A DNA stretch of 64,000 bases from NCBI GenBank assembly GCA_965279525.1, contig CBDIIB010000005.1, positions 1,792,001-1,856,000 on the forward strand, read 5' to 3'. Below, one piece after another: positions 1 through 64,000 of the stretch; the stretch's first letter is position 1, and each line of letters starts with the position of its first letter. The notes under the pieces are model-generated. The model had not been told where the DNA came from and did no database searches. It worked only from the letters and a program-made list of their open reading frames with translations. Origin of the DNA: Tagaea sp. (GTDB lineage: Bacteria; Pseudomonadota; Alphaproteobacteria; CACIAM-22H2). A program made the position numbers and the translations under genes.

Positions 1-114
1 ATATGATTTAATTAACTAATTACCAGTCAAGCAATCTTCTTGGGCAGGGTGTGACAAAAACCGGCGGCCCGCGTCGGGCGTTTCATGCTGCGTTGCAGCA
101 AGCCGGCCCGGCAA

Positions 115-732
115 TCAGTGCGCGAAGATGTCTTCCTCGCCGTAGCCGAGCAGGTCGAGATCGGCGCGCGTGCCGAGGAAATCGAAGCAGGCCTGCGCCA
201 GATGCGTGCGGCCTTCGCGCGCCAGCATGTCGTCGAGCTTCGCCTTGAGCGCATGAAGATAAAGCACGTCGGCGGCGGCGTAGTTGAGCTGGGACTGCGT
301 GAGTTCGGCCGCCCCCCAGTCCGACGACTGCTGCTCCTTCGACAGTTCCTTGCCGATCAGGTCGCGGCACAAATCCTTGAGGCCATGGCGGTCGGTGAAG
401 GTGCGCACCAGGCGCGAGGCGATCTTGGTGCAGTAGATGGGTGCCACGCGCACGCCCAGATACTTCAGGCTCATCGCGATGTCGAAGCGCGCGAAGTGGA
501 AGATCTTCAGCGTCTTCGGGTCGGCGAGCAGCTTCTTGAGGTTGGGGGCGTCGTAGCTGCCCTTGGCGAAACGCACGCAGTGCGCGGTGCCGTCACCCGA
601 CGAGAGCTGCACGACGCAAAGCCGGTCGCGCTCGGGCTTGAGGCCCATCGTCTCGGTGTCGACCGCCACGGAGGGCCCGAGATCGAGGCCGGCCGGCAGG
701 TCGCCCTGATGCAGGTGGACAGTTGCGGCCAT
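115..732 (-). CDS. rnd: Ribonuclease D-like 3'-5' exonuclease (DEDD family)
   Basis: 205-aa ORF with AVDTETMGL (Exo I), FHFARFD (Exo II), QQSSDW and YAAADV (Exo III) motifs. Confidence 0.9.
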   Translation of the reverse strand: MAATVHLHQGDLPAGLDLGPSVAVDTETMGLKPERDRLCVVQLSSGDGTAHCVRFAKGSYDAPNLKKLLADPKTLKIFHFARFDIAMSLKYLGVRVAPIYCTKIASRLVRTFTDRHGLKDLCRDLIGKELSKEQQSSDWGAAELTQSQLNYAAADVLYLHALKAKLDDMLAREGRTHLAQACFDFLGTRADLDLLGYGEEDIFAH

Positions 733-794
733 GCTCGTCAGTTCCGTCCGTGCAAGTCCCGCATCGCTCCGGGCGGAGCGGCGGGAGGGAAAGT

Positions 795-881
795 TGGTGC
801 CCGAGAGAAGACTCGAACTTCCACGACCTTACGGCCACTAGAACCTGAATCTAGCGCGTCTACCAATTCCGCCACCCGGGC
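795..881 (-). tRNA. tRNA-Leu, anticodon CAG
   Basis: Reverse complement reads GCCCGGGTGGCGGAATTGGTAGACGCGCTAGATT-CAG-GTTCTAG...GTTCGAGTC...GGGCACCA; long variable arm and encoded CCA. Confidence 0.97.
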
Positions 882-1066
882 ACCGGGCCTCCACGTCCGG
901 AAAGACGCAGGGGATATCGCTTCGCGCGCGAAGGGCGAACGTGTACGCCGAAGGGCCTCGCGAAGTCAACGGCCCGGAAATCCCTGCCGGAACAAGGCCG
1001 AGCTTGACGTTGCCCGTCTTCGGCTCTATCGCGTGGGTCAGGCTTTTCCGGACAATGGGGTCGAAC

Positions 1067-2020
1067 ATGGAGCCGGGTCGTCGCGTCACCGTATTCGGGG
1101 GTTCGGGCTTCATCGGGCGCCATGTCGTGGGCAAGCTCGCCCGGCAGGGCTTTGTCGTGCGCGCCTGCGTGCGCGATCCCGTCGCCGCAGCGTTCCTCAA
1201 GCCCATGGGCAACGTGGGCCAGGTCGTGCCGATGCGCACGAGCCTTGCCGACGACGATGCTGCCCTTGCCGCCGCCGTCGAGGGATCGGACGCGGTCGTC
1301 AATCTCGTGGGCATCCTTGCCGAAAGCGGCACGCAGACCTTCGCCGCGTTGCAAGCCGAAGGGCCCGCGCGCCTGGCGCGCGTCGCCAAGGCGGCCGGTG
1401 TCGGGTCGTTCGTGCAGGTCTCGGCGCTGGGTGCCGACGCGAATTCCAAATCCGAATACGCGCGCTCCAAGGCAGCCGGCGAAGCCGGCGTGCGCGCTGC
1501 GTTTCCGGCGGCCACCATCATCCGCCCGTCGATCGTGATCGGCACCGAAGACAGCTTCTTCAACCGCTTCGCGCAGATGGCGACGTGGATGCCGGCGTTG
1601 CCGCTGATCGGCGGCGGCGAGACGAAGTTCCAGCCCGTCTATGTCGGCGACGTCGCCGAGGCGGTCGTGCGCGCGATCGGCAATCCGGCCGCACAGGGCA
1701 AGGTCTTCGAGGCCGTGGGGCCGCGCGTCTACACGTTCCGCGAACTGATGGAATACCTGCTCGTCACCATCGACCGCCATCGCGGGCTGATCCCGATCCC
1801 CTGGCCGCTCGCCGAGATCAAGGGAACGATCCTCGGCATGCTGCCGATCAAGTTCCTGACGCGCGACCAGGTCGAGCAGCTCAAGACCGACAATGTCGGC
1901 ACGGGTGCGCCGGGCCTCGAAGCGCTGGGCATCGCGCCCGCCGCGATGGAAGCGGTGGCGCCGGTCTATCTTGCCGCCTATCGCCGCGGCGGACGCTTCG
2001 CCAAGAAGGCGAGCGCCTAA
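1067..2020 (+). CDS. Complex I NDUFA9-family NAD(P)-binding SDR protein
   Basis: VTVFGGSGFIGR Rossmann motif, KPMGNVGQV, YARSK, FQPVYVGDVA; start taken at ATG 1067 (1055 also possible). Confidence 0.88.
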   Translation: MEPGRRVTVFGGSGFIGRHVVGKLARQGFVVRACVRDPVAAAFLKPMGNVGQVVPMRTSLADDDAALAAAVEGSDAVVNLVGILAESGTQTFAALQAEGPARLARVAKAAGVGSFVQVSALGADANSKSEYARSKAAGEAGVRAAFPAATIIRPSIVIGTEDSFFNRFAQMATWMPALPLIGGGETKFQPVYVGDVAEAVVRAIGNPAAQGKVFEAVGPRVYTFRELMEYLLVTIDRHRGLIPIPWPLAEIKGTILGMLPIKFLTRDQVEQLKTDNVGTGAPGLEALGIAPAAMEAVAPVYLAAYRRGGRFAKKASA

Positions 2021-2026
2021 GCCGAC

Positions 2027-2623
2027 TCAGCGCCGTTCGAGGCGTTCGACGTCGGCCGACAGGCGACGCGCGACGAGCTTCAGGAGCTCGAAGCCGAAAG
2101 CCGGGTTCTGCAGTGCCGTCAGTTCCATGTCGCGCCGCGTCATGCGCGCGAGCGTGACCTTCGTTTTCGCGCGCGCGGTCGCGGTGCGCTTGTGCGAGGG
2201 CACCAGCAGCGCCACCTCGCCCAGCACCTGGCCCGCACCCAGGCTCTTCGACAGTTCCACGATCTCGATCTCGCCGTCGACGATCAGGTACATCTCCTCG
2301 CCCGGATCGCCGCGCTTGAACAGCACCTGGCCGGGCTCGAGCGTCTCGCGGCTGACGAACGCGAAGAGATTGCCGGCCGACGGTTCGCCGTCGCCGGTGA
2401 GCCGGCGCAGCGTGGCGCGCGCCTCGAAATAGCGCCACGCGTTGATCGCCAGCGCCATCGCACAGCCGATCCACAGCCATGCGATCTGGTTCGTCGCACC
2501 CGCCGCGATGCCGAGCAGGCAAGCCGCCATCGCGAAAACGCGCAAGCCCGGCATGGTCCGCATGAACGCGGCGAGCAGGGCGAGTAGGAGGGCCAGCGGC
2601 CCCAGAACGACCGGGATTTCCAT
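2027..2623 (-). CDS. Membrane-anchored cyclic-nucleotide-binding domain protein
   Basis: Hydrophobic N-terminal segments followed by LFKRGDPGEEMYLIVDGEIEI...GEVALL...RTATARA cNMP-binding signature; start at MEIPVV. Confidence 0.82.
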   Translation of the reverse strand: MEIPVVLGPLALLLALLAAFMRTMPGLRVFAMAACLLGIAAGATNQIAWLWIGCAMALAINAWRYFEARATLRRLTGDGEPSAGNLFAFVSRETLEPGQVLFKRGDPGEEMYLIVDGEIEIVELSKSLGAGQVLGEVALLVPSHKRTATARAKTKVTLARMTRRDMELTALQNPAFGFELLKLVARRLSADVERLERR

Positions 2624-2673
2624 CGCGCTGTTGTCGCGCGGAACCGGCGTGCCACGCAAGCGTACCCGGGCAC

Positions 2674-4131
2674 CTAATCGCGCGGACGCAACGCGCGCAC
2701 GCGCAGGGCGCCGTCGGCCGCCGGCACGAAATCCGTCAGGCGCACGCTCTGGGCAAAGAGCGTCGCACCGTGGTGGAGGAAGATCGCCGGCATGTCCGCG
2801 CGCAGCGGCACCATCGCGCGTGCATAGTGTTTCCGGCGTGCGTCGGTGTCGGGTGTGGCGCGCGCCGCGTCGAGGGCGGCGTCGACCGCCGGATGGCAAT
2901 AGCCCGCATCGTTGCGCGCCCCCCGGCAATGGAAATGCGCGTAGGCGCCGTCGTCGGGATCGGGCCCGCCGCGCCAGGCGACGAGGGCCGTGTCGAAATC
3001 GCCGTTCTGCACGCGCTGGGCGGCGGCGGCCGGTCCGAGCACGACAAGGCGGATCGCGATGCCGGCCGCCTGCGCCTGTGCTGCCAGGGCACGCGCCACC
3101 GCGATGTCCTCGCCGCGCGCCGGCACGACCATCTCGAACGCGAGGCCGGCAATACCGGCCGGCGATCCGCCGCGCGGCGCAAGCGCGGTGTCGAAAAGCG
3201 TGCCCGGTGCGCTCCAGCGGTCGCCCGGTTCGTGCGGACCGTTCCCGGCATCGCGCACGAGTGCGGCCCGGTCGAGGGTGCGCTCGAGTGCCGCGCGCGC
3301 TGCCGCGTCGTGCCGGCCGCGTTTCAGGTTGAACAGGATCGCGCGCCAGCCCGGCTCGACGGCGCGCACGACGCGAATGCGCCGGTCGCCGGCAAGATCC
3401 GCGATGTCGGCCGGTGCGATGCCGCCGACAAGATCGAGCGCGCCGGCGCGAAGCCTTGCAAGGCGCAGCGCGGCTTCGCCGACCGGCACGAACGCGACGT
3501 GTGCGAAGGGATAGGCGTCGCGGTCCCAGTGCGCGTCGTCGCGTGCCAGCACCAGCGTGCCGTCGGGCCGGCGTTCCGCGAAACGGTAGGGGCCCGCACA
3601 GGCCGCGTCGTCGGCGTCTTCGGCCGCCGGCCGGGTGATCATGCCGGCCCGCCCGGCAAGTCGGGACAGCAGAGGGGAATAGGCGCGGTCGAGATCGAGA
3701 CGCACGCGCGTCGGCGTTTCGGCCGCGACGTGTGCGACCGCACCAAGCTCGGCGCGCCGGGCCGATTGCGGCAGGCCGCGCGCGCGATCGAGCGATGCCT
3801 TGACCGCGGCGGCGTCGATTGGCGTGCCGTCGGCGAAATTCGCGTCGTCGCGCAGCTCCAGCGTCAGGGTCTTCGCGTCGGCCGCGAAGGTCCAGGTGCG
3901 CGCGAGTGCCGGCACCGGCCGGCCGTCGGCATCGAGGGCGACAAGCGTGTCACACATCGCCGGCAGCAGACTGTCGCCGGCGGCCGTGCGGTCGAGGATC
4001 GGGTCGAGCCCGGACTGCACGCCGGCCACTCCGATGCGCAGCGTGTCGGCCGCGACCGGCGCGAAGCATGCATGGGCCACGAACAAGGCTGCCCATATGC
4101 ATAGTCTCTTTTCGGTACTAATTTTGATCAT
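2674..4131 (-). CDS. ABC transporter substrate-binding protein, family 5 (peptide/nickel)
   Basis: Signal peptide, LDP, PALARTW...LELRDDANFADGTPIDAAAVKASL, GPYRF motifs. Confidence 0.85.
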   Translation of the reverse strand: MIKISTEKRLCIWAALFVAHACFAPVAADTLRIGVAGVQSGLDPILDRTAAGDSLLPAMCDTLVALDADGRPVPALARTWTFAADAKTLTLELRDDANFADGTPIDAAAVKASLDRARGLPQSARRAELGAVAHVAAETPTRVRLDLDRAYSPLLSRLAGRAGMITRPAAEDADDAACAGPYRFAERRPDGTLVLARDDAHWDRDAYPFAHVAFVPVGEAALRLARLRAGALDLVGGIAPADIADLAGDRRIRVVRAVEPGWRAILFNLKRGRHDAAARAALERTLDRAALVRDAGNGPHEPGDRWSAPGTLFDTALAPRGGSPAGIAGLAFEMVVPARGEDIAVARALAAQAQAAGIAIRLVVLGPAAAAQRVQNGDFDTALVAWRGGPDPDDGAYAHFHCRGARNDAGYCHPAVDAALDAARATPDTDARRKHYARAMVPLRADMPAIFLHHGATLFAQSVRLTDFVPAADGALRVRALRPRD

Positions 4132-4285
4132 GATTTTGGCATCGAGGGCGAATTTGGATCGCTTGGGACTTGAGGCTCAAAATTTAGTTAACCGTTACTG
4201 ACCTATTTGTCGTTTTTCACTATTCCAGGCTGGAAAACCTCCTCTATATGAAACTTCCTTTCCCTTCCCGACCAGGACTTTGCCG

Positions 4286-5767
4286 ATGGCGACCACCAGC
4301 AAGATGCTGCACTTCGTCGACACCGACCAGAAGATGCCGGACAAGCGCGCCGCCACCCAGCGCAAGCGCGATTTCGACGAAATCTACGCCGAGTTCGACA
4401 AGGAGTCCGCCGCCACGCAGGCCGGGCGCTGCTCGCAGTGCGGCGTGCCGTTCTGCCAGGTCCATTGCCCGGTCTCGAACAACATCCCCGACTGGCTGAA
4501 GCTGACGGCCGAGGGCCGCCTCGAAGAGGCCTACGAGATCAGCCAGGCGACCAACACATTCCCCGAGATCTGCGGGCGCATCTGCCCGCAGGACCGGCTG
4601 TGCGAGGGCAACTGCGTCATCGAGAAGGGCTTCGATTCCGTCACGATCGGCTCGGTCGAGAAATACATCACCGACACCGCGTTCGAGAAGGGCTGGGTCA
4701 AGCCCGTCAAGCCGCCGGTCGAACGGCCGCAGTCGGTCGGCATCATCGGTGCCGGCCCCGGCGGCATGGCGGCGGCGGACGCGCTCCGCCGCAAGGGCTA
4801 TCAGGTCCATATCTACGACCGCTACGACCGGGCGGGCGGGCTGATGATCTACGGCATCCCGAACTTCAAGCTCGAGAAGGACGTGGTGCAGCGCCGCCAG
4901 AAGCTGTTCGAGGCGGGCGACATCAAGTTCCACCTCAATTTCGAAGTGGGCCGCGACGCCACCCTCGCCGACCTGCGCGCCAAGCACGACGCGATCCTCG
5001 TGGCGACGGGCGTGTACAAGCCGCGTGCCCTCGAAGCGCCCGGCTCGGGCCTTGCCAACATCATCCCCGCGATGACCTACCTGACCGCGTCCAACCGCAA
5101 GGGCCTGGGCGATGCGGTGCCCGAGTTCGACGACGGCACGCTCGACGCCGAAGGCAAGCACGTCGTCGTCATCGGCGGCGGCGACACGGCGATGGACTGC
5201 GTGCGCACGGCCGTGCGCCAGGGCGCCAAGTCGGTGAAGTGTCTCTATCGCCGCGACAAGAAGAACATGCCGGGCTCGCAGCGCGAGGTCTACAACGCCG
5301 AGGAAGAAGGCGTGGAGTTCGTCTGGCTCGCGGCCCCCGAGGCGTTCGTCGCGAAGGCGTCGAAGGGCAAGAAGAAGTCGGGGGCCGAGCCCGTCGGCAC
5401 CGTGCGCGCCTATCGCATGCGCCTGGGCATCGCCGATGCCACCGGCCGGCAGGTGCCCGAGAAGATCGAGGACAGCAATTTCGACCTGCCCTGCGACATC
5501 GCGATCCAGGCGCTGGGCTTCGATCCCGAAGACGTGCCGCAGATGTTCGGCGCACCCGAGCTTGCCGTCACGCGCTGGGGCACGCTGAAAGTGAACCACC
5601 GCACGATGATGACTTCGCTCGACGGCGTGTTCGCCGCCGGCGACATCGTGCGCGGCGCGTCGCTCGTCGTCTGGGCGATCCGCGACGGGCGCGATGCCGC
5701 CGACGCCATGCACAAGTATCTCGCCGCCAAGGCCAAGCCCGCGACGGTCGTCGCGGCGGCCGAGTAG
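4286..5767 (+). CDS. gltD: Glutamate synthase small (NADPH) subunit
   Basis: RCSQCGVPFCQVHCP and GRICPQDRLCEGNC Fe-S motifs, GAGPGG, GGGDTAMD, GDIVRGASLVVWA; directly upstream of gltB. Confidence 0.97.
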   Translation: MATTSKMLHFVDTDQKMPDKRAATQRKRDFDEIYAEFDKESAATQAGRCSQCGVPFCQVHCPVSNNIPDWLKLTAEGRLEEAYEISQATNTFPEICGRICPQDRLCEGNCVIEKGFDSVTIGSVEKYITDTAFEKGWVKPVKPPVERPQSVGIIGAGPGGMAAADALRRKGYQVHIYDRYDRAGGLMIYGIPNFKLEKDVVQRRQKLFEAGDIKFHLNFEVGRDATLADLRAKHDAILVATGVYKPRALEAPGSGLANIIPAMTYLTASNRKGLGDAVPEFDDGTLDAEGKHVVVIGGGDTAMDCVRTAVRQGAKSVKCLYRRDKKNMPGSQREVYNAEEEGVEFVWLAAPEAFVAKASKGKKKSGAEPVGTVRAYRMRLGIADATGRQVPEKIEDSNFDLPCDIAIQALGFDPEDVPQMFGAPELAVTRWGTLKVNHRTMMTSLDGVFAAGDIVRGASLVVWAIRDGRDAADAMHKYLAAKAKPATVVAAAE

Positions 5768-5781
5768 GGAAGGGTCCCGCC

Positions 5782-8700
5782 ATGACCGACCGGATCGACC
5801 AGGGCACGCGCGACGTGCGCGAATTCGAAGCCAACGCCGCGAAGCTGATCGAGGGGCACGCCTACGATCCCGCCGACGAGCACGACGCGTGCGGCGTTGG
5901 CCTGATCGCCGCGATCGACGGCAAGCCGCGCCGCGCCGTGGTCGAGGCGGGCATCGCGGCCCTGAAGGCCGTGTGGCACCGCGGTGCCGTCGACGCCGAC
6001 GGCAAGACCGGCGACGGGGCCGGCATCCATATCGAGATCGCGCAGGACTTCTTCAAGGCGCACATCGCGCGCCAGGGCGTGAAGCCGTCGGACGCGCGCG
6101 TCGCGGTCGGGCAGGTCTTCCTGCCGCGCAACGATCTCGACGGGCAGGAGCGCTGCCGCACCATCGTCGAGACCGAGATCCTGAAGATGGGCTACGCCGT
6201 CTATGGCTGGCGCCAGGTGCCGATCGATACCTCGGTGTGCGGCGAGAAGGCCAACGCCACGCGCCCCGAGATCGAGCAGATCATGGTCCACAACGCGCGC
6301 AACGTGGCCGAGGACCAGTTCGAGCTCGACCTCTATGTCGTGCGCCGGCGCATCGAGAAGCAGGCGCTCGCCGAGAACCTCGTCGATTTCTACATCTGCT
6401 CGCTGTCGTGCCGCTCGATCATCTACAAGGGCATGTTCCTGGCCGAAGTGCTGTCGGTCTTCTATCCCGACCTCACGGACGAACGCTTCGTGTCGTCCTT
6501 CGCGATCTACCACCAGCGCTATTCGACCAACACGTTCCCGACCTGGAAGCTCGCCCAGCCCTTCCGCACGCTCGCGCACAACGGCGAGATCAACACCGTG
6601 CGCGGCAACGTCAACTGGATGAAGAGCCACGAGACGCGCATGGCGCACGAGCTGTTCGGCGCCAGCGTGGACGATCTCAAGCCCGTCGTGCAGCCGGGCT
6701 CGGACTCCGCCCAGATGGACAACGTCTTCGAACTGCTGGTGCGCGGCGGACGCGTGCTGCCGATGGTCAAGACGATGATGATGCCGCAGGCGTGGTCCTA
6801 TGCCGACAAGACGCCGCAGCACATCCGCAACATGTACGCCTACGCGAACTCGGTCATGGAGCCGTGGGACGGCCCGGCCGCCATCGCGGCAACCGACGGC
6901 AAGTGGGTGCTGGCCGGCATGGACCGCAACGGCCTGCGCCCGTGCCGCTACACGATCACCGCCGACGGCATGCTGATCGTGGGTTCCGAAGCCGGCATGG
7001 TGAAGGTCGACGAGCAGAACGTGGTCGAGAAGGGCCGCGTGGGTCCCGGCCAGATGGTCGCGGTCAATCTCGGCGAGGGCAAGTTCTTCCGCGACCACGA
7101 GCTCAAGGAATGGCTCGCGCGCTCGCGCCCGTTCGGCGACTGGACGAAGAACATCACCGTCATCGACCAGATCGTGAAGGCCGATGCCGAACCCAGGCAG
7201 GAACTGGCGCGCGACGAGCTGCGCCGGCGCATGCTCGCGGTCGGCTGGACGCTCGAGGATCTCGAGCTGATCCTGCATCCGATGGTCGAGGACGCCAAGG
7301 AAGCCGTCGGCTCGATGGGCGACGACACGCCCATCGCGGTGCTGTCTGACAAGTTCCGCGGCCTGCATCATTTCTTCCGCCAGAATTTCAGCCAGGTCAC
7401 GAACCCGCCGATCGACAGCTTGCGCGAACGGCGCGTGATGACGCTGCGCACGCGGCTCGGGAATCTGGGCAACATCCTCGACGAGGACGAGAGCCAGTGC
7501 CGCCTGTTGCAGCTCGAAAGCCCCGTGCTGCTGAACGAGGAATTCGAGGCGATGCGCACCTATATGGGTGCCACCGCCGTCGAGGTCGACTGCACGTTCG
7601 ATCCCGCACAGGGCGAATACGCGCTGCGCGATGCGCTGAAGCGCGTCCAGCGCGAGGCCGAGGACGGCGTGCGCGGCGGTGCCGTCCACCTGATCCTGTC
7701 GGACAAGAACCAGGGGCCGACGAAGGCACCCATCCCGATGATCCTTGCCGCCGGCGGCGTGCACACGCATCTGGTGCGCCAGCAGCTGCGCACCTTCACG
7801 TCGCTCAACGTGCGCTCGGGCGAATGCCTCGACGTGCATTTCTTCGCCGTGCTGATCGGCGTGGGCGCCACGACCGTCAACGCGTACCTGGCGCAGGAAG
7901 CCATCGCCGACCGCCACCGGCGCAACCTGTTCCCGGGCATGACCCTCAAGGAATGCGCCGAGCGCTACCGCAAGGCGATCGACGAGGGCCTGCTGAAGAC
8001 GATGTCGAAGATGGGCATCTCCATCGTGTCGTCCTATCGCGGCGGCTACAATTTCGAGACCGTCGGCCTGTCGCGCACGCTGATCTCGGAATTCTTCCCC
8101 GGCATGACGAGCCGGATTTCCGGCATCGGGCTGACCGGCATCCAGAAGAAGGCGGGCGAACTGCACGCCCGCGCGTTCCGCGAAGACGTGATCGCGTTGC
8201 CCGTCGGCGGCTTCTACCGCTTCCGCAAGTCGGGCGAAGCGCATTTCTGGGAAGGCGAGCTCATCCACGTGCTCCAGCGCGCGGTCGAGTCCGACTCCTA
8301 CGCGACATATCGCAAGTTCTCGGAAGGTTGCCGCAAGCTGCCGCCGATCAATTTGCGGGATCTCTTGGACTTCAAGCCGGGCCGCAAGGCGATCCCGGTC
8401 GACGACGTCGAGAGCATCACGGAAATCCGCAAGCGGCTCGTGGCCCCCGGAATCTCGCTGGGCGCCCTCGGGCCGGAAGCACACGAGACGCTGACCATCG
8501 CGATGAACCGGATCGGCGCCAAGTCGGACTCCGGTGAAGGTGGCGAAGATCCGGCCCGCTACCGCCCGCGCCCCAACGGCGACAATGCGTCTTCCGCGAT
8601 CAAGCAGGTCGCCTCGGGGCGCTTCGGCGTGACGGCGGAATACCTCAACAACTGCCGCGAGCTCGAGATCAAGGTGGCGCAGGGTGCCAAGCCCGGCGAG

Positions 8701-10338
8701 GGCGGCCAGCTTCCGGGTGCGAAAGTCACCGACCTGATCGCGCGGCTGCGCCATTCCACGCCCGGCGTCACGCTCATCAGCCCGCCGCCGCACCACGACA
8801 TCTACTCGATCGAGGATCTGGCCCAGCTCATCTATGACCTGAAGCAGATCAATCCCGAAGCGCAGGTGTGCGTGAAGCTGGTGGCGCGCTCGGGCATCGG
8901 CACGATCGCCGCCGGTGTCGCCAAGGCCAAGGCCGACGCGATCCTGATTTCCGGCCATGTCGGCGGGACGGGTGCTTCCCCGCAATCGTCGATCAAGTAC
9001 GCAGGATTGCCATGGGAGATGGGCCTCAGCGAGACCAACCAGGTCCTGACGCTCAACCGCCTGCGCCACCGCGTGAAGCTGCGCGTGGACGGCGGCATCC
9101 GCACCGGGCGCGACGTCGTCGTCGGCGCCATGCTGGGGGCCGACGAGTTCGGCATCGGCACGGCCAGCCTCGTGGCGATGGGCTGCATCATGGTGCGCCA
9201 GTGCCACTCGAACACCTGCCCGGTGGGCGTGTGCACGCAGGACCCCAAGCTGCGCGCCAAGTTCGAGGGAACGCCCGAGAAGGTCGTCAACCTCTTCACC
9301 TTCGTGGCCGAGGAAGTGCGCGAAATCCTTGCCTCGCTCGGCTTCAAGTCGCTGAAGGACGTGATCGGCCGCTCGGACCTGCTCACGCAGGTTCTGCGCG
9401 GCGACGAGAGCCTCGACGATCTCGATCTCAATCCGCTTCTAGTGCAGGCGGACCCGGGCGAATACCCGCGCTATTGCACGCTGGTGGGCCGCAACGAAGT
9501 GCCCGAGACGCTCGACGAGCAGATGATCGCCGACGCGGCACCAGCCCTCGAAGGCGGCGAGAAGATGCAGCTCGCCTACAACATCCGCAACGTCTACCGC
9601 GCGATCGGCACGAAGCTGTCGTCGAAGATCACGCGCAAGTACGGCATGACCGGCCTCAAGCCCGGCCACATCACGATCCGCCTGCGCGGCTCGGCCGGCC
9701 AGTCGCTGGGTGCTTTCGCCGTGCAAGGCATCAAGCTCGAGGTGTTCGGCGATGCCAACGACTATGTCGGCAAGGGCCTGTCGGGCGGCACCATCGTGGT
9801 GCGCCCGGTCACGTCCTCGCCGCTGGTCTCGCAGGCCAACACGATCATCGGCAACACGGTGCTCTATGGCGCCACCGCCGGGCGGCTGTTCGCGGCCGGC
9901 CAGGCGGCCGAACGGTTCGGCGTGCGCAACTCGGGTGCCACCGCCGTGGTCGAGGGCTGCGGCTCCAACGGGCTCGAATACATGACCGGCGGGACGGTCG
10001 CGATCCTGGGTCCGGTCGGCGACAATTTCGGCGCCGGCATGACCGGCGGCATGGCGTTCGTCTATGACGCGGATGGCGGCTTTGCCGACCGCGTCAACAC
10101 CGAGACGGTGATCGTGCAGGGCGTGGAGACCGCGCACTGGGAAGGCGTCTTGAAGGAACTGATCGAAGAGCATGTGCGCGAGACCCAGTCCAAGCACGCG
10201 CGCGGCCTGCTCGCCGACTGGGACCGCGAGGTCGGCAAGTTCCGCCAGGTCGTGCCGAAAGAGATGATGGCGCGCCTCGCGCATCCGGTGCGTCGGGCCG
10301 ATCTCAAGCATTCGCGCCAGCAGGCCGGCGACGACTGA
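5782..10338 (+). CDS. gltB: Glutamate synthase large subunit
   Basis: HDACGVG N-terminal amidotransferase Cys, HQRYSTNT, AHNGEINT, QGAKPGEGGQL, PPPHHDIYSIEDL, CIMVRQCHSNTCPVG, C-terminal GXGXG repeats. Confidence 0.98.
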   Translation: MTDRIDQGTRDVREFEANAAKLIEGHAYDPADEHDACGVGLIAAIDGKPRRAVVEAGIAALKAVWHRGAVDADGKTGDGAGIHIEIAQDFFKAHIARQGVKPSDARVAVGQVFLPRNDLDGQERCRTIVETEILKMGYAVYGWRQVPIDTSVCGEKANATRPEIEQIMVHNARNVAEDQFELDLYVVRRRIEKQALAENLVDFYICSLSCRSIIYKGMFLAEVLSVFYPDLTDERFVSSFAIYHQRYSTNTFPTWKLAQPFRTLAHNGEINTVRGNVNWMKSHETRMAHELFGASVDDLKPVVQPGSDSAQMDNVFELLVRGGRVLPMVKTMMMPQAWSYADKTPQHIRNMYAYANSVMEPWDGPAAIAATDGKWVLAGMDRNGLRPCRYTITADGMLIVGSEAGMVKVDEQNVVEKGRVGPGQMVAVNLGEGKFFRDHELKEWLARSRPFGDWTKNITVIDQIVKADAEPRQELARDELRRRMLAVGWTLEDLELILHPMVEDAKEAVGSMGDDTPIAVLSDKFRGLHHFFRQNFSQVTNPPIDSLRERRVMTLRTRLGNLGNILDEDESQCRLLQLESPVLLNEEFEAMRTYMGATAVEVDCTFDPAQGEYALRDALKRVQREAEDGVRGGAVHLILSDKNQGPTKAPIPMILAAGGVHTHLVRQQLRTFTSLNVRSGECLDVHFFAVLIGVGATTVNAYLAQEAIADRHRRNLFPGMTLKECAERYRKAIDEGLLKTMSKMGISIVSSYRGGYNFETVGLSRTLISEFFPGMTSRISGIGLTGIQKKAGELHARAFREDVIALPVGGFYRFRKSGEAHFWEGELIHVLQRAVESDSYATYRKFSEGCRKLPPINLRDLLDFKPGRKAIPVDDVESITEIRKRLVAPGISLGALGPEAHETLTIAMNRIGAKSDSGEGGEDPARYRPRPNGDNASSAIKQVASGRFGVTAEYLNNCRELEIKVAQGAKPGEGGQLPGAKVTDLIARLRHSTPGVTLISPPPHHDIYSIEDLAQLIYDLKQINPEAQVCVKLVARSGIGTIAAGVAKAKADAILISGHVGGTGASPQSSIKYAGLPWEMGLSETNQVLTLNRLRHRVKLRVDGGIRTGRDVVVGAMLGADEFGIGTASLVAMGCIMVRQCHSNTCPVGVCTQDPKLRAKFEGTPEKVVNLFTFVAEEVREILASLGFKSLKDVIGRSDLLTQVLRGDESLDDLDLNPLLVQADPGEYPRYCTLVGRNEVPETLDEQMIADAAPALEGGEKMQLAYNIRNVYRAIGTKLSSKITRKYGMTGLKPGHITIRLRGSAGQSLGAFAVQGIKLEVFGDANDYVGKGLSGGTIVVRPVTSSPLVSQANTIIGNTVLYGATAGRLFAAGQAAERFGVRNSGATAVVEGCGSNGLEYMTGGTVAILGPVGDNFGAGMTGGMAFVYDADGGFADRVNTETVIVQGVETAHWEGVLKELIEEHVRETQSKHARGLLADWDREVGKFRQVVPKEMMARLAHPVRRADLKHSRQQAGDD

Positions 10339-10350
10339 GCGCCGGTCCCC

Positions 10351-10998
10351 GTGACGCCGCCACGCCTCTGGCTGCGCCTGATCCCTGTCGGCCTCGTGCT
10401 GGCGGGGGCGGCCGTCGCGTTCGCGCGGCGCGACGAGATCACGCCGGCGGCGATCGAGGCGGGCATCGGCCTTGTCGGTCCGTGGATGGGACCGGCCTTC
10501 GTGCTCGCCCATGTCGCCACGTCGCTGGTGTCGGTGCCGCGCTGGGCGATGGCGATCGTCGCGGGGCTGCTTTTCGGTCTTGTCGGCGGAACCTTCTGGT
10601 CGCTTGCCGGCACGCTTGCAGGAACGTCGGCAGGTTTCTTCCTCGCGCGATTCGTCAACTCGGGCGCTTTCGTGCCGCACGACCTGCCGCGCGTCGGCCC
10701 GTGGATCGCGCGCGCCGAAGCCGGCGGCTGGCGCACGATCGCACTCGCGCGCCTGCTTCCCGTACCCGGGGCCGCGGTCAATTACGGCTTCGGCCTGTCG
10801 GCGATCGGCTATCGCGACTTCGCGTGTGGCACGGTGCTGGGTTCGGTGCCGGCGGCAATCGTGTTCGCCAATCTGGGGGCGGCCGGCTGGTCCGATCCGG
10901 CGGCCGCACGAATCGAGCTGATCGGGGCGGTGGCGTTGGGCCTGGCGCTGGTGGCGCTGTCCGTGTTGCTGCCACGCTTTCTCGCACGGTCTACATGA
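10351..10998 (+). CDS. VTT-domain (TVP38/TMEM64, DedA-like) membrane protein
   Basis: Multiple TM segments, AGLLFG, RLLPVPGAAVNYGFGLS motif; GTG start. Confidence 0.82.
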   Translation: MTPPRLWLRLIPVGLVLAGAAVAFARRDEITPAAIEAGIGLVGPWMGPAFVLAHVATSLVSVPRWAMAIVAGLLFGLVGGTFWSLAGTLAGTSAGFFLARFVNSGAFVPHDLPRVGPWIARAEAGGWRTIALARLLPVPGAAVNYGFGLSAIGYRDFACGTVLGSVPAAIVFANLGAAGWSDPAAARIELIGAVALGLALVALSVLLPRFLARST

Positions 10999-11591
10999 AG
11001 ACATCCGGCATCGCCGATGCACTCGCCCGTGCGATCGAAGGGCCGCCCGACGGGCGCGTCACGCTCGGCGAACTCGTTGCCCGGCTCGAAGCGCGCGGCT
11101 ACGGCATGCTGCTGTTCCTGTTCTCGGCCCCCAATCTCACGCCGGGACCGAGCATCCCGGGCTTCTCGACGATCTTCGCGGTCCCGCTCGCCGTGATCGC
11201 GGCCCAGATGGTGATGGGCATCGCACATCCGCGCCTGCCCGGGTTCCTCGCACGCCTCGGCATCGGGCGGGCGCGCGCGCAGTCGATCCTGGGCCATCTC
11301 CGACCCATGCTGGCGCGCGTCGAACGGCTGTTCGCAGCACGCTGGCCGGCCTGGTCCGGCCCGTCGGCGCGGCGCTGGATCGGGGTCGTGGCGATCGTGC
11401 AGGCGGTGCTGCTGCTGCTGCCGCTGCCCGTGTTGCCGCTGATCCCGTCGCTGGCCCTCATCGTGCTGTCGCTCGGGCTCGTGGCACATGACGGGCGCGC
11501 GGTCGCCCTCGGCCTCGTGCTCTGCGCCGCGGCGACGGCAGCGTTCGTCGCGGCGCTCGTGCTGGGGGCGGCCGCCTTGGGCCTCGCATAA
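10995..11591 (+). CDS. ExoD-family membrane protein
   Basis: VTLGEL...RGYGMLLFLFSAPN...PGFSTIFAVPL...QM pattern; ATGA overlap with upstream gene. Confidence 0.82.
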   Translation: MKTSGIADALARAIEGPPDGRVTLGELVARLEARGYGMLLFLFSAPNLTPGPSIPGFSTIFAVPLAVIAAQMVMGIAHPRLPGFLARLGIGRARAQSILGHLRPMLARVERLFAARWPAWSGPSARRWIGVVAIVQAVLLLLPLPVLPLIPSLALIVLSLGLVAHDGRAVALGLVLCAAATAAFVAALVLGAAALGLA

Positions 11592-11631
11592 CCGGCGTCG
11601 GGCTTGTAGAATCCGGGCAACCCGAGTCGCG

Positions 11632-12300
11632 ATGCGAATTCTCCATCACCTTCCGCTTTCCCCGTTCTGCCGCAAAGTGCGCGTTGCACTGGGCGAGAAG
11701 CGTCTCGATTTCGAAATGAAGGTCGAGAAGACGTGGGAACGCTCGCCCGTGTTCCTCGCCGTCAATCCCGCCGGCACCGTGCCGGTGCTGATCGAGGAGG
11801 ACGGCACGGCGATCTGCCATTCGCAGGCGATCTGCGAACATCTCGAGCGCGAATATCCCGAGGTCAACCTGATCGGCGAGACGCCCGCCGAGCGCGCCGA
11901 GGTGCGCCGGATCGTCGCGTGGTTCGACGAGAAGTTCGCGCGCGAGGTGACCGACAATCTCTACCGCGAAAAGATGATGAAGCGCTTCCTCGCGACCGCC
12001 GAGCCCAGCTCGCAGGCGATCCGTGCGGGCTACCAGAACATCCGCTATCACCTCGACTACATCGGCTGGCTTGCCGAACGGCGCAAGTTCCTTGCCGGCG
12101 AACGCTTCAGCCTCGCCGATGTCGCGGCGGCGGCGCATATCTCCACGCTCGACTATCTGGGCGATGTGCCGTGGGAGGCCTATCCGCGCGCGCATGAATG
12201 GTACGCGCCGATCAAGAGCCGGCCGTCGTTCCGCCCGCTGCTGGCCGATCACGTCCCCGGCTCGCCGCCGCCGGCGCACTACGCGGATCTGGATTTCTGA
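11632..12300 (+). CDS. fzlA: Glutathione S-transferase-fold protein, FzlA-like (FtsZ-binding)
   Basis: LSPFCRKVR, NPAGTVPVL, SLADVAAAAH, C-terminal KSRPSFRPLL...HYADLDF typical of alphaproteobacterial FzlA. Confidence 0.8.
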   Translation: MRILHHLPLSPFCRKVRVALGEKRLDFEMKVEKTWERSPVFLAVNPAGTVPVLIEEDGTAICHSQAICEHLEREYPEVNLIGETPAERAEVRRIVAWFDEKFAREVTDNLYREKMMKRFLATAEPSSQAIRAGYQNIRYHLDYIGWLAERRKFLAGERFSLADVAAAAHISTLDYLGDVPWEAYPRAHEWYAPIKSRPSFRPLLADHVPGSPPPAHYADLDF

Positions 12301-12359
12301 ACCGCAAATAATATTTACGAAATTGTAGTGCCCGCTTGCTGTAGCGGGTCACTCCTACA

Positions 12360-12383
12360 TCATCCACAACGGGTTGTGGATAA
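12360..12383. promoter_or_regulatory. Pair of inverted DnaA boxes
   Basis: TCATCCACA (12360-12368, one mismatch) and TGTGGATAA (12375-12383, exact reverse complement of TTATCCACA) in an AT-rich intergenic region. Confidence 0.55.
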
Positions 12384-12472
12384 CGCGAATTCTATAGATT
12401 TTATAGTGGGTTGCATCACTTGGCGGCCTGCGGTTTGCTTGATAAATAAGAATTTCAACTTTTGCAGATTGC

Positions 12473-13789
12473 ATGAACGCCACAGCGCAGCTCAGTCCCA
12501 TCGGCCGGAAACTGCCGCCCAAGCTGACCCAGCCCCTGCTGGACCAGATGCTGGACGCGCATGTGCGCTGGCTCACCGGCAAGGCCGGCGGCAAGCGGCT
12601 GGTGCTGAAGTTCTTCGAGGCGAGCCATCTCGATTTCAACGACCGCGACCTGACCGATGCCGAGTTCGTCGGCGGCAGCTTCGTGGAAAGCGACTTCTCG
12701 CGCGCCAAGCTGCACCGCGCCAGCTTCTACGGCGCCGACGTGCGGCGCGCCTATTTCATCGATGCCGACATGACGCGCGTCGATTTCCGCGCGGCGTGCC
12801 TGTCGGGTGCCGATCTCGAAGGGGCGATCCTGCATCGCGCGGACCTGCGCGACGGGGTGATGGTCTCGGCCGGCGACGACGGCCAGCTCGACTACGCCAA
12901 GGCCGCGACGACGACGACCAACGCGTCGGGGGCCCGTTTCGTCGGCGCGCAGATGACCGAGGCGCGCGTGGGCCGGGCCATCGGCAACAAGACCGACCTG
13001 ACGAACTGCAATCTCGCCAACGCGAGTCTCGTCGGCGCCGACCTGACGGGTTCGGACCTGACCGGCACGATCTTCCGCGGCGCCGACCTCACCGAGACGA
13101 ACCTGTCGAACTGCATCCTGGGCGGCGCCACCTTCGCCGAAGCGCGCATGATGCGCACGAACCTCGAAGGCGCCGACCTTGCGGCCGTTTCGCTCGACGG
13201 CGCGTTCATGCAGGAGGTGCGCCTCGCGCACGCCAAGTATCCGGTCGATCCGATCCGCATTGGCTTCGATCTTGCCGCCGCGGTCGCCGATCACGGCAAG
13301 TGGGTCGATACCGAGGGGCGCGAAGGCAAGCAGCTCGATCTCGAAGCTTACGACTTCACCGCCGCCGATCTTTCCAACGCGCGCCTGTCGGCGGCCAAGT
13401 TCGTGCGCTGCACGTTCCGCAAGGCGGAGCTTTCCGGCGCCGATCTCACCTTCGCGAACCTGACGGGCTGCCAGTTCACCAACGCCAACCTGCCCGGCAT
13501 CAAGGCGCGCGGCGCCAATTTCTCGAAGACGAACCTGATGGGGGCCGACCTGCGCGGGGCCGATTTCAGCGCGCTGCCGCTGGCCCCCGGTGCCGCGCGC
13601 GCCACGTGGCCCACGCGCCTTGCCGACTGCCAGGCGACGGGCGCCAATTTCTCGGGCGCCAAGCTCACGGATTCCAACATGCGCCGGGCCATCCTGCGCG
13701 GCGCCGACCTCACCGACGTCGATGCGCGCGGTGCCGACATGGCGCGCGCCGATCTCGTCAAGGCGACGACGACGAACTTCAAGCGCTAG
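12473..13789 (+). CDS. Pentapeptide repeat protein
   Basis: Extensive A(D/N)LXX repeats (GADLEGAILHRADL, GADLTGSDLTG, GADLRGADFS). Confidence 0.92.
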   Translation: MNATAQLSPIGRKLPPKLTQPLLDQMLDAHVRWLTGKAGGKRLVLKFFEASHLDFNDRDLTDAEFVGGSFVESDFSRAKLHRASFYGADVRRAYFIDADMTRVDFRAACLSGADLEGAILHRADLRDGVMVSAGDDGQLDYAKAATTTTNASGARFVGAQMTEARVGRAIGNKTDLTNCNLANASLVGADLTGSDLTGTIFRGADLTETNLSNCILGGATFAEARMMRTNLEGADLAAVSLDGAFMQEVRLAHAKYPVDPIRIGFDLAAAVADHGKWVDTEGREGKQLDLEAYDFTAADLSNARLSAAKFVRCTFRKAELSGADLTFANLTGCQFTNANLPGIKARGANFSKTNLMGADLRGADFSALPLAPGAARATWPTRLADCQATGANFSGAKLTDSNMRRAILRGADLTDVDARGADMARADLVKATTTNFKR

Positions 13790-13822
13790 CCGGCCTCACA
13801 CGTCGGAAGGCCGTCCGGATTT

Positions 13823-14461
13823 TTACTGGCTGACCCACAGGATGCGGTGGCAGAAGACGACGTCCGACACTTCGAGGACGCGTTCGCCGTGCGCCGCGTT
13901 GAGCGAGGTGAGCTCGAGCTTGCGCTGGCCCTTGCGGATCAGCTGCTTTGCCATCACTTCGCCCGTCGTGGTCTTGACCACGCAGCGGTCGCCGCGGCGC
14001 AGGCTGGCCTGCGGCGAGACGACGATCGTGTCGCCGTCGCGGTAGACCGGCTCCATGCTGTCGCCCGCGACCATCAGCGCGTAGGCGTGCGTGTCGGCAA
14101 GCTCGGGGAACAGCAGCTCGTCCCAGCCCGCCCCGGTCGGATAGCCGGCATCGTCGAAGAAGCCCTTCTCGCCGGCCTGCGCGTAGCCGATCACGGGCAC
14201 GCGGCGCATGGCGCCGGCCACGCTCGGCACGGTGCCGATATAGCCGACGAACTCCGACATCGTGGCGCCGGTCGCCTCGAGGATCTTGGAGATGCTCTCG
14301 GTCGACGGCCAGCGCGGGCGGCCGTCGCGCGAGATGCGCTTGGACTTGTTGAAGGTTGTGGGATCGAGGCCGGCGCGGCGCGCCAGTCCCGACGGGGAGA
14401 AGCCATGATCGCCTGCGAGCTGATCGATGGCCTGCCAAACATCTGCGTGACGGAGAATCAT
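13823..14461 (-). CDS. HTH + peptidase S24 (CI/LexA-like) transcriptional repressor
   Basis: N-terminal SPSGLARRAGLDPTTFNKSKR HTH, AQAG cleavage-site-like motif, GDSMEP catalytic Ser, MAKQL catalytic Lys; start at MILRH. Confidence 0.9.
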   Translation of the reverse strand: MILRHADVWQAIDQLAGDHGFSPSGLARRAGLDPTTFNKSKRISRDGRPRWPSTESISKILEATGATMSEFVGYIGTVPSVAGAMRRVPVIGYAQAGEKGFFDDAGYPTGAGWDELLFPELADTHAYALMVAGDSMEPVYRDGDTIVVSPQASLRRGDRCVVKTTTGEVMAKQLIRKGQRKLELTSLNAAHGERVLEVSDVVFCHRILWVSQ

Positions 14462-14572
14462 GTGTGAATTTTTACTCAGGTTGTTGCGGAATGCATTAGG
14501 TATGTAAGCCAAAATATATCTTCAAATGAAAATAAACGCAAGTTTGTATGGATTGCGTCCCTGTCAAAGGAT

Positions 14573-14587
14573 GTTTAGCTTTTGTTC
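14573..14587 (+). promoter_or_regulatory. Possible alphaproteobacterial SOS (LexA) box
   Basis: GTTT-N7-GTTC, one mismatch from GTTC-N7-GTTC, about 20 nt upstream of ATG 14608. Confidence 0.4.
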
Positions 14588-14607
14588 TTTCCATTTCAGG
14601 TAGTGAC

Positions 14608-15075
14608 ATGCGGCGATTCCCAAGGGCGGGCAGGGTGCCGGAAGCGGCAAAGGCGGGTGGTCTTGCCACGGCCGGGGCGCGTGCCCTCGTCGTGTTCCGC
14701 GACCAGACCGAGATCCGCTGGCTCTACGGCCTCCGGCGGGGCTTCCGCCACTGCGCGGTGTGGGTGCGGGCGGGCGATTTCTGGATCGCACAGGAAACCC
14801 TTTCGCATCAGACTTTATTGGGGGTCTGGCCGGCCGGTGACGGGACCGGGCTGGTGGCGGCCCTGCGCGCGTCCGGGCACCGGGTCGTGCGCACGCGCAT
14901 CGCGGCGGCTCCCCGCCGGATCGCCCCGCCGCTGCCGTTCAGCTGTGTGGAATCGGTCAAGCGCGTTCTGGGCATCCACGCCTGGGATGTGCTGACCCCC
15001 TGGCAGCTCTACCGGCATTTGATCCGGGGGCGTTCAAAATCGATATTGACAATTACCCTAACTAGGAATATTTAA
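14608..15075 (+). CDS. Hypothetical protein, possible permuted papain-like (NlpC/P60) enzyme
   Basis: 155 aa; His-before-Cys order: FRHCAV ... FSCVE ... TPWQLY; start uncertain. Confidence 0.55.
   Translation: MRRFPRAGRVPEAAKAGGLATAGARALVVFRDQTEIRWLYGLRRGFRHCAVWVRAGDFWIAQETLSHQTLLGVWPAGDGTGLVAALRASGHRVVRTRIAAAPRRIAPPLPFSCVESVKRVLGIHAWDVLTPWQLYRHLIRGRSKSILTITLTRNI
15046..15074 (+). promoter_or_regulatory. Sigma70-type promoter for portal operon
   Basis: TTGACA (15046-15051)-N17-TATTTA in an AT-rich patch upstream of ATG 15184. Confidence 0.55.
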
Positions 15076-15183
15076 TAAAACAGGCTCGATATTCGGGCAG
15101 TTTCGGGTTTCGAAGGGCGCGATTTCGGGCGCCTTGGAACCGGAAATAGGTTTTAGTGCCAACTTTTTTGCTGGAGATGTCCC

Positions 15184-15399
15184 ATGGGTGGTTTTTTCTC
15201 GGCTCCCTCGATTCCCGCTTCGCCGCCACCGCCGCCGCTCCCCGAGCCGGTCGATACCGACAAGGAAGCGCGCGAGGCGCGCATCAAGGCGCTGATCCGC
15301 CGCCGGCGCGGCCGGGCCGGCCTTGTCGCGACCGGCGATCGCGGCGTGCTGCAGGCCCCGGCCGGCGCCTCGCTGCTGGCGACGAAGCTGGGAGAATGA
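15184..15399 (+). CDS. Small proline-rich/basic virion protein preceding portal (T7 gp6.7/7.3-like position)
   Basis: 71 aa, MGGFFSAP...PPPPP...RRRRGR...LGE; GGAG RBS; ATGA overlap with portal. Confidence 0.7.
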   Translation: MGGFFSAPSIPASPPPPPLPEPVDTDKEAREARIKALIRRRRGRAGLVATGDRGVLQAPAGASLLATKLGE

Positions 15400-16952
15400 C
15401 GATGGCCGATTTCGATCCGCCCACTTTCGATCCGGCCGCCGCCGCCAGCGAAGCGCTTGCCCGCTACCGGCGCGCGCGCCAGTCGCGCGGCAACTGGGAA
15501 GCGGTCTGGCAGGACTGCTACGAGTTCGCGTTGCCCCAGCGCACGCCGTCGGGGACCGGCGGCATCGAGCGGCGCGGCGAGCGGCTGTTCGACGGCACAG
15601 CCGGCGACGCGGCCGAGCAGCTTGCCGCCTCGCTGATGTCGCAGCTCGTGCCGCCCTGGTCGCGCTGGTTCGGCCTGCAGCCGGGCAACGAGGTGCCCGA
15701 GGCGCATCGCACGGCCGTCGGCGAGGTGCTGGAAAAGGCCGCCGCCACGCTGCAGGCGCATTTCGACCGCTCGAACTTCGCCATGGAGATCCACCAGTGT
15801 TTCCTCGACCTCGTCGTCGCCGGCACGGCGATGCTGCAGTTCGAGGAAGCGCCGGCAGGGGCGGACTCCGCGTTCCGCTTCGCGGCCGTGCCGCTGGGAA
15901 GACTGGCGCTCGACGAGACCGCCGAAGGCGCCTTCGACATCGTCTTCCGCACGAGCGAGCTTTCCGCCGAACGGCTGATGGCGCGTTTTCCCGACGCGGC
16001 ACTGCCCGACGCGATCCGGAAAACCGACCCGCGCGGCAGCGCCGAGCGGCGCTTCACGGTCGTCGAATCGCTGCAGGCCGAGCGGCCGGGCTTCCGTTAT
16101 CTCGCCCTGCTCGAGGACGGCACCGACGCGTCCGGCCCCGTCGTGCTAGCGGAGGGGCGTTTCGAGCAGCCGCCGTTCCTCGCCTTCCGCTGGCTCAAGG
16201 CGCCGGGCGAGGTCTATGGCCGCTCGCCCGTGATGAAGGCGCTGCCCGACATCAAGACCGCCAACAAGGTGGTCGAACTCGTGCTGAAGAACGCGTCGAT
16301 CGCGGTCACCGGCATCTGGCAGGCGGACGACGACGGCGTGCTCAACCCCGCGAACATCCGCCTGCAGCCGGGCACGATCATCCCCAAGGCAGTGGGTTCG
16401 GCCGGCCTCACGCCGCTCGAAGCACCCGGGCGCTTCGACGTGTCGAACCTCGTGCTCGACGACCTGCGCAAGCGCATCCGCCATGCGCTTCTCGCCGACC
16501 GTCTCGGGCAGGTCGACAGCCCGACGATGACCGCGACCGAGGTGCTGGAACGTTCGGCGGAGATGTCGCGCATCCTGGGGGCGACCTATGGCCGCCTGCA
16601 GGCCGAACTGCTGACGCCGCTGATCGCGCGCGCCATCGCCATCCTGCGCCGGCGCGGCGAGATCCCGCCCGTGCTGGTCGACGGGCGCACGGTCGAGCTC
16701 CAGTACAAGTCGCCGCTGGCACTCGTGCAAGCGCAGGCCGACGTGCGCAACGCCATGCTGTGGATCACCCAGGCCGCCAGCCTCGGCCCCGAGGCGATGG
16801 CCGTCGTCGATGCCGGGGCCGCCGCACGCTGGATGGCGCGCGCGTTGAGCGTGCCGGCCGATCTCGTCCGTCCGCCGTCCCCTGTTCTGCCGGGGCCTGT
16901 TTCGCCGATGGCGATGCTCGCCCAAGTCCTCACACCCCAACCCCAACAGTGA
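15396..16952 (+). CDS. Head-tail connector / portal protein (T7 gp8-like)
   Basis: 518 aa; W..CYEFALP, LFDGTA...LAASL...PP...WF, GEVYGRSP, MTATEVLER motifs of podoviral portals. Confidence 0.92.
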   Translation: MTMADFDPPTFDPAAAASEALARYRRARQSRGNWEAVWQDCYEFALPQRTPSGTGGIERRGERLFDGTAGDAAEQLAASLMSQLVPPWSRWFGLQPGNEVPEAHRTAVGEVLEKAAATLQAHFDRSNFAMEIHQCFLDLVVAGTAMLQFEEAPAGADSAFRFAAVPLGRLALDETAEGAFDIVFRTSELSAERLMARFPDAALPDAIRKTDPRGSAERRFTVVESLQAERPGFRYLALLEDGTDASGPVVLAEGRFEQPPFLAFRWLKAPGEVYGRSPVMKALPDIKTANKVVELVLKNASIAVTGIWQADDDGVLNPANIRLQPGTIIPKAVGSAGLTPLEAPGRFDVSNLVLDDLRKRIRHALLADRLGQVDSPTMTATEVLERSAEMSRILGATYGRLQAELLTPLIARAIAILRRRGEIPPVLVDGRTVELQYKSPLALVQAQADVRNAMLWITQAASLGPEAMAVVDAGAAARWMARALSVPADLVRPPSPVLPGPVSPMAMLAQVLTPQPQQ

Positions 16953-16963
16953 AAGGAAGAACC

Positions 16964-17686
16964 ATGACCGATACGATCGCGAATTCCCCCGCAACGCCGC
17001 CGCCTTCGCGCCCCGACCACGTGCCCGAGAAATTCTGGGACGTGGAGGGCAACCAGGTGCGCGTCGAGGCGCTGTCGAAATCCTATTCGGAACTCGAGCG
17101 CAAGCTCTCCGGCATGATCCCGGGGCCGAAATCGCCCGAATGGGAGCAGAGCTGGCGCAAGGCGCTGGGCGTGCCCGAAGCGCCCGACGCCTACCGCATC
17201 GCGCCCAAGGACGAACTCGTTTCGGTCGATCCGGAAGTGAACCGCCGCCTGCATGCGGCCGGCTTCACGCCGCAGCAGGCCCAGCTCGTCTACGACCTCG
17301 CGGTCGAGCGGCTCGTCCCGATGGTGCAGGACTATGCCGAGAGCTACCGCACCGAGACCGCGCGCGAGAAGCTCGCGGCCGAGTTCGGCGGCGCGGATCA
17401 ATGGGCCGCACTGGCCCCGCAGATCGCGCGCTGGGGCCAGCAGGCCCTGCCTTCGCATGTCTACGCGGCGCTCGCCGCGTCGCCCGAGGGCGTGCGCGCG
17501 ATGCACCGCATGATGTCGTCGAAGGAACCGGACCTGCGTGGCTTCGGCGGTGCGGCCGCCCCGCTCGACGAGGAAGGCCTGCGCAAGCTGATGTCCGACA
17601 AGCGCTACTGGCGCGACCACGACCCCGCGGTCGTGCGTGCCGTCAGTGAAGGTTTCAAGCGGCTCTACCCGGATCGCGAATCCTGA
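16964..17686 (+). CDS. Capsid assembly scaffolding protein
   Basis: 240 aa between portal and capsid; RPDHVPEKFW...LSKSYSELERKL N-terminus and MSDKRYWRDHDP C-terminus; AGGA RBS. Confidence 0.82.
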   Translation: MTDTIANSPATPPPSRPDHVPEKFWDVEGNQVRVEALSKSYSELERKLSGMIPGPKSPEWEQSWRKALGVPEAPDAYRIAPKDELVSVDPEVNRRLHAAGFTPQQAQLVYDLAVERLVPMVQDYAESYRTETAREKLAAEFGGADQWAALAPQIARWGQQALPSHVYAALAASPEGVRAMHRMMSSKEPDLRGFGGAAAPLDEEGLRKLMSDKRYWRDHDPAVVRAVSEGFKRLYPDRES

Positions 17687-17696
17687 TCCGCAGGGC

Positions 17697-17725
17697 TTGA
17701 CAACAAAACAACCATAGATTATATA
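17697..17725 (+). promoter_or_regulatory. Sigma70-type promoter for major capsid gene
   Basis: TTGACA (17697-17702)-N17-TATATA (17720-17725). Confidence 0.7.
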
Positions 17726-17730
17726 CCGGA

Positions 17731-17926
17731 TCGTTCCGCCCCGCCCTGTGCGCGGGAGAACGGAACGACCCACTTCCTTCCAGCGCCAACGGGACAACCG
17801 GCTTTCCGGCCCCCACGGCACCGCCCGACTTTCCCCCGCGAAACGGGGTCGTGGCTTTCGTGTCCTTTCCGGACGCGGGCGCCTCGGCAACCCTCGCTTG
17901 CGGGTCCCCCGAACCCAACTCGCAAC
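17731..17926 (+). ncRNA. Candidate structured cis-regulatory leader RNA of capsid mRNA
   Basis: Several stems (TCGTTCCG/CGGAACGA, CCGG-CTTT-CCGG, CCCCG-CGAAA-CGGGG, CGTGTCC/GGACGCG) starting at the predicted transcription start. Confidence 0.5.
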
Positions 17927-17936
17927 AGAGGGACCC

Positions 17937-18749
17937 ATGCCCGACATCGACAAGGCTTTCGTCAAGCAATACGAGAACGACGTCCATCTCGCCTTCCAGC
18001 GGATGGGCTCGAAACTGCGCACGAGCGTGCGCTCGAAGAAGAACGTCCAGGGTGCTTCGACCGTCTTCCAGAAAATGGGTCGCGGCGCCGCCACCACCAA
18101 GGCCCGCCACGCGGCCGTGCCCGTGATGAACGTCGACCATGCGACGGTCGAAGTGTTCCTCAAGGATTATTACGCGGGCGAATGGCTCGACGCGCTCGAC
18201 GAGATCAAGGCGCCGAGCGACGAGCGTTCGGCGGTCGTCAATTCCGGCGCCTACGCGCTGGGACGCAAGACCGACGAGCTGATCATCGGCGCACTCCAGA
18301 CCTCGGCGAACTTCGCCGGGGCCGACACCGACGGTCTCACCAAGGCCAAGATCCTGACCGCGTTCGAGATGCTGGGCGCTTCCGACGTGCCCGACGACGG
18401 TGACCGCTTCGCCATCATCGGGTGGAAGCAGTGGAGCGAGCTGCTCGACATCGACGAGTTCGCCAACGCCGACTATGTCGGCGCCGACGATCTCCCGTGG
18501 CAGGGCACGCAGGCCAAGAAGTGGCTCGGCACCTTGTGGATGCCGCATTCGGGCCTGCTCGCCAGCGGCGGCGTGCGCGCGTGCCACTGGTACCACAAGG
18601 CCGCGGTCGGCCACGCGTCGGGCTGCGAGGTGCGCTCGGACGTGTCGTGGCACGGCGACCGCGCGTCGTTCTTCATCAGCAACATGATGAGCCAGGGCGC
18701 CGGCATCATCGATGCCGCCGGCGTCGTGACCCTGCGCTGCAAGGAATAG
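17937..18749 (+). CDS. Major capsid protein
   Basis: 270 aa; FVKQYENDVHLAFQRMGSKLR, DE, AYALGRKTDELII pattern of podoviral capsids; position after scaffold; GAGGGA RBS. Confidence 0.88.
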   Translation: MPDIDKAFVKQYENDVHLAFQRMGSKLRTSVRSKKNVQGASTVFQKMGRGAATTKARHAAVPVMNVDHATVEVFLKDYYAGEWLDALDEIKAPSDERSAVVNSGAYALGRKTDELIIGALQTSANFAGADTDGLTKAKILTAFEMLGASDVPDDGDRFAIIGWKQWSELLDIDEFANADYVGADDLPWQGTQAKKWLGTLWMPHSGLLASGGVRACHWYHKAAVGHASGCEVRSDVSWHGDRASFFISNMMSQGAGIIDAAGVVTLRCKE

Positions 18750-18758
18750 GAGCGAACG

Positions 18759-19028
18759 ATGGCCTTCGAACTCAGGAACCTGTCCGTGCTCGCCTACGCG
18801 AACGGCTTCACGCTGTGGCACTACGCCACGCCGGATGAAGCCGCCGCGGTCGACGATGCGGGCTACTTCAACGCCGCCGCCGACATGCTGCGCGCCGGCG
18901 ACATGATCCTTGCCAACACGGCCACGACGACGGCGCCGCAAAGCGGCGTCTTCGCGGTCGCGACGGTGGCGGCGGGATCGGTCGATGCCGCGAGCCTGAC
19001 ACCGTTCGGCACGTCCAACCCCGACTGA
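18759..19028 (+). CDS. Small conserved-looking protein after capsid (possible decoration/cement protein)
   Basis: 89 aa, AGGAG RBS, LSVLAYANGFTLWHY...GYF...GDMI; function inferred from position only. Confidence 0.6.
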   Translation: MAFELRNLSVLAYANGFTLWHYATPDEAAAVDDAGYFNAAADMLRAGDMILANTATTTAPQSGVFAVATVAAGSVDAASLTPFGTSNPD

Positions 19029-19040
19029 CGAAACGGCAAC

Positions 19041-19072
19041 CCGGCGGGCGCGATCGCGTCCGCCGGACTTTC
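19041..19072 (+). terminator. Strong hairpin between head and tail genes (probable leaky terminator)
   Basis: CCGGCGGGCGCG-AT-CGCGTCCGCCGG followed by ACTTTCCCTT. Confidence 0.55.
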
Positions 19073-19092
19073 CCTTGTCCGGAGAATCCGCA

Positions 19093-19662
19093 ATGGCCCT
19101 CACGTCCATCGCCTTGTGCGCGCGCGCCCTCGTCAAGCTCGGTGCCCGCTCGATCGCCTCGTTCGACGAAGGCACGGCCGAGGCGGAAGTCGCCGCCGTG
19201 CTCTATCCATCCGTGCGCGACGGCCTGCTGTCCGCCCATCCGTGGAGCTTCGCGACCGGCCAGGCCACGCTTGCGCGCCTTGCGCGCGATCCCGTCGCCG
19301 ACCACGCCTTCGCCTACCAGCTTCCGGCCGATTTCCTGCGCGCTTTGTCGCTGGGGACGGGCACGCGCGGCCGCGGGACCGAATACCGGATCGTGGAATC
19401 CACGCTCCACTGCGATGCCGACCAGGTCGTGCTGTCCTACGTGTTCCGGCCCGACGAGACCGGCTTCCCGCCCTTCTTCGACACGCTGCTGATCGCCACG
19501 CTGGCGGCCGAGTTCTGCCTGCCGGTGACGGAAAGCACCAGCCGCGCCGAACTGCTGCGCCGCGTGGCCGAGGGCGAGTTCCGGCGCGCGCGCCTGATCG
19601 ACGCCCAGCAGGACACGCCCCAGCGCATCGAGGACTTCACGCTGGTGGAGGCCCGCCGATGA
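19093..19662 (+). CDS. Tail tubular protein A / adaptor (T7 gp11-like)
   Basis: 189 aa; ICxxAL-like start (LCARALVKLG..I.SFDE), HPWSFA, YQLPADFLR motifs. Confidence 0.82.
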   Translation: MALTSIALCARALVKLGARSIASFDEGTAEAEVAAVLYPSVRDGLLSAHPWSFATGQATLARLARDPVADHAFAYQLPADFLRALSLGTGTRGRGTEYRIVESTLHCDADQVVLSYVFRPDETGFPPFFDTLLIATLAAEFCLPVTESTSRAELLRRVAEGEFRRARLIDAQQDTPQRIEDFTLVEARR

Positions 19663-21566
19663 GCGTCGTGCGCATCGCCAAGACGAGCTTCGCCTCGGGC
19701 GAGATCGGACCGGCCATGCTGGGCCGCGTGGACCTGCGCGCGTTCGAGAACGGGGCGCGCACGTTGCGCAACGTCATCGTGCAGCCGTCGGGCGGCGTGA
19801 CGCGCCGGCCGGGGCTGGCGCATGTCGCCACGCTGCCGGGCCCGGCCCGGCTGGTCGCGTTCGAGTTCAACACCGAGCAGGCCTATCTGCTGGCCCTCCT
19901 CGACGGGGAGATGCGCGTCTATCGCGAGGGCGTGCAGGTGGCGAGCCTCGCCACACCGTGGACGGGCGCGCAGATCGGCCAGGTCGCGTGGACGCAGAGT
20001 GCGGACACGCTGCTCGTCGTGCATCCCGACGTGCCGCCGCGGCGCATCACGCGCACGTCGCACGCGGCGTGGACGATCGAGCCGTGGGCCTTTTTCGAGG
20101 ACAAGGGTGTGCGCCACCAGCCCTACCACAAGTTCGCCGCGACCGACGTCACACTCCAGCCGAGCGGAACGTCGGGCTCCGTGACGCTGACGGCGTCGGC
20201 CGACGCGTTCGTCGCCGGCCATGTCGGCGAGAAGCTGCGCGTCCAGCAGAAGGAGCTGACGGTCACCGCCGTGACGGGTCCGCGCAGCGCCACCGCCACC
20301 CTCGCGACCGACCAGACGCTGCCCGACACGAGCGCGACGCGCGACTGGGAGGAGGCGGCGTTTTCCGCCATCCGCGGCTGGCCGGTATCGGTCACGTTCC
20401 ACCAGGACCGGCTCGTCGTCGGCGGTTCGCGCGACCTGCCCAACCGGCTGTGGCTGTCGAAATCGGGCGACCTGTTCAATTTCGATCTGGGCACGGGTCT
20501 GGACGACGAGGCGATCGAGTTCGCGCTGCTGTCCGACCAGGTCAACGCGATCCGCCACGTCTTCTCGGGTCGCCACCTGCAGGTCTTCACGTCGGGGGCC
20601 GAATGGATGGTGACGGGCGAGCCGCTGACGCCCGAGAACGTCCAGCTCGACCGGCAGACGCGCATCGGCAGTCCGACGGACCGTTCGGTACGGCCGCGCG
20701 ACGTGGATGGTGCGACGCTATTCGTCGGGCGCGGCGGACATGATCTTCGCGAGTTCCTGTTCGCCGATGGCGAGCAGGCCTATCAGGCGACGGATCTGGC
20801 GTTGCTTGCCCCGCATCTGGTGCGCGATCCCGTCGCCATCGAGTACGACCCGGACGACCGGCTGCTGCACGTCGTCAATGCCGACGGCACGCTTGCCACG
20901 CTGACGGTCTATCGCGCCGAGCAGGTGACCGCGTGGGCGTTGCAGACGACGCTCGGGTACTTCCGTTCGGTCGCGACGGTGTCGGACGAGACCTATCTTG
21001 CGGTCGAGCGCACGGGCATCTGGTCGGTCGAACGCTTCGACCGGTCCTTCGCGACCGACGCTGCCGTGCGGCTTGAGCCGCCGCAGAACGCCACGCAGTG
21101 GACGGGCCTTGCGCATCTCGACGCCAAGAAAGTCGAACTCGTCGGCGACGGCGTGCCGCTGGGCACCGGCATCCCGATCGGCGGCACACTTGACGTACGG
21201 GCACCCGTCGCGTCGCTCGAAGCGGGCCTCGCATTCGCCGCCGTGATCGAACCTCTGCCGCCCACGCTTGCCGCGGCCGGCGGGGCGAGCCCGCGCAGCG
21301 TGCGCCTGATCGAGGCCGCGTTCCGCCTGCTGGAGGCGCGCCAGATGCGCATCGACACCGGCGGCGGTGCCGTCGACGTGCCGTTCCGCCGCTTCGCCGC
21401 CGGCAGCACCCTCGACCAGCCCGTCGCCGGCTTCACCGGCGAGAAACGCGTGCGCGCGTTGGGCTGGAAGCGGGCCGGCATCGACGCGCTGTGGCGCATC
21501 GAACTGCCGGCACCGCTGCCTTTCACGCTGCTTTCCGTAACCCACGAACTGAAGGTGAATGACTGA
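19659..21566 (+). CDS. Tail tubular protein B / nozzle (T7 gp12-like)
   Basis: 635 aa; SFASGEI...R.D...NVIVQPSGGVTRRPG, QSAD, GWP..VTFHQDRL, WLSKSGD.FNF motifs; ATGA coupling. Confidence 0.82.
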   Translation: MSVVRIAKTSFASGEIGPAMLGRVDLRAFENGARTLRNVIVQPSGGVTRRPGLAHVATLPGPARLVAFEFNTEQAYLLALLDGEMRVYREGVQVASLATPWTGAQIGQVAWTQSADTLLVVHPDVPPRRITRTSHAAWTIEPWAFFEDKGVRHQPYHKFAATDVTLQPSGTSGSVTLTASADAFVAGHVGEKLRVQQKELTVTAVTGPRSATATLATDQTLPDTSATRDWEEAAFSAIRGWPVSVTFHQDRLVVGGSRDLPNRLWLSKSGDLFNFDLGTGLDDEAIEFALLSDQVNAIRHVFSGRHLQVFTSGAEWMVTGEPLTPENVQLDRQTRIGSPTDRSVRPRDVDGATLFVGRGGHDLREFLFADGEQAYQATDLALLAPHLVRDPVAIEYDPDDRLLHVVNADGTLATLTVYRAEQVTAWALQTTLGYFRSVATVSDETYLAVERTGIWSVERFDRSFATDAAVRLEPPQNATQWTGLAHLDAKKVELVGDGVPLGTGIPIGGTLDVRAPVASLEAGLAFAAVIEPLPPTLAAAGGASPRSVRLIEAAFRLLEARQMRIDTGGGAVDVPFRRFAAGSTLDQPVAGFTGEKRVRALGWKRAGIDALWRIELPAPLPFTLLSVTHELKVND

Positions 21567-22126
21567 TGGGTGGTTTCGCTCCGACCGATCCGGTCACGGC
21601 CGGGATCGCAGGCGTCAGCCTGCTCCACGGCATCGCTAGCTCGGGTGCTGCCGCATCCCACGCGCAGGCGCAAGCCGCCGCACAGGCGCAGGCCATGCAG
21701 GTGCAGGCCGAACGCCAGCGCCAGCTGCTCGAGCGCCAGTACGAGTCACAGACGCGCCAGCGCACCAACCTGCTCGAACGCGCGACCGCGAAGGCGCGCG
21801 TGTCGTTCGGTGCGCGCGGCATCTCGCCGACCGACGGTTCGGCGGGCGCCATGCTCGACGGCATCGAGACCGATTTCGGCATCGAGGAGGCCGAACGCTT
21901 CCAGGACTACACGATGCAGCGCGACGGGCTGGCGCACGGGCTGGCGGCCTCGCTCCAGCGCATCGACGGCATGCGCCAGGGCAACTTGCTCGCCGCGGAG
22001 TCCGACGTGCAGCGCCGGATCCTCGGCCTGCTGAGCTGGGGCGGCCGGACTTTCGGCCGAAGTGGCGGAAATCAGCGGGCGCCGACCGGTGATTTCCCCG
22101 TTGGCCCCTACGACAACTTCGTCTGA
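21566..22126 (+). CDS. Internal virion (ejection) protein-like, gp14-type
   Basis: 186 aa; Gly/Ala-rich hydrophobic N-terminus, Gln/Ala coiled coil, GARGI...GSA motif; position after nozzle. Confidence 0.6.
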   Translation: MGGFAPTDPVTAGIAGVSLLHGIASSGAAASHAQAQAAAQAQAMQVQAERQRQLLERQYESQTRQRTNLLERATAKARVSFGARGISPTDGSAGAMLDGIETDFGIEEAERFQDYTMQRDGLAHGLAASLQRIDGMRQGNLLAAESDVQRRILGLLSWGGRTFGRSGGNQRAPTGDFPVGPYDNFV

Positions 22127-22142
22127 CGCAAGGAGCACCCTC

Positions 22143-23894
22143 ATGAGCGAACACATCAAGATTGCCGCCCGTCCGCCGCGCAAGCGCTATCGCGCCGACG
22201 GCAGCCAGCGCGTCTTCGCCTTCGACTTCGCGGTCTTCCGGCCCGAAGACATCGAGATCGGCATCGACGGCGCGGTCCTTTCGGGCGGCTACACCGTCGC
22301 GGTCGGCACTGCCGGCAGCGGTGCCGTCACGCTCGACGTGGCACCGCCCGACGGTGCCGCCGTCGTCGTCCAGCGCCGCCTGCTGCTGCGCCGCGAGACG
22401 GATTTCCAGGAAGGCGGCGAGCTGCGCGCCAAGACGCTCAACGACGAACTCGATTTCCAGGCGGCCGCCCTCCAGCAGGTCGCGAGCGCGGTGGCGCGGT
22501 CGCTGCACCTGCCCGACGAAGATGCCGACGATGCCGCAACGCGCCTGCCGCGCGCCGGGCTGCGCGCACGCAAGGCGCTGGTGTTCGACATGGCCGGCAA
22601 TCCGGCCGTGTCGGCCGACATATATGTCGACCAGGCGGCGGCGTCGGCGGCGAGTGCCGACGCTGCCGCCGGATCGGCGACGGCGGCCGGCACGTCTTCC
22701 GCGTCCGCTTCGGCATCCGCTGGTGCAGCACTCGTGTCCGCCGATGCGGCGGCCGCATCGCAAGCACTTGCCGCAACGCATCTGGCCGGCACGACCATCC
22801 ACGCGGGCACGGCTGCCGCCGCCGCATCGGCCGTCGCCGTGCCGTGGACCCATGACGCATCGGTCGCGATCGACGATCCGGGTCCGGGACGCTTCCGCTT
22901 CGATGCGGCCGACCCGTCGGCGGCGGGCGCCATCGCGGTGTCGGCCCTTTCCGCCGATACCGGCGTGCCCGACGTCTCGGACTTCGTCGCGACGTGGGGG
23001 GCCAGCACCAACCCGGCGGTCAAGGGCACGCTGGTCTTGCGCAAGAGCGGCGCGCCGTCGACCTTCGCGGCGTTCGCGATCCAGTCGGTCGTCGATCACG
23101 GTGCCTGGCTTGCCGTCGCGGTCGCGCATGTCGCGTCGGGCGGAAGCTGGGCGGCGGGCGATCTGGCCCATTTCGGGTTCGCGCGCGCCGGTGACAAGGG
23201 CTTCGACGGGACCGGCACGGTCGTCAGCGTCGCGGCGGGCGACGGGTCGGTCGCGGTCGGCGGCACGCCGTTCGATCGCACCGTCGCCGTCGCCGCGAAC
23301 GGCGTGACGCTGGCCAAGCTCGCCCGAGAAGGATCGCCCGGACAGGTCCTCACGTCGAACGGGGCGGGTGCCGATCCCGCGTACCAGGCGCTGCCGGCGG
23401 GCGTGCCTGCGGGCACGGTCGTGCCCTATGCCGGGGCGAGCGAACCGGCGGGCTGGCTGTTCGCCGCCGGGCAGGCCGTGAGCCGGTCGGCGTTCGCAGC
23501 GCTTTTCGCGGCGATCGGCACGACGTTCGGCAGCGGCGACGGATCGACGACATTCAACCTGCCCGACCTGCGCGGGCGCGTGGCGGCCGGTCGCGACAAC
23601 ATGAACGGTACTTCCGCCAACCGCCTGACCGCCGGTGGTGCCGGCATCGCGGGCCTGACGCTTGGTGCGGCGGGCGGCAGCGAGACGCATGCGCTGACGG
23701 CCGCCCAGATGCCGGCGCATTCGCACAGCTACGTCGCCGGGGGCGGCGGCATGACGGTCGCGGGCTCCTTCGGCGGCACCGACACGACGGCCGGCACGCC
23801 GGGCAGCGGCAGCACGTCGGGAGCCGCGGGTTCGGGTGCGGCACATCCCAACGTGCAGCCCACGCTCGTCCTCAACCACATCGTCAAGACCTGA
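22143..23894 (+). CDS. Tail fibre protein with T7 gp17-like N-terminus and C-terminal tail-collar domain
   Basis: 583 aa; Y.ADG...FAFDF...LNDELD N-terminal anchor, Ala/Ser linker, PAGTVVPYAG...GWL...TTFNLPDLRGR collar motif. Confidence 0.87.
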   Translation: MSEHIKIAARPPRKRYRADGSQRVFAFDFAVFRPEDIEIGIDGAVLSGGYTVAVGTAGSGAVTLDVAPPDGAAVVVQRRLLLRRETDFQEGGELRAKTLNDELDFQAAALQQVASAVARSLHLPDEDADDAATRLPRAGLRARKALVFDMAGNPAVSADIYVDQAAASAASADAAAGSATAAGTSSASASASAGAALVSADAAAASQALAATHLAGTTIHAGTAAAAASAVAVPWTHDASVAIDDPGPGRFRFDAADPSAAGAIAVSALSADTGVPDVSDFVATWGASTNPAVKGTLVLRKSGAPSTFAAFAIQSVVDHGAWLAVAVAHVASGGSWAAGDLAHFGFARAGDKGFDGTGTVVSVAAGDGSVAVGGTPFDRTVAVAANGVTLAKLAREGSPGQVLTSNGAGADPAYQALPAGVPAGTVVPYAGASEPAGWLFAAGQAVSRSAFAALFAAIGTTFGSGDGSTTFNLPDLRGRVAAGRDNMNGTSANRLTAGGAGIAGLTLGAAGGSETHALTAAQMPAHSHSYVAGGGGMTVAGSFGGTDTTAGTPGSGSTSGAAGSGAAHPNVQPTLVLNHIVKT

Positions 23895-23896
23895 AC

Positions 23897-25411
23897 ATGA
23901 AAAAGAAACCCGCCTTGCCGCCGCCGGCACCGCCTGCCGTGCCCGGCTTTCCCGCATTCGTCAACGACTGGAACGCGCTGCAGGGGCAGGGCACGCCCGC
24001 GTTGCACGCGCGCATGGCCGGCTGGCTTGCCGATGCGCGGGCGTCGCGCGCGGCGGGCCTGGTCCTGCTCGCGTTCCGCTCGAGCGGCAAGTCGACGCTG
24101 ATCGGGCTGTTCTGCGCCTGGCTGCTGGCGCGCGATCCCGACCTGCGCGTGCTGGTGCTGGCGGCGGAAGAAGCGCTCGCGCGCAAGATGGTGCGCAACG
24201 TCAAGCGCATCGTCGAGCGGCACCCGGCGACGGCGGGCCTGAAGCCGGTGCGCGCCGACATGTGGGCTTCGGACCAGTTCGTCGTCGAGCGGCGGGCGGA
24301 ACTGCGCGACCCCTCGATGCTGGCGCGCGGGCTTGCGGGCAACATCACCGGCAGCCGCGCCGACGTGGTGATCTGCGACGACGTCGAGGTGCCCAACACC
24401 TGCGACACGCACGCCAAGCGCGTCGAGCTGCGCGAACGGCTGACCGAGATCGACTACGTGCTCGTTCCCGGCGGCCTGCAGCTCTATATCGGCACGCCGC
24501 ACAGCTACTATTCGATCTATGCGGCCGAGGCGCGTGCTGAAGCGGGCGAAAGCGTGCCGTTCCTCGACGGCTTCACGCGCCTGTCGATCCCGGTCGTGGC
24601 GCCCGACGGGACCTATGCGTGGCCCGAGCGGTTCGACCTCGCGCGTCTGGATGCGGTGCGCAAGCGCACCGGCCCGCAGAAGTTCCGCGCGCAGATGATG
24701 CTGGAGCCGGTCGCCGACGGTGCCTGCCGGCTCGATCCCGACCGCCTCGTCGCCTACGACTGGCCGCTCGATTATTCGGAAGGCAACGGGGCGCCGGTCC
24801 TTTCGATCGGCGGCAAGCAGATGGTATCGGCCGGCTGCTGGTGGGATCCGTCCTATGGCACCGCGGCGGGCGACAGCTCCGTCGTCGCGGTCGTGTTCGC
24901 CGACAAGGAAGGCCATTGCTATCTGCACGAGGTGAAGTACCTCGCCCTTCCCGCCGGCACGCGCCCCGAGGACGAGGCGAAGGCGTTCTGCCGCCAGGTC
25001 GCCGAGTTCGCCAGGCGCAACCACGTGCCGGTCGTTCGCGTGGAAACCAATGGCCTTGGCGGATTCCTGCCCGGGCTGTTGCGCGGGGAAATCCTCGCGG
25101 CGAAGGCGGGCTGCGGGGCGGTCGGCATCCACAACCGGATACCGAAGGTCCGCCGCATCCTCGACGCGTTCGACGCGCGTCTGGCCGCCGGCATGCTCCA
25201 CGCCCATCGCGGCGTGTGGGCGACACCCTTCGTTGCCGAGATGCGCGAGTGGCGTGCCGACCTCAGCGGCGTGCGCGACGACGGGCTCGACGCCGTGGCC
25301 GGCTGCCTTGCCGGCGAGCCGGTGCGCTTTCCTGCCGTCGCACGCGAAACGCCGCCCGATTGGCGGCCGGGTGCGGGCTCGCACAAGGCGCGCACCGAGT
25401 TCGAGATCTGA
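23897..25411 (+). CDS. Terminase large subunit (T7 gp19-like)
   Basis: 504 aa; Walker A AFRSSGKS, ITGSRAD-VVICDD Walker B, IGTP, nuclease WDPS ... ETN ... DDGLDA. Confidence 0.93.
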   Translation: MKKKPALPPPAPPAVPGFPAFVNDWNALQGQGTPALHARMAGWLADARASRAAGLVLLAFRSSGKSTLIGLFCAWLLARDPDLRVLVLAAEEALARKMVRNVKRIVERHPATAGLKPVRADMWASDQFVVERRAELRDPSMLARGLAGNITGSRADVVICDDVEVPNTCDTHAKRVELRERLTEIDYVLVPGGLQLYIGTPHSYYSIYAAEARAEAGESVPFLDGFTRLSIPVVAPDGTYAWPERFDLARLDAVRKRTGPQKFRAQMMLEPVADGACRLDPDRLVAYDWPLDYSEGNGAPVLSIGGKQMVSAGCWWDPSYGTAAGDSSVVAVVFADKEGHCYLHEVKYLALPAGTRPEDEAKAFCRQVAEFARRNHVPVVRVETNGLGGFLPGLLRGEILAAKAGCGAVGIHNRIPKVRRILDAFDARLAAGMLHAHRGVWATPFVAEMREWRADLSGVRDDGLDAVAGCLAGEPVRFPAVARETPPDWRPGAGSHKARTEFEI

Positions 25412-25431
25412 AACGAGGAGAGGGATCTGCA

Positions 25432-25725
25432 ATGGATATGTTCGAACTGACGCCCGGCCTTGCGATCGTCGCGGCCTCCGACGCGTCGAGCTTCGGCGCG
25501 ATCGCGTGGCTGTTCTGGAAGCGCCACCAGGACCAGGAACGCATGCTCGATCGGCTGCGCCAGGCCTGTCTCGACGAGACGCGCGACCTGCGCCATGCGC
25601 TTGCCGAGTTCAAGCTCGAGGTCGCGCGCGGCTACGCGTCGATCGGCTACATCAAGGATGTCGAGAACCGGCTGACGGCCCACCTGCTGCGCATCGAGGC
25701 GAAGCTCGACGGAGTGGGCGCATGA
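25432..25725 (+). CDS. Small membrane-anchored coiled-coil protein (lysis-module associated)
   Basis: 97 aa, GAGGAG RBS, hydrophobic N-terminus then FKLEVA..YAS...KDVE.RL..HLLRIE.KLD; ATGA overlap with holin. Confidence 0.6.
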   Translation: MDMFELTPGLAIVAASDASSFGAIAWLFWKRHQDQERMLDRLRQACLDETRDLRHALAEFKLEVARGYASIGYIKDVENRLTAHLLRIEAKLDGVGA

Positions 25726-26267
25726 TCCCGGCCCTGATCGCCCAGGTCGGTCTGCCGCTGCTCGTCCGGCTCGTGGGCGGTGCCTTGTCGCAGATCGACC
25801 ATCCGGCCGCGCGCGCGGCGGCGGACGCACTCGAGACGGCCGGCGGCACGCTGACGCAAGAGCAGGTCGCCGAGGCCAACCGCCATCTCGAGGCGATGGC
25901 GCGGCTCGAAAGCGAGGAAGGCCGCGAGACGATCCGCGAGGTCAACGCCTCGCTGCGCACCGAGGCCGCCAGCGAGGACGCCTATGTGCGGCGCATGCGG
26001 CCGACCTTCGGCTACGTGATGGCCGCGACGTGGGCCGCCCAGATGGGGGCGGTGGCGTGGATCGTCGTGCGCAAGCCGGGCGAGGCCGCCGCGGTGATCG
26101 AAGCACTTGGCGCCTTGTCGGTCGTCTGGTCGGTCGGGCTGTCGGTGCTGGGCGTCTATGTCTACAAGCGCTCGTCCGACAAGGCGGTGGCGTCGGGGGC
26201 GGTGGCGTCGGGAAGTCCGCGGCCGGGCCTGGTCGATGCGATCCGAGGGGCCGTCTTGCGGCGCTAG
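25722..26267 (+). CDS. 3TM-type holin (GTA_holin_3TM-like)
   Basis: 181 aa; [17 protein letters not shown] ... TM segments ... [12 protein letters not shown] matches the RP..G / LG...RS.DK pattern of this family. Confidence 0.78.
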
Positions 26268-27934
26268 GCCGCCCCGCCGCCGGCCGAGTTGCTCAGCAGG
26301 CGCTCGGAGATGCGCCGCAGGCCGCCGATGTTCTCGGTGACCGTCGCGAGCGACACGCGCACGCCGGCCGAGCTCGTGCTGACCGCGTCGATCTCGCGGC
26401 TGACGTTCTTGATCTTGGCGGAGACCTCGCGCGAGGCTTCGGCCGTCTGGGCGACGTTGCGCGCGATCTCCTGCGTGGCCGAGCCCTGTTCTTCCATCGC
26501 GGCGGCGATCGCGGTCGCGACCCCGTCGACCTCGCGGATGCGCTCGCCGATCTCGGCCACGGCCGCGACCGCGGCGTCCGTCGCCGTCTGGATCTCGCCG
26601 ACCTGGCGGTCGATGTCCTCGGTCGAGCGGCCGGTCTGGTTGGCGAGGTTCTTGACCTCCGATGCCACCACCGCGAAGCCCTTGCCGGCATCGCCCGCGC
26701 GCGCGGCCTCGATCGTGGCGTTCAGCGCCAGCAGGTTGGTGCGCCCGGCGATCTCGCCGATGAGCTTGCTCACCTCGGCGATCTTGCCCACGGCGTCGGA
26801 CAGCGAGCGGATCGTCGCCTGCGCGTTCTGGCCGCTCGACACGGCGCTCTTCGTCACGCTCGAGGCGCGCGCGACCTGGGTGGTGATCTCGTGGATCGAC
26901 GCCGAAAGTTCCTCGGCCGCGGACGAGACCGTCTGGACATTGACGAGCGCCTGCTCGGATGCCGCGGCGACCGCCTCGCTCTCGGCCAGCACCTCGCCGG
27001 CGAGCTTCGCCATGCCTTGTGCGGCCTCGTCGACGCTGCTCGTCGCGGCGGCGATGGAATCGACGGCGACCGCGGTTTCCTGGACGGTCGCGGTCATCTC
27101 GAGCATCCGGCGCTGGCGGCGCTCTTCGGACTGCGCCGCGGCCTTCGCGGCGTCGGCGCGCAGCCGCTCGTTCTCGACCGCGTTGTCCTTGAAGAACGAG
27201 ACCGCGGCCGCCATGTCGCCGACCTCGTCGGTCCGCCCGCTGCCGGGGATCCCGATGGCGACGTCGCCGGCGGCAAGCCGGCTCATCGCCGACGCCATGG
27301 CCCCGACCGGCCGGCCGATGTTGCGCGCAAGCAGGAGCCCGACGATCGCCGCGACGACGACCGTGAGGAGCGCCACCGCCGAAAGCGCCAGCACGACGTT
27401 GTCCACGCTGCGCGTGGCGTCCTGGCGGAAATAGTAGCCGTGCTCCTTCGCGGCCTCGTTGACGATCGTGATCCGCGTCTCGAGGGTCTTCAGCAGGGCG
27501 TCCTTCTCGGCCAGCAGGTTCCCGGGAACCTCGCCGCCGGCCGACGCATCGGCAAAGAGCCGCGTGCGCAACGCTTCCCACCGGGCGAGCGTCTCGCGGA
27601 CATTCGCGATCTGGGTGGCGCTGTCGGGGCCGACCGCCCGCTCCTCGACGATCGCGAGATCGTCGAGGAGGGCCGATTCCTGGCTCGTCACGGCCTCGAT
27701 GTCGGGCGGCGTGCCGTCGCGCCGCTGCTGGAGAGCCAGCGTCACCGCGAGGTCGAGCTTGGCGTAGTTCGTCATCGCCGACGCGGCGAAGTCGCTTGCC
27801 ATCAACGGCCCGTCATAGAGCGCCTCGGTGAGCGAGGCGGCCTTGCGCAGGCCGATGACGGCATAGCCGCCCATCGCCATCGTCATGACGATGACGATGG
27901 CGAGGCCGACAAGGATTTTTCCCCGGATACGCAT
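26264..27934 (-). CDS. Methyl-accepting chemotaxis protein
   Basis: Two TM helices, periplasmic four-helix domain, HAMP (DEVGDMA), [34 protein letters not shown] signalling hairpin. Confidence 0.95.
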
Positions 27935-27968
27935 TGCCGCGACTCCCGTATGTCGGGGAACGACCCGA

Positions 27969-28289
27969 TTACCTGACGGTCAGTTTCATCTTCATCTGCG
28001 GGTGGATGGCGCAACGCACCTCGCCCGTTCCTTCGCGGTCGAACTTGATGTCGCTCGACTCGCCGGGCTTCTGCACCTTCAGCTCGAAGGCGATGCCCGG
28101 CGACTGCGAATAGACATTGTGGGTGAACGGGTCGTCGTTCTTGAAGACGATGGTGTCGCCCTTGGCGATCGTCATCTCGGCGACGGCGAACTTCTTGTCG
28201 GCCTGGACGACGGTGCTGGTCGCCGCAAGCGCATAGCTGCTTGCGGCACCGGTGGCGATGGCGAGGACGGGCAACATGTAACGGCGCAT
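27969..28289 (-). CDS. Periplasmic cupredoxin (plastocyanin/amicyanin-like)
   Basis: 106 aa; signal peptide, HNV and C-x2-H-x2-M (CAIHPQM) type-1 copper ligands. Confidence 0.88.
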
Positions 28290-28333
28290 CTTGGTAGCTC
28301 CTTGGATTCGGGTCGACGTATCTTGTCGGGTTT

Positions 28334-29413
28334 TCAGCGGGCCGCGTGATCGACCATCGGCAGGACCGGCACGGGGTAGGGCGTCTCGGGCGCGTTGAGC
28401 GTGAGGAGGAATTCGACGAGATCCGCACTCTCCGTTGCCGTCAGTCCGAGGGGCCGGACATGCTCGGAAAGGCTCGCGCGCTTCACGTCGCCGCCGCGGT
28501 TGTAGTGGTCGATGACCTTGGCGAGATTGGCGACCGACCCGTCGTGCATGTAAGGCGCCGTGCGCCCGATCTCGCGCAGCGTGGGCGTCTTGAAGGCATG
28601 GTTCATGCTCGGCAGGTTGATGATCTTGATCCGCCCGGCATCCTCGTCGGAAAGGCCGATGTCGTAGAAGCTGCTGTCGGTGAAGTTCCACCCCGAATGG
28701 CAGGCCGCACAGTTCGCCTTGGTGTTGAAGAGCATGAAGCCGCGCTTGGCCGTATCGGAGATCGCCTGCTCGTCGCCGGAGATCCACTTGTCGAACGGTG
28801 CCGTACCCGACACGAGGCCGCGTTCGAAGACGCCGATGGCCTTGACGAGATTGTCGATGGTGAGGCCGTCCTTCGGGAACGCGGCGCGGAACATCGAGCG
28901 GTAGCCGCCGATCGCCGACAATTCCTCGACGAGCTTGTCGAGCGGCTGGTTCATGTTCCGGGGGTTCGCGATGGGCCCCTTGACGTGGCCTTCGAGATGC
29001 TCGGTGCGGCCGTCCCATGCGGTCTGCTCGGTCCAGGCGAGGTTGAGCAGCGTGGGGGAGTTGCGCACGTGCGGCGTTCCGGCGTGGCCGAAGCTCTTCG
29101 GCACGCCGTCGGTCCAGGCGAGGCCCGGAAGATGGCAGGTCGAGCACGAGATGAAGTTCGATCCCGACAGGCGCGGATCGAAGAACAGCATCTCGCCGAG
29201 CTTCGCCTTCTCGGCCGAATAGGGATTGTCGTCGAGATAGGGCACGCTTGCCGGCCGGACATAATCCTTCTTGTACTCGGCGAGCGTCTTCCAGGGCTTC
29301 GGCGCCGGGGCGGTCTGGGCGATCGCTGCGGCAATGCCGACGCCGCCGGCGAGGAGCAGGGCCGCGAGCGCGCCGAAGCGGCCGAGCGGGCGGGTGTGAA
29401 GTTCCGGTCGCAT
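28334..29413 (-). CDS. Di-haem cytochrome c peroxidase / MauG-family protein
   Basis: Signal peptide, LFFDPRLS, CSTCH and CAACH, WDGR, FKTPTLR, TAPYMHDG. Confidence 0.92.
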   Translation of the reverse strand: MRPELHTRPLGRFGALAALLLAGGVGIAAAIAQTAPAPKPWKTLAEYKKDYVRPASVPYLDDNPYSAEKAKLGEMLFFDPRLSGSNFISCSTCHLPGLAWTDGVPKSFGHAGTPHVRNSPTLLNLAWTEQTAWDGRTEHLEGHVKGPIANPRNMNQPLDKLVEELSAIGGYRSMFRAAFPKDGLTIDNLVKAIGVFERGLVSGTAPFDKWISGDEQAISDTAKRGFMLFNTKANCAACHSGWNFTDSSFYDIGLSDEDAGRIKIINLPSMNHAFKTPTLREIGRTAPYMHDGSVANLAKVIDHYNRGGDVKRASLSEHVRPLGLTATESADLVEFLLTLNAPETPYPVPVLPMVDHAAR

Positions 29414-29488
29414 GATGGTGTTCCTCCAGTTCGCTTTCAGGTCGCGGCAAAGTTAGCCGGAACTGGCTAAAAAGACACTAACAATGGA

Positions 29489-29527
29489 TGTATATACTGT
29501 TGTCATACAGTCGTAGAATGTATGACA
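29489..29527. promoter_or_regulatory. Palindromic operator upstream of peroxidase operon
   Basis: TGTCATACA-N9-TGTATGACA perfect inverted repeat (29501-29527) plus related TGTATATAC at 29489. Confidence 0.6.
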
Positions 29528-29626
29528 TGACGCGTGGCGCACCGACCGCCCCGCCGGCGGCCCCGGCGCGGGGTCGCTTCGACAGGCTTCATCGCGCGGC
29601 CGAAGGGCGCTAGCTTGTTTCGCAGG

Positions 29627-29974
29627 ATGGCGACTCCGATCTATCACATGTGCCGGCGCTCCGAATGGGCGGCCGCCCAGGCAAGCGGCAGTTACGCCGG
29701 GTCTTCGCAGGACCAGGCCGACGGCTTCATCCACTTCTCGACCGCCATACAAATAGTCGCCAGTGCCGCGAAGCATCGCGCCGGCCAGGACGATCTCGTG
29801 CTGATCGAGGTGCCGGCCGAGTCGCTCGGCGACGCGCTGAAATGGGAAGCCGCGCGCGGCGGCGCGCTGTTTCCGCATCTCTACGGCGCGCTGGCGGTCG
29901 GGCACGTGACACGCCATGCGCCGTTGCGCCTCGGCGCCGACGGCCGTCACGTCTTTCCGTGGGGGCTTGCATGA
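29627..29974 (+). CDS. DUF952 domain protein
   Basis: IYH...W...Y.GS..D..DGFIHFST ... LKWE ... LFPHLYG; ATGA overlap with pyrD. Confidence 0.88.
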   Translation: MATPIYHMCRRSEWAAAQASGSYAGSSQDQADGFIHFSTAIQIVASAAKHRAGQDDLVLIEVPAESLGDALKWEAARGGALFPHLYGALAVGHVTRHAPLRLGADGRHVFPWGLA

Positions 29975-31038
29975 ACTGGTACGACCTCGCCTTTCCACTG
30001 GTGCGCGGCCTCGATCCGGAAGCCGCACACGGGCTCGCGATCCGCGCCCTTGCCGGCGGTTTCGTGCCCACGCCGGCACCGGTCGACGATCCGGCACTGC
30101 GCGTGAAGCTGTGGGGGCTGGATTTCCCGAACCCTGTGGGTCTCGCCGCCGGCTTCGACAAGGATGCCGAGGTGCCCGACGCGATGCTGGCGCAGGGCTT
30201 CGGCTTCGTGGAGATCGGCTCGGTCACGCCGCGCCCGCAGCCGGGCAATCCGAAGAAGCGGCTCTTCCGTCTCACGGCCGACGAGGGCGTCATCAACCGG
30301 CTCGGCTTCAACAGTCGCGGGCTCGACGTGGCCAAGGCCAATCTTTCGGCCCGCAAGCGGCGCGGCATCGTCGGCGTCAATCTCGGCAAGAACAAGGAAA
30401 CCGAGGATGCGGCCGACGACTACGTGAAGGGGGCACTCGCCCTTGCCCCGTTCGCCGACTATCTCGTGTGCAACGTCTCGTCGCCCAACACGCCGGGCCT
30501 GCGCGCCCTGCAAAGCCGCGAGGCGCTCGACGGGTTGGTCGTGCGCGTGCAGGAAGCGCTCGCCACGCTTGGCAGTCCGCCGCCGCTGGTCTTCAAGATC
30601 GCCCCCGACCTTACCGACGCCGATCTGGAAGACGTCGTGCGCGTGGCGCTCGAGCGCAGGCTCGCCGGCCTCATCGTCGGCAACACGACTCTGTCGCGCC
30701 CCGACACGCTCGCCGATCCGCAGAAGGGCGAGACCGGGGGCCTGTCGGGCCGGCCGCTGATGGCGCTTTCCACGCGGATGCTGGCGAAGACCCGCCGCCT
30801 TGCCGGGCGCGATCTGGTGCTGGTCGGCACGGGCGGCGTGGCCGACGCGCGCGATGCCTATGCCAAGATCCGCGCCGGTGCTTCGCTCGTGCAGCTCTAT
30901 TCGGCCCTCGTCTATCGCGGGCCGGGGCTGGCCGCACGCATCTGCCGCGAACTGCCCGCTTTGCTGCGCGCCGACGGTTTTGCGAGCGTGGCCGACGCGG
31001 TCGGGACCGGATCGGCGTTGACCGACGCGCGCGGATAG
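29971..31038 (+). CDS. pyrD: Quinone-dependent dihydroorotate dehydrogenase
   Basis: DPEAAH, NPVGLAAGFDK, INRLGFN, NVSSPNTPGLR, KIAPDL, GGLSG. Confidence 0.96.
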   Translation: MNWYDLAFPLVRGLDPEAAHGLAIRALAGGFVPTPAPVDDPALRVKLWGLDFPNPVGLAAGFDKDAEVPDAMLAQGFGFVEIGSVTPRPQPGNPKKRLFRLTADEGVINRLGFNSRGLDVAKANLSARKRRGIVGVNLGKNKETEDAADDYVKGALALAPFADYLVCNVSSPNTPGLRALQSREALDGLVVRVQEALATLGSPPPLVFKIAPDLTDADLEDVVRVALERRLAGLIVGNTTLSRPDTLADPQKGETGGLSGRPLMALSTRMLAKTRRLAGRDLVLVGTGGVADARDAYAKIRAGASLVQLYSALVYRGPGLAARICRELPALLRADGFASVADAVGTGSALTDARG

Positions 31039-31055
31039 GGAATACCGGACCTTAT

Positions 31056-32174
31056 ATGTCGCCGATCTCCCTCATCCTGCCGGCCGTCGCCTATGTCGCC
31101 GCGAGTTTCGCGGTCGGCTTGACGACGGGCATCCCGCTCGGGCTCGCCGTCTTCGCCGCCGGTGCGGCCGTCCATGCCATCGTCGTCGCCGGGAAGCTTG
31201 CCGGCGACGTCGACAACGCGGTGCGCGCCCAGGCCCAGATCCGCCGCGAACTGGCGGCCGCGCGCGAGGAAGCGCGCGGCATCCTCGAGGCGATCGAGAG
31301 TGCGGCGCGCACGCGGCCCGACCTCGGCCATGTGATGGGCGAGGTCAAGGTGCTGCAGGGCCTCGTCGAGAAGCTGTCGGGCCAGCCGGTCCCGCACGCC
31401 GACGCGCCCGCCAAGCCCGATCCGTCCTACGGCGACGCGCAGGTGCTCGACATCGTGCGCGATGCGCTGCGCGAGAACCGCGTCGAGCTCTATGTGCAGC
31501 CGATCGTCGACCTGCCGCAGCGCCGCCGCCGCCACTTCGAGTGCTTCAGCCGCGTGCGCGCGCCCGAGGGCAACGTCATCGGGCCGGAGCGCTATCTGGC
31601 GCTGGCCGAGAAATACGGCCTGGTCACCGCGATCGACAACATGCTGCTGTTCCGCTGCGTGCAGCTCGTGCGCCGCATGCAGCGCACGAACGCGGGTGCC
31701 GGCATCTTCATCAACATCTCCGAGCACACGCTTGCCGATACGCGCTTCTTCGCCGAGTTCGTCACGTTCATGGCGCAGAACGCCGACCTTTCGCACAACC
31801 TCGTCTTCGAGCTGGCCGAGGGCCACACGCGCCGGCTGACCGAGATCCAGTGGGCCGAGCTCGACCGGCTGGGCAGCCTCGGCTTCCGCTTCTCGATGGA
31901 CCAGGTCGCCGACCTGCGCTTCGATCCGGCGGCGCTGGCCAAGCGCAATTTCCGCTTCGTCAAGGTCGACGCGCGCAAGCTCGTCGATTTCGCCAACGGC
32001 GCCAGCGGCGCCGAGTTCCTGCGCCTGCGCACGCAGATGATGGACAGGCACGTCGCCCTCGTGGTCGAGAAGATCGAGAGCGAGGCCCAGCTGGTCGAGG
32101 TGCTCGATCTCGAGGCCGACTACGGCCAGGGATTCCTGTTCGGCGAACCCAAGCCCCTGAAAGAAGAGAAGTGA
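31056..32174 (+). CDS. Membrane-anchored EAL-domain protein with degenerate motifs (TipF-like)
   Basis: N-terminal TMs, coiled coil, LYVQPIVDLPQR..ECFSR (ECF for EAL), SMDQV for DDFG, YGQGFLFGEP. Confidence 0.8.
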   Translation: MSPISLILPAVAYVAASFAVGLTTGIPLGLAVFAAGAAVHAIVVAGKLAGDVDNAVRAQAQIRRELAAAREEARGILEAIESAARTRPDLGHVMGEVKVLQGLVEKLSGQPVPHADAPAKPDPSYGDAQVLDIVRDALRENRVELYVQPIVDLPQRRRRHFECFSRVRAPEGNVIGPERYLALAEKYGLVTAIDNMLLFRCVQLVRRMQRTNAGAGIFINISEHTLADTRFFAEFVTFMAQNADLSHNLVFELAEGHTRRLTEIQWAELDRLGSLGFRFSMDQVADLRFDPAALAKRNFRFVKVDARKLVDFANGASGAEFLRLRTQMMDRHVALVVEKIESEAQLVEVLDLEADYGQGFLFGEPKPLKEEK

Positions 32175-33034
32175 CGGTCCGCCTCGACGGCCTTGCGGCG
32201 GTCGCCGACCGCTACGACGTGTTCCTGCTCGACATGTGGGGCTGCATCCACGACGGCAACCGCGTGTTCGCCGGCGTGGCCGACCTGATGGCGCGGCTGC
32301 GCAAGCTCGGCAAGCGGACGGTCGTGCTGTCCAATGCGCCGCGCCTCGTTCCCATCCTCGTGCGCCAGATGCCGGATTTCGGCATCCCGGCGGACGCGTT
32401 CGACGGCATCGTCACGTCGGGCGAGGCTGCCTGGCAGGCGCTGGCGAAGGACGAGCACAAACTCGGCAAGCGCTTCTTCCACATCGGCAAGGAAGCCAAC
32501 ATCACCGATCCCGCCACGATCGGGCACACGATGGTCGACCGGCTTGCCGATGCCGATTTCATCCTCGCGACCGGGGCGGCCGGCGACGGCACGCTCGACA
32601 TGGAGGCGCTTGCTCCCGTCATCGCCGAGGCAAAGCAGCGCAACTTGCCGATGGTGTGCGCCAATCCCGATCTCGAGGTCATGAAGGGCGAGGTGCGCCT
32701 CCTGTGCGCCGGGACCCTGGCCCAGCGCTACGAGGAGATCGGCGGGCGCACGATCTATTACGGCAAGCCGCATCGCGCGGTTTACGAGATGGCGCTGGAG
32801 ATCGCCGGCAAGCCCGCCGACCGCAGCCGCGTGATCGGCATCGGCGACGCGATGCGCACCGACGTCGCCGGTGCGCGCAATGCTGGAATCCACCAGGCGT
32901 TCATCCCCGGCGGCATCCATGGCGAGGGCATGAACGCGCCGATGGGAACCTTGCCGGCCGAGGCCGCGATGGACGCCGTTTCGGCCCAGTTCGGCTTCGC
33001 GCCGACATATGTTCTGGCCGAATTGCGCTGGTAG
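32171..33034 (+). CDS. HAD-superfamily subfamily IIA hydrolase (TIGR01459-like)
   Basis: LDMWGCIHDG, LSNAPR, CANPD, GKPH, IGDAMRTD; GTG start overlapping upstream stop. Confidence 0.88.
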   Translation: MTVRLDGLAAVADRYDVFLLDMWGCIHDGNRVFAGVADLMARLRKLGKRTVVLSNAPRLVPILVRQMPDFGIPADAFDGIVTSGEAAWQALAKDEHKLGKRFFHIGKEANITDPATIGHTMVDRLADADFILATGAAGDGTLDMEALAPVIAEAKQRNLPMVCANPDLEVMKGEVRLLCAGTLAQRYEEIGGRTIYYGKPHRAVYEMALEIAGKPADRSRVIGIGDAMRTDVAGARNAGIHQAFIPGGIHGEGMNAPMGTLPAEAAMDAVSAQFGFAPTYVLAELRW

Positions 33035-33070
33035 TTTCCGAGTCGCGCGAATCCACCGCCGCGGCGCCCG

Positions 33071-33090
33071 CCTGCGGAGTTTTCCGCAGG
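33071..33090. terminator. Intergenic hairpin
   Basis: CCTGCGGA-GTTT-TCCGCAGG perfect 8-bp stem downstream of HAD gene; no U-tract. Confidence 0.35.
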
Positions 33091-33214
33091 GCTGTGGACA
33101 AGGCCGCCTCGCTCCATTGAATCAATCTGTTGCCGGCCGAATCGGAGAAGCACCGACTCGCGCGGCTAGGAGAGGCCCTGCCGGCCCGTTACATTTGCAA
33201 GGCAGGAGAAGGAC

Positions 33215-35365
33215 ATGGCGGAATTTACCAAGCCGAATCTGGCGGACTGGGACAAGCTCGCGCGCGCCGAACTGAAGGGTGCGGCACCGGATACGCTTGC
33301 CTGGACCACGCCCGAAGGAATCGTCGTCAAGCCGCTCTATACCGAGGCCGATCTTGCCGGGCTCGAACATGTCGGCGGCATGCCGGGCATCGCCCCCTAT
33401 GTGCGCGGGCCGCGCGCCACGATGTACGCCAATCGCCCGTGGACGATCCGCCAGTACGCCGGCTTCTCGACGGCCGAGGAATCCAACGCGTTCTATCGCA
33501 AGGCGCTTGCCGGCGGGCAGGCGGGACTGTCGGTCGCCTTCGATCTCGCCACGCATCGCGGCTACGACAGCGACCATCCGCGCGTGACGGGCGACGTGGG
33601 CAAGGCGGGTGTCGCGATCGATTCGGTCGAGGACATGAAGATCCTGTTCGACGGCATCCCGCTCGAGAAGATGTCCGTCTCGATGACCATGAACGGCGCG
33701 GTGCTGCCCGTTCTCGCCGCCTTCATCGTCGCGGGCGAGGAGCAGGGCGCGACGCAGGCCCAGCTCTCGGGGACCATCCAGAACGACATCCTCAAGGAGT
33801 TCATGGTCCGCAACACGTACATCTATCCGCCGGCGCCCAGCATGCGCATCGTCGCCGACATCATCGCGCACACGGCGGCGCACATGCCGAAGTTCAACTC
33901 GATCTCGATCAGCGGCTACCACATGCAGGAAGCGGGGGCGACCTGCGTGCAGGAGCTCGCCTTCACGCTCGCCGACGGTCTCGAATACGTGCGCGTGGCC
34001 ATGGCCAAGGGCCTCGACATCGACGCGTTCGCGCCGCGCCTGTCGTTCTTCTTCGCCATCGGCATGAACTTCTTCATGGAGATCGCCAAGCTGCGCGCCG
34101 CGCGCTTCATCTGGGCGCGCGAGATGAAGAAGCTCAATCCGAAAAAGGCCGACAGCCTGGCGCTGCGCACGCACTGCCAGACCTCGGGCGTGTCGCTGAC
34201 CGAGCAGGACCCCTACAACAACGTCGTGCGCACCGCGTTCGAGGCGATGGCGGCGGCACTCGGCGGCACGCAGTCGCTGCACACCAACTCGTTCGACGAA
34301 GCGCTGGCTTTGCCCACGCCGACCTCCTCGCGCATCGCGCGCAACACCCAGCTCATCCTCCAGGAGGAGACCGGCGTGTCGCGCGTCGTCGATCCGCTGG
34401 CGGGCAGCTACTATGTCGAGCATCTGACCGCCTCGATGATCGCCGAGGCCACGAAGCTGATGGACGAGGTCGAGGCCCTTGGCGGCATGACCAAGGCGGT
34501 CGAGAGCGGCATGCCCAAGCTGCGCATCGAAGAGGCCGCCGCCCGCCGCCAGGCGCGCATCGACCGCGGCGAAGAGGTGGTCGTCGGCGTCAACAAGTAC
34601 CGCCCGACCGACGCCGAGAAGATCGACATCCTCGACATCGACAATTCAGCCGTTCGCGACAGCCAGATCGCACGGCTCAAATCCGTGCGCGCGAAGCGGG
34701 ACGCCAAAGCCGTCGCGGCCACGCTCGAAGCTCTCACCAAGGCCGCTTCGTCCGGCGAGGGCAATCTCCTGACGCTCGCCATCGAGGCGATGCGCGCGCG
34801 CGCCACGGTGGGCGAGGTTTCCGACGCGCTCGAGCGGGTCTATACGCGCCATCGCGCGACGATCCGCTCGGTCACCGGCATCTACGGCTCGGCCTATGAC
34901 GGGGACGCCGGCTTCGGCCGCATCAAGGAAGACGTCGCTGGCTTCGCCAAGACCGAGGGCCGCCGGCCGCGCATGCTGGTCGTCAAGCTCGGCCAGGACG
35001 GGCACGACCGCGGTGCAAAGGTGATCGCCACGGCCTTCGCCGACATCGGCTTCGACGTCGACGTCGGCCCGCTCTTCCAGACGCCGGAAGAAGCCGCGCG
35101 CCAGGCGATCGAGAACGACGTGCATGTCGTTGGCGTGTCCTCGCAGGCCGCCGGCCACAAGACGCTCGTCCCCGCGCTTATCGCCGCGCTTCGCGCGGCG
35201 GGTGCCGAGGACATCCTCATCGTGTGCGGCGGCGTGATCCCGCCGCAGGACTATCAGGGGCTGCTCGACGGCGGCGTTGCCGCCATCTACGGCCCCGGCA
35301 CCAACATCCCGCACGCCGCGGCCGAGATCCTCGGCCTGATCCGGCGCCGCAGGAAAGCAGCCTAG
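33215..35365 (+). CDS. scpA: Methylmalonyl-CoA mutase
   Basis: [41 protein letters not shown]12-binding motif. Confidence 0.96.
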
Positions 35366-35408
35366 AACCTATCCGTCGTCGACCTCCGGCACAGAAGCGA
35401 ACAAGCAC

Positions 35409-38400
35409 ATGGACGACAAGAAGACCGGCCCCCGCCTCATCCGCACGCTCGAAGCGCAGACGGACCAGACCGTGCGCGCGGCCAACGATCCGGGCGGGCC
35501 GGTCTACGAACCGCTGCCGCCGGTCGGGCGCCGCAGCTTCCTGGTTGCCGCTTCGCTGAGTGCGGCGTGGATCGTCGCCGTGCTCTGGTACGCGAACGCG
35601 CAGGTCGGCTTCTCGGCATTCGGCGAAATGCTGCCCCACGAGCTGGGCGCGTTCGTCGGCGGTGCCGCGATGCCGCTGATGGTGCTGTGGTTCGTGTTCG
35701 CCTATCTGGCGCGCGGGCGCGACCTTGCCCGGCATGCGCGTGCCCTCGAAGTGCGCCTTTCCGAGCTTGCCTATCCCGCCGAGCGTGCGGAACTGAAGCT
35801 GCGCACGATCGGGGAAAGCCTGCACGAGCAGGCGCAAGCACTGGCCGCCGCGTCCGACAGCGCCACCAATCGCCTGTCCGAAGCCCGCCAGGGCCTGTCG
35901 ACGCAGGCAAGCGAGCTCACGACCGTTTCCGACCAGGCCGCGATGCGCGCCATGCAGGTGATGGCCGGCCTTCGCCGCCACGCCGACGGGCTGGAGCGCG
36001 TCACCGCACTGCTGTCGAGCCGCGTGCAGGTCGTCGAGGCGGCGGTGCGCGAGCAGGCCGACGCGCTTTCCGGCGCTTCGGACCGCGCCCTTTCCCAGTC
36101 GCGCGAGATCAACGCCACGCTGCGCGAGCAGATCGAAACGCTCGCTTCCACCAACGAGAAGACGGCGGCCAATGCCGGCGCAATCCGCGAAGCGCTGCGC
36201 GAACAGTCGCAGGACCTTGCCGAGACGACCGAACGCGCGCGTGCGCGCGCGGCCGAAATCCGTTCGATCCTTGCCGACCAGAGCTCGGCCCTGATGGACG
36301 CCACCGAAGGCGCCCTCGACCGGGCGCGCGAAGTGGGCGAATTGCTGCGCAAGCAGTCCGACGCCTTCGCCGACGCGGCCGAGACGGCCGAAGGCCGGGC
36401 CAGCGCCGCTTCGGTCGAGATGGGCTCGGCCCGCCGATCGGCCGAAGCCGCCAGCGACAATCTTGCCGAAGCCTCCGACAAGCTGCTGGGCCTCGCGCGC
36501 GAGCTTGCCCGCCAGAGCGACACGACCCAGAACGCGCTGCGCGCCCAGATGGCCACGCTTGCCGAGGCCGCCGGCGACGCGCAGACGCGCGTCGACACGG
36601 CCGGTGCCGCGATCCGCGAGCGTACCGACGACGTGACGACCGCCGCCGTGCGGATGAACGACGTCGCGACGAACCTGGGTGCCGAGACGCGCAACCTGCA
36701 GGCCACGCTGGAAAGGCTCGCCGCGCGTACCGAGGCGTCGAGCGAATCCGTCCGCCGCCAGGGCCACGAGCTTGCCACCGCCGCCGACCAGGCCGTCGCG
36801 CGCGTGCGCGCCGCGGGCGAGGCGTTCCATTCCCAGTCGCGCGAGTTGGCGGACGCCGCCGCACAGGCGCTGGCGCGCGTGGGTGCCACCACGGCCGGAT
36901 TCTCGGAAGTCGCGCGCGAAGTCGCGATGCGCACGCAGGAGGCCGAAGCCAAGGCCGCGGCGATCGGCGAGGACATGCGCCGGCACGGCACGGGTCTCGT
37001 CGAGGCGGCCGATACCGCCGGGCGTTCGGCGGGCGAAGCCGGTGCCAAGCTCGCACGCGAGGTCGAAGCGATCCTGCGCGCGTCGGGTGCGTTGGCGGCC
37101 GAGGCGATGTCGACCGAATCGATGCTGCAGACCGAAACGCATCTCGTCGCCGAGGCCGCCCAGCGGGCGCGCGCATCGGTCGAAGGGGCGGGTGCATCGC
37201 TCAAGGCGCGCATGGAGGATCTCGACGCGTCGAGCCGGCGCGTGGGCGAATCGCAGGTGGCGCTGGACGGGCTTGCCCAGCGCAGCCAGGAATCACTCGA
37301 CCGCGTGGCCGGGCGTGTCGATGCCTCGGGCGAAGTCGCGCGCCGTCGCGCCGACGAGCTTGTCGTCGCCGCCGACCAGGCGGCCCAGCGCGTGCGCGTC
37401 ACGGGCGAGGGCTTCCGCGTGCAGGCGCAGGACATGGTGCATGCCGCCGATCTGGGCCTCGCCCGGTCCGAGGAGCTGGGCGCCACGCTCAAGCGCCGTG
37501 CCGAAGAAATCGATTCCGCCAGCGAGCGCACGACCCAGCGCCTGGATACGCTTGCCGAACATGTGCGCGCGCAAAGCGTGGCGCTGTCCGACACGGCGGG
37601 CGACACGGCCCAGAAGCTCGGCAATTCGGGCGAAGCGGTGCGCCTCAAGGTCGAAGCGCTCGAAGGGGCGGCCGATGCCGCCATCGCGCGCCTGGGCGAT
37701 GCGGCGACGTCTGTCGACCGGCGTGCCAAGGATCTCGACACGACGGCGGCCCTTGCCGCCCAGCGTCTGGATGAGAGCGGCGAGAAGCTGCGCGCGCGCG
37801 GGCTGGAAGCCGAAGCCAACGTCGCCGCCGCGACCCAGCGCCTCGACGCCACGGCCGTGGCACTCGGCCAGAACGCGCGCGAGGTGGCCACGGCGCTCGA
37901 CCGTGCCGCCGCGCGCATGGAAGCGACCGGCGAGGTCGCGCGCAACGAAGGCGCCCAGCTCGAAGTCGGGGCCGAACAGGCGGCTGCGCGCGTGCGCATG
38001 GCCGGCGACGGATTCCGCCAGGAAACGCAAGGGCTGGTGCGCGCCGCCGAAACCGGCATGGCGCAGTCCGACGCCTATGCCGAAGCGCTCAAGCATCGCG
38101 CCGAAGAGATGGTGCAAACCTCCGCGCGCGTGGGCGAGCGGCTCGACGCGCTGCATGGTTCGCTGCGCGGCCAGACCGTCGAGCTTGCCGAGACGGCAAG
38201 CCAGAAGGCGGGCGAGCTCGACCGGGCAGGCGAAACGCTGCGCCTGAAGGCCGAAGCCATCGAGGCGACGGCCCAGGCCGCGCGCCTGCGCATCGACGAG
38301 GCCGCAAGCGACGTGGCGCGCAACGCCAAGGACCTGGACGCGACCGCCCATCAGGCGACCCAGCGCCTGCGCGACGGCGCCGAGCAGCTTCGCCAGCGCA

Positions 38401-41324
38401 CGATGGAGGCCGACGCCAATGTCGCCGCCGCGACCCAGCGCCTCGACGCGACGGCAGCATCCGTCGCCAAGGACGCGCACGAGGTCGCCGTCGCGGTCGA
38501 CCGCGCGTCCGCGCGCATCGAGGCGACGGGGGCCGTCGCCTTGCGCGAGAACGAGCAGCTGGTGCTTGCCGCCGACCAGTCGACCGCACGCCTGCGCGCC
38601 ACCGGCGAGACCGTACGCGGCGAGACCAACGCGCTCGTCCATGCCGCGGAAGCCGGCATCGCGCAGTCGGCCGCCTATGCCGAGACGTTGCGCGTGCGCG
38701 GCATCGATCTGTCCGAGACCGCGGCCCGCGTGGGCACGCAGCTGGGCGAATTGCACGAAGCGCTTCGCACCCAGACCATCGACCTTGGCACGGTTGCCGA
38801 AGACAAGACCGCGATCCTCGCGCGCTCGGCCGAAACGCTGCGCCTGGGGACCGAGGCGATCGACGCCGCTGCCGCTGCCGCACGCCTGCGCCTCGACGAG
38901 GCCGCCGGCGACGTGGCGCGCAACGCGCGCGATTTCGAGGCGACGGCGCACCAGGCCACCCAGCGCCTGCGCGAAGGTGCCGAGACGCTGCGCCAGCGCG
39001 CCAGCGAGGCCGACGCCAACATCGCCGCGACCACGCAGCATCTGGATTCGACCGCCGCGTCGCTCGCCAAGGACGCGCACGAGGCGGCCAATGCCGTCGA
39101 CCGCGCAAGTGCCCGCATGGAAGCGAGTGCGGAAGCCGCACGGCGCGAGAACGAGCAGATCGTGCTCGCCGCCGACCAGTCGGCCGCGCGCGTGCGCGGA
39201 GCGGGCGAGACGTTCCGCACCGAGACGAATGCACTTGTCCATGCCGCCGAGCAGGGGCTCGACCGGGCGGGCCAGCTCGAGACGGCGATCGCACAGCGCG
39301 CGCTGGAAACCAGTGCCGCCGCCGACCGCGCGCTCACGCGCCTCGACGAGGCGGCCGACTCGCTGCGCAAGCGCGGCCTCGAGATGACCGAGGTGTCGGG
39401 CAGTGCCGTGCTTTCGATCGGCAATGCGGGGCAGGTGCTGCGCCGCGAGACCGAGGAGCTTGCGAGCGCATCCGCGCAGTCGGCCACGCGCGTCAACGAG
39501 ATCGCGGCCCTTCTCGACCAGCGTTCGGGCGAGCTTGCCTCGATCGCCGCCCAGGCGGGCCAGCGGCTCAAGGAGACGTCCGAATCGCTGCGGGCGCGCA
39601 CAAGCGAGCTTGAAGGGTCGGCCGACCGTTCGGCCACGCGCGTGGGCGCCATCGATTCGAGCCTGCGCGACCAGTCGCTGGCGCTCTTGAAGACGATCGA
39701 ACAGGTATCGGGCCGCGCGGGTGAAGTGGGCGCCGTTCTCGAAAACCAGGTTGCCGCCGTCGCGCGCGCGTCGGACGACGCGACCGCACGTCTGCGTGCG
39801 TCTTCCGACGTGTTCCGCGACCGCGCCACCGAGATGCAGGCCCTTTCCGTCGCCACCACCGAGAAGGTCTCGGCGACGGGTGCCGAAACCGAGCGCCGGC
39901 TGCAGGCGCTGGCCACGAACGCGGTCGAGACGGCGGGCCGTCTGGAAGAAAGCGGCGAAGCCTTCCGCCAGCGCCTCGGCGACATGAACCGGGCGGCCAC
40001 CAGCGTGGGCGGCCTGCTCGCCGAGGCGAGCGAGACGTTCCGCCGCCACACCGGCGACCTGCAGGTCGCGGTCGACGGCGCCTTGTCGCGCATCGGCCAG
40101 TCGGGCCAGGCGCTGCGCGAGCGCACGGTCGATCTGGGCGGGGCGGCGGACGCCGCCGAAGCGCGCCTCTCCATGGTCGCCGAACTGCTGCGCGGCAACG
40201 CCGGCTCGCTTGCCGACATCGCCGACCGTTCCTCGATCAAGCTCGATGCCTTGGGCGAAGCCCTCGTGCGCCGGGCGGCCGAGCTTTCCGCCATGTCCGA
40301 CGGCACGGCCGCGCGCCTTGCCACGGTCGACGCCACGCTGGGCGAGCAGCGCGAGAACCTCGTGCGCACGCTGGAGGAGCTGGGCGGGCGTGCCAACGAA
40401 CTTGGCCAGGTGCTGCGCGGCCAGGCCGACCATCTCAACGGCGTCGTCGCCGAAGCGGGCGAACGCCTGTCGGAAGTGGGCGCCCAGTTCGACCGGCAGG
40501 CCCGCGAGGCGGCGGATGCCGCGACGGTGGCCAGCCAGCGCATCGGCGAGACCGGAACGTCGCTGCGCCGCCGCTCGGACGAGCTGCAGTCGGCCGCCCA
40601 GGATGGCGGCATGAAGCTCGAAGCCACCGGCGAAAGCTTCCGCCGGCGCGCGGAGGAAGTCATGGCCGCCGTCGGCCAGGCGGCCGCGCGCATCGCGGGC
40701 GTGGGCGAAAGCTTCGCGCGCCAGACGCGCGAGCTGGGTGTCGCGATGGATGCCGCCGAGCGGCGTATCGCGGAAGCCGAACGGCTGCTCGCGGTCCAGT
40801 CCGAGACGCTGGATGCCGCGGCCTCGAAGGTCACGCGCGAGGCCTCGGATGCGACCGACGCGTTCCGCCGCCAGGCGGACGATCTGGCGGCTGCCGCCGC
40901 TTCGGCCAACGACGCGCAGTCGCGCCTTACCTCCAGCGAGTTCGAGGCCAAGCGCGGGCGCTTCCTGCGTGCCTCGCGCCTCGTGGTCGAGGGCCTCAAC
41001 TCGCTGTCGATCGATCTCGCGCGCACGCTCGATCCGAGCGTCACCGACCGCGTGCTGAAGGAGTTCCTCGGCGGCGACCGCGGCGTGTTCGTGCGCCGGC
41101 TCCTGCGCCTCAACTGGGGCACCACGGGCCGCGTCGTGCAGAAGCGCTACGGCGAGGACGCGGATTTCCGGCGCTACGTCACCGACTATCTCACGCAGTA
41201 CGACCGCCTGATCGCCGACGCGCGCGAGGCCGATCCCGAGAACGTGCTCGTGTCGACCTTCCTGTCGGCCGACGTGGGCAAGCTCTACATGACGCTGGCG
41301 TCGATCGTGGGCTGGAAGAAGTGA
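35409..41324 (+). CDS. Very large membrane-anchored coiled-coil/apolipoprotein-repeat protein, GPR/RgsE/TipN-like polar landmark
   Basis: 1971 aa; two N-terminal TM helices, long amphipathic helical repeats, C-terminal GDRGVFVRRL...FRRYV..YL...GKLY..LA domain. Confidence 0.72.
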   Translation: MDDKKTGPRLIRTLEAQTDQTVRAANDPGGPVYEPLPPVGRRSFLVAASLSAAWIVAVLWYANAQVGFSAFGEMLPHELGAFVGGAAMPLMVLWFVFAYLARGRDLARHARALEVRLSELAYPAERAELKLRTIGESLHEQAQALAAASDSATNRLSEARQGLSTQASELTTVSDQAAMRAMQVMAGLRRHADGLERVTALLSSRVQVVEAAVREQADALSGASDRALSQSREINATLREQIETLASTNEKTAANAGAIREALREQSQDLAETTERARARAAEIRSILADQSSALMDATEGALDRAREVGELLRKQSDAFADAAETAEGRASAASVEMGSARRSAEAASDNLAEASDKLLGLARELARQSDTTQNALRAQMATLAEAAGDAQTRVDTAGAAIRERTDDVTTAAVRMNDVATNLGAETRNLQATLERLAARTEASSESVRRQGHELATAADQAVARVRAAGEAFHSQSRELADAAAQALARVGATTAGFSEVAREVAMRTQEAEAKAAAIGEDMRRHGTGLVEAADTAGRSAGEAGAKLAREVEAILRASGALAAEAMSTESMLQTETHLVAEAAQRARASVEGAGASLKARMEDLDASSRRVGESQVALDGLAQRSQESLDRVAGRVDASGEVARRRADELVVAADQAAQRVRVTGEGFRVQAQDMVHAADLGLARSEELGATLKRRAEEIDSASERTTQRLDTLAEHVRAQSVALSDTAGDTAQKLGNSGEAVRLKVEALEGAADAAIARLGDAATSVDRRAKDLDTTAALAAQRLDESGEKLRARGLEAEANVAAATQRLDATAVALGQNAREVATALDRAAARMEATGEVARNEGAQLEVGAEQAAARVRMAGDGFRQETQGLVRAAETGMAQSDAYAEALKHRAEEMVQTSARVGERLDALHGSLRGQTVELAETASQKAGELDRAGETLRLKAEAIEATAQAARLRIDEAASDVARNAKDLDATAHQATQRLRDGAEQLRQRTMEADANVAAATQRLDATAASVAKDAHEVAVAVDRASARIEATGAVALRENEQLVLAADQSTARLRATGETVRGETNALVHAAEAGIAQSAAYAETLRVRGIDLSETAARVGTQLGELHEALRTQTIDLGTVAEDKTAILARSAETLRLGTEAIDAAAAAARLRLDEAAGDVARNARDFEATAHQATQRLREGAETLRQRASEADANIAATTQHLDSTAASLAKDAHEAANAVDRASARMEASAEAARRENEQIVLAADQSAARVRGAGETFRTETNALVHAAEQGLDRAGQLETAIAQRALETSAAADRALTRLDEAADSLRKRGLEMTEVSGSAVLSIGNAGQVLRRETEELASASAQSATRVNEIAALLDQRSGELASIAAQAGQRLKETSESLRARTSELEGSADRSATRVGAIDSSLRDQSLALLKTIEQVSGRAGEVGAVLENQVAAVARASDDATARLRASSDVFRDRATEMQALSVATTEKVSATGAETERRLQALATNAVETAGRLEESGEAFRQRLGDMNRAATSVGGLLAEASETFRRHTGDLQVAVDGALSRIGQSGQALRERTVDLGGAADAAEARLSMVAELLRGNAGSLADIADRSSIKLDALGEALVRRAAELSAMSDGTAARLATVDATLGEQRENLVRTLEELGGRANELGQVLRGQADHLNGVVAEAGERLSEVGAQFDRQAREAADAATVASQRIGETGTSLRRRSDELQSAAQDGGMKLEATGESFRRRAEEVMAAVGQAAARIAGVGESFARQTRELGVAMDAAERRIAEAERLLAVQSETLDAAASKVTREASDATDAFRRQADDLAAAAASANDAQSRLTSSEFEAKRGRFLRASRLVVEGLNSLSIDLARTLDPSVTDRVLKEFLGGDRGVFVRRLLRLNWGTTGRVVQKRYGEDADFRRYVTDYLTQYDRLIADAREADPENVLVSTFLSADVGKLYMTLASIVGWKK
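37370..39300 (+). repeat. Internal 600-nt (200-aa) tandem repeat, 3+ copies
   Basis: Matching segments at 37801/38401/39001 (GAAGCCAACGTCGCCGCCGCGACCCAGCG...) and 37381/37981/38581/39181. Confidence 0.85.
41268..41322 (+). repeat. Direct repeat copy 1 (3' end of the 1971-aa gene)
   Basis: 55 nt, 53/55 identical to 42094-42148. Confidence 0.92.
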
Positions 41325-41333
41325 TGCAGGTGG

Positions 41334-41987
41334 CTATTTGCCGATAGACCAGATCGTCCCGCCGTCCGGCGCAGGCGTGAATTTCATCGGCAACACGACG
41401 CGTTTGCCGCAGCCCGCGAAGGTCCAGTCTTCGTTCCAGACGCCATTGCGGACCTTGTCGCCTTCGGTTTCCGCGTGAGGTGCCTTCGTCAGCGTCGTAT
41501 GGAAGAGCCGTGCTTCCTTGCAACCTCCAAGTCGCGCGCTTGCGACGACGTAACTTCCGGTCATTGCATCGGCATACAGCTGGAATGAAGCGATGGAACT
41601 GCCGGGCGCAAGCATGCCCGGCTCTGGCGCCGTGCCCGGCTTGGCGGCGAACTGAACATTATACCGCTTGATCTCGCCGCAGCGCGTGGCGTCGTAGCCG
41701 AGCCGCCATGCGCCGCTGGCAGCGTGTGCGGCGCCATCCGGAAGGTTGATCGGACTCTGGATTGTGAGGGTTTCGAGCTTGATCTGATAGTCGCCGATGC
41801 ATTCGATTCCAAATGCCCTGTCGAGACGGACAGCGACGTCGATCAGCGTCTTTCGGACTTCACTCGATGCGAGGTACTTCGCGATAGGCGAACCGGCCTT
41901 GATCTGCCGCGGATCGCTTATGATCTCGGCATTGGCCAAAGAAGTCGTAACCACACAGGCAGCAAGGGCCGTTAGCGCGAATCGCAT
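41334..41987 (-). CDS. Secreted hypothetical protein (islet cargo)
   Basis: 217 aa, signal peptide, paired Cys motifs (TRCG, AGCG), visibly more AT-rich codons than neighbours. Confidence 0.72.
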   Translation of the reverse strand: MRFALTALAACVVTTSLANAEIISDPRQIKAGSPIAKYLASSEVRKTLIDVAVRLDRAFGIECIGDYQIKLETLTIQSPINLPDGAAHAASGAWRLGYDATRCGEIKRYNVQFAAKPGTAPEPGMLAPGSSIASFQLYADAMTGSYVVASARLGGCKEARLFHTTLTKAPHAETEGDKVRNGVWNEDWTFAGCGKRVVLPMKFTPAPDGGTIWSIGK

Positions 41988-42083
41988 TTCGCTCTCCTAC
42001 GATCGTATACAATCTCCGGAAGCAGTATTGCCGGAGGCGTCGATCAACTCAAGGGAGTCTCACTCGTAGAGTGTCGGCTCCCG

Positions 42084-42148
42084 CCGCCTGATCGCCGACG
42101 TAGGCAAGCTCGACATGACGCTGGCGTCGATCGTGGGCTGGAAGAAGT
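42084..42148 (+). repeat. Direct repeat copy 2 (non-coding, internally deleted duplicate of gene end)
   Basis: 42084-42100 equals 41204-41220; 42094-42148 matches 41268-41322; joined through shared GCCGACG. Confidence 0.9.
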
Positions 42149-42157
42149 AGCGGCCGC

Positions 42158-43288
42158 TCAGGCCCGCCAGGCTGGAACGGCGCGTGCGAGCGTCCACATC
42201 AGCCGGTCGAGGTCGGCGGTCATTGCCGTCGTGCGGTCGCGCGTGTTGAGCAGGCCCGCCCAGCTCAGGCCGCTGCGCGTCCATACCGCGATCGTCGCCG
42301 TGCCGCCGAGACTGCCGGTGTGCCACCGGTTCCCGGCCGCGTTGATGCTCCAGCCGCGCGCGTAGCGCGGATTGGCGTCGGTCGGCCGCGTCATGGCCGC
42401 GACGCCGGCCTCCGTCAGCAGCGGGGGCCGCGTGCGGCGTGCCGCGCCGGCGACGAACAATGCCACCTCGGCCGGCGTGGCGATCCAGCCGCCATGCGAG
42501 TCCATCCGGCGGACGTTGTAGGCATAGGGATCGTCGCGGCCGGTCGGGTGGTAGCGGACTTCGTTCGCCTGCCGCTCGCCACGGGTGTTGCCGGCGATCG
42601 CCATGCCGCCGGCACCGGCCGGTGCCAGCACGTTCTCGCGCACGAATGCGTCATAGGGCTTTCCGGTCGCGTGCTCGATGATCCGGCCGAGCAGGCAATA
42701 GCCGAAATTCGAATAGCTGAAGGCCGTGCCCGGCGCGGACATCACGCGGCGGTTGGCGAGGGTCCACGCGATCAGCCGCGCATGGCTCATCTCCGGGTGC
42801 TGCATCATCGGATCGCTTGCGTCGTTGGGCCAGGCGCCGGCGGTGTGGGTCAGCAGATGGTCGATCGTGACAGCGCGCAGCGGCGAATCCGCCGCGACCC
42901 CGGCGCCCGCCGGCCCGAGCGCGCCGGCGGGACCGAAGACGGCCATGTCCGGCGAAAGCGTGCCGGCCTCGAAAAGCCGGAACATCGCGGTTGCGGTGAC
43001 GGGCTTGGAAATGCTGGCGATGCGGAAGCGGTGTGCTGTCGTCAACGCCTCGCCGGCCGACCGGTCGGCGAGGCCATACGCACCCTGCCAGACGACCTGG
43101 TCGCCCCGCACGATCGCGGCACCGAATCCCGGAACGCCGTGCGCGGCCATGAAGGTCCCGACCGCGGCGTCCATCGCCGCCCGCTCGGCAGGACCGGGCG
43201 CAGCCGGCGTCTGGGCCGCGGCCGGCCGGGCAATCCCGACGGCAGCCGCGAATCCGCCGAACAGCAATCGACGACGGCCCGGATCCAT
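42158..43288 (-). CDS. Serine hydrolase, beta-lactamase/AmpC fold, Tat-exported
   Basis: GRRRLL twin-arginine leader, FRIASISK (SxxK), LLTHTAG, YSN, HTG. Confidence 0.88.
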   Translation of the reverse strand: MDPGRRRLLFGGFAAAVGIARPAAAQTPAAPGPAERAAMDAAVGTFMAAHGVPGFGAAIVRGDQVVWQGAYGLADRSAGEALTTAHRFRIASISKPVTATAMFRLFEAGTLSPDMAVFGPAGALGPAGAGVAADSPLRAVTIDHLLTHTAGAWPNDASDPMMQHPEMSHARLIAWTLANRRVMSAPGTAFSYSNFGYCLLGRIIEHATGKPYDAFVRENVLAPAGAGGMAIAGNTRGERQANEVRYHPTGRDDPYAYNVRRMDSHGGWIATPAEVALFVAGAARRTRPPLLTEAGVAAMTRPTDANPRYARGWSINAAGNRWHTGSLGGTATIAVWTRSGLSWAGLLNTRDRTTAMTADLDRLMWTLARAVPAWRA

Positions 43289-43331
43289 CGGCGTTTCTTG
43301 CGCCCGTCCGGGGATCGGAGTCAACGTCCGG

Positions 43332-43829
43332 TCAGTACAGCGACCCGTCGGAGCGGAAGACGAGCGAGTAGCACAGGAAGATCGCGATCGCGGATCCGCC
43401 GTTGGTCATCGGGATGATGATGTTCTCGACCGTCTTGTGCCGTTCCTGATGGCGGAAAGAAAGCTGGCCCCGCCGCCAGGTGGCCTCGCCCGTGCCGGCC
43501 ATCCGGCGGTAGCGTTCGAGGATGCCCGGTTCGCGCTCGATCCGGTCCCGGTGCATGTCGATGAACGACTTGCCCGTCGGATCGCGCTCGAGCGATGCGA
43601 CCTCCATCGTGCCGCACAGGCGGTAGGAAAGCGCGAACGGTTCGTGCTGCACGTCGAGCATCCAGATGCGCGCGAGAAGGTCGGGAATGTCGACCGGATC
43701 GAAGTTCCGTCGCGACGGCGGCCCGCCATCCGGCGCGATCCTCCGCACATAGCGCCACAGCCGGTCGACGTTCGGATGCCAGCCCGCGATTCCGTCGGGC
43801 GGCACGATCTCGTAGGAAATCGCGCTCAT
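43332..43829 (-). CDS. Stand-alone PAS-domain protein (PAS_5-like)
   Basis: LWRY...PSRRNFDPVDIPDLL..IWMLDV...YRLCGT...DPTG pattern; start uncertain. Confidence 0.78.
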   Translation of the reverse strand: MSAISYEIVPPDGIAGWHPNVDRLWRYVRRIAPDGGPPSRRNFDPVDIPDLLARIWMLDVQHEPFALSYRLCGTMEVASLERDPTGKSFIDMHRDRIEREPGILERYRRMAGTGEATWRRGQLSFRHQERHKTVENIIIPMTNGGSAIAIFLCYSLVFRSDGSLY

Positions 43830-43896
43830 CGGGATGCGCATCCGGGGGGCAGGCGCGACGTCATGCCACCATGGTATGCCGTTGCGGCGACGTCCG

Positions 43897-46608
<2,712 letters not shown>

Positions 46609-46807
46609 GCAGACAGACCTCGATAATCGCGGGATTCGCCGACGGGCCGCCCCCGGCGTCGGGCACCGGAGAGATAGGGCCAGAAGAACGGCATGTCAAC
46701 GCGGCCCTCGCGGGCGGATTTCGGCCCGGTTCCGGCCTTGTTCGCGCCGGCTTTCCCGTGCAAGAGTTCCGCCGCCCATTTCCGGGCCCGATGAAAGGAT
46801 TTTCCCG

Positions 46808-47671
46808 ATGCTCCGCCTTGCCGCGCGTTTCGCCGTTCTTGCCGTGCTGACCGGTCTTGCCGGCGTTGCCGCGGCCCAGGCGCCGCGCCCCGTACCGGTC
46901 CCGGCGGGCGAGGATCCGGTGGTGGCGCGCGTCGAGGGTGTGGCGATCCGCCGCTCCGACGTGATCAATTTCCAGCGCTCGCTGCCCCCGCAGCTGCAGC
47001 AGATGCCGGTCGAAGCGCTGTTCGAGCCGATCGTCGACCGGCTCGTCTCGCAGAAGCTGATCGCGGCGCAAGGCCGCAAGGACAACCTGCAGAACGACCC
47101 CGAGGTGAAGGCGCGCATCGTGCAGTTCGAGGAGCGCGTGATGCAGGAAACCGTCCTCAACCGCATGCTCGAGACGCGGATGACGGATGCCGCCCTGCGC
47201 GAGCGCTTCGCCACCTACCAGAAGGAAAATCCCGGCCGCGAGGAGATCCGCGCGCGCCACATCCTGGTCGCCAACGAACAGGCCGCCCAGGGCATCATCG
47301 CGGAACTGGGCAAGGGCGGCGATTTCACCAAGATCGCCGGCGACCGGTCGATCGATCCGGCCGGCAAGCAGTCGGGCGGCGATCTCGGCTTCTTCGGCAA
47401 GGACGACATGGTGCCGGAATTCTGGACGGCCGCCTCGAGCCTCAAGGCCGGCGAGACGACCAAGGCACCGGTCAAGAGCCAGTTCGGCTGGCACGTGATC
47501 CGCGTCGAGGAGCGCCGCATGGCGTCCGAGAGCTTCGAGGAAGTGCGCGAGAAGCTCGCCGGCGACATGTCGCAGGAGCTGATGAACGGCTATGTCGAGG
47601 ACCTGATCAAGAAGGCGAAAGTCGAACGTTTCGCGCTCGACGGCAAGCCGCTGCCGGCCCCGGCGAAGTAG
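46808..47671 (+). CDS. Parvulin-type peptidyl-prolyl isomerase
   Basis: Signal peptide, RARHILV, GGDLGFF, MVPEF, PVKSQFGWHVI. Confidence 0.92.
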   Translation: MLRLAARFAVLAVLTGLAGVAAAQAPRPVPVPAGEDPVVARVEGVAIRRSDVINFQRSLPPQLQQMPVEALFEPIVDRLVSQKLIAAQGRKDNLQNDPEVKARIVQFEERVMQETVLNRMLETRMTDAALRERFATYQKENPGREEIRARHILVANEQAAQGIIAELGKGGDFTKIAGDRSIDPAGKQSGGDLGFFGKDDMVPEFWTAASSLKAGETTKAPVKSQFGWHVIRVEERRMASESFEEVREKLAGDMSQELMNGYVEDLIKKAKVERFALDGKPLPAPAK

Positions 47672-47679
47672 TCTTCCCC

Positions 47680-48912
47680 ATGTCGCACGCCGTTTCGCCG
47701 CTCGCACCGGCCACGTTTCCCGTCCTTCCCGCGATCGCCGGCATGCGCCTGGCGACGACGCTGACCGGCATGCGCTACAAGGGCCGCGACGACCTGTTCC
47801 TTGCGGCCTTCGCGCCCGGCACGGCCGTCGCGGGCGTGTTCACGTCCAACAAGATGCCCGGCGTGCCGGTCGACTGGTGCCGCAAGCATATCGCCGGCGG
47901 CAGGGCCCGCGGGCTCGTCGTCAATGCCGGCAACGCCAACGTCTTCACCGGCAAGGCGGGTGCGGCCGCCTGCGCCGAGACCGCGAAGGCGGCGGCCAAG
48001 GCGCTGGGCTGCAAGGCGGGCGAGATCTTCATTTCCTCGACCGGCGTGATCGGCCAGGTGCCGGACGCGGCGAAGCTTTCGGCCGCGACGTCGGCCGCTG
48101 GCCAGCGGCTCGGCACCGCATCGATCGAGGATGCCGCGCGCGCGATGATGACGACCGACACCTTCGCCAAGGGCGCGGGTGCCACCGCGCGCGTCGGCGG
48201 CAAGTCCGTGCGTGTCGCCGGCATTGCCAAGGGCAGCGGCATGATCGCGCCCGCGATGGCCACGATGCTCGCCTACGTGTTCACCGATGCGGCCGTGTCG
48301 CCCGCCGTGCTGCGCGCGATCCTGAAGGACGTGGCCGCGCGCACCTTCAACGCGATCACGGTCGACGGCGACACCTCGACATCCGACACGCTGCTCGCGT
48401 TCGCCACCGGCGCAGCCGGCAACAAGCCGGTCTCCGGCGTTTCGTCCGCCGACGCGGCTGCATTGAAGAAGGCCATCGAGGCCGTCTGCCTCGACCTTGC
48501 CATCCAGGTCGCCAAGGACGGCGAGGGGGCGCAGAAACTGGTCCAGGTCGACGTGACGGGGGCGGCCAGCGACACGGCCGCACGCACGATTGGCATGGCG
48601 ATCGCCAACTCGCCGCTGGTCAAGACCGCCATCGCGGCGGCCGACGCCAACTGGGGCCGCATCGTGATGGCCGTGGGCAAGAGCGGCGAGAAGGCCGACC
48701 GCGACAGGCTGAAGGTTTCGGTCGGCGGCACGGTCATCGCGCGCAAGGGCATGCCCGTGCCCGGCTACGACGAGGCACCGGTCGCCGCCCACATGCAGGG
48801 GCGCGACGTGCGCATCGCGGTCGACATCGGCCTTGGCAAGGGCAAGGCGCGCGTGTGGACCTGCGATCTGACCCACGCCTATATCGACATCAATGGCAGC
48901 TACCGGAGCTGA
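47680..48912 (+). CDS. argJ: Bifunctional ornithine acetyltransferase / N-acetylglutamate synthase
   Basis: NAGNAN, STGVIG, MTTDT, KGSGMIAPAMATML, DGEGA, WTCDLT...INGSYRS. Confidence 0.97.
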   Translation: MSHAVSPLAPATFPVLPAIAGMRLATTLTGMRYKGRDDLFLAAFAPGTAVAGVFTSNKMPGVPVDWCRKHIAGGRARGLVVNAGNANVFTGKAGAAACAETAKAAAKALGCKAGEIFISSTGVIGQVPDAAKLSAATSAAGQRLGTASIEDAARAMMTTDTFAKGAGATARVGGKSVRVAGIAKGSGMIAPAMATMLAYVFTDAAVSPAVLRAILKDVAARTFNAITVDGDTSTSDTLLAFATGAAGNKPVSGVSSADAAALKKAIEAVCLDLAIQVAKDGEGAQKLVQVDVTGAASDTAARTIGMAIANSPLVKTAIAAADANWGRIVMAVGKSGEKADRDRLKVSVGGTVIARKGMPVPGYDEAPVAAHMQGRDVRIAVDIGLGKGKARVWTCDLTHAYIDINGSYRS

Positions 48913-49354
48913 CGGCTGCGACGATCCGGTGCTGTCGGCGCGGCTGGCGGCACCCGCGCGCGTGCTGCTCGTCGTCGCGGTGGCGCTGATCGATGCCGAC
49001 GGACGCGTGCTCCTGGCGCGCCGCCCGCCGGGCAAGGCGATGGCCGGGCTGTGGGAGTTTCCCGGCGGCAAGGTCGCCGACGGCGAGACGCCTGAAGCCG
49101 CCCTCGTGCGCGAACTCAACGAGGAACTCGGGCTCGATCTTTCGCACGCGTGCCTTGCCCCGCTGACCTTCGCGTCGCACCGCTACGAGGATTTCCACCT
49201 GCTGATGCCGCTCTATGCGGCGCGCAACTGGAAGGGCATGCCTAGCCCTCGCGAGGGCCAGGAGCTGGCGTGGGTGCGGCCGAACAGGCTTTCCGAATAT
49301 CCGATGCCGCCGGCCGACGTGCCGCTGGTGGCGATGCTGCGCGACCTACTTTAG
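48893..49354 (+). CDS. mutT: 8-oxo-dGTP diphosphatase (Nudix)
   Basis: WEFPGGKV...E....AL.REL.EELG Nudix box; follows argJ; start uncertain (48893 or 48929). Confidence 0.88.
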   Translation: MAATGADGCDDPVLSARLAAPARVLLVVAVALIDADGRVLLARRPPGKAMAGLWEFPGGKVADGETPEAALVRELNEELGLDLSHACLAPLTFASHRYEDFHLLMPLYAARNWKGMPSPREGQELAWVRPNRLSEYPMPPADVPLVAMLRDLL

Positions 49355-50263
49355 CGGGGGCGGGCGCACGTCGAGGGCGTCGGCCAGACGGTGGACGGCG
49401 CTGCCGGGCTTGAGCGCCTTGGGCTGGTTCGCGTGCGGCGCCCACGCGGTCAGGTTCAGCACCTGGAACGTCGCCGGCATCCGGTGATCGGCATCGGCGA
49501 ACAGGTCCTCGTAGATCGCCGCGGCGCGCAGCAGCGTCGAACGCCGCGTGAAATCCTTGCGCCGCTCGAGAATCGCGTTCGCCTCGCCCATGCCGCGCAG
49601 GTCGCGCATCAGGTCGAGCGCGTTCTCGTAGGAAACCGTGATCGTGTCGGCATCGACGACCGGCAGCGCGAAGCCGGCGCGTTGCAAAAGCGCACCGGCA
49701 TCGCGCACGTCGGCGAACGGCGACACCCGCGGGCCCGCCCCGCCGGTCTCGGCGACTTCCGCCTCGACAAGAGCCCGGCGCAGTTCCACCAGCGTCTCGC
49801 CGCCGAGGATCGCCGCCAAAAAGAGTCCGTCCGGCTTCAGCGCGCGGCGTGCCTGCAAAAGCGCGCCCGGCAGGTCGTTGGTCCAGTGTAGCGACAGGCA
49901 GCTCACGATCAGGTCGAAGCTGCCGTCGGCGAAGGGCAGGAACTCCTCGTCGGCGACCGCGACGAGGCGGGCGGGGCCACCGGCGCAAGGGCGCGCGCGT
50001 GCCGCCTTCATCATCGGGCCCGAAAGGTCGCACTGCACGATGGTCTCGATGCCGTCGCGTCCGGCAAGCAGCGGGGCCAGCACGCCCGTGCGCGCACCCA
50101 GATCGAGCACGCGCGGAAAATCGCGCGCGACGTCGTCGAGCCGTTCGACCAGCCGCTCGGCGACTTCCTGAAACAGGAAGTCGTGATCGGCGAAGTGCCG
50201 TGCCGCGCGATCGCGATGGCGGCGCACGGTGCGTCGGTCGAAGATGGAAAGCGGGCTGCCCAT
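49346..50263 (-). CDS. SAM-dependent methyltransferase (BioC/NDUFAF5-like)
   Basis: IFDR...R.RAA, VLDLG, ADEE.LPF, LHWTNDLPG, RVSPF, LMRDLRGMGE; divergent from comF. Confidence 0.88.
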   Translation of the reverse strand: MGSPLSIFDRRTVRRHRDRAARHFADHDFLFQEVAERLVERLDDVARDFPRVLDLGARTGVLAPLLAGRDGIETIVQCDLSGPMMKAARARPCAGGPARLVAVADEEFLPFADGSFDLIVSCLSLHWTNDLPGALLQARRALKPDGLFLAAILGGETLVELRRALVEAEVAETGGAGPRVSPFADVRDAGALLQRAGFALPVVDADTITVSYENALDLMRDLRGMGEANAILERRKDFTRRSTLLRAAAIYEDLFADADHRMPATFQVLNLTAWAPHANQPKALKPGSAVHRLADALDVRPPPLK

Positions 50264-50377
50264 GGGAAATTGGTAGCGCGTTTCCCGCGCGCGGGAAACC
50301 TTGCGCATACGTACCTCGCGATTGACTCGCGGGGGCGCTGCGTGCTGGCATCTTCGCCCGTGGAAATCGCCCGCCGG

Positions 50378-51130
50378 ATGTCCGAACTGTTCTCGCGCGT
50401 CGCGCGCGCCGGTCTCGATGCGGTCGTCCCGCCCACCTGCCTCTCGTGCGAATGCATCGTCGCGTCTCCCGGCGGATTGTGCGCGTCGTGCTGGCGGGGG
50501 CTTGCATGGATCGACCGGCCCTATTGCAAGCAATGCGGCACGCCGTTCGCCGCCGACACCAGCGGTGGTGCGGACGATGCCGTCTGTGCGGCGTGCCTTG
50601 TGCAGCGCTCGCCGCTTTCCCGGGTGCGCGCGGCCTTGCGCTACGACGATGCGAGCCGCGCACTTGTGCTCGGTTTCAAGCATGCCGACCGCACGCATGC
50701 TGCCCCGTTCTTCGGCAAATGGCTGGCGCGTGCCGGCGCCGAGGCGCTCGACGGTGCGGATCTGCTCGTCCCCGTCCCGTTGCACTGGACGCGGCTGGTC
50801 TGGCGCCGTTTCAACCAGTCGGCACTGCTGGCGCACGCACTTGCCCGCGAAAGCGGCGTGGCGTGCATGCCCGACCTGCTGGTCCGCGCGCGCCGCACGC
50901 CGATCCAGGGCACGCTCGGCCGGCTCCAGCGCCAGAAGAACGTGCGCCGGGCCTTTGCCGTCCGCGGGCGGCATCTGGACCGCGTCAAGGGTGCGCGGAT
51001 CGTGCTGGTCGACGACGTGCTGACGACCGGGGCCACGCTTGCCGAGTGCGCGCGCACGCTGCGCCGGGCCGGCGCCGCCGAAATCCGGGCCGTGACATTG
51101 GCCCGCGTCGTGCTTCTGGAAGATGGCTGA
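50378..51130 (+). CDS. comF: ComF-family protein (double zinc ribbon + PRTase)
   Basis: Four CxxC pairs, VPVPLH, RFNQS, LVDDVLTTGAT. Confidence 0.9.
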   Translation: MSELFSRVARAGLDAVVPPTCLSCECIVASPGGLCASCWRGLAWIDRPYCKQCGTPFAADTSGGADDAVCAACLVQRSPLSRVRAALRYDDASRALVLGFKHADRTHAAPFFGKWLARAGAEALDGADLLVPVPLHWTRLVWRRFNQSALLAHALARESGVACMPDLLVRARRTPIQGTLGRLQRQKNVRRAFAVRGRHLDRVKGARIVLVDDVLTTGATLAECARTLRRAGAAEIRAVTLARVVLLEDG

Positions 51131-51206
51131 CATGCAGGCCGGGAGTGGAACTCCGCCGCAGGCACGGCTATCTTTATAGGCGCACGGTTCGAGGGGGCTT
51201 CGGGCG

Positions 51207-51464
51207 ATGACGGCGAAGGTCGAGATCTACACCAGTCCGTTCTGCGGCTACTGCGCGCGCGCCAAGCGTCTGCTGTCGTCGAAAGGCGTGTCGTTCGTCG
51301 AGTACGACGTGCTCGCCGACACGAGCCTGCGCCCGACGATGGAAGCGCGCGCCAACGGCGGCACGACAGTTCCGCAGATCTTCATCGACGGCAGGCATGT
51401 CGGCGGCTGCGACGACCTGCACGATCTTGACGCGGCAGGCAAACTCGACCCGATGCTGGCTTAA
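51207..51464 (+). CDS. grxC: Glutaredoxin 3
   Basis: CGYC active site, TVPQIFI, GGCDDL. Confidence 0.93.
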   Translation: MTAKVEIYTSPFCGYCARAKRLLSSKGVSFVEYDVLADTSLRPTMEARANGGTTVPQIFIDGRHVGGCDDLHDLDAAGKLDPMLA

Positions 51465-51988
51465 CGCCTGACGGCCGCGATCCGCTGCACAAGCGCCGGC
51501 CGCGGCGTTTCCACATAAAGGTGTTCATAGGCGACGACGGCGAGTTCGGGCAGCACCAGCCCCAGCAGTTCGTTGTCGGCCAGCAGGAAATCCGGATTGG
51601 ACGGCTTTCCGTAGCGCTCGTTGCCGCGCGCGAAGGTCTCGTAGATCAATGCCCCGCCCGTATCGAGTGCCGCGCGCAAGTCCGGGAACAGCGGCCGGTG
51701 CAGGTAATTCGTCACGACGATGCCGGCGAAACGCCGCGTGCCCATCGGCCACGGCGAACCGTCCTCGAGATCGGCCGCGACCGCTTCCACGCCCGGGATG
51801 CCGCCTAGCGCCGAAACATCCCGGTCGACCGCGACGACCCGATGGCCGAGCCCTGCGAACAGGCGCGCATGCCGCCCGCCGCCGGCCGCGAGATCGAGCA
51901 CGGTCCCGCCGGCCGGCACCAGCCCGGCATGTGCGACGACCCAGGCCGACGGACCGGCCGGGCCGTGGGGTGAATTCGCGTTCGTCAT
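51461..51988 (-). CDS. Class I SAM-dependent methyltransferase
   Basis: VLDLAAGGGRH, VDRD, VVTNYLHRPL, YETF, PSNPDFLL. Confidence 0.85.
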   Translation of the reverse strand: MTNANSPHGPAGPSAWVVAHAGLVPAGGTVLDLAAGGGRHARLFAGLGHRVVAVDRDVSALGGIPGVEAVAADLEDGSPWPMGTRRFAGIVVTNYLHRPLFPDLRAALDTGGALIYETFARGNERYGKPSNPDFLLADNELLGLVLPELAVVAYEHLYVETPRPALVQRIAAVRR

Positions 51989-52028
51989 CCGCCTTGCCTT
52001 CGCCGCCGTTCGCTCCCAAATATAGGCG

Positions 52029-52499
52029 ATGATCGTCTTCAACCTGCAATGCCACAAGGGGCACGGCTTCGAAAGCTGGTTCAAGGACAGTGCGGCCTAT
52101 GCCCGCCAGTCCAAGCGCGGCCTCGTGGAATGCCCGGCCTGCGGCTCGACCAAGGTCGAGAAGGCGCTGATGGCCCCGCGCCTTGCCGGCACGAAGAAGT
52201 CGCGCAAGTCGGCCGCCGCCGCACCGGCGGACGCGCCCGCGCAGGCGGCGATGGGCAGCGATCCCGCCGTCGCCAAGGCGGTCGAGCTCCACAAGGAGCT
52301 TTCCAAGCTGCGTGCGCATGTCGAGAAGAATTTCGAGCATGTCGGCGACAAGTTCGCCGAGGAAGCGCGCAAGATCCATTACGGCGAGACCAAGCACCGC
52401 GACATCTACGGCGAAGCCAGCCCCGAAGATGCCGAAGCGCTGGCCGAGGAGGGCGTGGAGATCGCCCGCATCCCGTGGGTGCGCGGCAACGACGCGTGA
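52029..52499 (+). CDS. DUF1178 family protein
   Basis: C..GH.FESWF, CPACGS, KALMAP, VGDKFAEEARKIHYGE. Confidence 0.88.
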   Translation: MIVFNLQCHKGHGFESWFKDSAAYARQSKRGLVECPACGSTKVEKALMAPRLAGTKKSRKSAAAAPADAPAQAAMGSDPAVAKAVELHKELSKLRAHVEKNFEHVGDKFAEEARKIHYGETKHRDIYGEASPEDAEALAEEGVEIARIPWVRGNDA

Positions 52500-52534
52500 G
52501 TTCCGGCCAAAAGACCTGATCCGAGGAGTCCGCG

Positions 52535-54213
52535 TTGCCGCACGACACGCCTTTCATCGCGACGATCGCGATCGGCCTCGGCCTCGCCTTCCTGTTCGGC
52601 CTCGCCGCACAGCGCTTCCGCCTGCCGCCGATCGTGGGATATCTCGCGGCCGGCATCGCGGCCGGCCCGTTCACGCCGGGCTATGTCGCCGATCCGAAGA
52701 TCGCGACCGAACTCGCCGAGATGGGCGTGATCCTGCTGATGTTCGGCGTGGGCCTGCATTTCTCGCTCAAGGATCTGTTGTCCGTCCGCGCGATCGCGAT
52801 CCCGGGCGCCGTCGGCCAGATCGCCGTCGCCACGCTGCTGGGCATGGGGCTCGCCCACGCGATGGGCTGGCCGTTCGGGGCCGGAATCGTCTTCGGCCTG
52901 GCACTTTCCGTCGCCTCGACCGTCGTGCTGCTGCGCGCGTTGCAGGAGCGCCGCCTGGTCGAGACCGAGCGCGGCCGCATCGCGGTCGGCTGGCTCATCG
53001 TCGAAGATCTCGCGATGGTGCTGGCCCTCGTCCTGCTGCCGCCGCTCGCGGGCCTGCTCGGCGGGACGCCGGCGCAGTCGGAAGCCGGCATTCCGCTGCT
53101 GGCGCCACTCGGCCTCGGGCCGGTGGGCGAGACGCTGCTGGTGACTGCGGCGAAGGTGGCGCTGTTCGTGGCGTTCATGCTGGTCGTCGGCCGGCGCGCG
53201 GTCCCGGCGGTGCTGCACTATGTCGCGCACACGGGGTCGCGCGAACTTGTTCCGTCTGTCGGTGCTGGCGATCGCACTTGGGTGTGGCGTACGGAGCCGC
53301 CCACCTGTTCGGCGTCTCCTTTGCACTCGGCGCCTTCTTCGCGGGCATGGTGCTGGCGGAATCACCGCTCAGCAGCCAGGCCGCGCGCGAAACGCTGCCG
53401 CTGCGCGATGCCTTCGCCGTGCTCTTCTTCGTGTCCGTCGGAATGCTCTTCGATCCTCTCTCGCTCGTGCGCCAGCCGTTGCCGATCCTGGCGACCTTCC
53501 TGATCATCGTGCTGGGCAAGTCGATCGCGGCCTTCCTCATCGTGCGCGCCTTTGGCTATTCGAAGAACGTGGCGCTGACGATCTCGGCAAGCCTCGCGCA
53601 GATCGGCGAATTCTCGTTCATCCTCGCCGTGCTCGGCGTCAGCGTCGCGGTCCTGCCCGAAGCGGCGCGCGACCTGATCGTCGCCGGCGCCATCCTGTCG
53701 ATCCTGCTCAATCCGCTGTGCTTCCACGTCCTCGATCGCTGGATGACGAAGCACGAGCCCGAAGCGCCGGCAGCACCCGCACCCGCACCGCCGCCGGCCG
53801 CGACGGACAAGCCGCTGGCCCTGGTCGTCGGGCACGGCCGCGTGGGTTCACGCGTGACGCCTTCGCTGATCGCCGCCGGCTATCCGCTCGTGGTCGTCGA
53901 CGACACCGACGAAGCGCTCGCGGGCCTTCGCGAGAAGGGCGTGGAAACGCGGCGCGGGCGGTTCGGCGATGCCGGCGGTCTGGAGGGGCTCGATCTTGCG
54001 CGCGTGGGCTGGCTCTTCGTCGCGATCCCCGAGCCGTTCGAAGCCGGCACAGTCGTCGAGACGGTGCGCAAGGCAAGTCCGTCCGCCCGGATCATCGCGC
54101 GTGCGCACAGTGACGAGGCCGTGGCGCATCTGAAGAAACTCGGTGCCGACGACGTCCTGATGGGCGAGGCGGAGATCGCCAACGGCATGCTGCGGGCGAT
54201 CTTCGGGCGCTGA
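52535..54213 (+). pseudogene. YbaL/RosB-like cation:proton antiporter (CPA2 + TrkA-N) interrupted by two +1 frameshifts (or sequencing errors)
   Basis: Homologous sequence continues across three frames: ...HTGSREL / FRLSVLAIAL / GVAYGAAHLFG...; extra T near 53247 and extra G near 53281. Confidence 0.82.
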
Positions 54214-54229
54214 CGCGCGGATTGCCGTC

Positions 54230-54991
54230 TCAGGCCCGGACTGCGAACGCCATGTAGTTGACGTCGAGATCGCGGCCGAGCTTCCAGGTATCGAGGATCG
54301 GGTTGTAGGCGACGCCCGTCATGTGCGTGACCGCGAGGCCGGGTGCGCGCAGCGCGTCGCTGACCTCGCCGGGCCGGACGAACTTCTTCCATTCGTGCGT
54401 GCCGCGCGGCAGCCAGCCCAGCACGTATTCCGCCCCCACGATCGCCAGCAGGAACGCTTTGGGCGTGCGGTTGAGCGTGGCGACGAGCATCGCTCCGCCG
54501 GGCCGCACGAGACGGCCGCAATCGCCAAGGAACCCGGCCGGATCGGCGACATGCTCGACGACTTCGAGCGACAGCACGGCATCGAAGACTTCGCCGGCGG
54601 CGACGAGGCTTTCGGCCGTCGCGTGGCGATAGTCGATCGCTAAGCCCATGCGCGCGGCATGTGTGGAGGCAATCCCGATATTGCGTGCCGAGGCGTCGAT
54701 CGCGACGACCGTGGCCCCCAGCCGTGCCATCGGCTCGGCGACCAGCCCGCCGCCGCAGCCGATATCGAGCACGCGCAGGCCGGCCAGGGGCTTCGCCGCC
54801 AGCGGATCGCGCCCGAAATGCTGGGCCAGCCGGTCGCGGATGTAGCCGAGGCGCACCGGGTTGAACTTGTGCAGCGGGCGGAACTTGCCGTTGGGGTCCC
54901 ACCATTCGTCGGCCATCGCCGCGAAGCGCGCCACCTCGGCGGGATCGACGCTGGGACCGCTGGCGGCGTCGAGGGCGGGGGACTGGGTCAA
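54230..54991 (-). CDS. ubiG: Ubiquinone biosynthesis O-methyltransferase
   Basis: [36 protein letters not shown]; TTG start. Confidence 0.95.
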
Positions 54992-55150
54992 GGTGGCAGG
55001 CTCCGTCTTTCAGAAAAATCGAGCGCGAACTTGCCCTGCCCGCGCCAAGACAGTAGATATGGCGCGCTTTTCGCGCCGGCAATGGCGAAAGCGACGATAC
55101 TTTGCCAAGTCCATGTCCGGAAAGGCAATTCTGAAGGGGCAAGCGGGTCA

Positions 55151-56371
55151 ATGGCACGCCTGGTACTGAAGTTCGGCGGAACGTCGGTTGCGAACGTGGA
55201 GCGCATCCGCAACGTCGCCGTGCGCGTCAAGCGCGAGGTCGACGCCGGCAACGAGGTCGCGGTCGTGGTTTCCGCCATGTCGGGACAGACGAACCAGCTC
55301 GTCGCGTGGGTCAACGAGATCTCGAAATTCTACGATCCGCGCGAATACGACGCGGTCGTGTCGACCGGCGAACAGGTGACGAGCGGCCTTACCGCACTCG
55401 CCCTCCAGCAGAACGGCCTCAAGGCGCGCTCGTGGCAGGGATGGCAGATCGCACTTCGCACCGATTCCACGCATTCGAAGGCGCGCATCGAAAGCATCGA
55501 CACCGAAGAACTCGACCGGTCGATGCGCGCGGGCGAAGTCGCCGTCATTTCCGGATTCCAGGGGCTGACCGACGACAACCGCGTGACCACGCTGGGGCGC
55601 GGCGGGTCGGATACGTCGGCGGTGGCGCTGGCGGCAGCCCTCAAGGCCGACCGGTGCGACATCTACACCGACGTCGACGGCGTCTATACGTGCGATCCCC
55701 GGATCGTCACGAAGGCGCGCAAGCTCGACAAGATCACGTACGAAGAGATGCTCGAGATGGCCTCGCTGGGCGCCAAGGTGCTCCAGACGCGGTCGGTCGA
55801 GCTGGCCATGAACCACCGCGTGCGCGTGCAGGTCCTCTCGAGCTTCGAGGACAAGCCCGGCACGATGGTCGTCGACGAGGAAGAGATCGTGGAAAAGCAA
55901 GTCGTCAGCGGGATCGCCTACAGCCGGGACGAGGCCAAGGTGACCCTTACCAAGGTGGCCGACCGTCCGGGCGTGGCCGCCGCAATCTTCGGCCCGCTCG
56001 CGGATGCCGCCATCAACGTGGACATGATCGTCCAGAACATCTCGGACGACGGCAAGGCCACCGACATGACCTTCACGGTCGGCAAGGCGGACCTCGACCG
56101 CTGCGTCAAGCTGCTGAACGACCAGAAGGGCAAGCTCGGCTTCGTCGACCTGAAGCCCGATCCCAACGTCGTCAAGGTGTCGGTCATCGGCGTCGGCATG
56201 CGCAGCCATGCCGGCGTGGCGCTGGCGATGTTCCGCACGCTCGCCGACAAGGGCATCAACATCCAGGTCATCTCGACATCGGAGATCAAGATCTCCGTGC
56301 TGATCGACGAGCAGTATCTGGAACTCGCACTGCGGGCTCTGCACACGGCCTACGAGCTCGACGCCGCATGA
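55151..56371 (+). CDS. lysC: Aspartate kinase
   Basis: KFGGTSV, VVSAM, TLGRGGSDTSA, TDVDG, two ACT domains ending STSEIKIS. Confidence 0.97.
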   Translation: MARLVLKFGGTSVANVERIRNVAVRVKREVDAGNEVAVVVSAMSGQTNQLVAWVNEISKFYDPREYDAVVSTGEQVTSGLTALALQQNGLKARSWQGWQIALRTDSTHSKARIESIDTEELDRSMRAGEVAVISGFQGLTDDNRVTTLGRGGSDTSAVALAAALKADRCDIYTDVDGVYTCDPRIVTKARKLDKITYEEMLEMASLGAKVLQTRSVELAMNHRVRVQVLSSFEDKPGTMVVDEEEIVEKQVVSGIAYSRDEAKVTLTKVADRPGVAAAIFGPLADAAINVDMIVQNISDDGKATDMTFTVGKADLDRCVKLLNDQKGKLGFVDLKPDPNVVKVSVIGVGMRSHAGVALAMFRTLADKGINIQVISTSEIKISVLIDEQYLELALRALHTAYELDAA

Positions 56372-57429
56372 ACGACGTCGCCACCCCGGACGCGCGCGAC
56401 GCCGCTGCCCGCCGGCTCGACCGGCTCTCGGCGCGCGGGCGCGCGGTGCTGGGCACGCGCCATGCGATCATGGGCGGCGCGATGACGTGGGTTTCCGAGC
56501 GCAACCTCGTCGCGGCGATCTCGAATGCCGGCGGCTTCGGCGTGCTTGCCTGCGGTTCGATGAAGCCCGAGATGCTCGCCGCCGAGATCGCGGCCACGAA
56601 GAAGCTGACCGACAAGCCCTTCGGCGTGAACCTGATCGTCATGCACCCGCAGCTCGTCGAGCTGGCGCAGGTGTGCCTCGACGCGCGCGTCAGCCATGTC
56701 GTGCTTGCCGGTGGCATGCCGCCGGGCGACATCCTCAAGAAGCTGAAGGACGGCGGCGCGAAGGTCATCGCGTTTGCACCGGCCCTTGTCATCGGCAAGA
56801 AGCTCGTCCGCTCGGGCGTCGACGCGCTGGTCATCGAAGGCATGGAGGCCGGCGGCCATATCGGTGCCGTGTCGACCGCCGTGCTGGCACAGGAAATCCT
56901 GCCCGCGATCCGCGAGGTGCCGGTCTTCGTCGCCGGCGGGATCGGACGCGGCGAAGCGATCCTGTCGTTCCTCGAGATGGGGGCGGCGGGCGTGCAGCTG
57001 GGTACACGCTTCGTGTGCGCGCGCGAGAGCGTGGCGCATCCCGATTTCAAGAAGGCCTTCATCCGCGCGGCCGCGCGCGACGCGGTCCCCTCGGTCCAGC
57101 TCGATCCGCGCTTCCCGGTGATCCCGGTGCGGGCCCTTGCCAACAAGGCCACGCAGGCCTTCAACGCCGCCCAGCGCGACATCGCCGCCAAGGTTGATCG
57201 CGGCGAGCTCGACATGAAGGCCGCCCAGCTCGAGATCGAGCATTACTGGGCCGGGGCCCTGCGCCGCGCCGCCGTCGACGGCGACGTCGAGAACGGCTCG
57301 CTGATGGCCGGGCAGTCGGTCGGCATGGTCACGCGCGAGCAGACGACGGCAGAGATCGTCGAGGAACTCGTCGGGCAGGCGCTCGACGCGCTGGTGGCGC
57401 GCGAAAGCGAAGCGGCGGGAGCCGCGTGA
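56368..57429 (+). CDS. Nitronate monooxygenase / FabK-like flavin oxidoreductase
   Basis: GGAMTWVS, PFGVNL, EGMEAGGHIG, AGGI, QLGTRF, MAGQSVG. Confidence 0.87.
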   Translation: MNDVATPDARDAAARRLDRLSARGRAVLGTRHAIMGGAMTWVSERNLVAAISNAGGFGVLACGSMKPEMLAAEIAATKKLTDKPFGVNLIVMHPQLVELAQVCLDARVSHVVLAGGMPPGDILKKLKDGGAKVIAFAPALVIGKKLVRSGVDALVIEGMEAGGHIGAVSTAVLAQEILPAIREVPVFVAGGIGRGEAILSFLEMGAAGVQLGTRFVCARESVAHPDFKKAFIRAAARDAVPSVQLDPRFPVIPVRALANKATQAFNAAQRDIAAKVDRGELDMKAAQLEIEHYWAGALRRAAVDGDVENGSLMAGQSVGMVTREQTTAEIVEELVGQALDALVARESEAAGAA

Positions 57430-59702
57430 TGCAGACGGCGCTCGGGCCCGGTGCGACGCGCCGCCTGCTCAAGCGCCTGCGCGACATGATGGCGGCGGCC
57501 GGGAGCGCCCAGCAGCGCCTCGACCGCATCGTCAAGATCATCGCCGCCGACCTGATCGCCGAGGTCTGCTCGGTCTACGTGATGCGCGCGGGCCAGGTGC
57601 TCGAGCTGTTCGCGACCGAAGGCCTCAACCAGGACGCCGTCCACAAGACGCGCCTGCGCGTGGGCGAGGGCCTCGTGGGCGAGATCGCGCATTCGGCGCG
57701 CACGCTCGCGCTGTCCGACGCCCAGTCGCATCCCAACTTCGCCTACCGCCCGGAAACGGGCGAGGAAATCTACCACTCGCTGCTCGGCGTGCCGATCCTG
57801 CGCGCGGGCCGGGCACTGGGCGTGCTCGTGCTGCAGAACCGCACCTACCGCGACTACACCGAGGAGGAGGCCGAAACCCTCCAGACCGTCGCGATGGTGC
57901 TGGCCGAACTCGTTTCCGGCGGCGAACTCGTCAGCCCCGAGGAGATGCTGCGCGGCGACGACGTGGGGCTTGGCGCCACCGAACGCCTCGACGGCCTCAA
58001 GCTCAACGAGGGGATCGCCATCGGCACGGTCGTGCTGCACCAGCCGCGCGTGACCGTGCGCCAGATGGTCGCCGACGACCCGCAGGCCGAGGTCAAGCGC
58101 CTGCGCGACGCGATGAGCGGCATGCGCGTGGACATCGACCAGATCTTCGAGAAATCGGGTCTCGTCGAAGGCGACGAGCGCTGGGAGATCCTCGAGACCT
58201 ACCGCATGTTCGCCGAGGACCGCGGCTGGCTGCAGCGCATCTCGGAAGCCATCGAGACGGGCCTCACCGCCGAGGCGGCCGTGCAGAAGGTCCAGGAAGA
58301 CAACCGCGCGCGCCTGACGCAGACGACCGATCCTTATCTTCGCGAACGTGTCGACGATTTCGACGATCTCGCCAACCGGCTGATGCGCCATCTTTCCGGC
58401 GACCGTACGGCGGCGGATGCCGGCGACCTGCCCGACGATACGGTGCTGGTCGCGCGCAATCTGGGGCCGGCCGAGCTGCTGGAATACGACCGGCGCAAAC
58501 TGAAGGGCGTCGTGCTCGAGGAAGGCTCGCCCACCGCGCACGTGTCGATCATCGCGCATGCGCTCGACCTGCCGATGGTCGGGCGCGTGACCGGGCTGCT
58601 GGGTCGCGTGGAAAGCGGAGACGCGATCGTCGTCGACGGCATTTCAGGCCAGACGATCCTGCGCCCGCGCGACGACGTGCGCGAGACCTTCGCCCAGGCG
58701 ATCCGCCAGCGCGATGCGCTTCGCGCGGGCTATGCCGCGATCCGCAAGCTGCCGGCGGTCACCAAGGACGGCACGCCGGTCTCGCTCAACATGAATGCAG
58801 GCCTCGTCATCGATGTCGACCATCTGGCCGATAGCGGTGCCGACGGCATCGGTCTCTACCGCACCGAAATCCCGTTCATGATCCGATCGAGCATGCCCGA
58901 CGTGGTCGAGCAGACGGATCTCTACCGGCGCATCCTCGACCGTGCCGACGGGCGGCCCGTGGTTTTCCGCACGCTCGACATCGGCGGCGACAAGCTGCTG
59001 CCCTATATGGAGAACGTCGCGCAGGAAAATCCCGCCATGGGTTTCCGCGCGATCCGCCTGACGCTCGACAGGCCGGCGATCCTGCGCGAACAGGTGCGCG
59101 GGCTGCTGCGCGCGGCCGGCGGCCGGCGGCTCGATCTGATGTTCCCGATGGTGGCCGAGGTCGCCGAGTTCGACGCCGCGCGCGAACTGGTCGAGATCGA
59201 GATCGCGCGCGAGCGCAAGCGGGGACGCACGCTGCCCGACCCCATCCACATGGGCACGATGATGGAGGTGCCCTCGCTCTACTGGCAGCTGCCGCAGCTG
59301 CTGAAGCGGGTGGATTTCCTGTCGGTCGGATCGAACGACCTGCTGCAGTTCTTTTTCGCGTGCGACCGGGGCAATCCCGAGCTGGCGGATCGCTACGACG
59401 CGCTCTCGCCGCCAGTCTTGCGGTTCCTGCGCGCCATTGCCGGCGAATGCGAGGCGGCCGGCGTGCCGCTGACGCTGTGCGGCGATATCGCGAGCCGCCC
59501 GTTGGAAGCCATGGCCTTGATCGGTATCGGCTTTCGACGACTTTCGATGCCGTTTCCGGCGATCGGGCCGGTCAAGGCGATGGCCCGGAGCCTCGACCTT
59601 CCGCCGCTTGCCAAGTATCTCGACGAACTGACGAAGCTTGCCGACCACTCGGTCCGGAAAAAATTGCTGAGTTTTGCCCGGGATCACAACATTCCAGTTT
59701 AG
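57429..59702 (+). CDS. ptsP: Phosphoenolpyruvate-protein phosphotransferase EI-Ntr
   Basis: N-terminal GAF domain, TAH phospho-His, GIGLYRTE, RTLDIGGDK, SVGSNDL; start 57429 (or GTG 57426). Confidence 0.96.
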   Translation: MQTALGPGATRRLLKRLRDMMAAAGSAQQRLDRIVKIIAADLIAEVCSVYVMRAGQVLELFATEGLNQDAVHKTRLRVGEGLVGEIAHSARTLALSDAQSHPNFAYRPETGEEIYHSLLGVPILRAGRALGVLVLQNRTYRDYTEEEAETLQTVAMVLAELVSGGELVSPEEMLRGDDVGLGATERLDGLKLNEGIAIGTVVLHQPRVTVRQMVADDPQAEVKRLRDAMSGMRVDIDQIFEKSGLVEGDERWEILETYRMFAEDRGWLQRISEAIETGLTAEAAVQKVQEDNRARLTQTTDPYLRERVDDFDDLANRLMRHLSGDRTAADAGDLPDDTVLVARNLGPAELLEYDRRKLKGVVLEEGSPTAHVSIIAHALDLPMVGRVTGLLGRVESGDAIVVDGISGQTILRPRDDVRETFAQAIRQRDALRAGYAAIRKLPAVTKDGTPVSLNMNAGLVIDVDHLADSGADGIGLYRTEIPFMIRSSMPDVVEQTDLYRRILDRADGRPVVFRTLDIGGDKLLPYMENVAQENPAMGFRAIRLTLDRPAILREQVRGLLRAAGGRRLDLMFPMVAEVAEFDAARELVEIEIARERKRGRTLPDPIHMGTMMEVPSLYWQLPQLLKRVDFLSVGSNDLLQFFFACDRGNPELADRYDALSPPVLRFLRAIAGECEAAGVPLTLCGDIASRPLEAMALIGIGFRRLSMPFPAIGPVKAMARSLDLPPLAKYLDELTKLADHSVRKKLLSFARDHNIPV

Positions 59703-59719
59703 GGAATGTTGTGATCCCG
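59679..59719. repeat. Perfect 17-bp inverted repeat spanning the ptsP stop codon
   Basis: CGGGATCACAACATTCC-AGTTTAG-GGAATGTTGTGATCCCG. Confidence 0.88.
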
Positions 59720-59861
59720 AATCGACCCGGACCGGCAGCAGTTGTCGCCATTGTAGCAATTTGCTAAACACGTCAAGTGCTTGTCTTGCCACCCGTGGCA
59801 CAGCCGCCCGATCAGGCGGTTTTGTCCGGGTTTTCAAGACGATCCGAGCTTCGAGCGAGCG

Positions 59862-60965
59862 ATGCCAAAGACGCCCACTAAACGTCAGCATGCATCCGGA
59901 ACGGGTGCCGGGACCGTATCGGCACCGCCGGTCAACGCGACCGTCGGCCAGCTGCTGCGCGCCGAGCGGACGCGGCGCGGCTGGCAGATCGCCGACATCG
60001 CCAAGCATCTGAAAATCCGCCGCGCACTTCTCGACGCGATCGAGGTGGGCCGCCACCAGGACCTGCCGCGCGGCGCCTATGCGATCGGCTTCGTGCGCTC
60101 CTATGCCGACCTGCTCGAACTCGACAGCGGCGAACTCGTGCGCCGCTTCAAGCAGGAATCGAGCGGCATCGACGAGCCGACCGAACTCACGTTTCCCACG
60201 CCGATCAACGAAAGCCGCCTGCCGGGCCGTCTCGTCGTCGCGTTCTCGCTGCTGCTTGCGGTGGGTGCCTATGGCGGCTGGTACTATTCCACGCTCGACC
60301 AGCGCGCACCCGCACCGCGCGTGACGGCCGTGCCCGAAACGCTGGCGGCACGCATTCCGGCACCCGAGCCGGTGGCACCCCGCACGCCCAGCCCGTCATC
60401 CAGCGAAGCGCTTGCCAGGGTCCTGCCGAGCGCTCCGCCGGCCACGGTCGCCGAACCGCCGGCCGCCCTGCCGCCGGCCGCGTTCGTTCCCACGCCGGCC
60501 CCCGCCCAGATCGCGAGCCTGCCTGCCGCACCGCCGCCAGCTGCAGTACCGGCCGCAGTGCCGGCCGACAGCGCGCCGCGCAGCTTCGGCGAGGCGACCG
60601 AGGGCCGCATCGTCATCCGCGCCACGTCCGACAGCTGGACCCAGGTGCGCGATGCCGGCGGCAGCGTCATCTTCTCGCGCATCCTGCGCGCCGGCGAGAG
60701 CTACAACGCCCCCGATCGCGAGGGCTTGACGATGTCGACCGGCAATGCCGGCGGCCTCGACATCCGCGTCGACGGGAAGGCCGCCCCGGCGGTCGGCCGG
60801 CTCGGCTTCGTGCAGCGGTCGGTCTCGCTCGACCCGCAGCGCCTGATCGCCGGCACGGCAGCCAACGAATCGGTTCCGGCCCGTCCGGCGCCGCCTGCCG
60901 CGGCACCCGCCGCGACACCGGCAGCCCCGGCGGAACCCGGCGAAGATCGCGGCTCGCCCGGCTGA
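59862..60965 (+). CDS. rodZ: RodZ-like cytoskeleton protein (HTH, TM, DUF4115)
   Basis: VGQLLRAER...LKIR...AIE...YAIGFVRSYA, one TM, Pro/Ala linker, SWTQVRD...TGNAGGL; upstream of ispG. Confidence 0.85.
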   Translation: MPKTPTKRQHASGTGAGTVSAPPVNATVGQLLRAERTRRGWQIADIAKHLKIRRALLDAIEVGRHQDLPRGAYAIGFVRSYADLLELDSGELVRRFKQESSGIDEPTELTFPTPINESRLPGRLVVAFSLLLAVGAYGGWYYSTLDQRAPAPRVTAVPETLAARIPAPEPVAPRTPSPSSSEALARVLPSAPPATVAEPPAALPPAAFVPTPAPAQIASLPAAPPPAAVPAAVPADSAPRSFGEATEGRIVIRATSDSWTQVRDAGGSVIFSRILRAGESYNAPDREGLTMSTGNAGGLDIRVDGKAAPAVGRLGFVQRSVSLDPQRLIAGTAANESVPARPAPPAAAPAATPAAPAEPGEDRGSPG

Positions 60966-61024
60966 GGCCGGGTGCGCTATAAAGGCGGGGCAATCGCCCC
61001 CGTCCGAGATCCGAGCGCGCCCCG

Positions 61025-62146
61025 ATGTCCGTCGTCCGACCCTACCGCCAGATCCATCGCCGCAAGTGCCGCCAGATCATGGTCGGCAAGGTGCCCGTCG
61101 GCGGCGACGCGCCGATCACCGTCCAGACGATGACCAACACGCCGACGTCCGACGCCGGCGCCACGATCGACCAGATCCGCCGCGCCGAGGAGGTCGGGGT
61201 CGACATCGTGCGCGTCTCGTGCCCGGACGAGGAGTCGACGGCCGCGCTCAGGCAGATCGTGCGCGCGGCGAACGTGCCGATCGTCGCGGACATCCATTTC
61301 CACTACAAGCGCGCCATCGAGGCGGCTGAAGCCGGTGCCGCGTGCCTGCGCATCAATCCCGGCAATATCGGCTCGAAGGACCGCGTGCGCGAGGTCGTGA
61401 AGGCGGCCAAGGATCACGGCTGCTCGATCCGCATCGGCGTCAACGCCGGCTCGCTCGAACGCGAGCTCCTGGAGAAATACGGGGAACCGTGCCCCGAGGC
61501 GATGGTCGAAAGCGCGCTCACCCACGCCAAGTGCCTCGAGGACGAGGATTTCCGCGAGTTCAAGATCAGCTGCAAGGCGTCCGACGTGTTCCTGGCGGTC
61601 GCGGCCTACCAGCAGCTTGCCGACGCCTGCGACTATCCGCTCCATCTGGGCGTGACCGAGGCCGGTGCCTTGCGCATGGGCACGGTCAAGTCGGCGATCG
61701 GGCTGGGTTCGCTGCTGTGGGCGGGGATCGGCGACACGATCCGCGTCTCGCTCTCGGCCGATCCGATCGAGGAGGTCAAGGTCGGCTACGACATGCTGAA
61801 GTCGCTCGGACTGCGCCGGCGCGGCGTGACGGTCATCGCGTGCCCGTCCTGTGCCCGCCAGCAGTTCGACGTGATCAAGACGGTCGAACGGCTGGAAGAA
61901 CGGCTCAGCAAGATAACCGTGCCGATGACGGTCTCGGTGATCGGCTGCGTGGTCAACGGCCCCGGCGAGGCGCGCGAGACCGACATCGGTTTCACCGGCG
62001 GGGGCAACGGCACGCACATGGTCTACGTGGCCGGCAATCAGGACCACCGCCTGAAGGACGGCGACATCGTCGAGCATCTTGCCGAGATGGTCGAGAAGAA
62101 GGCCGCCGAGATCCTGGCGCGCGACGCCACCAAGGCGGCCGAGTGA
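61025..62146 (+). CDS. ispG: 4-hydroxy-3-methylbut-2-en-1-yl diphosphate synthase
   Basis: [42 protein letters not shown]. Confidence 0.97.
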
Positions 62147-62187
62147 TGCCGCACCCGCGCGCGCGCCGCTTCTTGTAGATCCCCATC

Positions 62188-63450
62188 ATGGACGCGCCCG
62201 AAGCCCCCGCGCGCCTCGGCGTCGTGGGCGCAAATCACCGTTCGAGTTCGGCGGCCACGCGCGACGCGCTGTTCGTGCCGGAAGCCGAGATGCGCGGCTT
62301 CCTTGCCGAACTGCGCCGGGCGGGCCTTGCGCAGGCCCTGCTGATCTCGACCTGCGACCGCGTCGAGGTGCAGTTCGCTGCCGCCGACGTCGCCGCCGGG
62401 CGCGCTGCGGTGCTCGACGCCTTCGCACGCCGTCTCGGGCGCGATGCGGGTTCCGAGACCTATGCGCACGAGGGCGAGGCGGCACTTCGCCATGTCTTCG
62501 CCGTCGCCTGTTCGCTCGACAGCCAGGTCGTCGGCGAGCCGCAGGTGCTGGGTCAGGTCAAGGCGGCGCATGCACTGGCGCGCGAAATGGGCCTTGCCGG
62601 CCATGACCTCGACGCGGTCCTCGAGCGCGCCTATGCCGCCGCCAAGCGCGTGCGCAGCGAAACGGCGATCGGCGAACGGCCGGTGTCGCTTGCCGCCGCC
62701 GCCGCGGCCGTCGCGCGCGACGTGCATGGCGAACCGTCGCGCTGTGCGGCCCTGCTCGTGGGGCTTGGCGAGATGGGCGAACTGCTCGTCGAGCATTTCC
62801 GCCGTGCGGGCCTGCGCCAGCTGGCCGTGACCGCGCCTTCGGCCGCGCGTGCGGCCGACATGGCGCGCCGTCTCGAAGCGCATGTCGTGCCCTATGCGGA
62901 GCTTGGCGATGCCGTTGCGAGGGCCGACCTCGTGATCACCGCGCTTGGAACCGGCCGGCCGACGATCGACCCGACACTTGCGCGCGCTGCCCTGAAGGTC
63001 CGGCGCCGCAAGCCGATCCTGTTCCTCGACCTTGGCGTGCCCGACGACGTGGCGCGCGAGGTCGAGAAGATCGACGGCGCTTTCCGCTACGGCATCGACG
63101 ATCTGGAGGGCCTGGCGCTCAAGGGCCGGACGGAGCGCGAGGCGTCGACGGGCGAGGCGTGGGCCATCCTTGAAGCCGAGATCGGCGCTTTCGCGCGCGC
63201 GCGCGCCGCGCGCAAGGCCGACGGCGCCATCGTGCGCCTGCGCCGGCATTTCGAGGCCGAGCGCCTGCGCGTGCTGGCCGAAACCGGCGGCGACGCGGAG
63301 CGCGCCACCGAACTTCTCGTCCACCGCCTGCTGCATGGTCCCACGGCGACCTTGCGCGACCTGGCGCAGGGCGACCCGGCCGAGCGCGCGCACGCCGAAG
63401 CGCTGCTGGCGCGCGCCTTCGGCATCGACGAGACGGAGAACAAGACGTGA
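62188..63450 (+). CDS. hemA: Glutamyl-tRNA reductase
   Basis: GANHR, STCDRVE catalytic Cys motif, SLDSQVVGEPQVLGQVK, AKRVRSET, GLGEMG, DLGVP, LLHGP. Confidence 0.88.
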   Translation: MDAPEAPARLGVVGANHRSSSAATRDALFVPEAEMRGFLAELRRAGLAQALLISTCDRVEVQFAAADVAAGRAAVLDAFARRLGRDAGSETYAHEGEAALRHVFAVACSLDSQVVGEPQVLGQVKAAHALAREMGLAGHDLDAVLERAYAAAKRVRSETAIGERPVSLAAAAAAVARDVHGEPSRCAALLVGLGEMGELLVEHFRRAGLRQLAVTAPSAARAADMARRLEAHVVPYAELGDAVARADLVITALGTGRPTIDPTLARAALKVRRRKPILFLDLGVPDDVAREVEKIDGAFRYGIDDLEGLALKGRTEREASTGEAWAILEAEIGAFARARAARKADGAIVRLRRHFEAERLRVLAETGGDAERATELLVHRLLHGPTATLRDLAQGDPAERAHAEALLARAFGIDETENKT

Positions 63451-64000
63451 GTTTCGACCTCAAGCTCGACAAGGTCGTGCATCGCTACCGCGAGCTCGGC
63501 GACATGCTCGCGAGCGGCACGACCGAGTCCAAGAACCTCGCGAAACTGTCGAAGGAATATTCCGATCTCGGGCCCGTCGTCGCGTCGATCGAGACGCTGG
63601 GCCGCGCCAAGACCGAGCTTGCCGAACTGGAAGCGCTGCGCGCCGGCGACGACGCCGAGATGCGCGCACTTGCCGAGCAGGAATACTTCGCGCTCAAGGC
63701 ACGCATGCCCGAGATGGAGCGCGACCTGCAGGCGATGCTGCTGCCCAAGGACGCCGCCGACGAGAAGAACGCGATCCTCGAAGTGCGCGCCGGAACGGGC
63801 GGCGACGAAGCGGGCCTCTTTGCCGCCCAGCTCTTCCGCATGTACCAGCGCTACGCGCAGCTGCGCGGCTGGCGCTTCGAGGTGATGGAATTCGGCGAGA
63901 CGGGCCTTGGCGGCTGCCGCGAGGCGATCGCCAACGTCTCGGGTGCCGGCGTGTTCGCGCGCCTGAAGTTCGAATCGGGCGTGCATCGCGTGCAGCGCGT
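63447..64000 (+). CDS. prfA: Peptide chain release factor 1 (5' part; runs off window)
   Basis: GTG start; translation gives LSKEYSDL, LLPKD, ILEVRAGTGGDEA, LKFESGVHRVQR. Confidence 0.95.
   Translation, partial: MSFDLKLDKVVHRYRELGDMLASGTTESKNLAKLSKEYSDLGPVVASIETLGRAKTELAELEALRAGDDAEMRALAEQEYFALKARMPEMERDLQAMLLPKDAADEKNAILEVRAGTGGDEAGLFAAQLFRMYQRYAQLRGWRFEVMEFGETGLGGCREAIANVSGAGVFARLKFESGVHRVQR

Follow-up and report, generated by a model that had tools for sequence, protein, structure and literature searches.

Few independent domestications that gave rise to gene transfer agents (GTAs) are known, and work on Alphaproteobacteria has dealt with essentially one GTA type, that of the siphovirus-like RcGTA, in addition to the Bartonella GTA. 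PBSX-type defective phages are host-kept, damage-inducible particles that package host DNA, and they are myovirus-like, found in Gram-positive bacteria and act as killers, not donors. Known phage satellites are devoid of structural genes, not of replication genes. For the Firmicutes, the report on FpGTA of Faecalibacterium prausnitzii describes a GTA-like, podovirus-like element with two operons, no replication genes and a candidate TerS, which was found by experiment to package host DNA of about 8.4–8.9 kb (PMC12946183). No paper on an alphaproteobacterial element of this kind was found in the literature, a podovirus-like GTA-like element being published only for Faecalibacterium.

The locus described here occupies positions 13823–26267 of the window, the whole 64,000-nucleotide stretch of Tagaea sp. 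DNA that was analysed, and comprises a LexA/CI-type repressor gene, read divergently, and 12 genes that are all intact and on the forward strand. The products of these 12 are a portal of T7 type, a scaffold, the capsid, the tail tubular proteins A and B, a fibre, a large terminase of T7 type and a 3-TM holin, together with four proteins without an assigned role. The cluster is compared here with FpGTA and with PBSX-type elements by general description. With the RcGTA type (RcGTA of Rhodobacter capsulatus, CcGTA of Caulobacter; Rhodogtaviriformidae) it shares a gene set for structure, packaging and lysis that lacks any gene for replication or integration, vertical inheritance in Alphaproteobacteria, purifying selection and, in some lineages but not in this window, a multi-locus layout, and its holin falls in the same Pfam family, GTA_holin_3TM, a resemblance already seen in the preliminary description. 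The virus ancestor, however, is a different one: portal, capsid, tubular tail and TerL are of T7 type, and the HK97-type portal, prohead protease, tape measure and GTA_TIM of the RcGTA type are lacking, as the preliminary description had stated for the first three. Assignment to the RcGTA type was rejected because the proteins of the cluster fall in T7 families and PF13547 had no match in this genome, the Caulobacter control being positive. Control differs as well, with a CI/LexA-type repressor (SOS-type, prophage-like) in the cluster and CtrA or quorum control in RcGTA.

Gene content and control of the locus

All the particle genes named in the preliminary description were recovered at the positions it gave; most of them have Pfam, PHROG, NCBIfam or PDB matches (Table 1), including the tubular proteins it had called T7-like. 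Gene starts and frames were refined by GC3 frame plot and start mapping, which placed the starts of capsid, orf2 and tubular protein B at 17937, 14608 and 19659 and the repressor ATG at 14461. An ATG ORF at 17140–17649 was rejected as the scaffold gene, since the GC3 plot puts coding in another frame, that of 16964–17686. The portal, tubular proteins A and B and large terminase are those of a T7-like podovirus virion module.

Table 1. Features of the cluster, with positions in the window and supporting matches
Feature	Position	Strand	Evidence
CI/LexA-type repressor (HTH + S24 autopeptidase), divergent from operon	13823..14461	-	PF00717 3.5e-20; phrog_4 8.8e-28
AT-rich divergent control region, repressor/operon gap	14462..14607	.	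Low G+C in frame plot
orf2, 155 aa, conserved	14608..15075	+	Alignment of 16 sequences
T7-type portal (head-to-tail connector)	15177..16952	+	PF12236 1.7e-137; phrog_332 3.2e-101
Putative scaffold protein	16964..17686	+	Role by position only; frame from GC3 plot and RBS
Major capsid protein	17937..18749	+	PF19821 1.6e-77; phrog_3437; PDB 9EG4 1.2e-21
Conserved 89-aa virion-module protein	18759..19028	+	phrog_18004 (PHROG of unknown function) 3.7e-18
Strong GC hairpin with T-rich tail, candidate attenuator, head/tail gene gap	19041..19066	+	11 pairs, 10 of them G-C
Tail tubular protein A (adaptor)	19093..19662	+	phrog_394 2.2e-46
Tail tubular protein B (nozzle)	19659..21566	+	phrog_376 2.6e-140; PDB 8CK1 'Tail Nozzle' 6.1e-61
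186-aa Gln/Ala-rich protein, possible small internal or tail protein	21566..22126	+	Alignment; phrog_35077 weak, 2.4e-4
Tail fibre, putative T7-like N-terminal anchor and Collar-domain C-terminal part	22143..23894	+	PF07484 1.5e-23
T7-type large terminase (TerL)	23897..25411	+	NCBIfam NF033889 termin_lrg_T7 3e-119
97-aa membrane-anchored coiled-coil protein, probably lysis-associated	25432..25725	+	Alignment of 19 sequences
3-TM holin	25722..26267	+	PF11351 GTA_holin_3TM 6e-10; phrog_3427 holin

The repressor translation shows an Ala-Gly site, the GDSM serine and the AKQ lysine; its identification as the host LexA was rejected at 30 bits against a TIGR00498 cut-off of 111, a canonical LexA being encoded elsewhere, on contig C3. 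Conserved blocks were observed in the divergent control region across nine Tagaea loci, where no match to a sigma-70 consensus was found and where an operator is predicted to lie. The orf2 family carries an invariant His-Cys ... Cys-x-Glu-xx-Lys-Arg pattern in a 16-sequence alignment, has no match in Pfam, PDB or PHROG, and counts at least 1440 homologues, the 120 listed all being named 'hypothetical protein' with no Pfam domain; the gene is always directly upstream of the portal gene, prophage G452 included. The scaffold candidate is conserved in 19 aligned sequences with no family or PDB match, and the 89-aa protein, with no PDB match, shows 69% mean column identity in a 20-sequence alignment. 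The hairpin between the head and tail genes is a lead only, as terminator-like sites numbered 8 against 6.9 in shuffles, which is no excess.

The 186-aa protein, the putative 'internal protein' of the preliminary description, which has no Pfam, NCBIfam or PDB match and only a weak one to a PHROG of unknown function, is the sole product encoded between nozzle and fibre, and no internal core or ejectosome protein of the gp14–gp16 class was found in the locus. The fibre scores 20.4 bits against the T7 fibre N-terminal domain PF03906, below the 25.2 cut-off, and matches 23 PHROG families, mostly tail or tail-fibre, with PHROG tail families covering the same N-terminal stretch as PF03906; it is the fastest-evolving gene (dN/dS 0.23–0.53) and its C-terminus is variable. 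TerL exceeds the NF033889 equivalog cut-off of 150 with 399 bits, matches the T7 gp19 structure 4BIJ (2.5e-19) and PDB 8DGC, and keeps both motifs intact, the T7-like Walker A pointed out earlier (AFRSSGKST) and a Walker B (DVVICDDVE). The 97-aa protein begins with a hydrophobic helix and ends in a coiled coil that is conserved, and its gene shares 4 bases with the start of the holin gene.

Host genes (pentapeptide-repeat protein, GST, VTT/DedA, MCP, cytochrome c peroxidase) stand on both flanks, as the preliminary description had it, and its claim that mobility genes are absent also held: no integrase, replication gene, phage single-subunit RNA polymerase or DNA polymerase was found by Pfam and PHROG searches of the cluster proteins, and, in 12300–28300, none of the 20 largest families of direct repeats brackets the cluster as an att repeat. 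No tRNA was found near it, PF00940 was unmatched in the whole genome with control genomes silent as well, no small terminase was recognised in the cluster and no endolysin in Tagaea. Three further assignments were rejected: a functional temperate prophage, for want of integrase, att repeats, replication module and variable insertion sites; a phage satellite (PICI, cf-PICI), as integrase and replication genes are missing and the head and tail set is complete; and the Autographiviridae (T7 proper), as the cluster has no phage RNA polymerase or DNA polymerase.

Inheritance in Tagaea and across Alphaproteobacteria

A portal match at E<=1e-100, with 68–94% identity, was found in 18 of the 20 other Tagaea species genomes, and the complete colinear repressor-to-holin set in 13 of 16 Tagaea loci fetched, the remaining three being cut by contig ends. 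The concatenated cluster tree agrees with the RpoB DNA tree at every well-supported node. NG86 dN/dS values for all 13 genes in 10 species pairs range between 0.00 and 0.53; flanking host genes range between 0.08 and 0.26, with dS similar to that of the cluster. The preliminary description had called the element host-maintained rather than a decaying prophage, and this came through every computational test it had proposed, namely recurrence of the same compact cluster in congeneric species, congruence of gene and species trees, low dN/dS and the near absence of homologues from complete prophages. Exceptions were also observed: internal deletions took out portal-to-terL in one Tagaea species (G015), leaving a remnant; another genome, 86% complete, gave no trace of the cluster (G014); and orf2 has a premature stop in a third (G008). 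A search of 29 genomes from 14 further genera in this family did not find the element, and all four sister genera checked keep the repressor alone at the empty lysK / DUF952-pyrD site. The deletion in one Tagaea species and the repressor-only state of these four genera make the element dispensable. Conservation within the cluster is highest for the repressor, with 92–97% identity where the portal is down to 70–79% and dN/dS of 0.02–0.19.

The lineage spans the class, is far older and wider than first supposed, and is split in some families. A capsid homologue at E<=1e-50 was detected in 69 of 401 sampled genomes (57 of 308 genera), as a single match in all positive genomes except G128, which has two, and GTA_TIM (PF13547) was found in none of the 69. 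No internal stops occur in the best HSPs from 62 loci in 41 families (capsid 62/62, tubA 57/57, tubB 58/58, TerL 47/47). The host-like GC noted at the outset extends to the whole set, cluster and flank GC correlating at r=0.96 across 55 loci with a range of 0.31–0.70. None of 146 flanking ORFs in 39 families encodes an integrase, transposase or phage replication protein. The lysK and DUF952-pyrD neighbours recur across families: as in Tagaea, DHODH adjoins the cluster in 14 of the 62 loci, drawn from 10 of the 41 families, and lysK adjoins the repressor in two further families. The capsid tree requires 41 family-label changes, the minimum possible, against 58–62 in 200 shuffles; between DHODH and cluster trees, distances correlate with r=0.56 and deep nodes are poorly resolved. 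The Tagaea window holds one locus, and several other families two distant ones; on a complete 4.07-Mb chromosome, a distance of about 1.49 Mb separates rep-orf2-portal-scaffold from capsid-to-holin, the same split was seen in two further genomes, and no portal stands upstream of the capsid in 24 of 62 loci, a pattern consistent within families.

Proposed function and alternative readings

The comparative evidence favours domestication, and the locus is with moderate confidence read as a chromosomally fixed particle operon of T7-type podovirus origin, inherited vertically in Tagaea and many other Alphaproteobacteria and retained by purifying selection as a GTA-like element. Because a complete particle, a packaging motor and lysis genes go together with the lack of self-copying or moving genes and with long intact inheritance in relatives, its appearance is that of a gene-transfer-agent-like device owned by the host, not of a dying prophage. 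The name 'GTA' makes a claim of function, namely that random host DNA is packaged and transferred, and is putative here; this, the dispensability of the element and its prophage-like SOS-type control leave the interpretation of the preliminary description partly supported. The repressor would keep the operon silent until DNA damage, through RecA-stimulated self-cleavage, de-repressed it in some cells; portal, scaffold and capsid would build the head and TerL fill it with DNA, tubular proteins A and B and the fibre would complete a short tail, and the holin and 97-aa membrane protein would lyse the producer cell. Since genes for replication, excision and a small terminase are all lacking from the locus, mostly host chromosome would be expected in the head, and since the large T7 ejectosome proteins are missing, delivery would end at the periplasm and then need uptake functions of the recipient, as in RcGTA. 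With neither a small terminase nor an ejectosome recognised, and no endolysin seen in Tagaea, the particle may be incomplete or have missing parts encoded elsewhere. A T=7 head, if such it is, could hold the whole 12.4-kb locus, and the criterion that such an element cannot package itself may then fail.

Gene content, vertical descent and selection fit a PBSX-like killer particle (a phage-derived bacteriocin) as well as the GTA-like reading; a stressed subpopulation would lyse, its particles would kill or damage competitors, and packaged DNA would be a by-product that is not productively delivered. The SOS-type repressor control resembles that of PBSX-type elements, and the lack of recognised ejectosome proteins in the locus and the fast evolution of the fibre point the same way, but a T7-type packaging ATPase with intact Walker motifs, stop-free in all 47 loci, would be costly if DNA were irrelevant, and the killer function is considered unlikely. 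The conservation of the repressor and its persistence at empty sites suggest a host role of its own and would agree with some other benefit to the host, such as damage-triggered altruistic lysis releasing DNA or nutrients, or superinfection exclusion via the repressor; this seems rather improbable, as it leaves unexplained why every head, tail and packaging gene is under purifying selection across 41 families.

The deletion remnant in G015, the orf2 stop in G008, the absence from sister genera and a genome (G324) in which no portal was detected between scaffold and orf2 are what a slowly decaying relic prophage might leave, with chance or a favoured integration site accounting for the conserved neighbourhood. 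That reading is disfavoured as very improbable by dN/dS well below 1 for all genes in 10 pairs, stop-free core genes in 62 loci of 41 families, cluster GC matched to hosts from 31 to 70%, co-divergence with RpoB and the intact retention of both split halves. A still-mobile minimal phage or satellite, borrowing replication from the host or a helper phage, might account for the viral calls of IMG/VR predictors, for the related true prophage G452 and for RNA-library contigs of relatives that cover cluster genes, which may be DNA carry-over; it is hardly credible against the lack of integrase, replication gene and att repeat, the one match per genome in 68 of 69 positives with the same neighbours across families, the two-locus layouts, which are not packageable as one genome, and the inverse gene loss of known satellites.

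A wider extension of the GTA-like reading is put forward tentatively, as possible but somewhat doubtful: a second ancient alphaproteobacterial GTA system from a T7-type podovirus, which in a deep ancestor occupied a single chromosomal site (lysK - repressor - operon - DUF952 - pyrD), retained today in about one sixth of the genera sampled, complementary in distribution to the RcGTA type, switched by DNA damage and delivering host DNA without an ejectosome via the recipient's own uptake machinery. A podovirus-derived system in many alphaproteobacterial families, never together with the RcGTA hallmark in sampled genomes, would revise the view of how widely host-owned DNA-packaging particles are spread and, if true, would bear on gene movement in magnetotactic and freshwater Rhodospirillales-like bacteria and on how often virus predictors mislabel such clusters as proviruses, the IMG/VR entries being examples. 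The intact, deleted, split and repressor-only states represent a natural experiment on the selection maintaining such elements.

Related phages and provirus records

Among 50,697 phage records, the nearest are 30–38% identical, except for one unannotated 5-kb fragment at 60%. The best phage matches are RNAP-less T7-like podophages (Pelagibacter HTVC010P/Hodr type, Methylophilales phage MEP301, Yersinia YeP4-6; portal 31–38%, TerL 28–31%), which have the same virion gene families and are complete at 34–39 kb, whereas the cluster is without replication genes, small terminase and large internal virion proteins. IMG/VR virus predictors label the cluster viral, and 16 of 17 matching records consist of this cluster alone, the other being a prophage. 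This 30.5-kb provirus (G452; the record behind L157) shares the orf2-portal-scaffold-capsid-89aa-tubA-tubB order, with capsid and tubA 66% identical to those of the window, portal 40% and tubB 37%; unlike the cluster, it carries a primosomal protein, RecT, TerS together with a TerL of another type, a GH108 lysin and, after tubB, proteins of 688 and 839 aa. Its capsid and tubA nest among host-kept copies, indicating that exchange with true phages continues.

Gene content of the T7-type cluster

The T7-type particle cluster that the preliminary description had placed at 13823-26267 was confirmed, with small boundary corrections, by its gene matches (listed in the table), by the host genes flanking it (those for a pentapeptide-repeat protein, GST and DedA on one side, and MCP and cytochrome c peroxidase on the other), by the absence of any tRNA found near it and, for the 20 largest repeat families listed, of any direct repeat that brackets it, and by the host LexA being a separate gene elsewhere in the source genome. 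Genes were called via third-position G+C and start mapping, because the G+C content of the window is about 68%. The cluster genes overlap or abut, except for a 250-bp gap 5' of the capsid gene, and a 146-bp AT-rich spacer separates the repressor from the 12 forward genes. The translation of the repressor exhibits an Ala-Gly site, the GDSM serine and the AKQ lysine. The pentapeptide-repeat protein gene (12473-13789) adjoins the cluster, and two very long ORFs were also observed in the window, at 4438-10338 (~1966 aa) and 35340-41324 (~1995 aa), the former being a call of the ORF list in a stretch where the GC3 filter kept only shorter ORFs.

Genes of the cluster in the window, and Hydrolase_2 genes at the terL/lysis-gene end of the cluster in fetched loci of five other families
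Feature	Locus	Position	Strand	Match or remark
Repressor (rep)	window	13823-14461	minus	HTH and S24 autopeptidase domain
orf2	window	14608-15075	plus	function unknown
Portal	window	15177-16952	plus	PF12236, 1.7e-137
Putative scaffold	window	16964-17686	plus	by position
Capsid	window	17937-18749	plus	PF19821, 1.6e-77
89-aa protein	window	18759-19028	plus	phrog_18004
Tubular A (tubA)	window	19093-19662	plus	phrog_394
Tubular B (nozzle, tubB)	window	19659-21566	plus	phrog_376; PDB 8CK1, 6e-61
186-aa Gln/Ala-rich protein	window	21566-22126	plus	function unknown
Fibre	window	22143-23894	plus	Collar domain; T7 fibre N-domain weak
TerL	window	23897-25411	plus	NCBIfam termin_lrg_T7, 3e-119; T7 gp19 4BIJ; Walker A and B intact
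97-aa protein	window	25432-25725	plus	membrane and coiled-coil protein (protein alignment A1)
3-TM holin	window	25722-26267	plus	PF11351
Hydrolase_2	L031	16548-16982
Hydrolase_2	L093	1544-2050
Hydrolase_2	L111	17918-18433
Hydrolase_2	L134	7837-8304
Hydrolase_2	L139	8134-8595

Searches of Pfam, PHROGs and NCBIfam recognised no integrase, replication gene, small terminase, endolysin or large internal (ejectosome) protein of the T7 type in the cluster, and a search for the T7 RNAP family returned no match, the control genomes being equally silent. The Hydrolase_2 cell-wall hydrolase seen in the five other families is missing from the Tagaea cluster, and the Tagaea lysin is therefore either unrecognised or located elsewhere. 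Nothing informative was obtained for orf2, the scaffold, the 89-aa and the 97-aa proteins from Pfam, PHROGs, NCBIfam and PDB-profile searches, and the sole match of the 186-aa protein in these searches was a weak one, to a PHROG of unknown function. Homologues of orf2 number at least 1440, and the 120 listed are all named 'hypothetical protein' and are devoid of Pfam domains. The alignment of orf2 displays the invariant residues His-Cys ... Cys-x-Glu-xx-Lys-Arg; the His-Cys ... Cys-x-Glu pattern by itself brought up the idea of a permuted papain-like peptidase or a lysin, which is not claimed here.

Conservation and loss in Tagaea, and the corresponding site in its sister genera

The preliminary description had proposed to look in relatives for the same compact cluster, for congruence of gene and species trees and at dN/dS, and all three checks bore it out. 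A portal match (E ≤ 1e-100) was detected in 18 of 20 other Tagaea species genomes, with identities of 68-94%, and 20-kb regions were compared for 16 of these 18 together with two genomes from other families. The whole colinear rep-to-holin set was present in 13 of the 16 Tagaea loci, the remaining three being cut by contig ends, and the class-I lysyl-tRNA synthetase gene (lysK) adjoins the repressor side in 15 of all 18 loci. This flank is replaced in the source genome and in the Tagaea genome G012; lysK of the source genome lies 1.3 Mb from the cluster, with no repressor next to it. No well-supported node differs between the RpoB DNA tree, built from 15 genomes, and the cluster tree, built from 7 concatenated proteins of 17 genomes (2576 columns); the sole discrepancy is the position of genome G017, the RpoB sequence of which is partial and the placement of which in the RpoB tree has a support of 41/27. 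The dN/dS values (NG86, 10 species pairs) range from 0.00 to 0.53 for all 13 cluster genes, peaking in the genes for the fibre and the 186-aa protein, compared with 0.08-0.26 for flanking host genes and 0.02-0.06 for RpoB, and the dS of the cluster is about that of its flanks. The repressor is the most conserved cluster gene in Tagaea, being 92-97% identical where the portal is 70-79% identical.

Losses were observed as well. Genome G015 carries a natural deletion allele (locus L081, contig G015:C38, 6950-9820) at the site that it shares with its relative G001. What remains there is rep, orf2, roughly 50 codons of the portal gene, a 224-bp fragment of the capsid gene, the final 45 codons of terL, and the genes for the 97-aa protein and the holin. 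No match was obtained in G014, a genome that is 86% complete. In genome G008, orf2 (locus L021, 15381-15839, minus strand) has an in-frame stop at a Trp conserved in most other aligned copies, in a cluster that otherwise appears intact. Outside Tagaea, the same GTDB family gave no portal match at E ≤ 1e-100 in 29 genomes of 14 genera. The corresponding site in the sister genera reads lysK, (aminotransferase), rep, DUF952, pyrD and EAL in all four genomes examined, and the repressor-only genomes (G024, G058, G021 and G061; loci L161-L164) have a repressor 60-75% identical and no operon. An independent function of the repressor in the host is probable. The recurrence of the same cluster neighbours in other families favours loss of the operon in the sister genera over its regain in Tagaea through recombination between the conserved flanks, the alternative reading.

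Distribution across Alphaproteobacteria and relation to phages

Of 401 Alphaproteobacteria genomes in an even draw, 69, the source genome among them, have a capsid homologue (E ≤ 1e-50), as do 57 of 308 genera; the positive genomes include some of 0.9-1.4 Mb, one genome alone (G128) has two capsid matches, and four of the 69 are just 39-42% identical. GTA_TIM, the hallmark of the Rhodobacter capsulatus GTA (RcGTA), occurs in 33 of the same 401 genomes, and none carries both GTA_TIM and the capsid, kinship among the genomes being ignored in this count. Differential layouts were observed in a class-wide comparison of 62 loci from 41 families. The portal lies upstream of the capsid in 29 loci, two are rearranged, seven are not judgeable, and in 24 the portal is absent within at least 4 kb upstream, a layout that is consistent within families f57, f88, f93, f101, f128 and f145. 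A complete 4.07-Mb chromosome has rep-orf2-portal-scaffold about 1.49 Mb from capsid-to-holin, and the same two-locus split, with host genes directly 5' of the capsid, was found in two more genomes, one of them Magnetospirillum sp. LM-5. Genomes of ~0.9 Mb with 38-41% G+C (loci L082, L095 and L096) show the order capsid-89aa-tubA-tubB-terL-portal; the TerL match consists of N-terminal and C-terminal pieces ~3.4 kb apart in L082 and L095, and in L096 the N-terminal part alone was found, directly 5' of the portal. In genome G324 (locus L108, 12159-13463), the interval from scaffold to orf2 gave no portal match, and its sister genome G439 has a portal there; a deletion or relocation may have taken place in G324.

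The best HSPs are free of stops for the capsid (62/62), tubA (57/57), tubB (58/58) and TerL (47/47), and N-terminal over-extension, shown directly for orf2, is the most likely source of the stops seen in the HSPs of rep, orf2 and the portal. The G+C content of the cluster tracks that of its flanks (r=0.96, 55 loci, range 0.31-0.70). The 146 ORFs lying up to 2.6 kb from the cluster (39 families, one locus each; E ≤ 1e-8) included no match to an integrase, transposase or phage replication family, and host RecR and DnaX appeared once. The gene for DHODH, the pyrD product, adjoins the cluster in 14 of the 62 loci (10 families), likewise in Tagaea, and lysK adjoins rep in two further families, as in Tagaea. 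The capsid tree (70 rows) requires 41 changes of family label, the minimum for 42 families, versus 58-62 in 200 shuffles; 13 of 17 multi-member families are monophyletic, and the nodes that break up the remaining four have weak support. DHODH and cluster distances are correlated (r=0.56, 120 pairs), and the two trees have several groupings in common, their deep nodes being weak.

The best portal matches in 50,697 phage records were Pelagibacter, Methylophilales and Yersinia podophages, at 31-38% identity, and the best TerL matches reached ~28-31%. An unannotated 5-kb 'Bacteriophage sp.' record from a human faecal sample (MT838907.1) has a portal match of 60%, far above isolated phages, and may stem from a host-kept cluster of this kind in an alphaproteobacterium of the gut. 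Sixteen of 17 IMG/VR loci represent this cluster or part of it, some starting exactly at the repressor and some carrying LysRS or DUF952-DHODH flanks. The true phage relative among the 17 is the 30.5-kb provirus G452 (loci L157, L159 and L160), with genes for a primosomal protein, RecT, TerS, a different TerL type, a GH108 lysin, and 688- and 839-aa proteins after tubB, which offers a view of the genes that the host-kept form no longer has. In G452, the capsid and tubA share 66% identity with those of the window and nest among host-kept copies, whereas the portal (40%), the scaffold (29%) and tubB (37%) are more remote, which suggests, at the level of sequence comparison, that module exchange between phages and host-kept clusters goes on.

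Nature of the particle operon

The claim that the cluster is host-maintained was upheld, in that the data support a host-kept particle operon and reject a decaying prophage; a mobile phage or satellite is likewise rejected. As far as sequence can tell, the element would work like a GTA. By its gene content and by analogy with RcGTA, we infer a mechanism that would start with repressor cleavage, followed by assembly of the head, into which TerL would package mostly host DNA, then by lysis and fibre-mediated attachment, with delivery relying on the recipient. A killer particle like the defective phage PBSX, or another lysis-linked benefit, fits the same data as this GTA-like working. The cluster shares its virion and TerL families with T7 but has none of the RNAP, DNAP and ejectosome by which T7 proper is defined, and by the GTA_TIM search it falls outside the RcGTA type. 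No published alphaproteobacterial T7-like GTA was found in the literature searched. In Faecalibacterium, a GTA-like element that resembles a podovirus has been described (PMC12946183). George et al. (PMC9254644) treats RcGTA-type genes, PMC10386132 treats another podovirus lineage, and PMC3245306 just mentions an Azospirillum GTA, citing Boyer et al. 2008.

Rfam revealed no RNA family in window 13000-27500, a sigma-70 promoter scan gave no match, and terminator-like sites were no more numerous than in shuffles. Contigs of two runs filed as RNA (X21 and X22), from one plankton sample, match pieces of at least eight cluster genes; placed on window 13000-27500 at an 88% identity threshold, with listed pieces ~85-96% identical, they partly cover rep, portal, capsid, tubA, tubB, terL, the 97-aa gene and the holin. 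These contigs were rejected as proof of expression, as DNA carry-over is possible and contigs carry no expression levels. A strong GC hairpin with a T-rich tail was observed at 19041-19066, between the capsid and 89-aa genes and the tail genes; in T7, a terminator lies directly 3' of the capsid gene.

Follow-up and report, generated by a model that had tools for sequence, protein, structure and literature searches.

A repeated AA-bulge module in a predicted structured leader RNA of major capsid genes from T7-like alphaproteobacterial prophages

Upstream of the major capsid gene of a T7-like prophage in Tagaea sp., positions 17731-17893 of the window (the whole 64,000-nucleotide stretch of DNA that was analysed, counted from its first letter) encode a structured leader of the major capsid mRNA that is conserved, confined to the sense strand, and shared, with changing stems, by dozens of related phages, which makes a regulatory role probable. 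Its constant part is a small module: a bulge of 4-5 nt ending in AA is followed by C-C paired to G-G, and a single C lies opposite, flanked by G-C pairs. We assign a probability of about 0.9 to the reading that this is a real conserved structured capsid-leader RNA that belongs to no Rfam family and of which no description was found in print.

The leader is set in a T7-like head gene row on the + strand, with portal-scaffold-capsid-tail order, of a prophage that has an HTVC010P-type capsid. The portal gene (15156-16952, + strand; phrog_332, E 3.2e-101) is located upstream of the scaffold gene (16955..17686, + strand, start approximate). The latter corresponds to the 3′ part of a long ORF at 15323-17686, of which residues 618-782 match Pfam PF05396, the T7 capsid assembly protein (E 1.8e-09); phrog_3742 also matches. 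After an intergenic gap of 250 nt (17687-17936, + strand), the major capsid gene follows (17937..18749, + strand; Pfam PF19821, E 6.6e-78; phrog_3437, major head protein), and after it come a small ORF of 89 aa (18759-19028, + strand), the product of which is acidic and unlike an RNA binder in appearance, then the tail genes on the + strand and the large terminase gene (23897-25411). A putative terminator, namely a GC hairpin with 10 G-C pairs out of 11 and a weak T tract, is found 3′ of the capsid gene and the 89-aa ORF (19041..19066, + strand). The original prediction regarded the leader as conspicuous in an otherwise gapless operon. The 250-nt gap is the largest in the row, the remaining gaps of which range from 0 to 90 nt.

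Directly in front of the leader, a promoter-like TTGACA-N17-TATATA is present at 17697..17725 (+ strand; TTGACA 17697-17702, TATATA 17720-17725). These letters had been proposed as a near-consensus promoter and are there as described, as a sequence match; from their position, the RNA 5′ end is predicted near 17731-17733. Both hexamers are kept in the six closest relatives (L001-L004, L019, and L020) within an otherwise GC-rich stretch, and two other relatives (L005 and L006) carry no AT-rich promoter-like stretch before the leader. A consensus promoter scan of 15000-22500 returned 0 sites; it misses TATATA because its rule requires T at the last -10 position, which is A here. An ECF-type promoter reading of the AAC motif was dropped, since no -10 partner is found at the right spacing. 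Two RNA libraries of a single plankton sample yielded contigs of a close relative that span 17568-17867, 17752-17945, and 17868-18029 at a depth of 3-5; contigs show neither starts nor strands, libraries of this kind may contain DNA, and these data have no bearing on the promoter.

Two modules in the window leader are read directly from its hairpins. Hairpin 1 (17731..17768, + strand) has the single C on its 5′ strand (17739) and AGAA on its 3′ strand (17757-17760), between an outer stem of 8 bp and an inner stem of 5 bp; its letters are TCGTTCCG-C-CCCGC, a 7-nt loop, and GCGGG-AGAA-CGGAACGA, and its pair probabilities are 0.87-0.94. RNAalifold, run on the seven closest leaders aligned without regard to structure, retains this stem; in that alignment, three outer-stem pairs are changed on both sides in 3/7 sequences, although the three double-sided changes probably represent one event between two clades. 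Hairpin 2 (17791..17813, + strand) consists of GGG-ACAA-CCGG, CUUU, and CCGG-C-CCC; its 5′ strand carries ACAA (17794-17797) and its 3′ strand the C (17810), stems of 3 + 4 bp enclose the internal loop, and outer GCC/GGC pairs extend the span to 17785-17819. The 1x4 loop is therefore C/AGAA in one hairpin and ACAA/C in the other, the same loop in opposite polarity, exactly as had been claimed. The additional stems predicted at 17834-17848 and 17859-17877 exist as well. The former, CCCCG-CGAAA-CGGGG (17834..17848, + strand), belongs to the minimum-energy fold, and its GGGG (17845-48) doubles as the 5′ strand of hairpin 3.

Hairpin 3 (17845..17893, + strand), which encloses the hairpin at 17859-17877, is a variant module made by pairing GGG(G)-U-CG (17845-51) with CG-GCAA-CCC (17885-93), or alternatively with an AA bulge (17889-90). 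In seven relatives, the CGGCAACCC strand pairs with an upstream GGG-U-CG strand (GGGGUCG, window 17845-51) around a variable inner hairpin; this GGG-T-CG..CG-GCAA-CCC pairing is found in L002, L003, L004, L019, L020, and L033, whose inner stems differ. Within the window ensemble, the outer stem of hairpin 3 has P = 0.003, and forcing it costs +4.4 kcal/mol. A third copy had been drawn as GGG-C-GCC/GGC-AA-CCC at 17877-17894. As drawn, with a hairpin loop of 2 nt and pair probabilities of 0.00-0.03, it does not hold up, but the idea of a third copy survives in the variant module that 17845-51 and 17885-93 form in relatives.

The window sequence by itself is unconvincing as to more-than-chance structure; it is the comparison with relatives that convinces. 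The fold energy of the window leader is -91.8 against -85.5 ± 4.5 kcal/mol in shuffles (z = -1.40; 18/200 shuffles fold as well), and the motif GGANAACS, with 14 occurrences in the window where 12.4 are expected, is not enriched. When the module is defined strictly, as G-ANAA-C facing G-C-C between flanks of 3 bp or more, single copies are found 383 times in the 4.35-Mb host genome (both strands, 8.7 Mb; 0.04 per kb), and such single copies occur by chance. Two different modules no more than 200 nt apart on one strand are found at two places in the host genome, and the leader is one of them. Module copies at 38548 and 39148 of the window fall in coding repeats, each 600 nt long, of an ORF of 1971 aa and were discounted as chance matches.

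For the comparison, capsid homologues with their flanks were taken from 15 loci in genomes, 17 in viral contigs, and 80 of 561 metagenome relatives. The discovery set consists of 26 sequences, the window and 25 loci, from which L008, L016-L018, L023, L024, and L029 had been dropped as identical or without upstream DNA. The region 1-450 nt upstream of the capsid gene was searched on the sense strand. In the discovery set, 39 strict-module pairings are found in 11.7 kb of upstream sense sequence against 57 in the other 428 kb (both strands), and 22/26 sequences have at least one strict module upstream. The finder was applied unchanged to a metagenome test set of 71 loci (nine with less than 250 nt upstream were dropped, and L074 duplicates the L027 leader): at least one upstream module is present in 40/71 loci, and the 31.5 kb upstream contain 52 distinct loops, the remaining 269 kb only 39. 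Strict modules are thus enriched 11-25 times upstream of capsid homologues, on the sense strand only. Furthermore, with a relaxed finder, the best-module score reaches at least 10 in 51/96 distinct leaders, as compared with 6/96 reverse complements and 6/96 coding stretches of the same length. Strand specificity of this kind is what an RNA would be expected to show.

The stems also covary. For this analysis, sequence sets trimmed to fixed flanks were aligned by MAFFT, blind to structure. In the 3′ hairpin (18 sequences), 92.7% of 205 cells are paired against 72.8% in shuffles, both partners have changed in 8/12 pairs, and the score for covariation is 0.461, as compared with 0.165 in shuffles; for both measures, none of 500 shuffles is as high. 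When the partners are slid by 1-3 columns, only 32-54% of cells pair. The 5′ hairpin (29 sequences) behaves likewise: 91.0% of 245 cells are paired against 68.3% in shuffles (0/500 as high), 8/9 pairs are changed on both sides, the covariation score is 0.460 against 0.108, and 23-59% of cells pair after sliding by 1-3 columns. Since the finder used to choose the sequences requires 3 bp on either side, selection leaves only the pairs beyond the third unaffected; among these, outer pairs 4 and 5 of the 5′ hairpin form in 25/29 and 19/29 sequences, respectively. MAFFT misaligned the 3′ strands of hairpins unequal in length. Conservation and covariation of the stems and the internal loop in homologues, which the original prediction had named as a way to check it, are accordingly borne out on structure-blind alignments, with 0/500 shuffles as high.

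A covariance model of the 5′ hairpin, R3, was built from the 29 sequences, and the window's copy of this family-wide hairpin, hairpin 2, scores 22.7 bits. On 66 untrained sources, R3 gives 33 matches at E <= 1 in addition to the window's own, and 28/33 start at -185 to -109 from the capsid start codon on the sense strand, a zone that makes up about 1% of the sequence searched. The other five are at +1129 in L071, -71 in L034, -287 in L085, -250 in L081, and on the opposite strand in L025. Models R1 and R2, from two and eight sequences, were rejected as too sequence-specific; R2 gave a clear copy in L005 (14.4 bits) amid noise. Across 151 genomes of the class, R3 finds 25 matches at E <= 1, about the number expected by chance, and one of them (L116) adjoins a capsid homologue; at this scale 22.7 bits, the score of the window copy, is not enough to pass, and the search says little on other contexts. 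Its best match there, L115, consists of one isolated module, in intergenic sequence that is unrelated.

Across the family, the bulge is found as ACAA, AUAA, AGAA, AAAA, GCAA, CUAA, GGAA, or ACCAA, with at least 10 different 4-5-nt types at each hairpin position. The base facing the bulge is C, except for U in 4/56 picks, and most 5′ hairpins have G-C as the pair preceding the bulge, many 3′ hairpins C-G. The fixed part is narrower than the C/ANAA module first described: the loop has 4 or 5 nt, and what is fixed is AA and the neighbouring pairs. There are one to three copies per leader, and their order, orientation, and spacing (about 10 to 60 nt) are variable while the loop and the closing pairs are constant. 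In most leaders there are two hairpins, located around -160 and -58 relative to the start codon; the window's clade has three. The bulge of the 5′-strand-bulge hairpin is at median -159.5 (52 leaders) and that of the 3′-strand-bulge hairpin at median -58, range -100 to -45 (47 leaders). In L005 and L006, C..ANAA precedes ANAA..C, and the window's clade has these two plus the GCAA/U variant; in most other leaders, ANAA..C precedes C..ANAA, so that the modules are mutually inverted. The two loops of one leader have the same letters in 12/28 cases against 3.4 expected (0/10,000 re-pairings as high), a count in which kin are not independent and some automatic picks are wrong. In a low-GC subgroup, an 11-bp terminator-like hairpin with a T tract is located between the two strands of the 5′ module. 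We propose a capsid-leader AA-bulge module family, defined by an NNAA or NNNAA bulge followed by C-C, by G-G and a single C (rarely U) on the opposite strand, by covarying stems, and by a sense-strand position 45-200 nt upstream of a PF19821-type capsid gene; hairpins 1 and 2 of the window fall within this definition.

No known RNA family accounts for the leader. Rfam 15 gives six matches at E <= 10 on window positions 16500-19000, all far below the cut-off; Actino-pnp alone falls within the leader, with 15.9 bits where 47.7 are required (E = 9). On the loci of 19 relatives (51,425 bases), there are eight matches at E <= 5, none at the cut-off and none common between leaders. The comparison with Rfam suggested at the outset therefore leaves the window and 19 relatives without a family match. 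Mimicry of the asymmetric loop of SRP RNA was considered and rejected: the host SRP RNA has CCAACC there, and the leader is without the adjacent conserved symmetric loop and the GGAA tetraloop. Full-text searches found no printed description of the capsid-leader element. A 2023 screen of IMG/VR lists 8,495 candidate structured phage RNAs, of which five precede a T7-type major capsid domain (PMC10690425); these are like the leader in being conserved structures upstream of phage capsid genes recognised by comparative genomics, and the module described here may be among them.

The leader goes with the capsid gene, not with the scaffold gene. A scaffold homologue ends 51-397 nt upstream of the capsid gene in 39/96 loci and lies 1.1-2.5 kb away in three; the other loci of the 96 give no upstream scaffold match, and in L072 the sole match lies beyond the capsid start. 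Even so, L007, L010, L011, L012, L013, and L025 have modules although their immediate upstream neighbour is not a scaffold gene. In five of these (L007, L011, L012, L013, and L025), 2.5-3 kb upstream were searched for scaffold, and in L010 the upstream neighbour gene is on the other strand and the modules are still present. Because the leader follows the capsid gene, an operator of the scaffold gene is disfavoured, which is no argument against the scaffold protein as a binder. As for the repeated protein-binding module of the original prediction, a conserved, strand-specific, repeated loop does fit a recognition site.

How the leader acts on the capsid gene can be approached from the ribosome-binding site AGAGGGA (17927..17933, + strand). 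In the window fold, its GAGGG has P(unpaired) of 0.00-0.01: an anti-SD CCCUC (17891..17895, + strand), directly 3′ of GCAA and overlapping the outer 3′ strand of hairpin 3, is predicted to pair with 17928-17932 at P 0.98-0.99. Keeping the site open would cost 10.3 kcal/mol (-79.7 vs -90.0). Four segments thus have alternative partners, since GGGG (17845-48) can be taken by CCCCC (17833-37) or by CCC (17891-93), and CCCUC can alternatively take GAGGG (17928-32). In 5-7 of 7 close relatives, CCUC can pair with GAGG; this pairing is invariant and hence gives no covariation support. Family-wide, the mean P(unpaired) of the ribosome-binding site is 0.43 with the native and 0.47 with a shuffled leader, and it is lower in 53/85, so that folding predicts a masked site in the window's clade only and not across the family. 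Within that clade, the predicted masking fits translational control. Direct occlusion of the ribosome by the modules is unlikely, because they end about 35 nt before the ribosome-binding site (median spacer of 35 nt from the 3′ module stem to -13). With this spacer and a 3′ module loop at median -58, the geometry is not that of an occluding operator of the MS2/T4 gene 32 type.

Tentatively, and with slightly less than even odds, we read each of the repeated modules as a site for the same RNA-binding factor, which would act on the capsid mRNA post-transcriptionally and control capsid translation. A repeated recognition site, rather than one rigid fold, is suggested because number, order, and spacing vary while the small unit is fixed, and because the loops within one leader tend to share letters. 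The factor would probably be lineage-specific and possibly phage-encoded. In the window's clade, the default state may pair GGGG (17845-48) with CCCCC (17833-37) and CCCUC (17891-95) with GAGGG (17928-32), which would keep translation off. In the switched state, GGGG would pair with the CCC of CCCUC, the third module would close, and the ribosome-binding site would be freed. A factor that holds the third module closed would turn capsid translation on, because the site is masked (P 0.98-0.99) and the module is closed at P 0.003 in the predicted ensemble; which factor this would be, and which way it would control translation, are guesses. In a more specific and improbable form, unassembled major capsid protein, or scaffold protein, would bind two or three AA-bulge helices as a dimer, and capsid synthesis would be tuned autogenously to assembly. 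If true, this circuit would be the first case of an HK97-fold capsid or scaffold protein reading an RNA operator, and it would establish a new small motif of RNA-protein recognition. For the "assembly RNA" that the original prediction offered as an alternative, nothing speaks in support.

Similar arrangements are known from other phages. The Com protein of phage Mu binds a hairpin of the mom mRNA and frees a masked ribosome-binding site through alternative pairing. The proposal for the window's clade resembles it in placing a factor at a hairpin upstream of a masked site. Here, however, the module is repeated two or three times and contains a conserved internal loop, the target is a capsid gene, the masking is not family-wide, and the factor is hypothetical. 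Coat-protein hairpins of ssRNA phages, boxB of lambda and P22, and ribosomal-protein leaders have their fixed letters in terminal loops or single bulges. The leader resembles such operators, as they too are small helices with few fixed unpaired purines and covarying stems, sometimes in several copies, but here the fixed letters form a 4-5 x 1 internal loop without Rfam match. In T7, the junction between scaffold and capsid genes harbors the phi10 promoter, the structured gene 10 leader, which boosts expression, and RNase III sites, and a terminator lies after the capsid gene. The window has a comparable order, a promoter-like site and a structured leader between the two genes and a terminator-like hairpin after the capsid gene. 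T7 relies on a polymerase of its own and on one short 5′ hairpin with an enhancer, and we know of no T7 counterpart of the repeated AA-bulge module.

Instead of serving a factor, the modules may form an architecture of RNA only, which is possible though rather doubtful. The AA bulges and the C-C:G-G pairs would then make tertiary contacts as A-minor donors and receptors and pack the hairpins compactly, and such a fold would shield the 5′ part of the capsid mRNA from RNases or Rho, giving more capsid without a dedicated protein. Adenines of the GNRA type dock into this kind of C-C:G-G pairs, and the invariant part of the module is just AA followed by C-C:G-G. The mutually inverted modules of most leaders would permit reciprocal docking, matching loop letters would fit a symmetric loop-loop contact, and in the window's clade the first stem begins at the predicted RNA start, as 5′-terminal stabiliser hairpins do. 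Module order and orientation that differ by clade and a spacing of about 10 to 60 nt are, however, hard to fit into one three-dimensional fold, and in L005 and L006, which are without the promoter-like stretch, the element would not be at the 5′ end unless the RNA is processed. Action at the level of transcription is unlikely. In this case, the nascent leader would modify RNA polymerase in the manner of put RNA of phage HK022 or would be an attenuator for read-through into the capsid and tail genes. In HK022, putL and putR are cis-acting, non-coding RNAs with two bulged stem-loops behind a promoter, and put RNA is a compact unit of about 70 nt that binds the zinc-binding domain of polymerase beta′ and acts on terminators (PMC9378689). 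The leader is alike as a cis phage RNA with bulged stem-loops, directly behind a promoter-like site in the window's clade as for putL (PMC9378689), and the terminator-like hairpin at 19041-19066 after the capsid gene and the small ORF would suit such a role. As put is described there, the leader differs in its hairpins 10-60 nt apart, in their variable order, and in a kept distance to the start codon, and it has no sequence likeness to it. A fairly constant 3′ module position (median -58, range -100 to -45) is nothing that an RNA riding on polymerase needs, and L005 and L006 again have no promoter-like stretch; likeness in sequence to known elements of this kind is missing too. The 11-bp hairpin with a T tract in low-GC leaders points both ways: it is unexplained by the switch model and so keeps a transcription-level role alive, but as it is embedded between the strands of the module, the module there cannot precede the arrival of polymerase.

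RNase processing, in which the bulged hairpins would be cleavage or protection sites setting the ratio of scaffold to capsid mRNA, would agree with the intercistronic place in a T7-like head row and with the repetition of the unit, and its asymmetric internal loop recalls the RNase III sites of T7. Those sites have about two helical turns of stem around the loop, and many copies here are far shorter: hairpin 1 has 8 + 5 bp, hairpin 2 only 3 + 4 bp, and many family members 3-5 bp per side. Moreover, the element persists in L010, where the upstream gene is on the other strand and no cistron is left to separate, which makes processing distinctly unlikely. Tandem similar bulged stem-loops are known for the nadA motif and guanidine-II riboswitch classes, and a tandem riboswitch, in which each bulged helix binds a small ligand or ion and links capsid synthesis to the host state, would draw on the competition of the third module with the predicted masking pairing in the window's clade. 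About two fixed letters in a loop of 4-5 nt leave little for a ligand pocket, no Rfam riboswitch matches, and no expression platform is common to the family, so a riboswitch is highly unlikely. Lastly, the stems might be GC-rich by-products and the motif a DNA site or chance, in keeping with the window fold at z = -1.4, the unenriched bare motif, and single strict modules at 0.04 per kb of host genome. This reading is already disfavoured, to the point of being scarcely credible, by the strand specificity, the compensatory changes on structure-blind alignments, the positions at which R3 matches in untrained loci, and the confinement of two-module clusters to two places in the host genome, the leader included.

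Phage capsid output is very high and timed, and its control is known in detail for a few model phages only. The leader offers a compact, strongly conserved, and easily mutated RNA handle on the output of capsid relative to scaffold, portal, and tail in widespread uncultured alphaproteobacterial prophages. If the module is read by a protein, the two would make up a new RNA-protein recognition unit and a candidate tethering tool; if it is a packing unit of RNA only, it would be a new recurrent motif. Either way, it merits a covariance model in public RNA family libraries, as phage annotation now leaves this gap blank.

The contigs and MAGs of the relatives are mostly labelled Alphaproteobacteria. 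Among deposited phages, the capsid relatives (122 records) are all below 60% identity, mostly Vibrio and Pelagibacter podoviruses, and the leader DNA has no match in these records. Relatives without the leader also exist, namely L038 and L039 (gap of about 50 nt), Pelagibacter phage Hodr (40-nt gap), and MT838907, which means that the element is dispensable for the PF19821-type capsid family.

In a low-GC, apparently marine subgroup of the capsid leaders, the 5′ module hairpin, the more upstream of the two module hairpins found in most leaders, has at its apex a hairpin resembling an intrinsic terminator, with an 11-bp stem and 5–7 T. This is the case at positions 2840–2866 of locus L027 and 535–560 of L094, and, by reading of the sequences, also in L010, L015, L022, L028, L074, L101, L110, and L111. 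Because the terminator-like hairpin is flanked by the module's two strands, the module could close only in read-through RNA.

Another subgroup, L061, L084, L089, L095–L098, L102, and L109, begins the capsid gene with GTG or TTG. Both hairpins have 5-nt loops of the ACCAA type, and, within about −60 to +3 relative to the capsid start, an invariant CGUCGUCUCUC lies immediately 3′ of the 3′ hairpin and is able to pair with the ribosome-binding region GGAGGGACGAAC.

In L010, the scaffold and capsid genes are separated by two extra genes (653–2724), of which one runs in the opposite direction; the leader remains with the capsid gene. The capsid gene is always followed by a conserved gene for an acidic 89-aa protein (phrog_18004, function unknown), for example at 18759–19028 in the window and 3825–4094 in L010; this protein does not resemble an RNA-binding protein. 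Between this gene and the tail genes of the window, there is a GC-rich terminator-like hairpin (19041–19066, + strand), whose placement recalls the T7 terminator after gene 10.

The host SRP RNA (L140 1501–1599; contig C2 98406–98504 of the window's own genome) has the sequence CCAACC at the 5′ side of its asymmetric loop, similar to the bulge strand of the module, but the leader lacks the remainder of the SRP protein-binding site. The top genome-scale match of the 5′-hairpin covariance model (L115, around 1490–1545, − strand) is a single hairpin, CCGG-ACAA-CCGG..CCGG-C-CCGG; it belongs to a different alphaproteobacterium, where it lies in an unrelated intergenic region that has no capsid gene in its vicinity. 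A 1971-aa ORF without a PHROG match (window 35409–41324, + strand) contains coding repeats roughly 600 nt in length, such as those at 38400–38640 and 39000–39240, in which module-like strings happen to occur.
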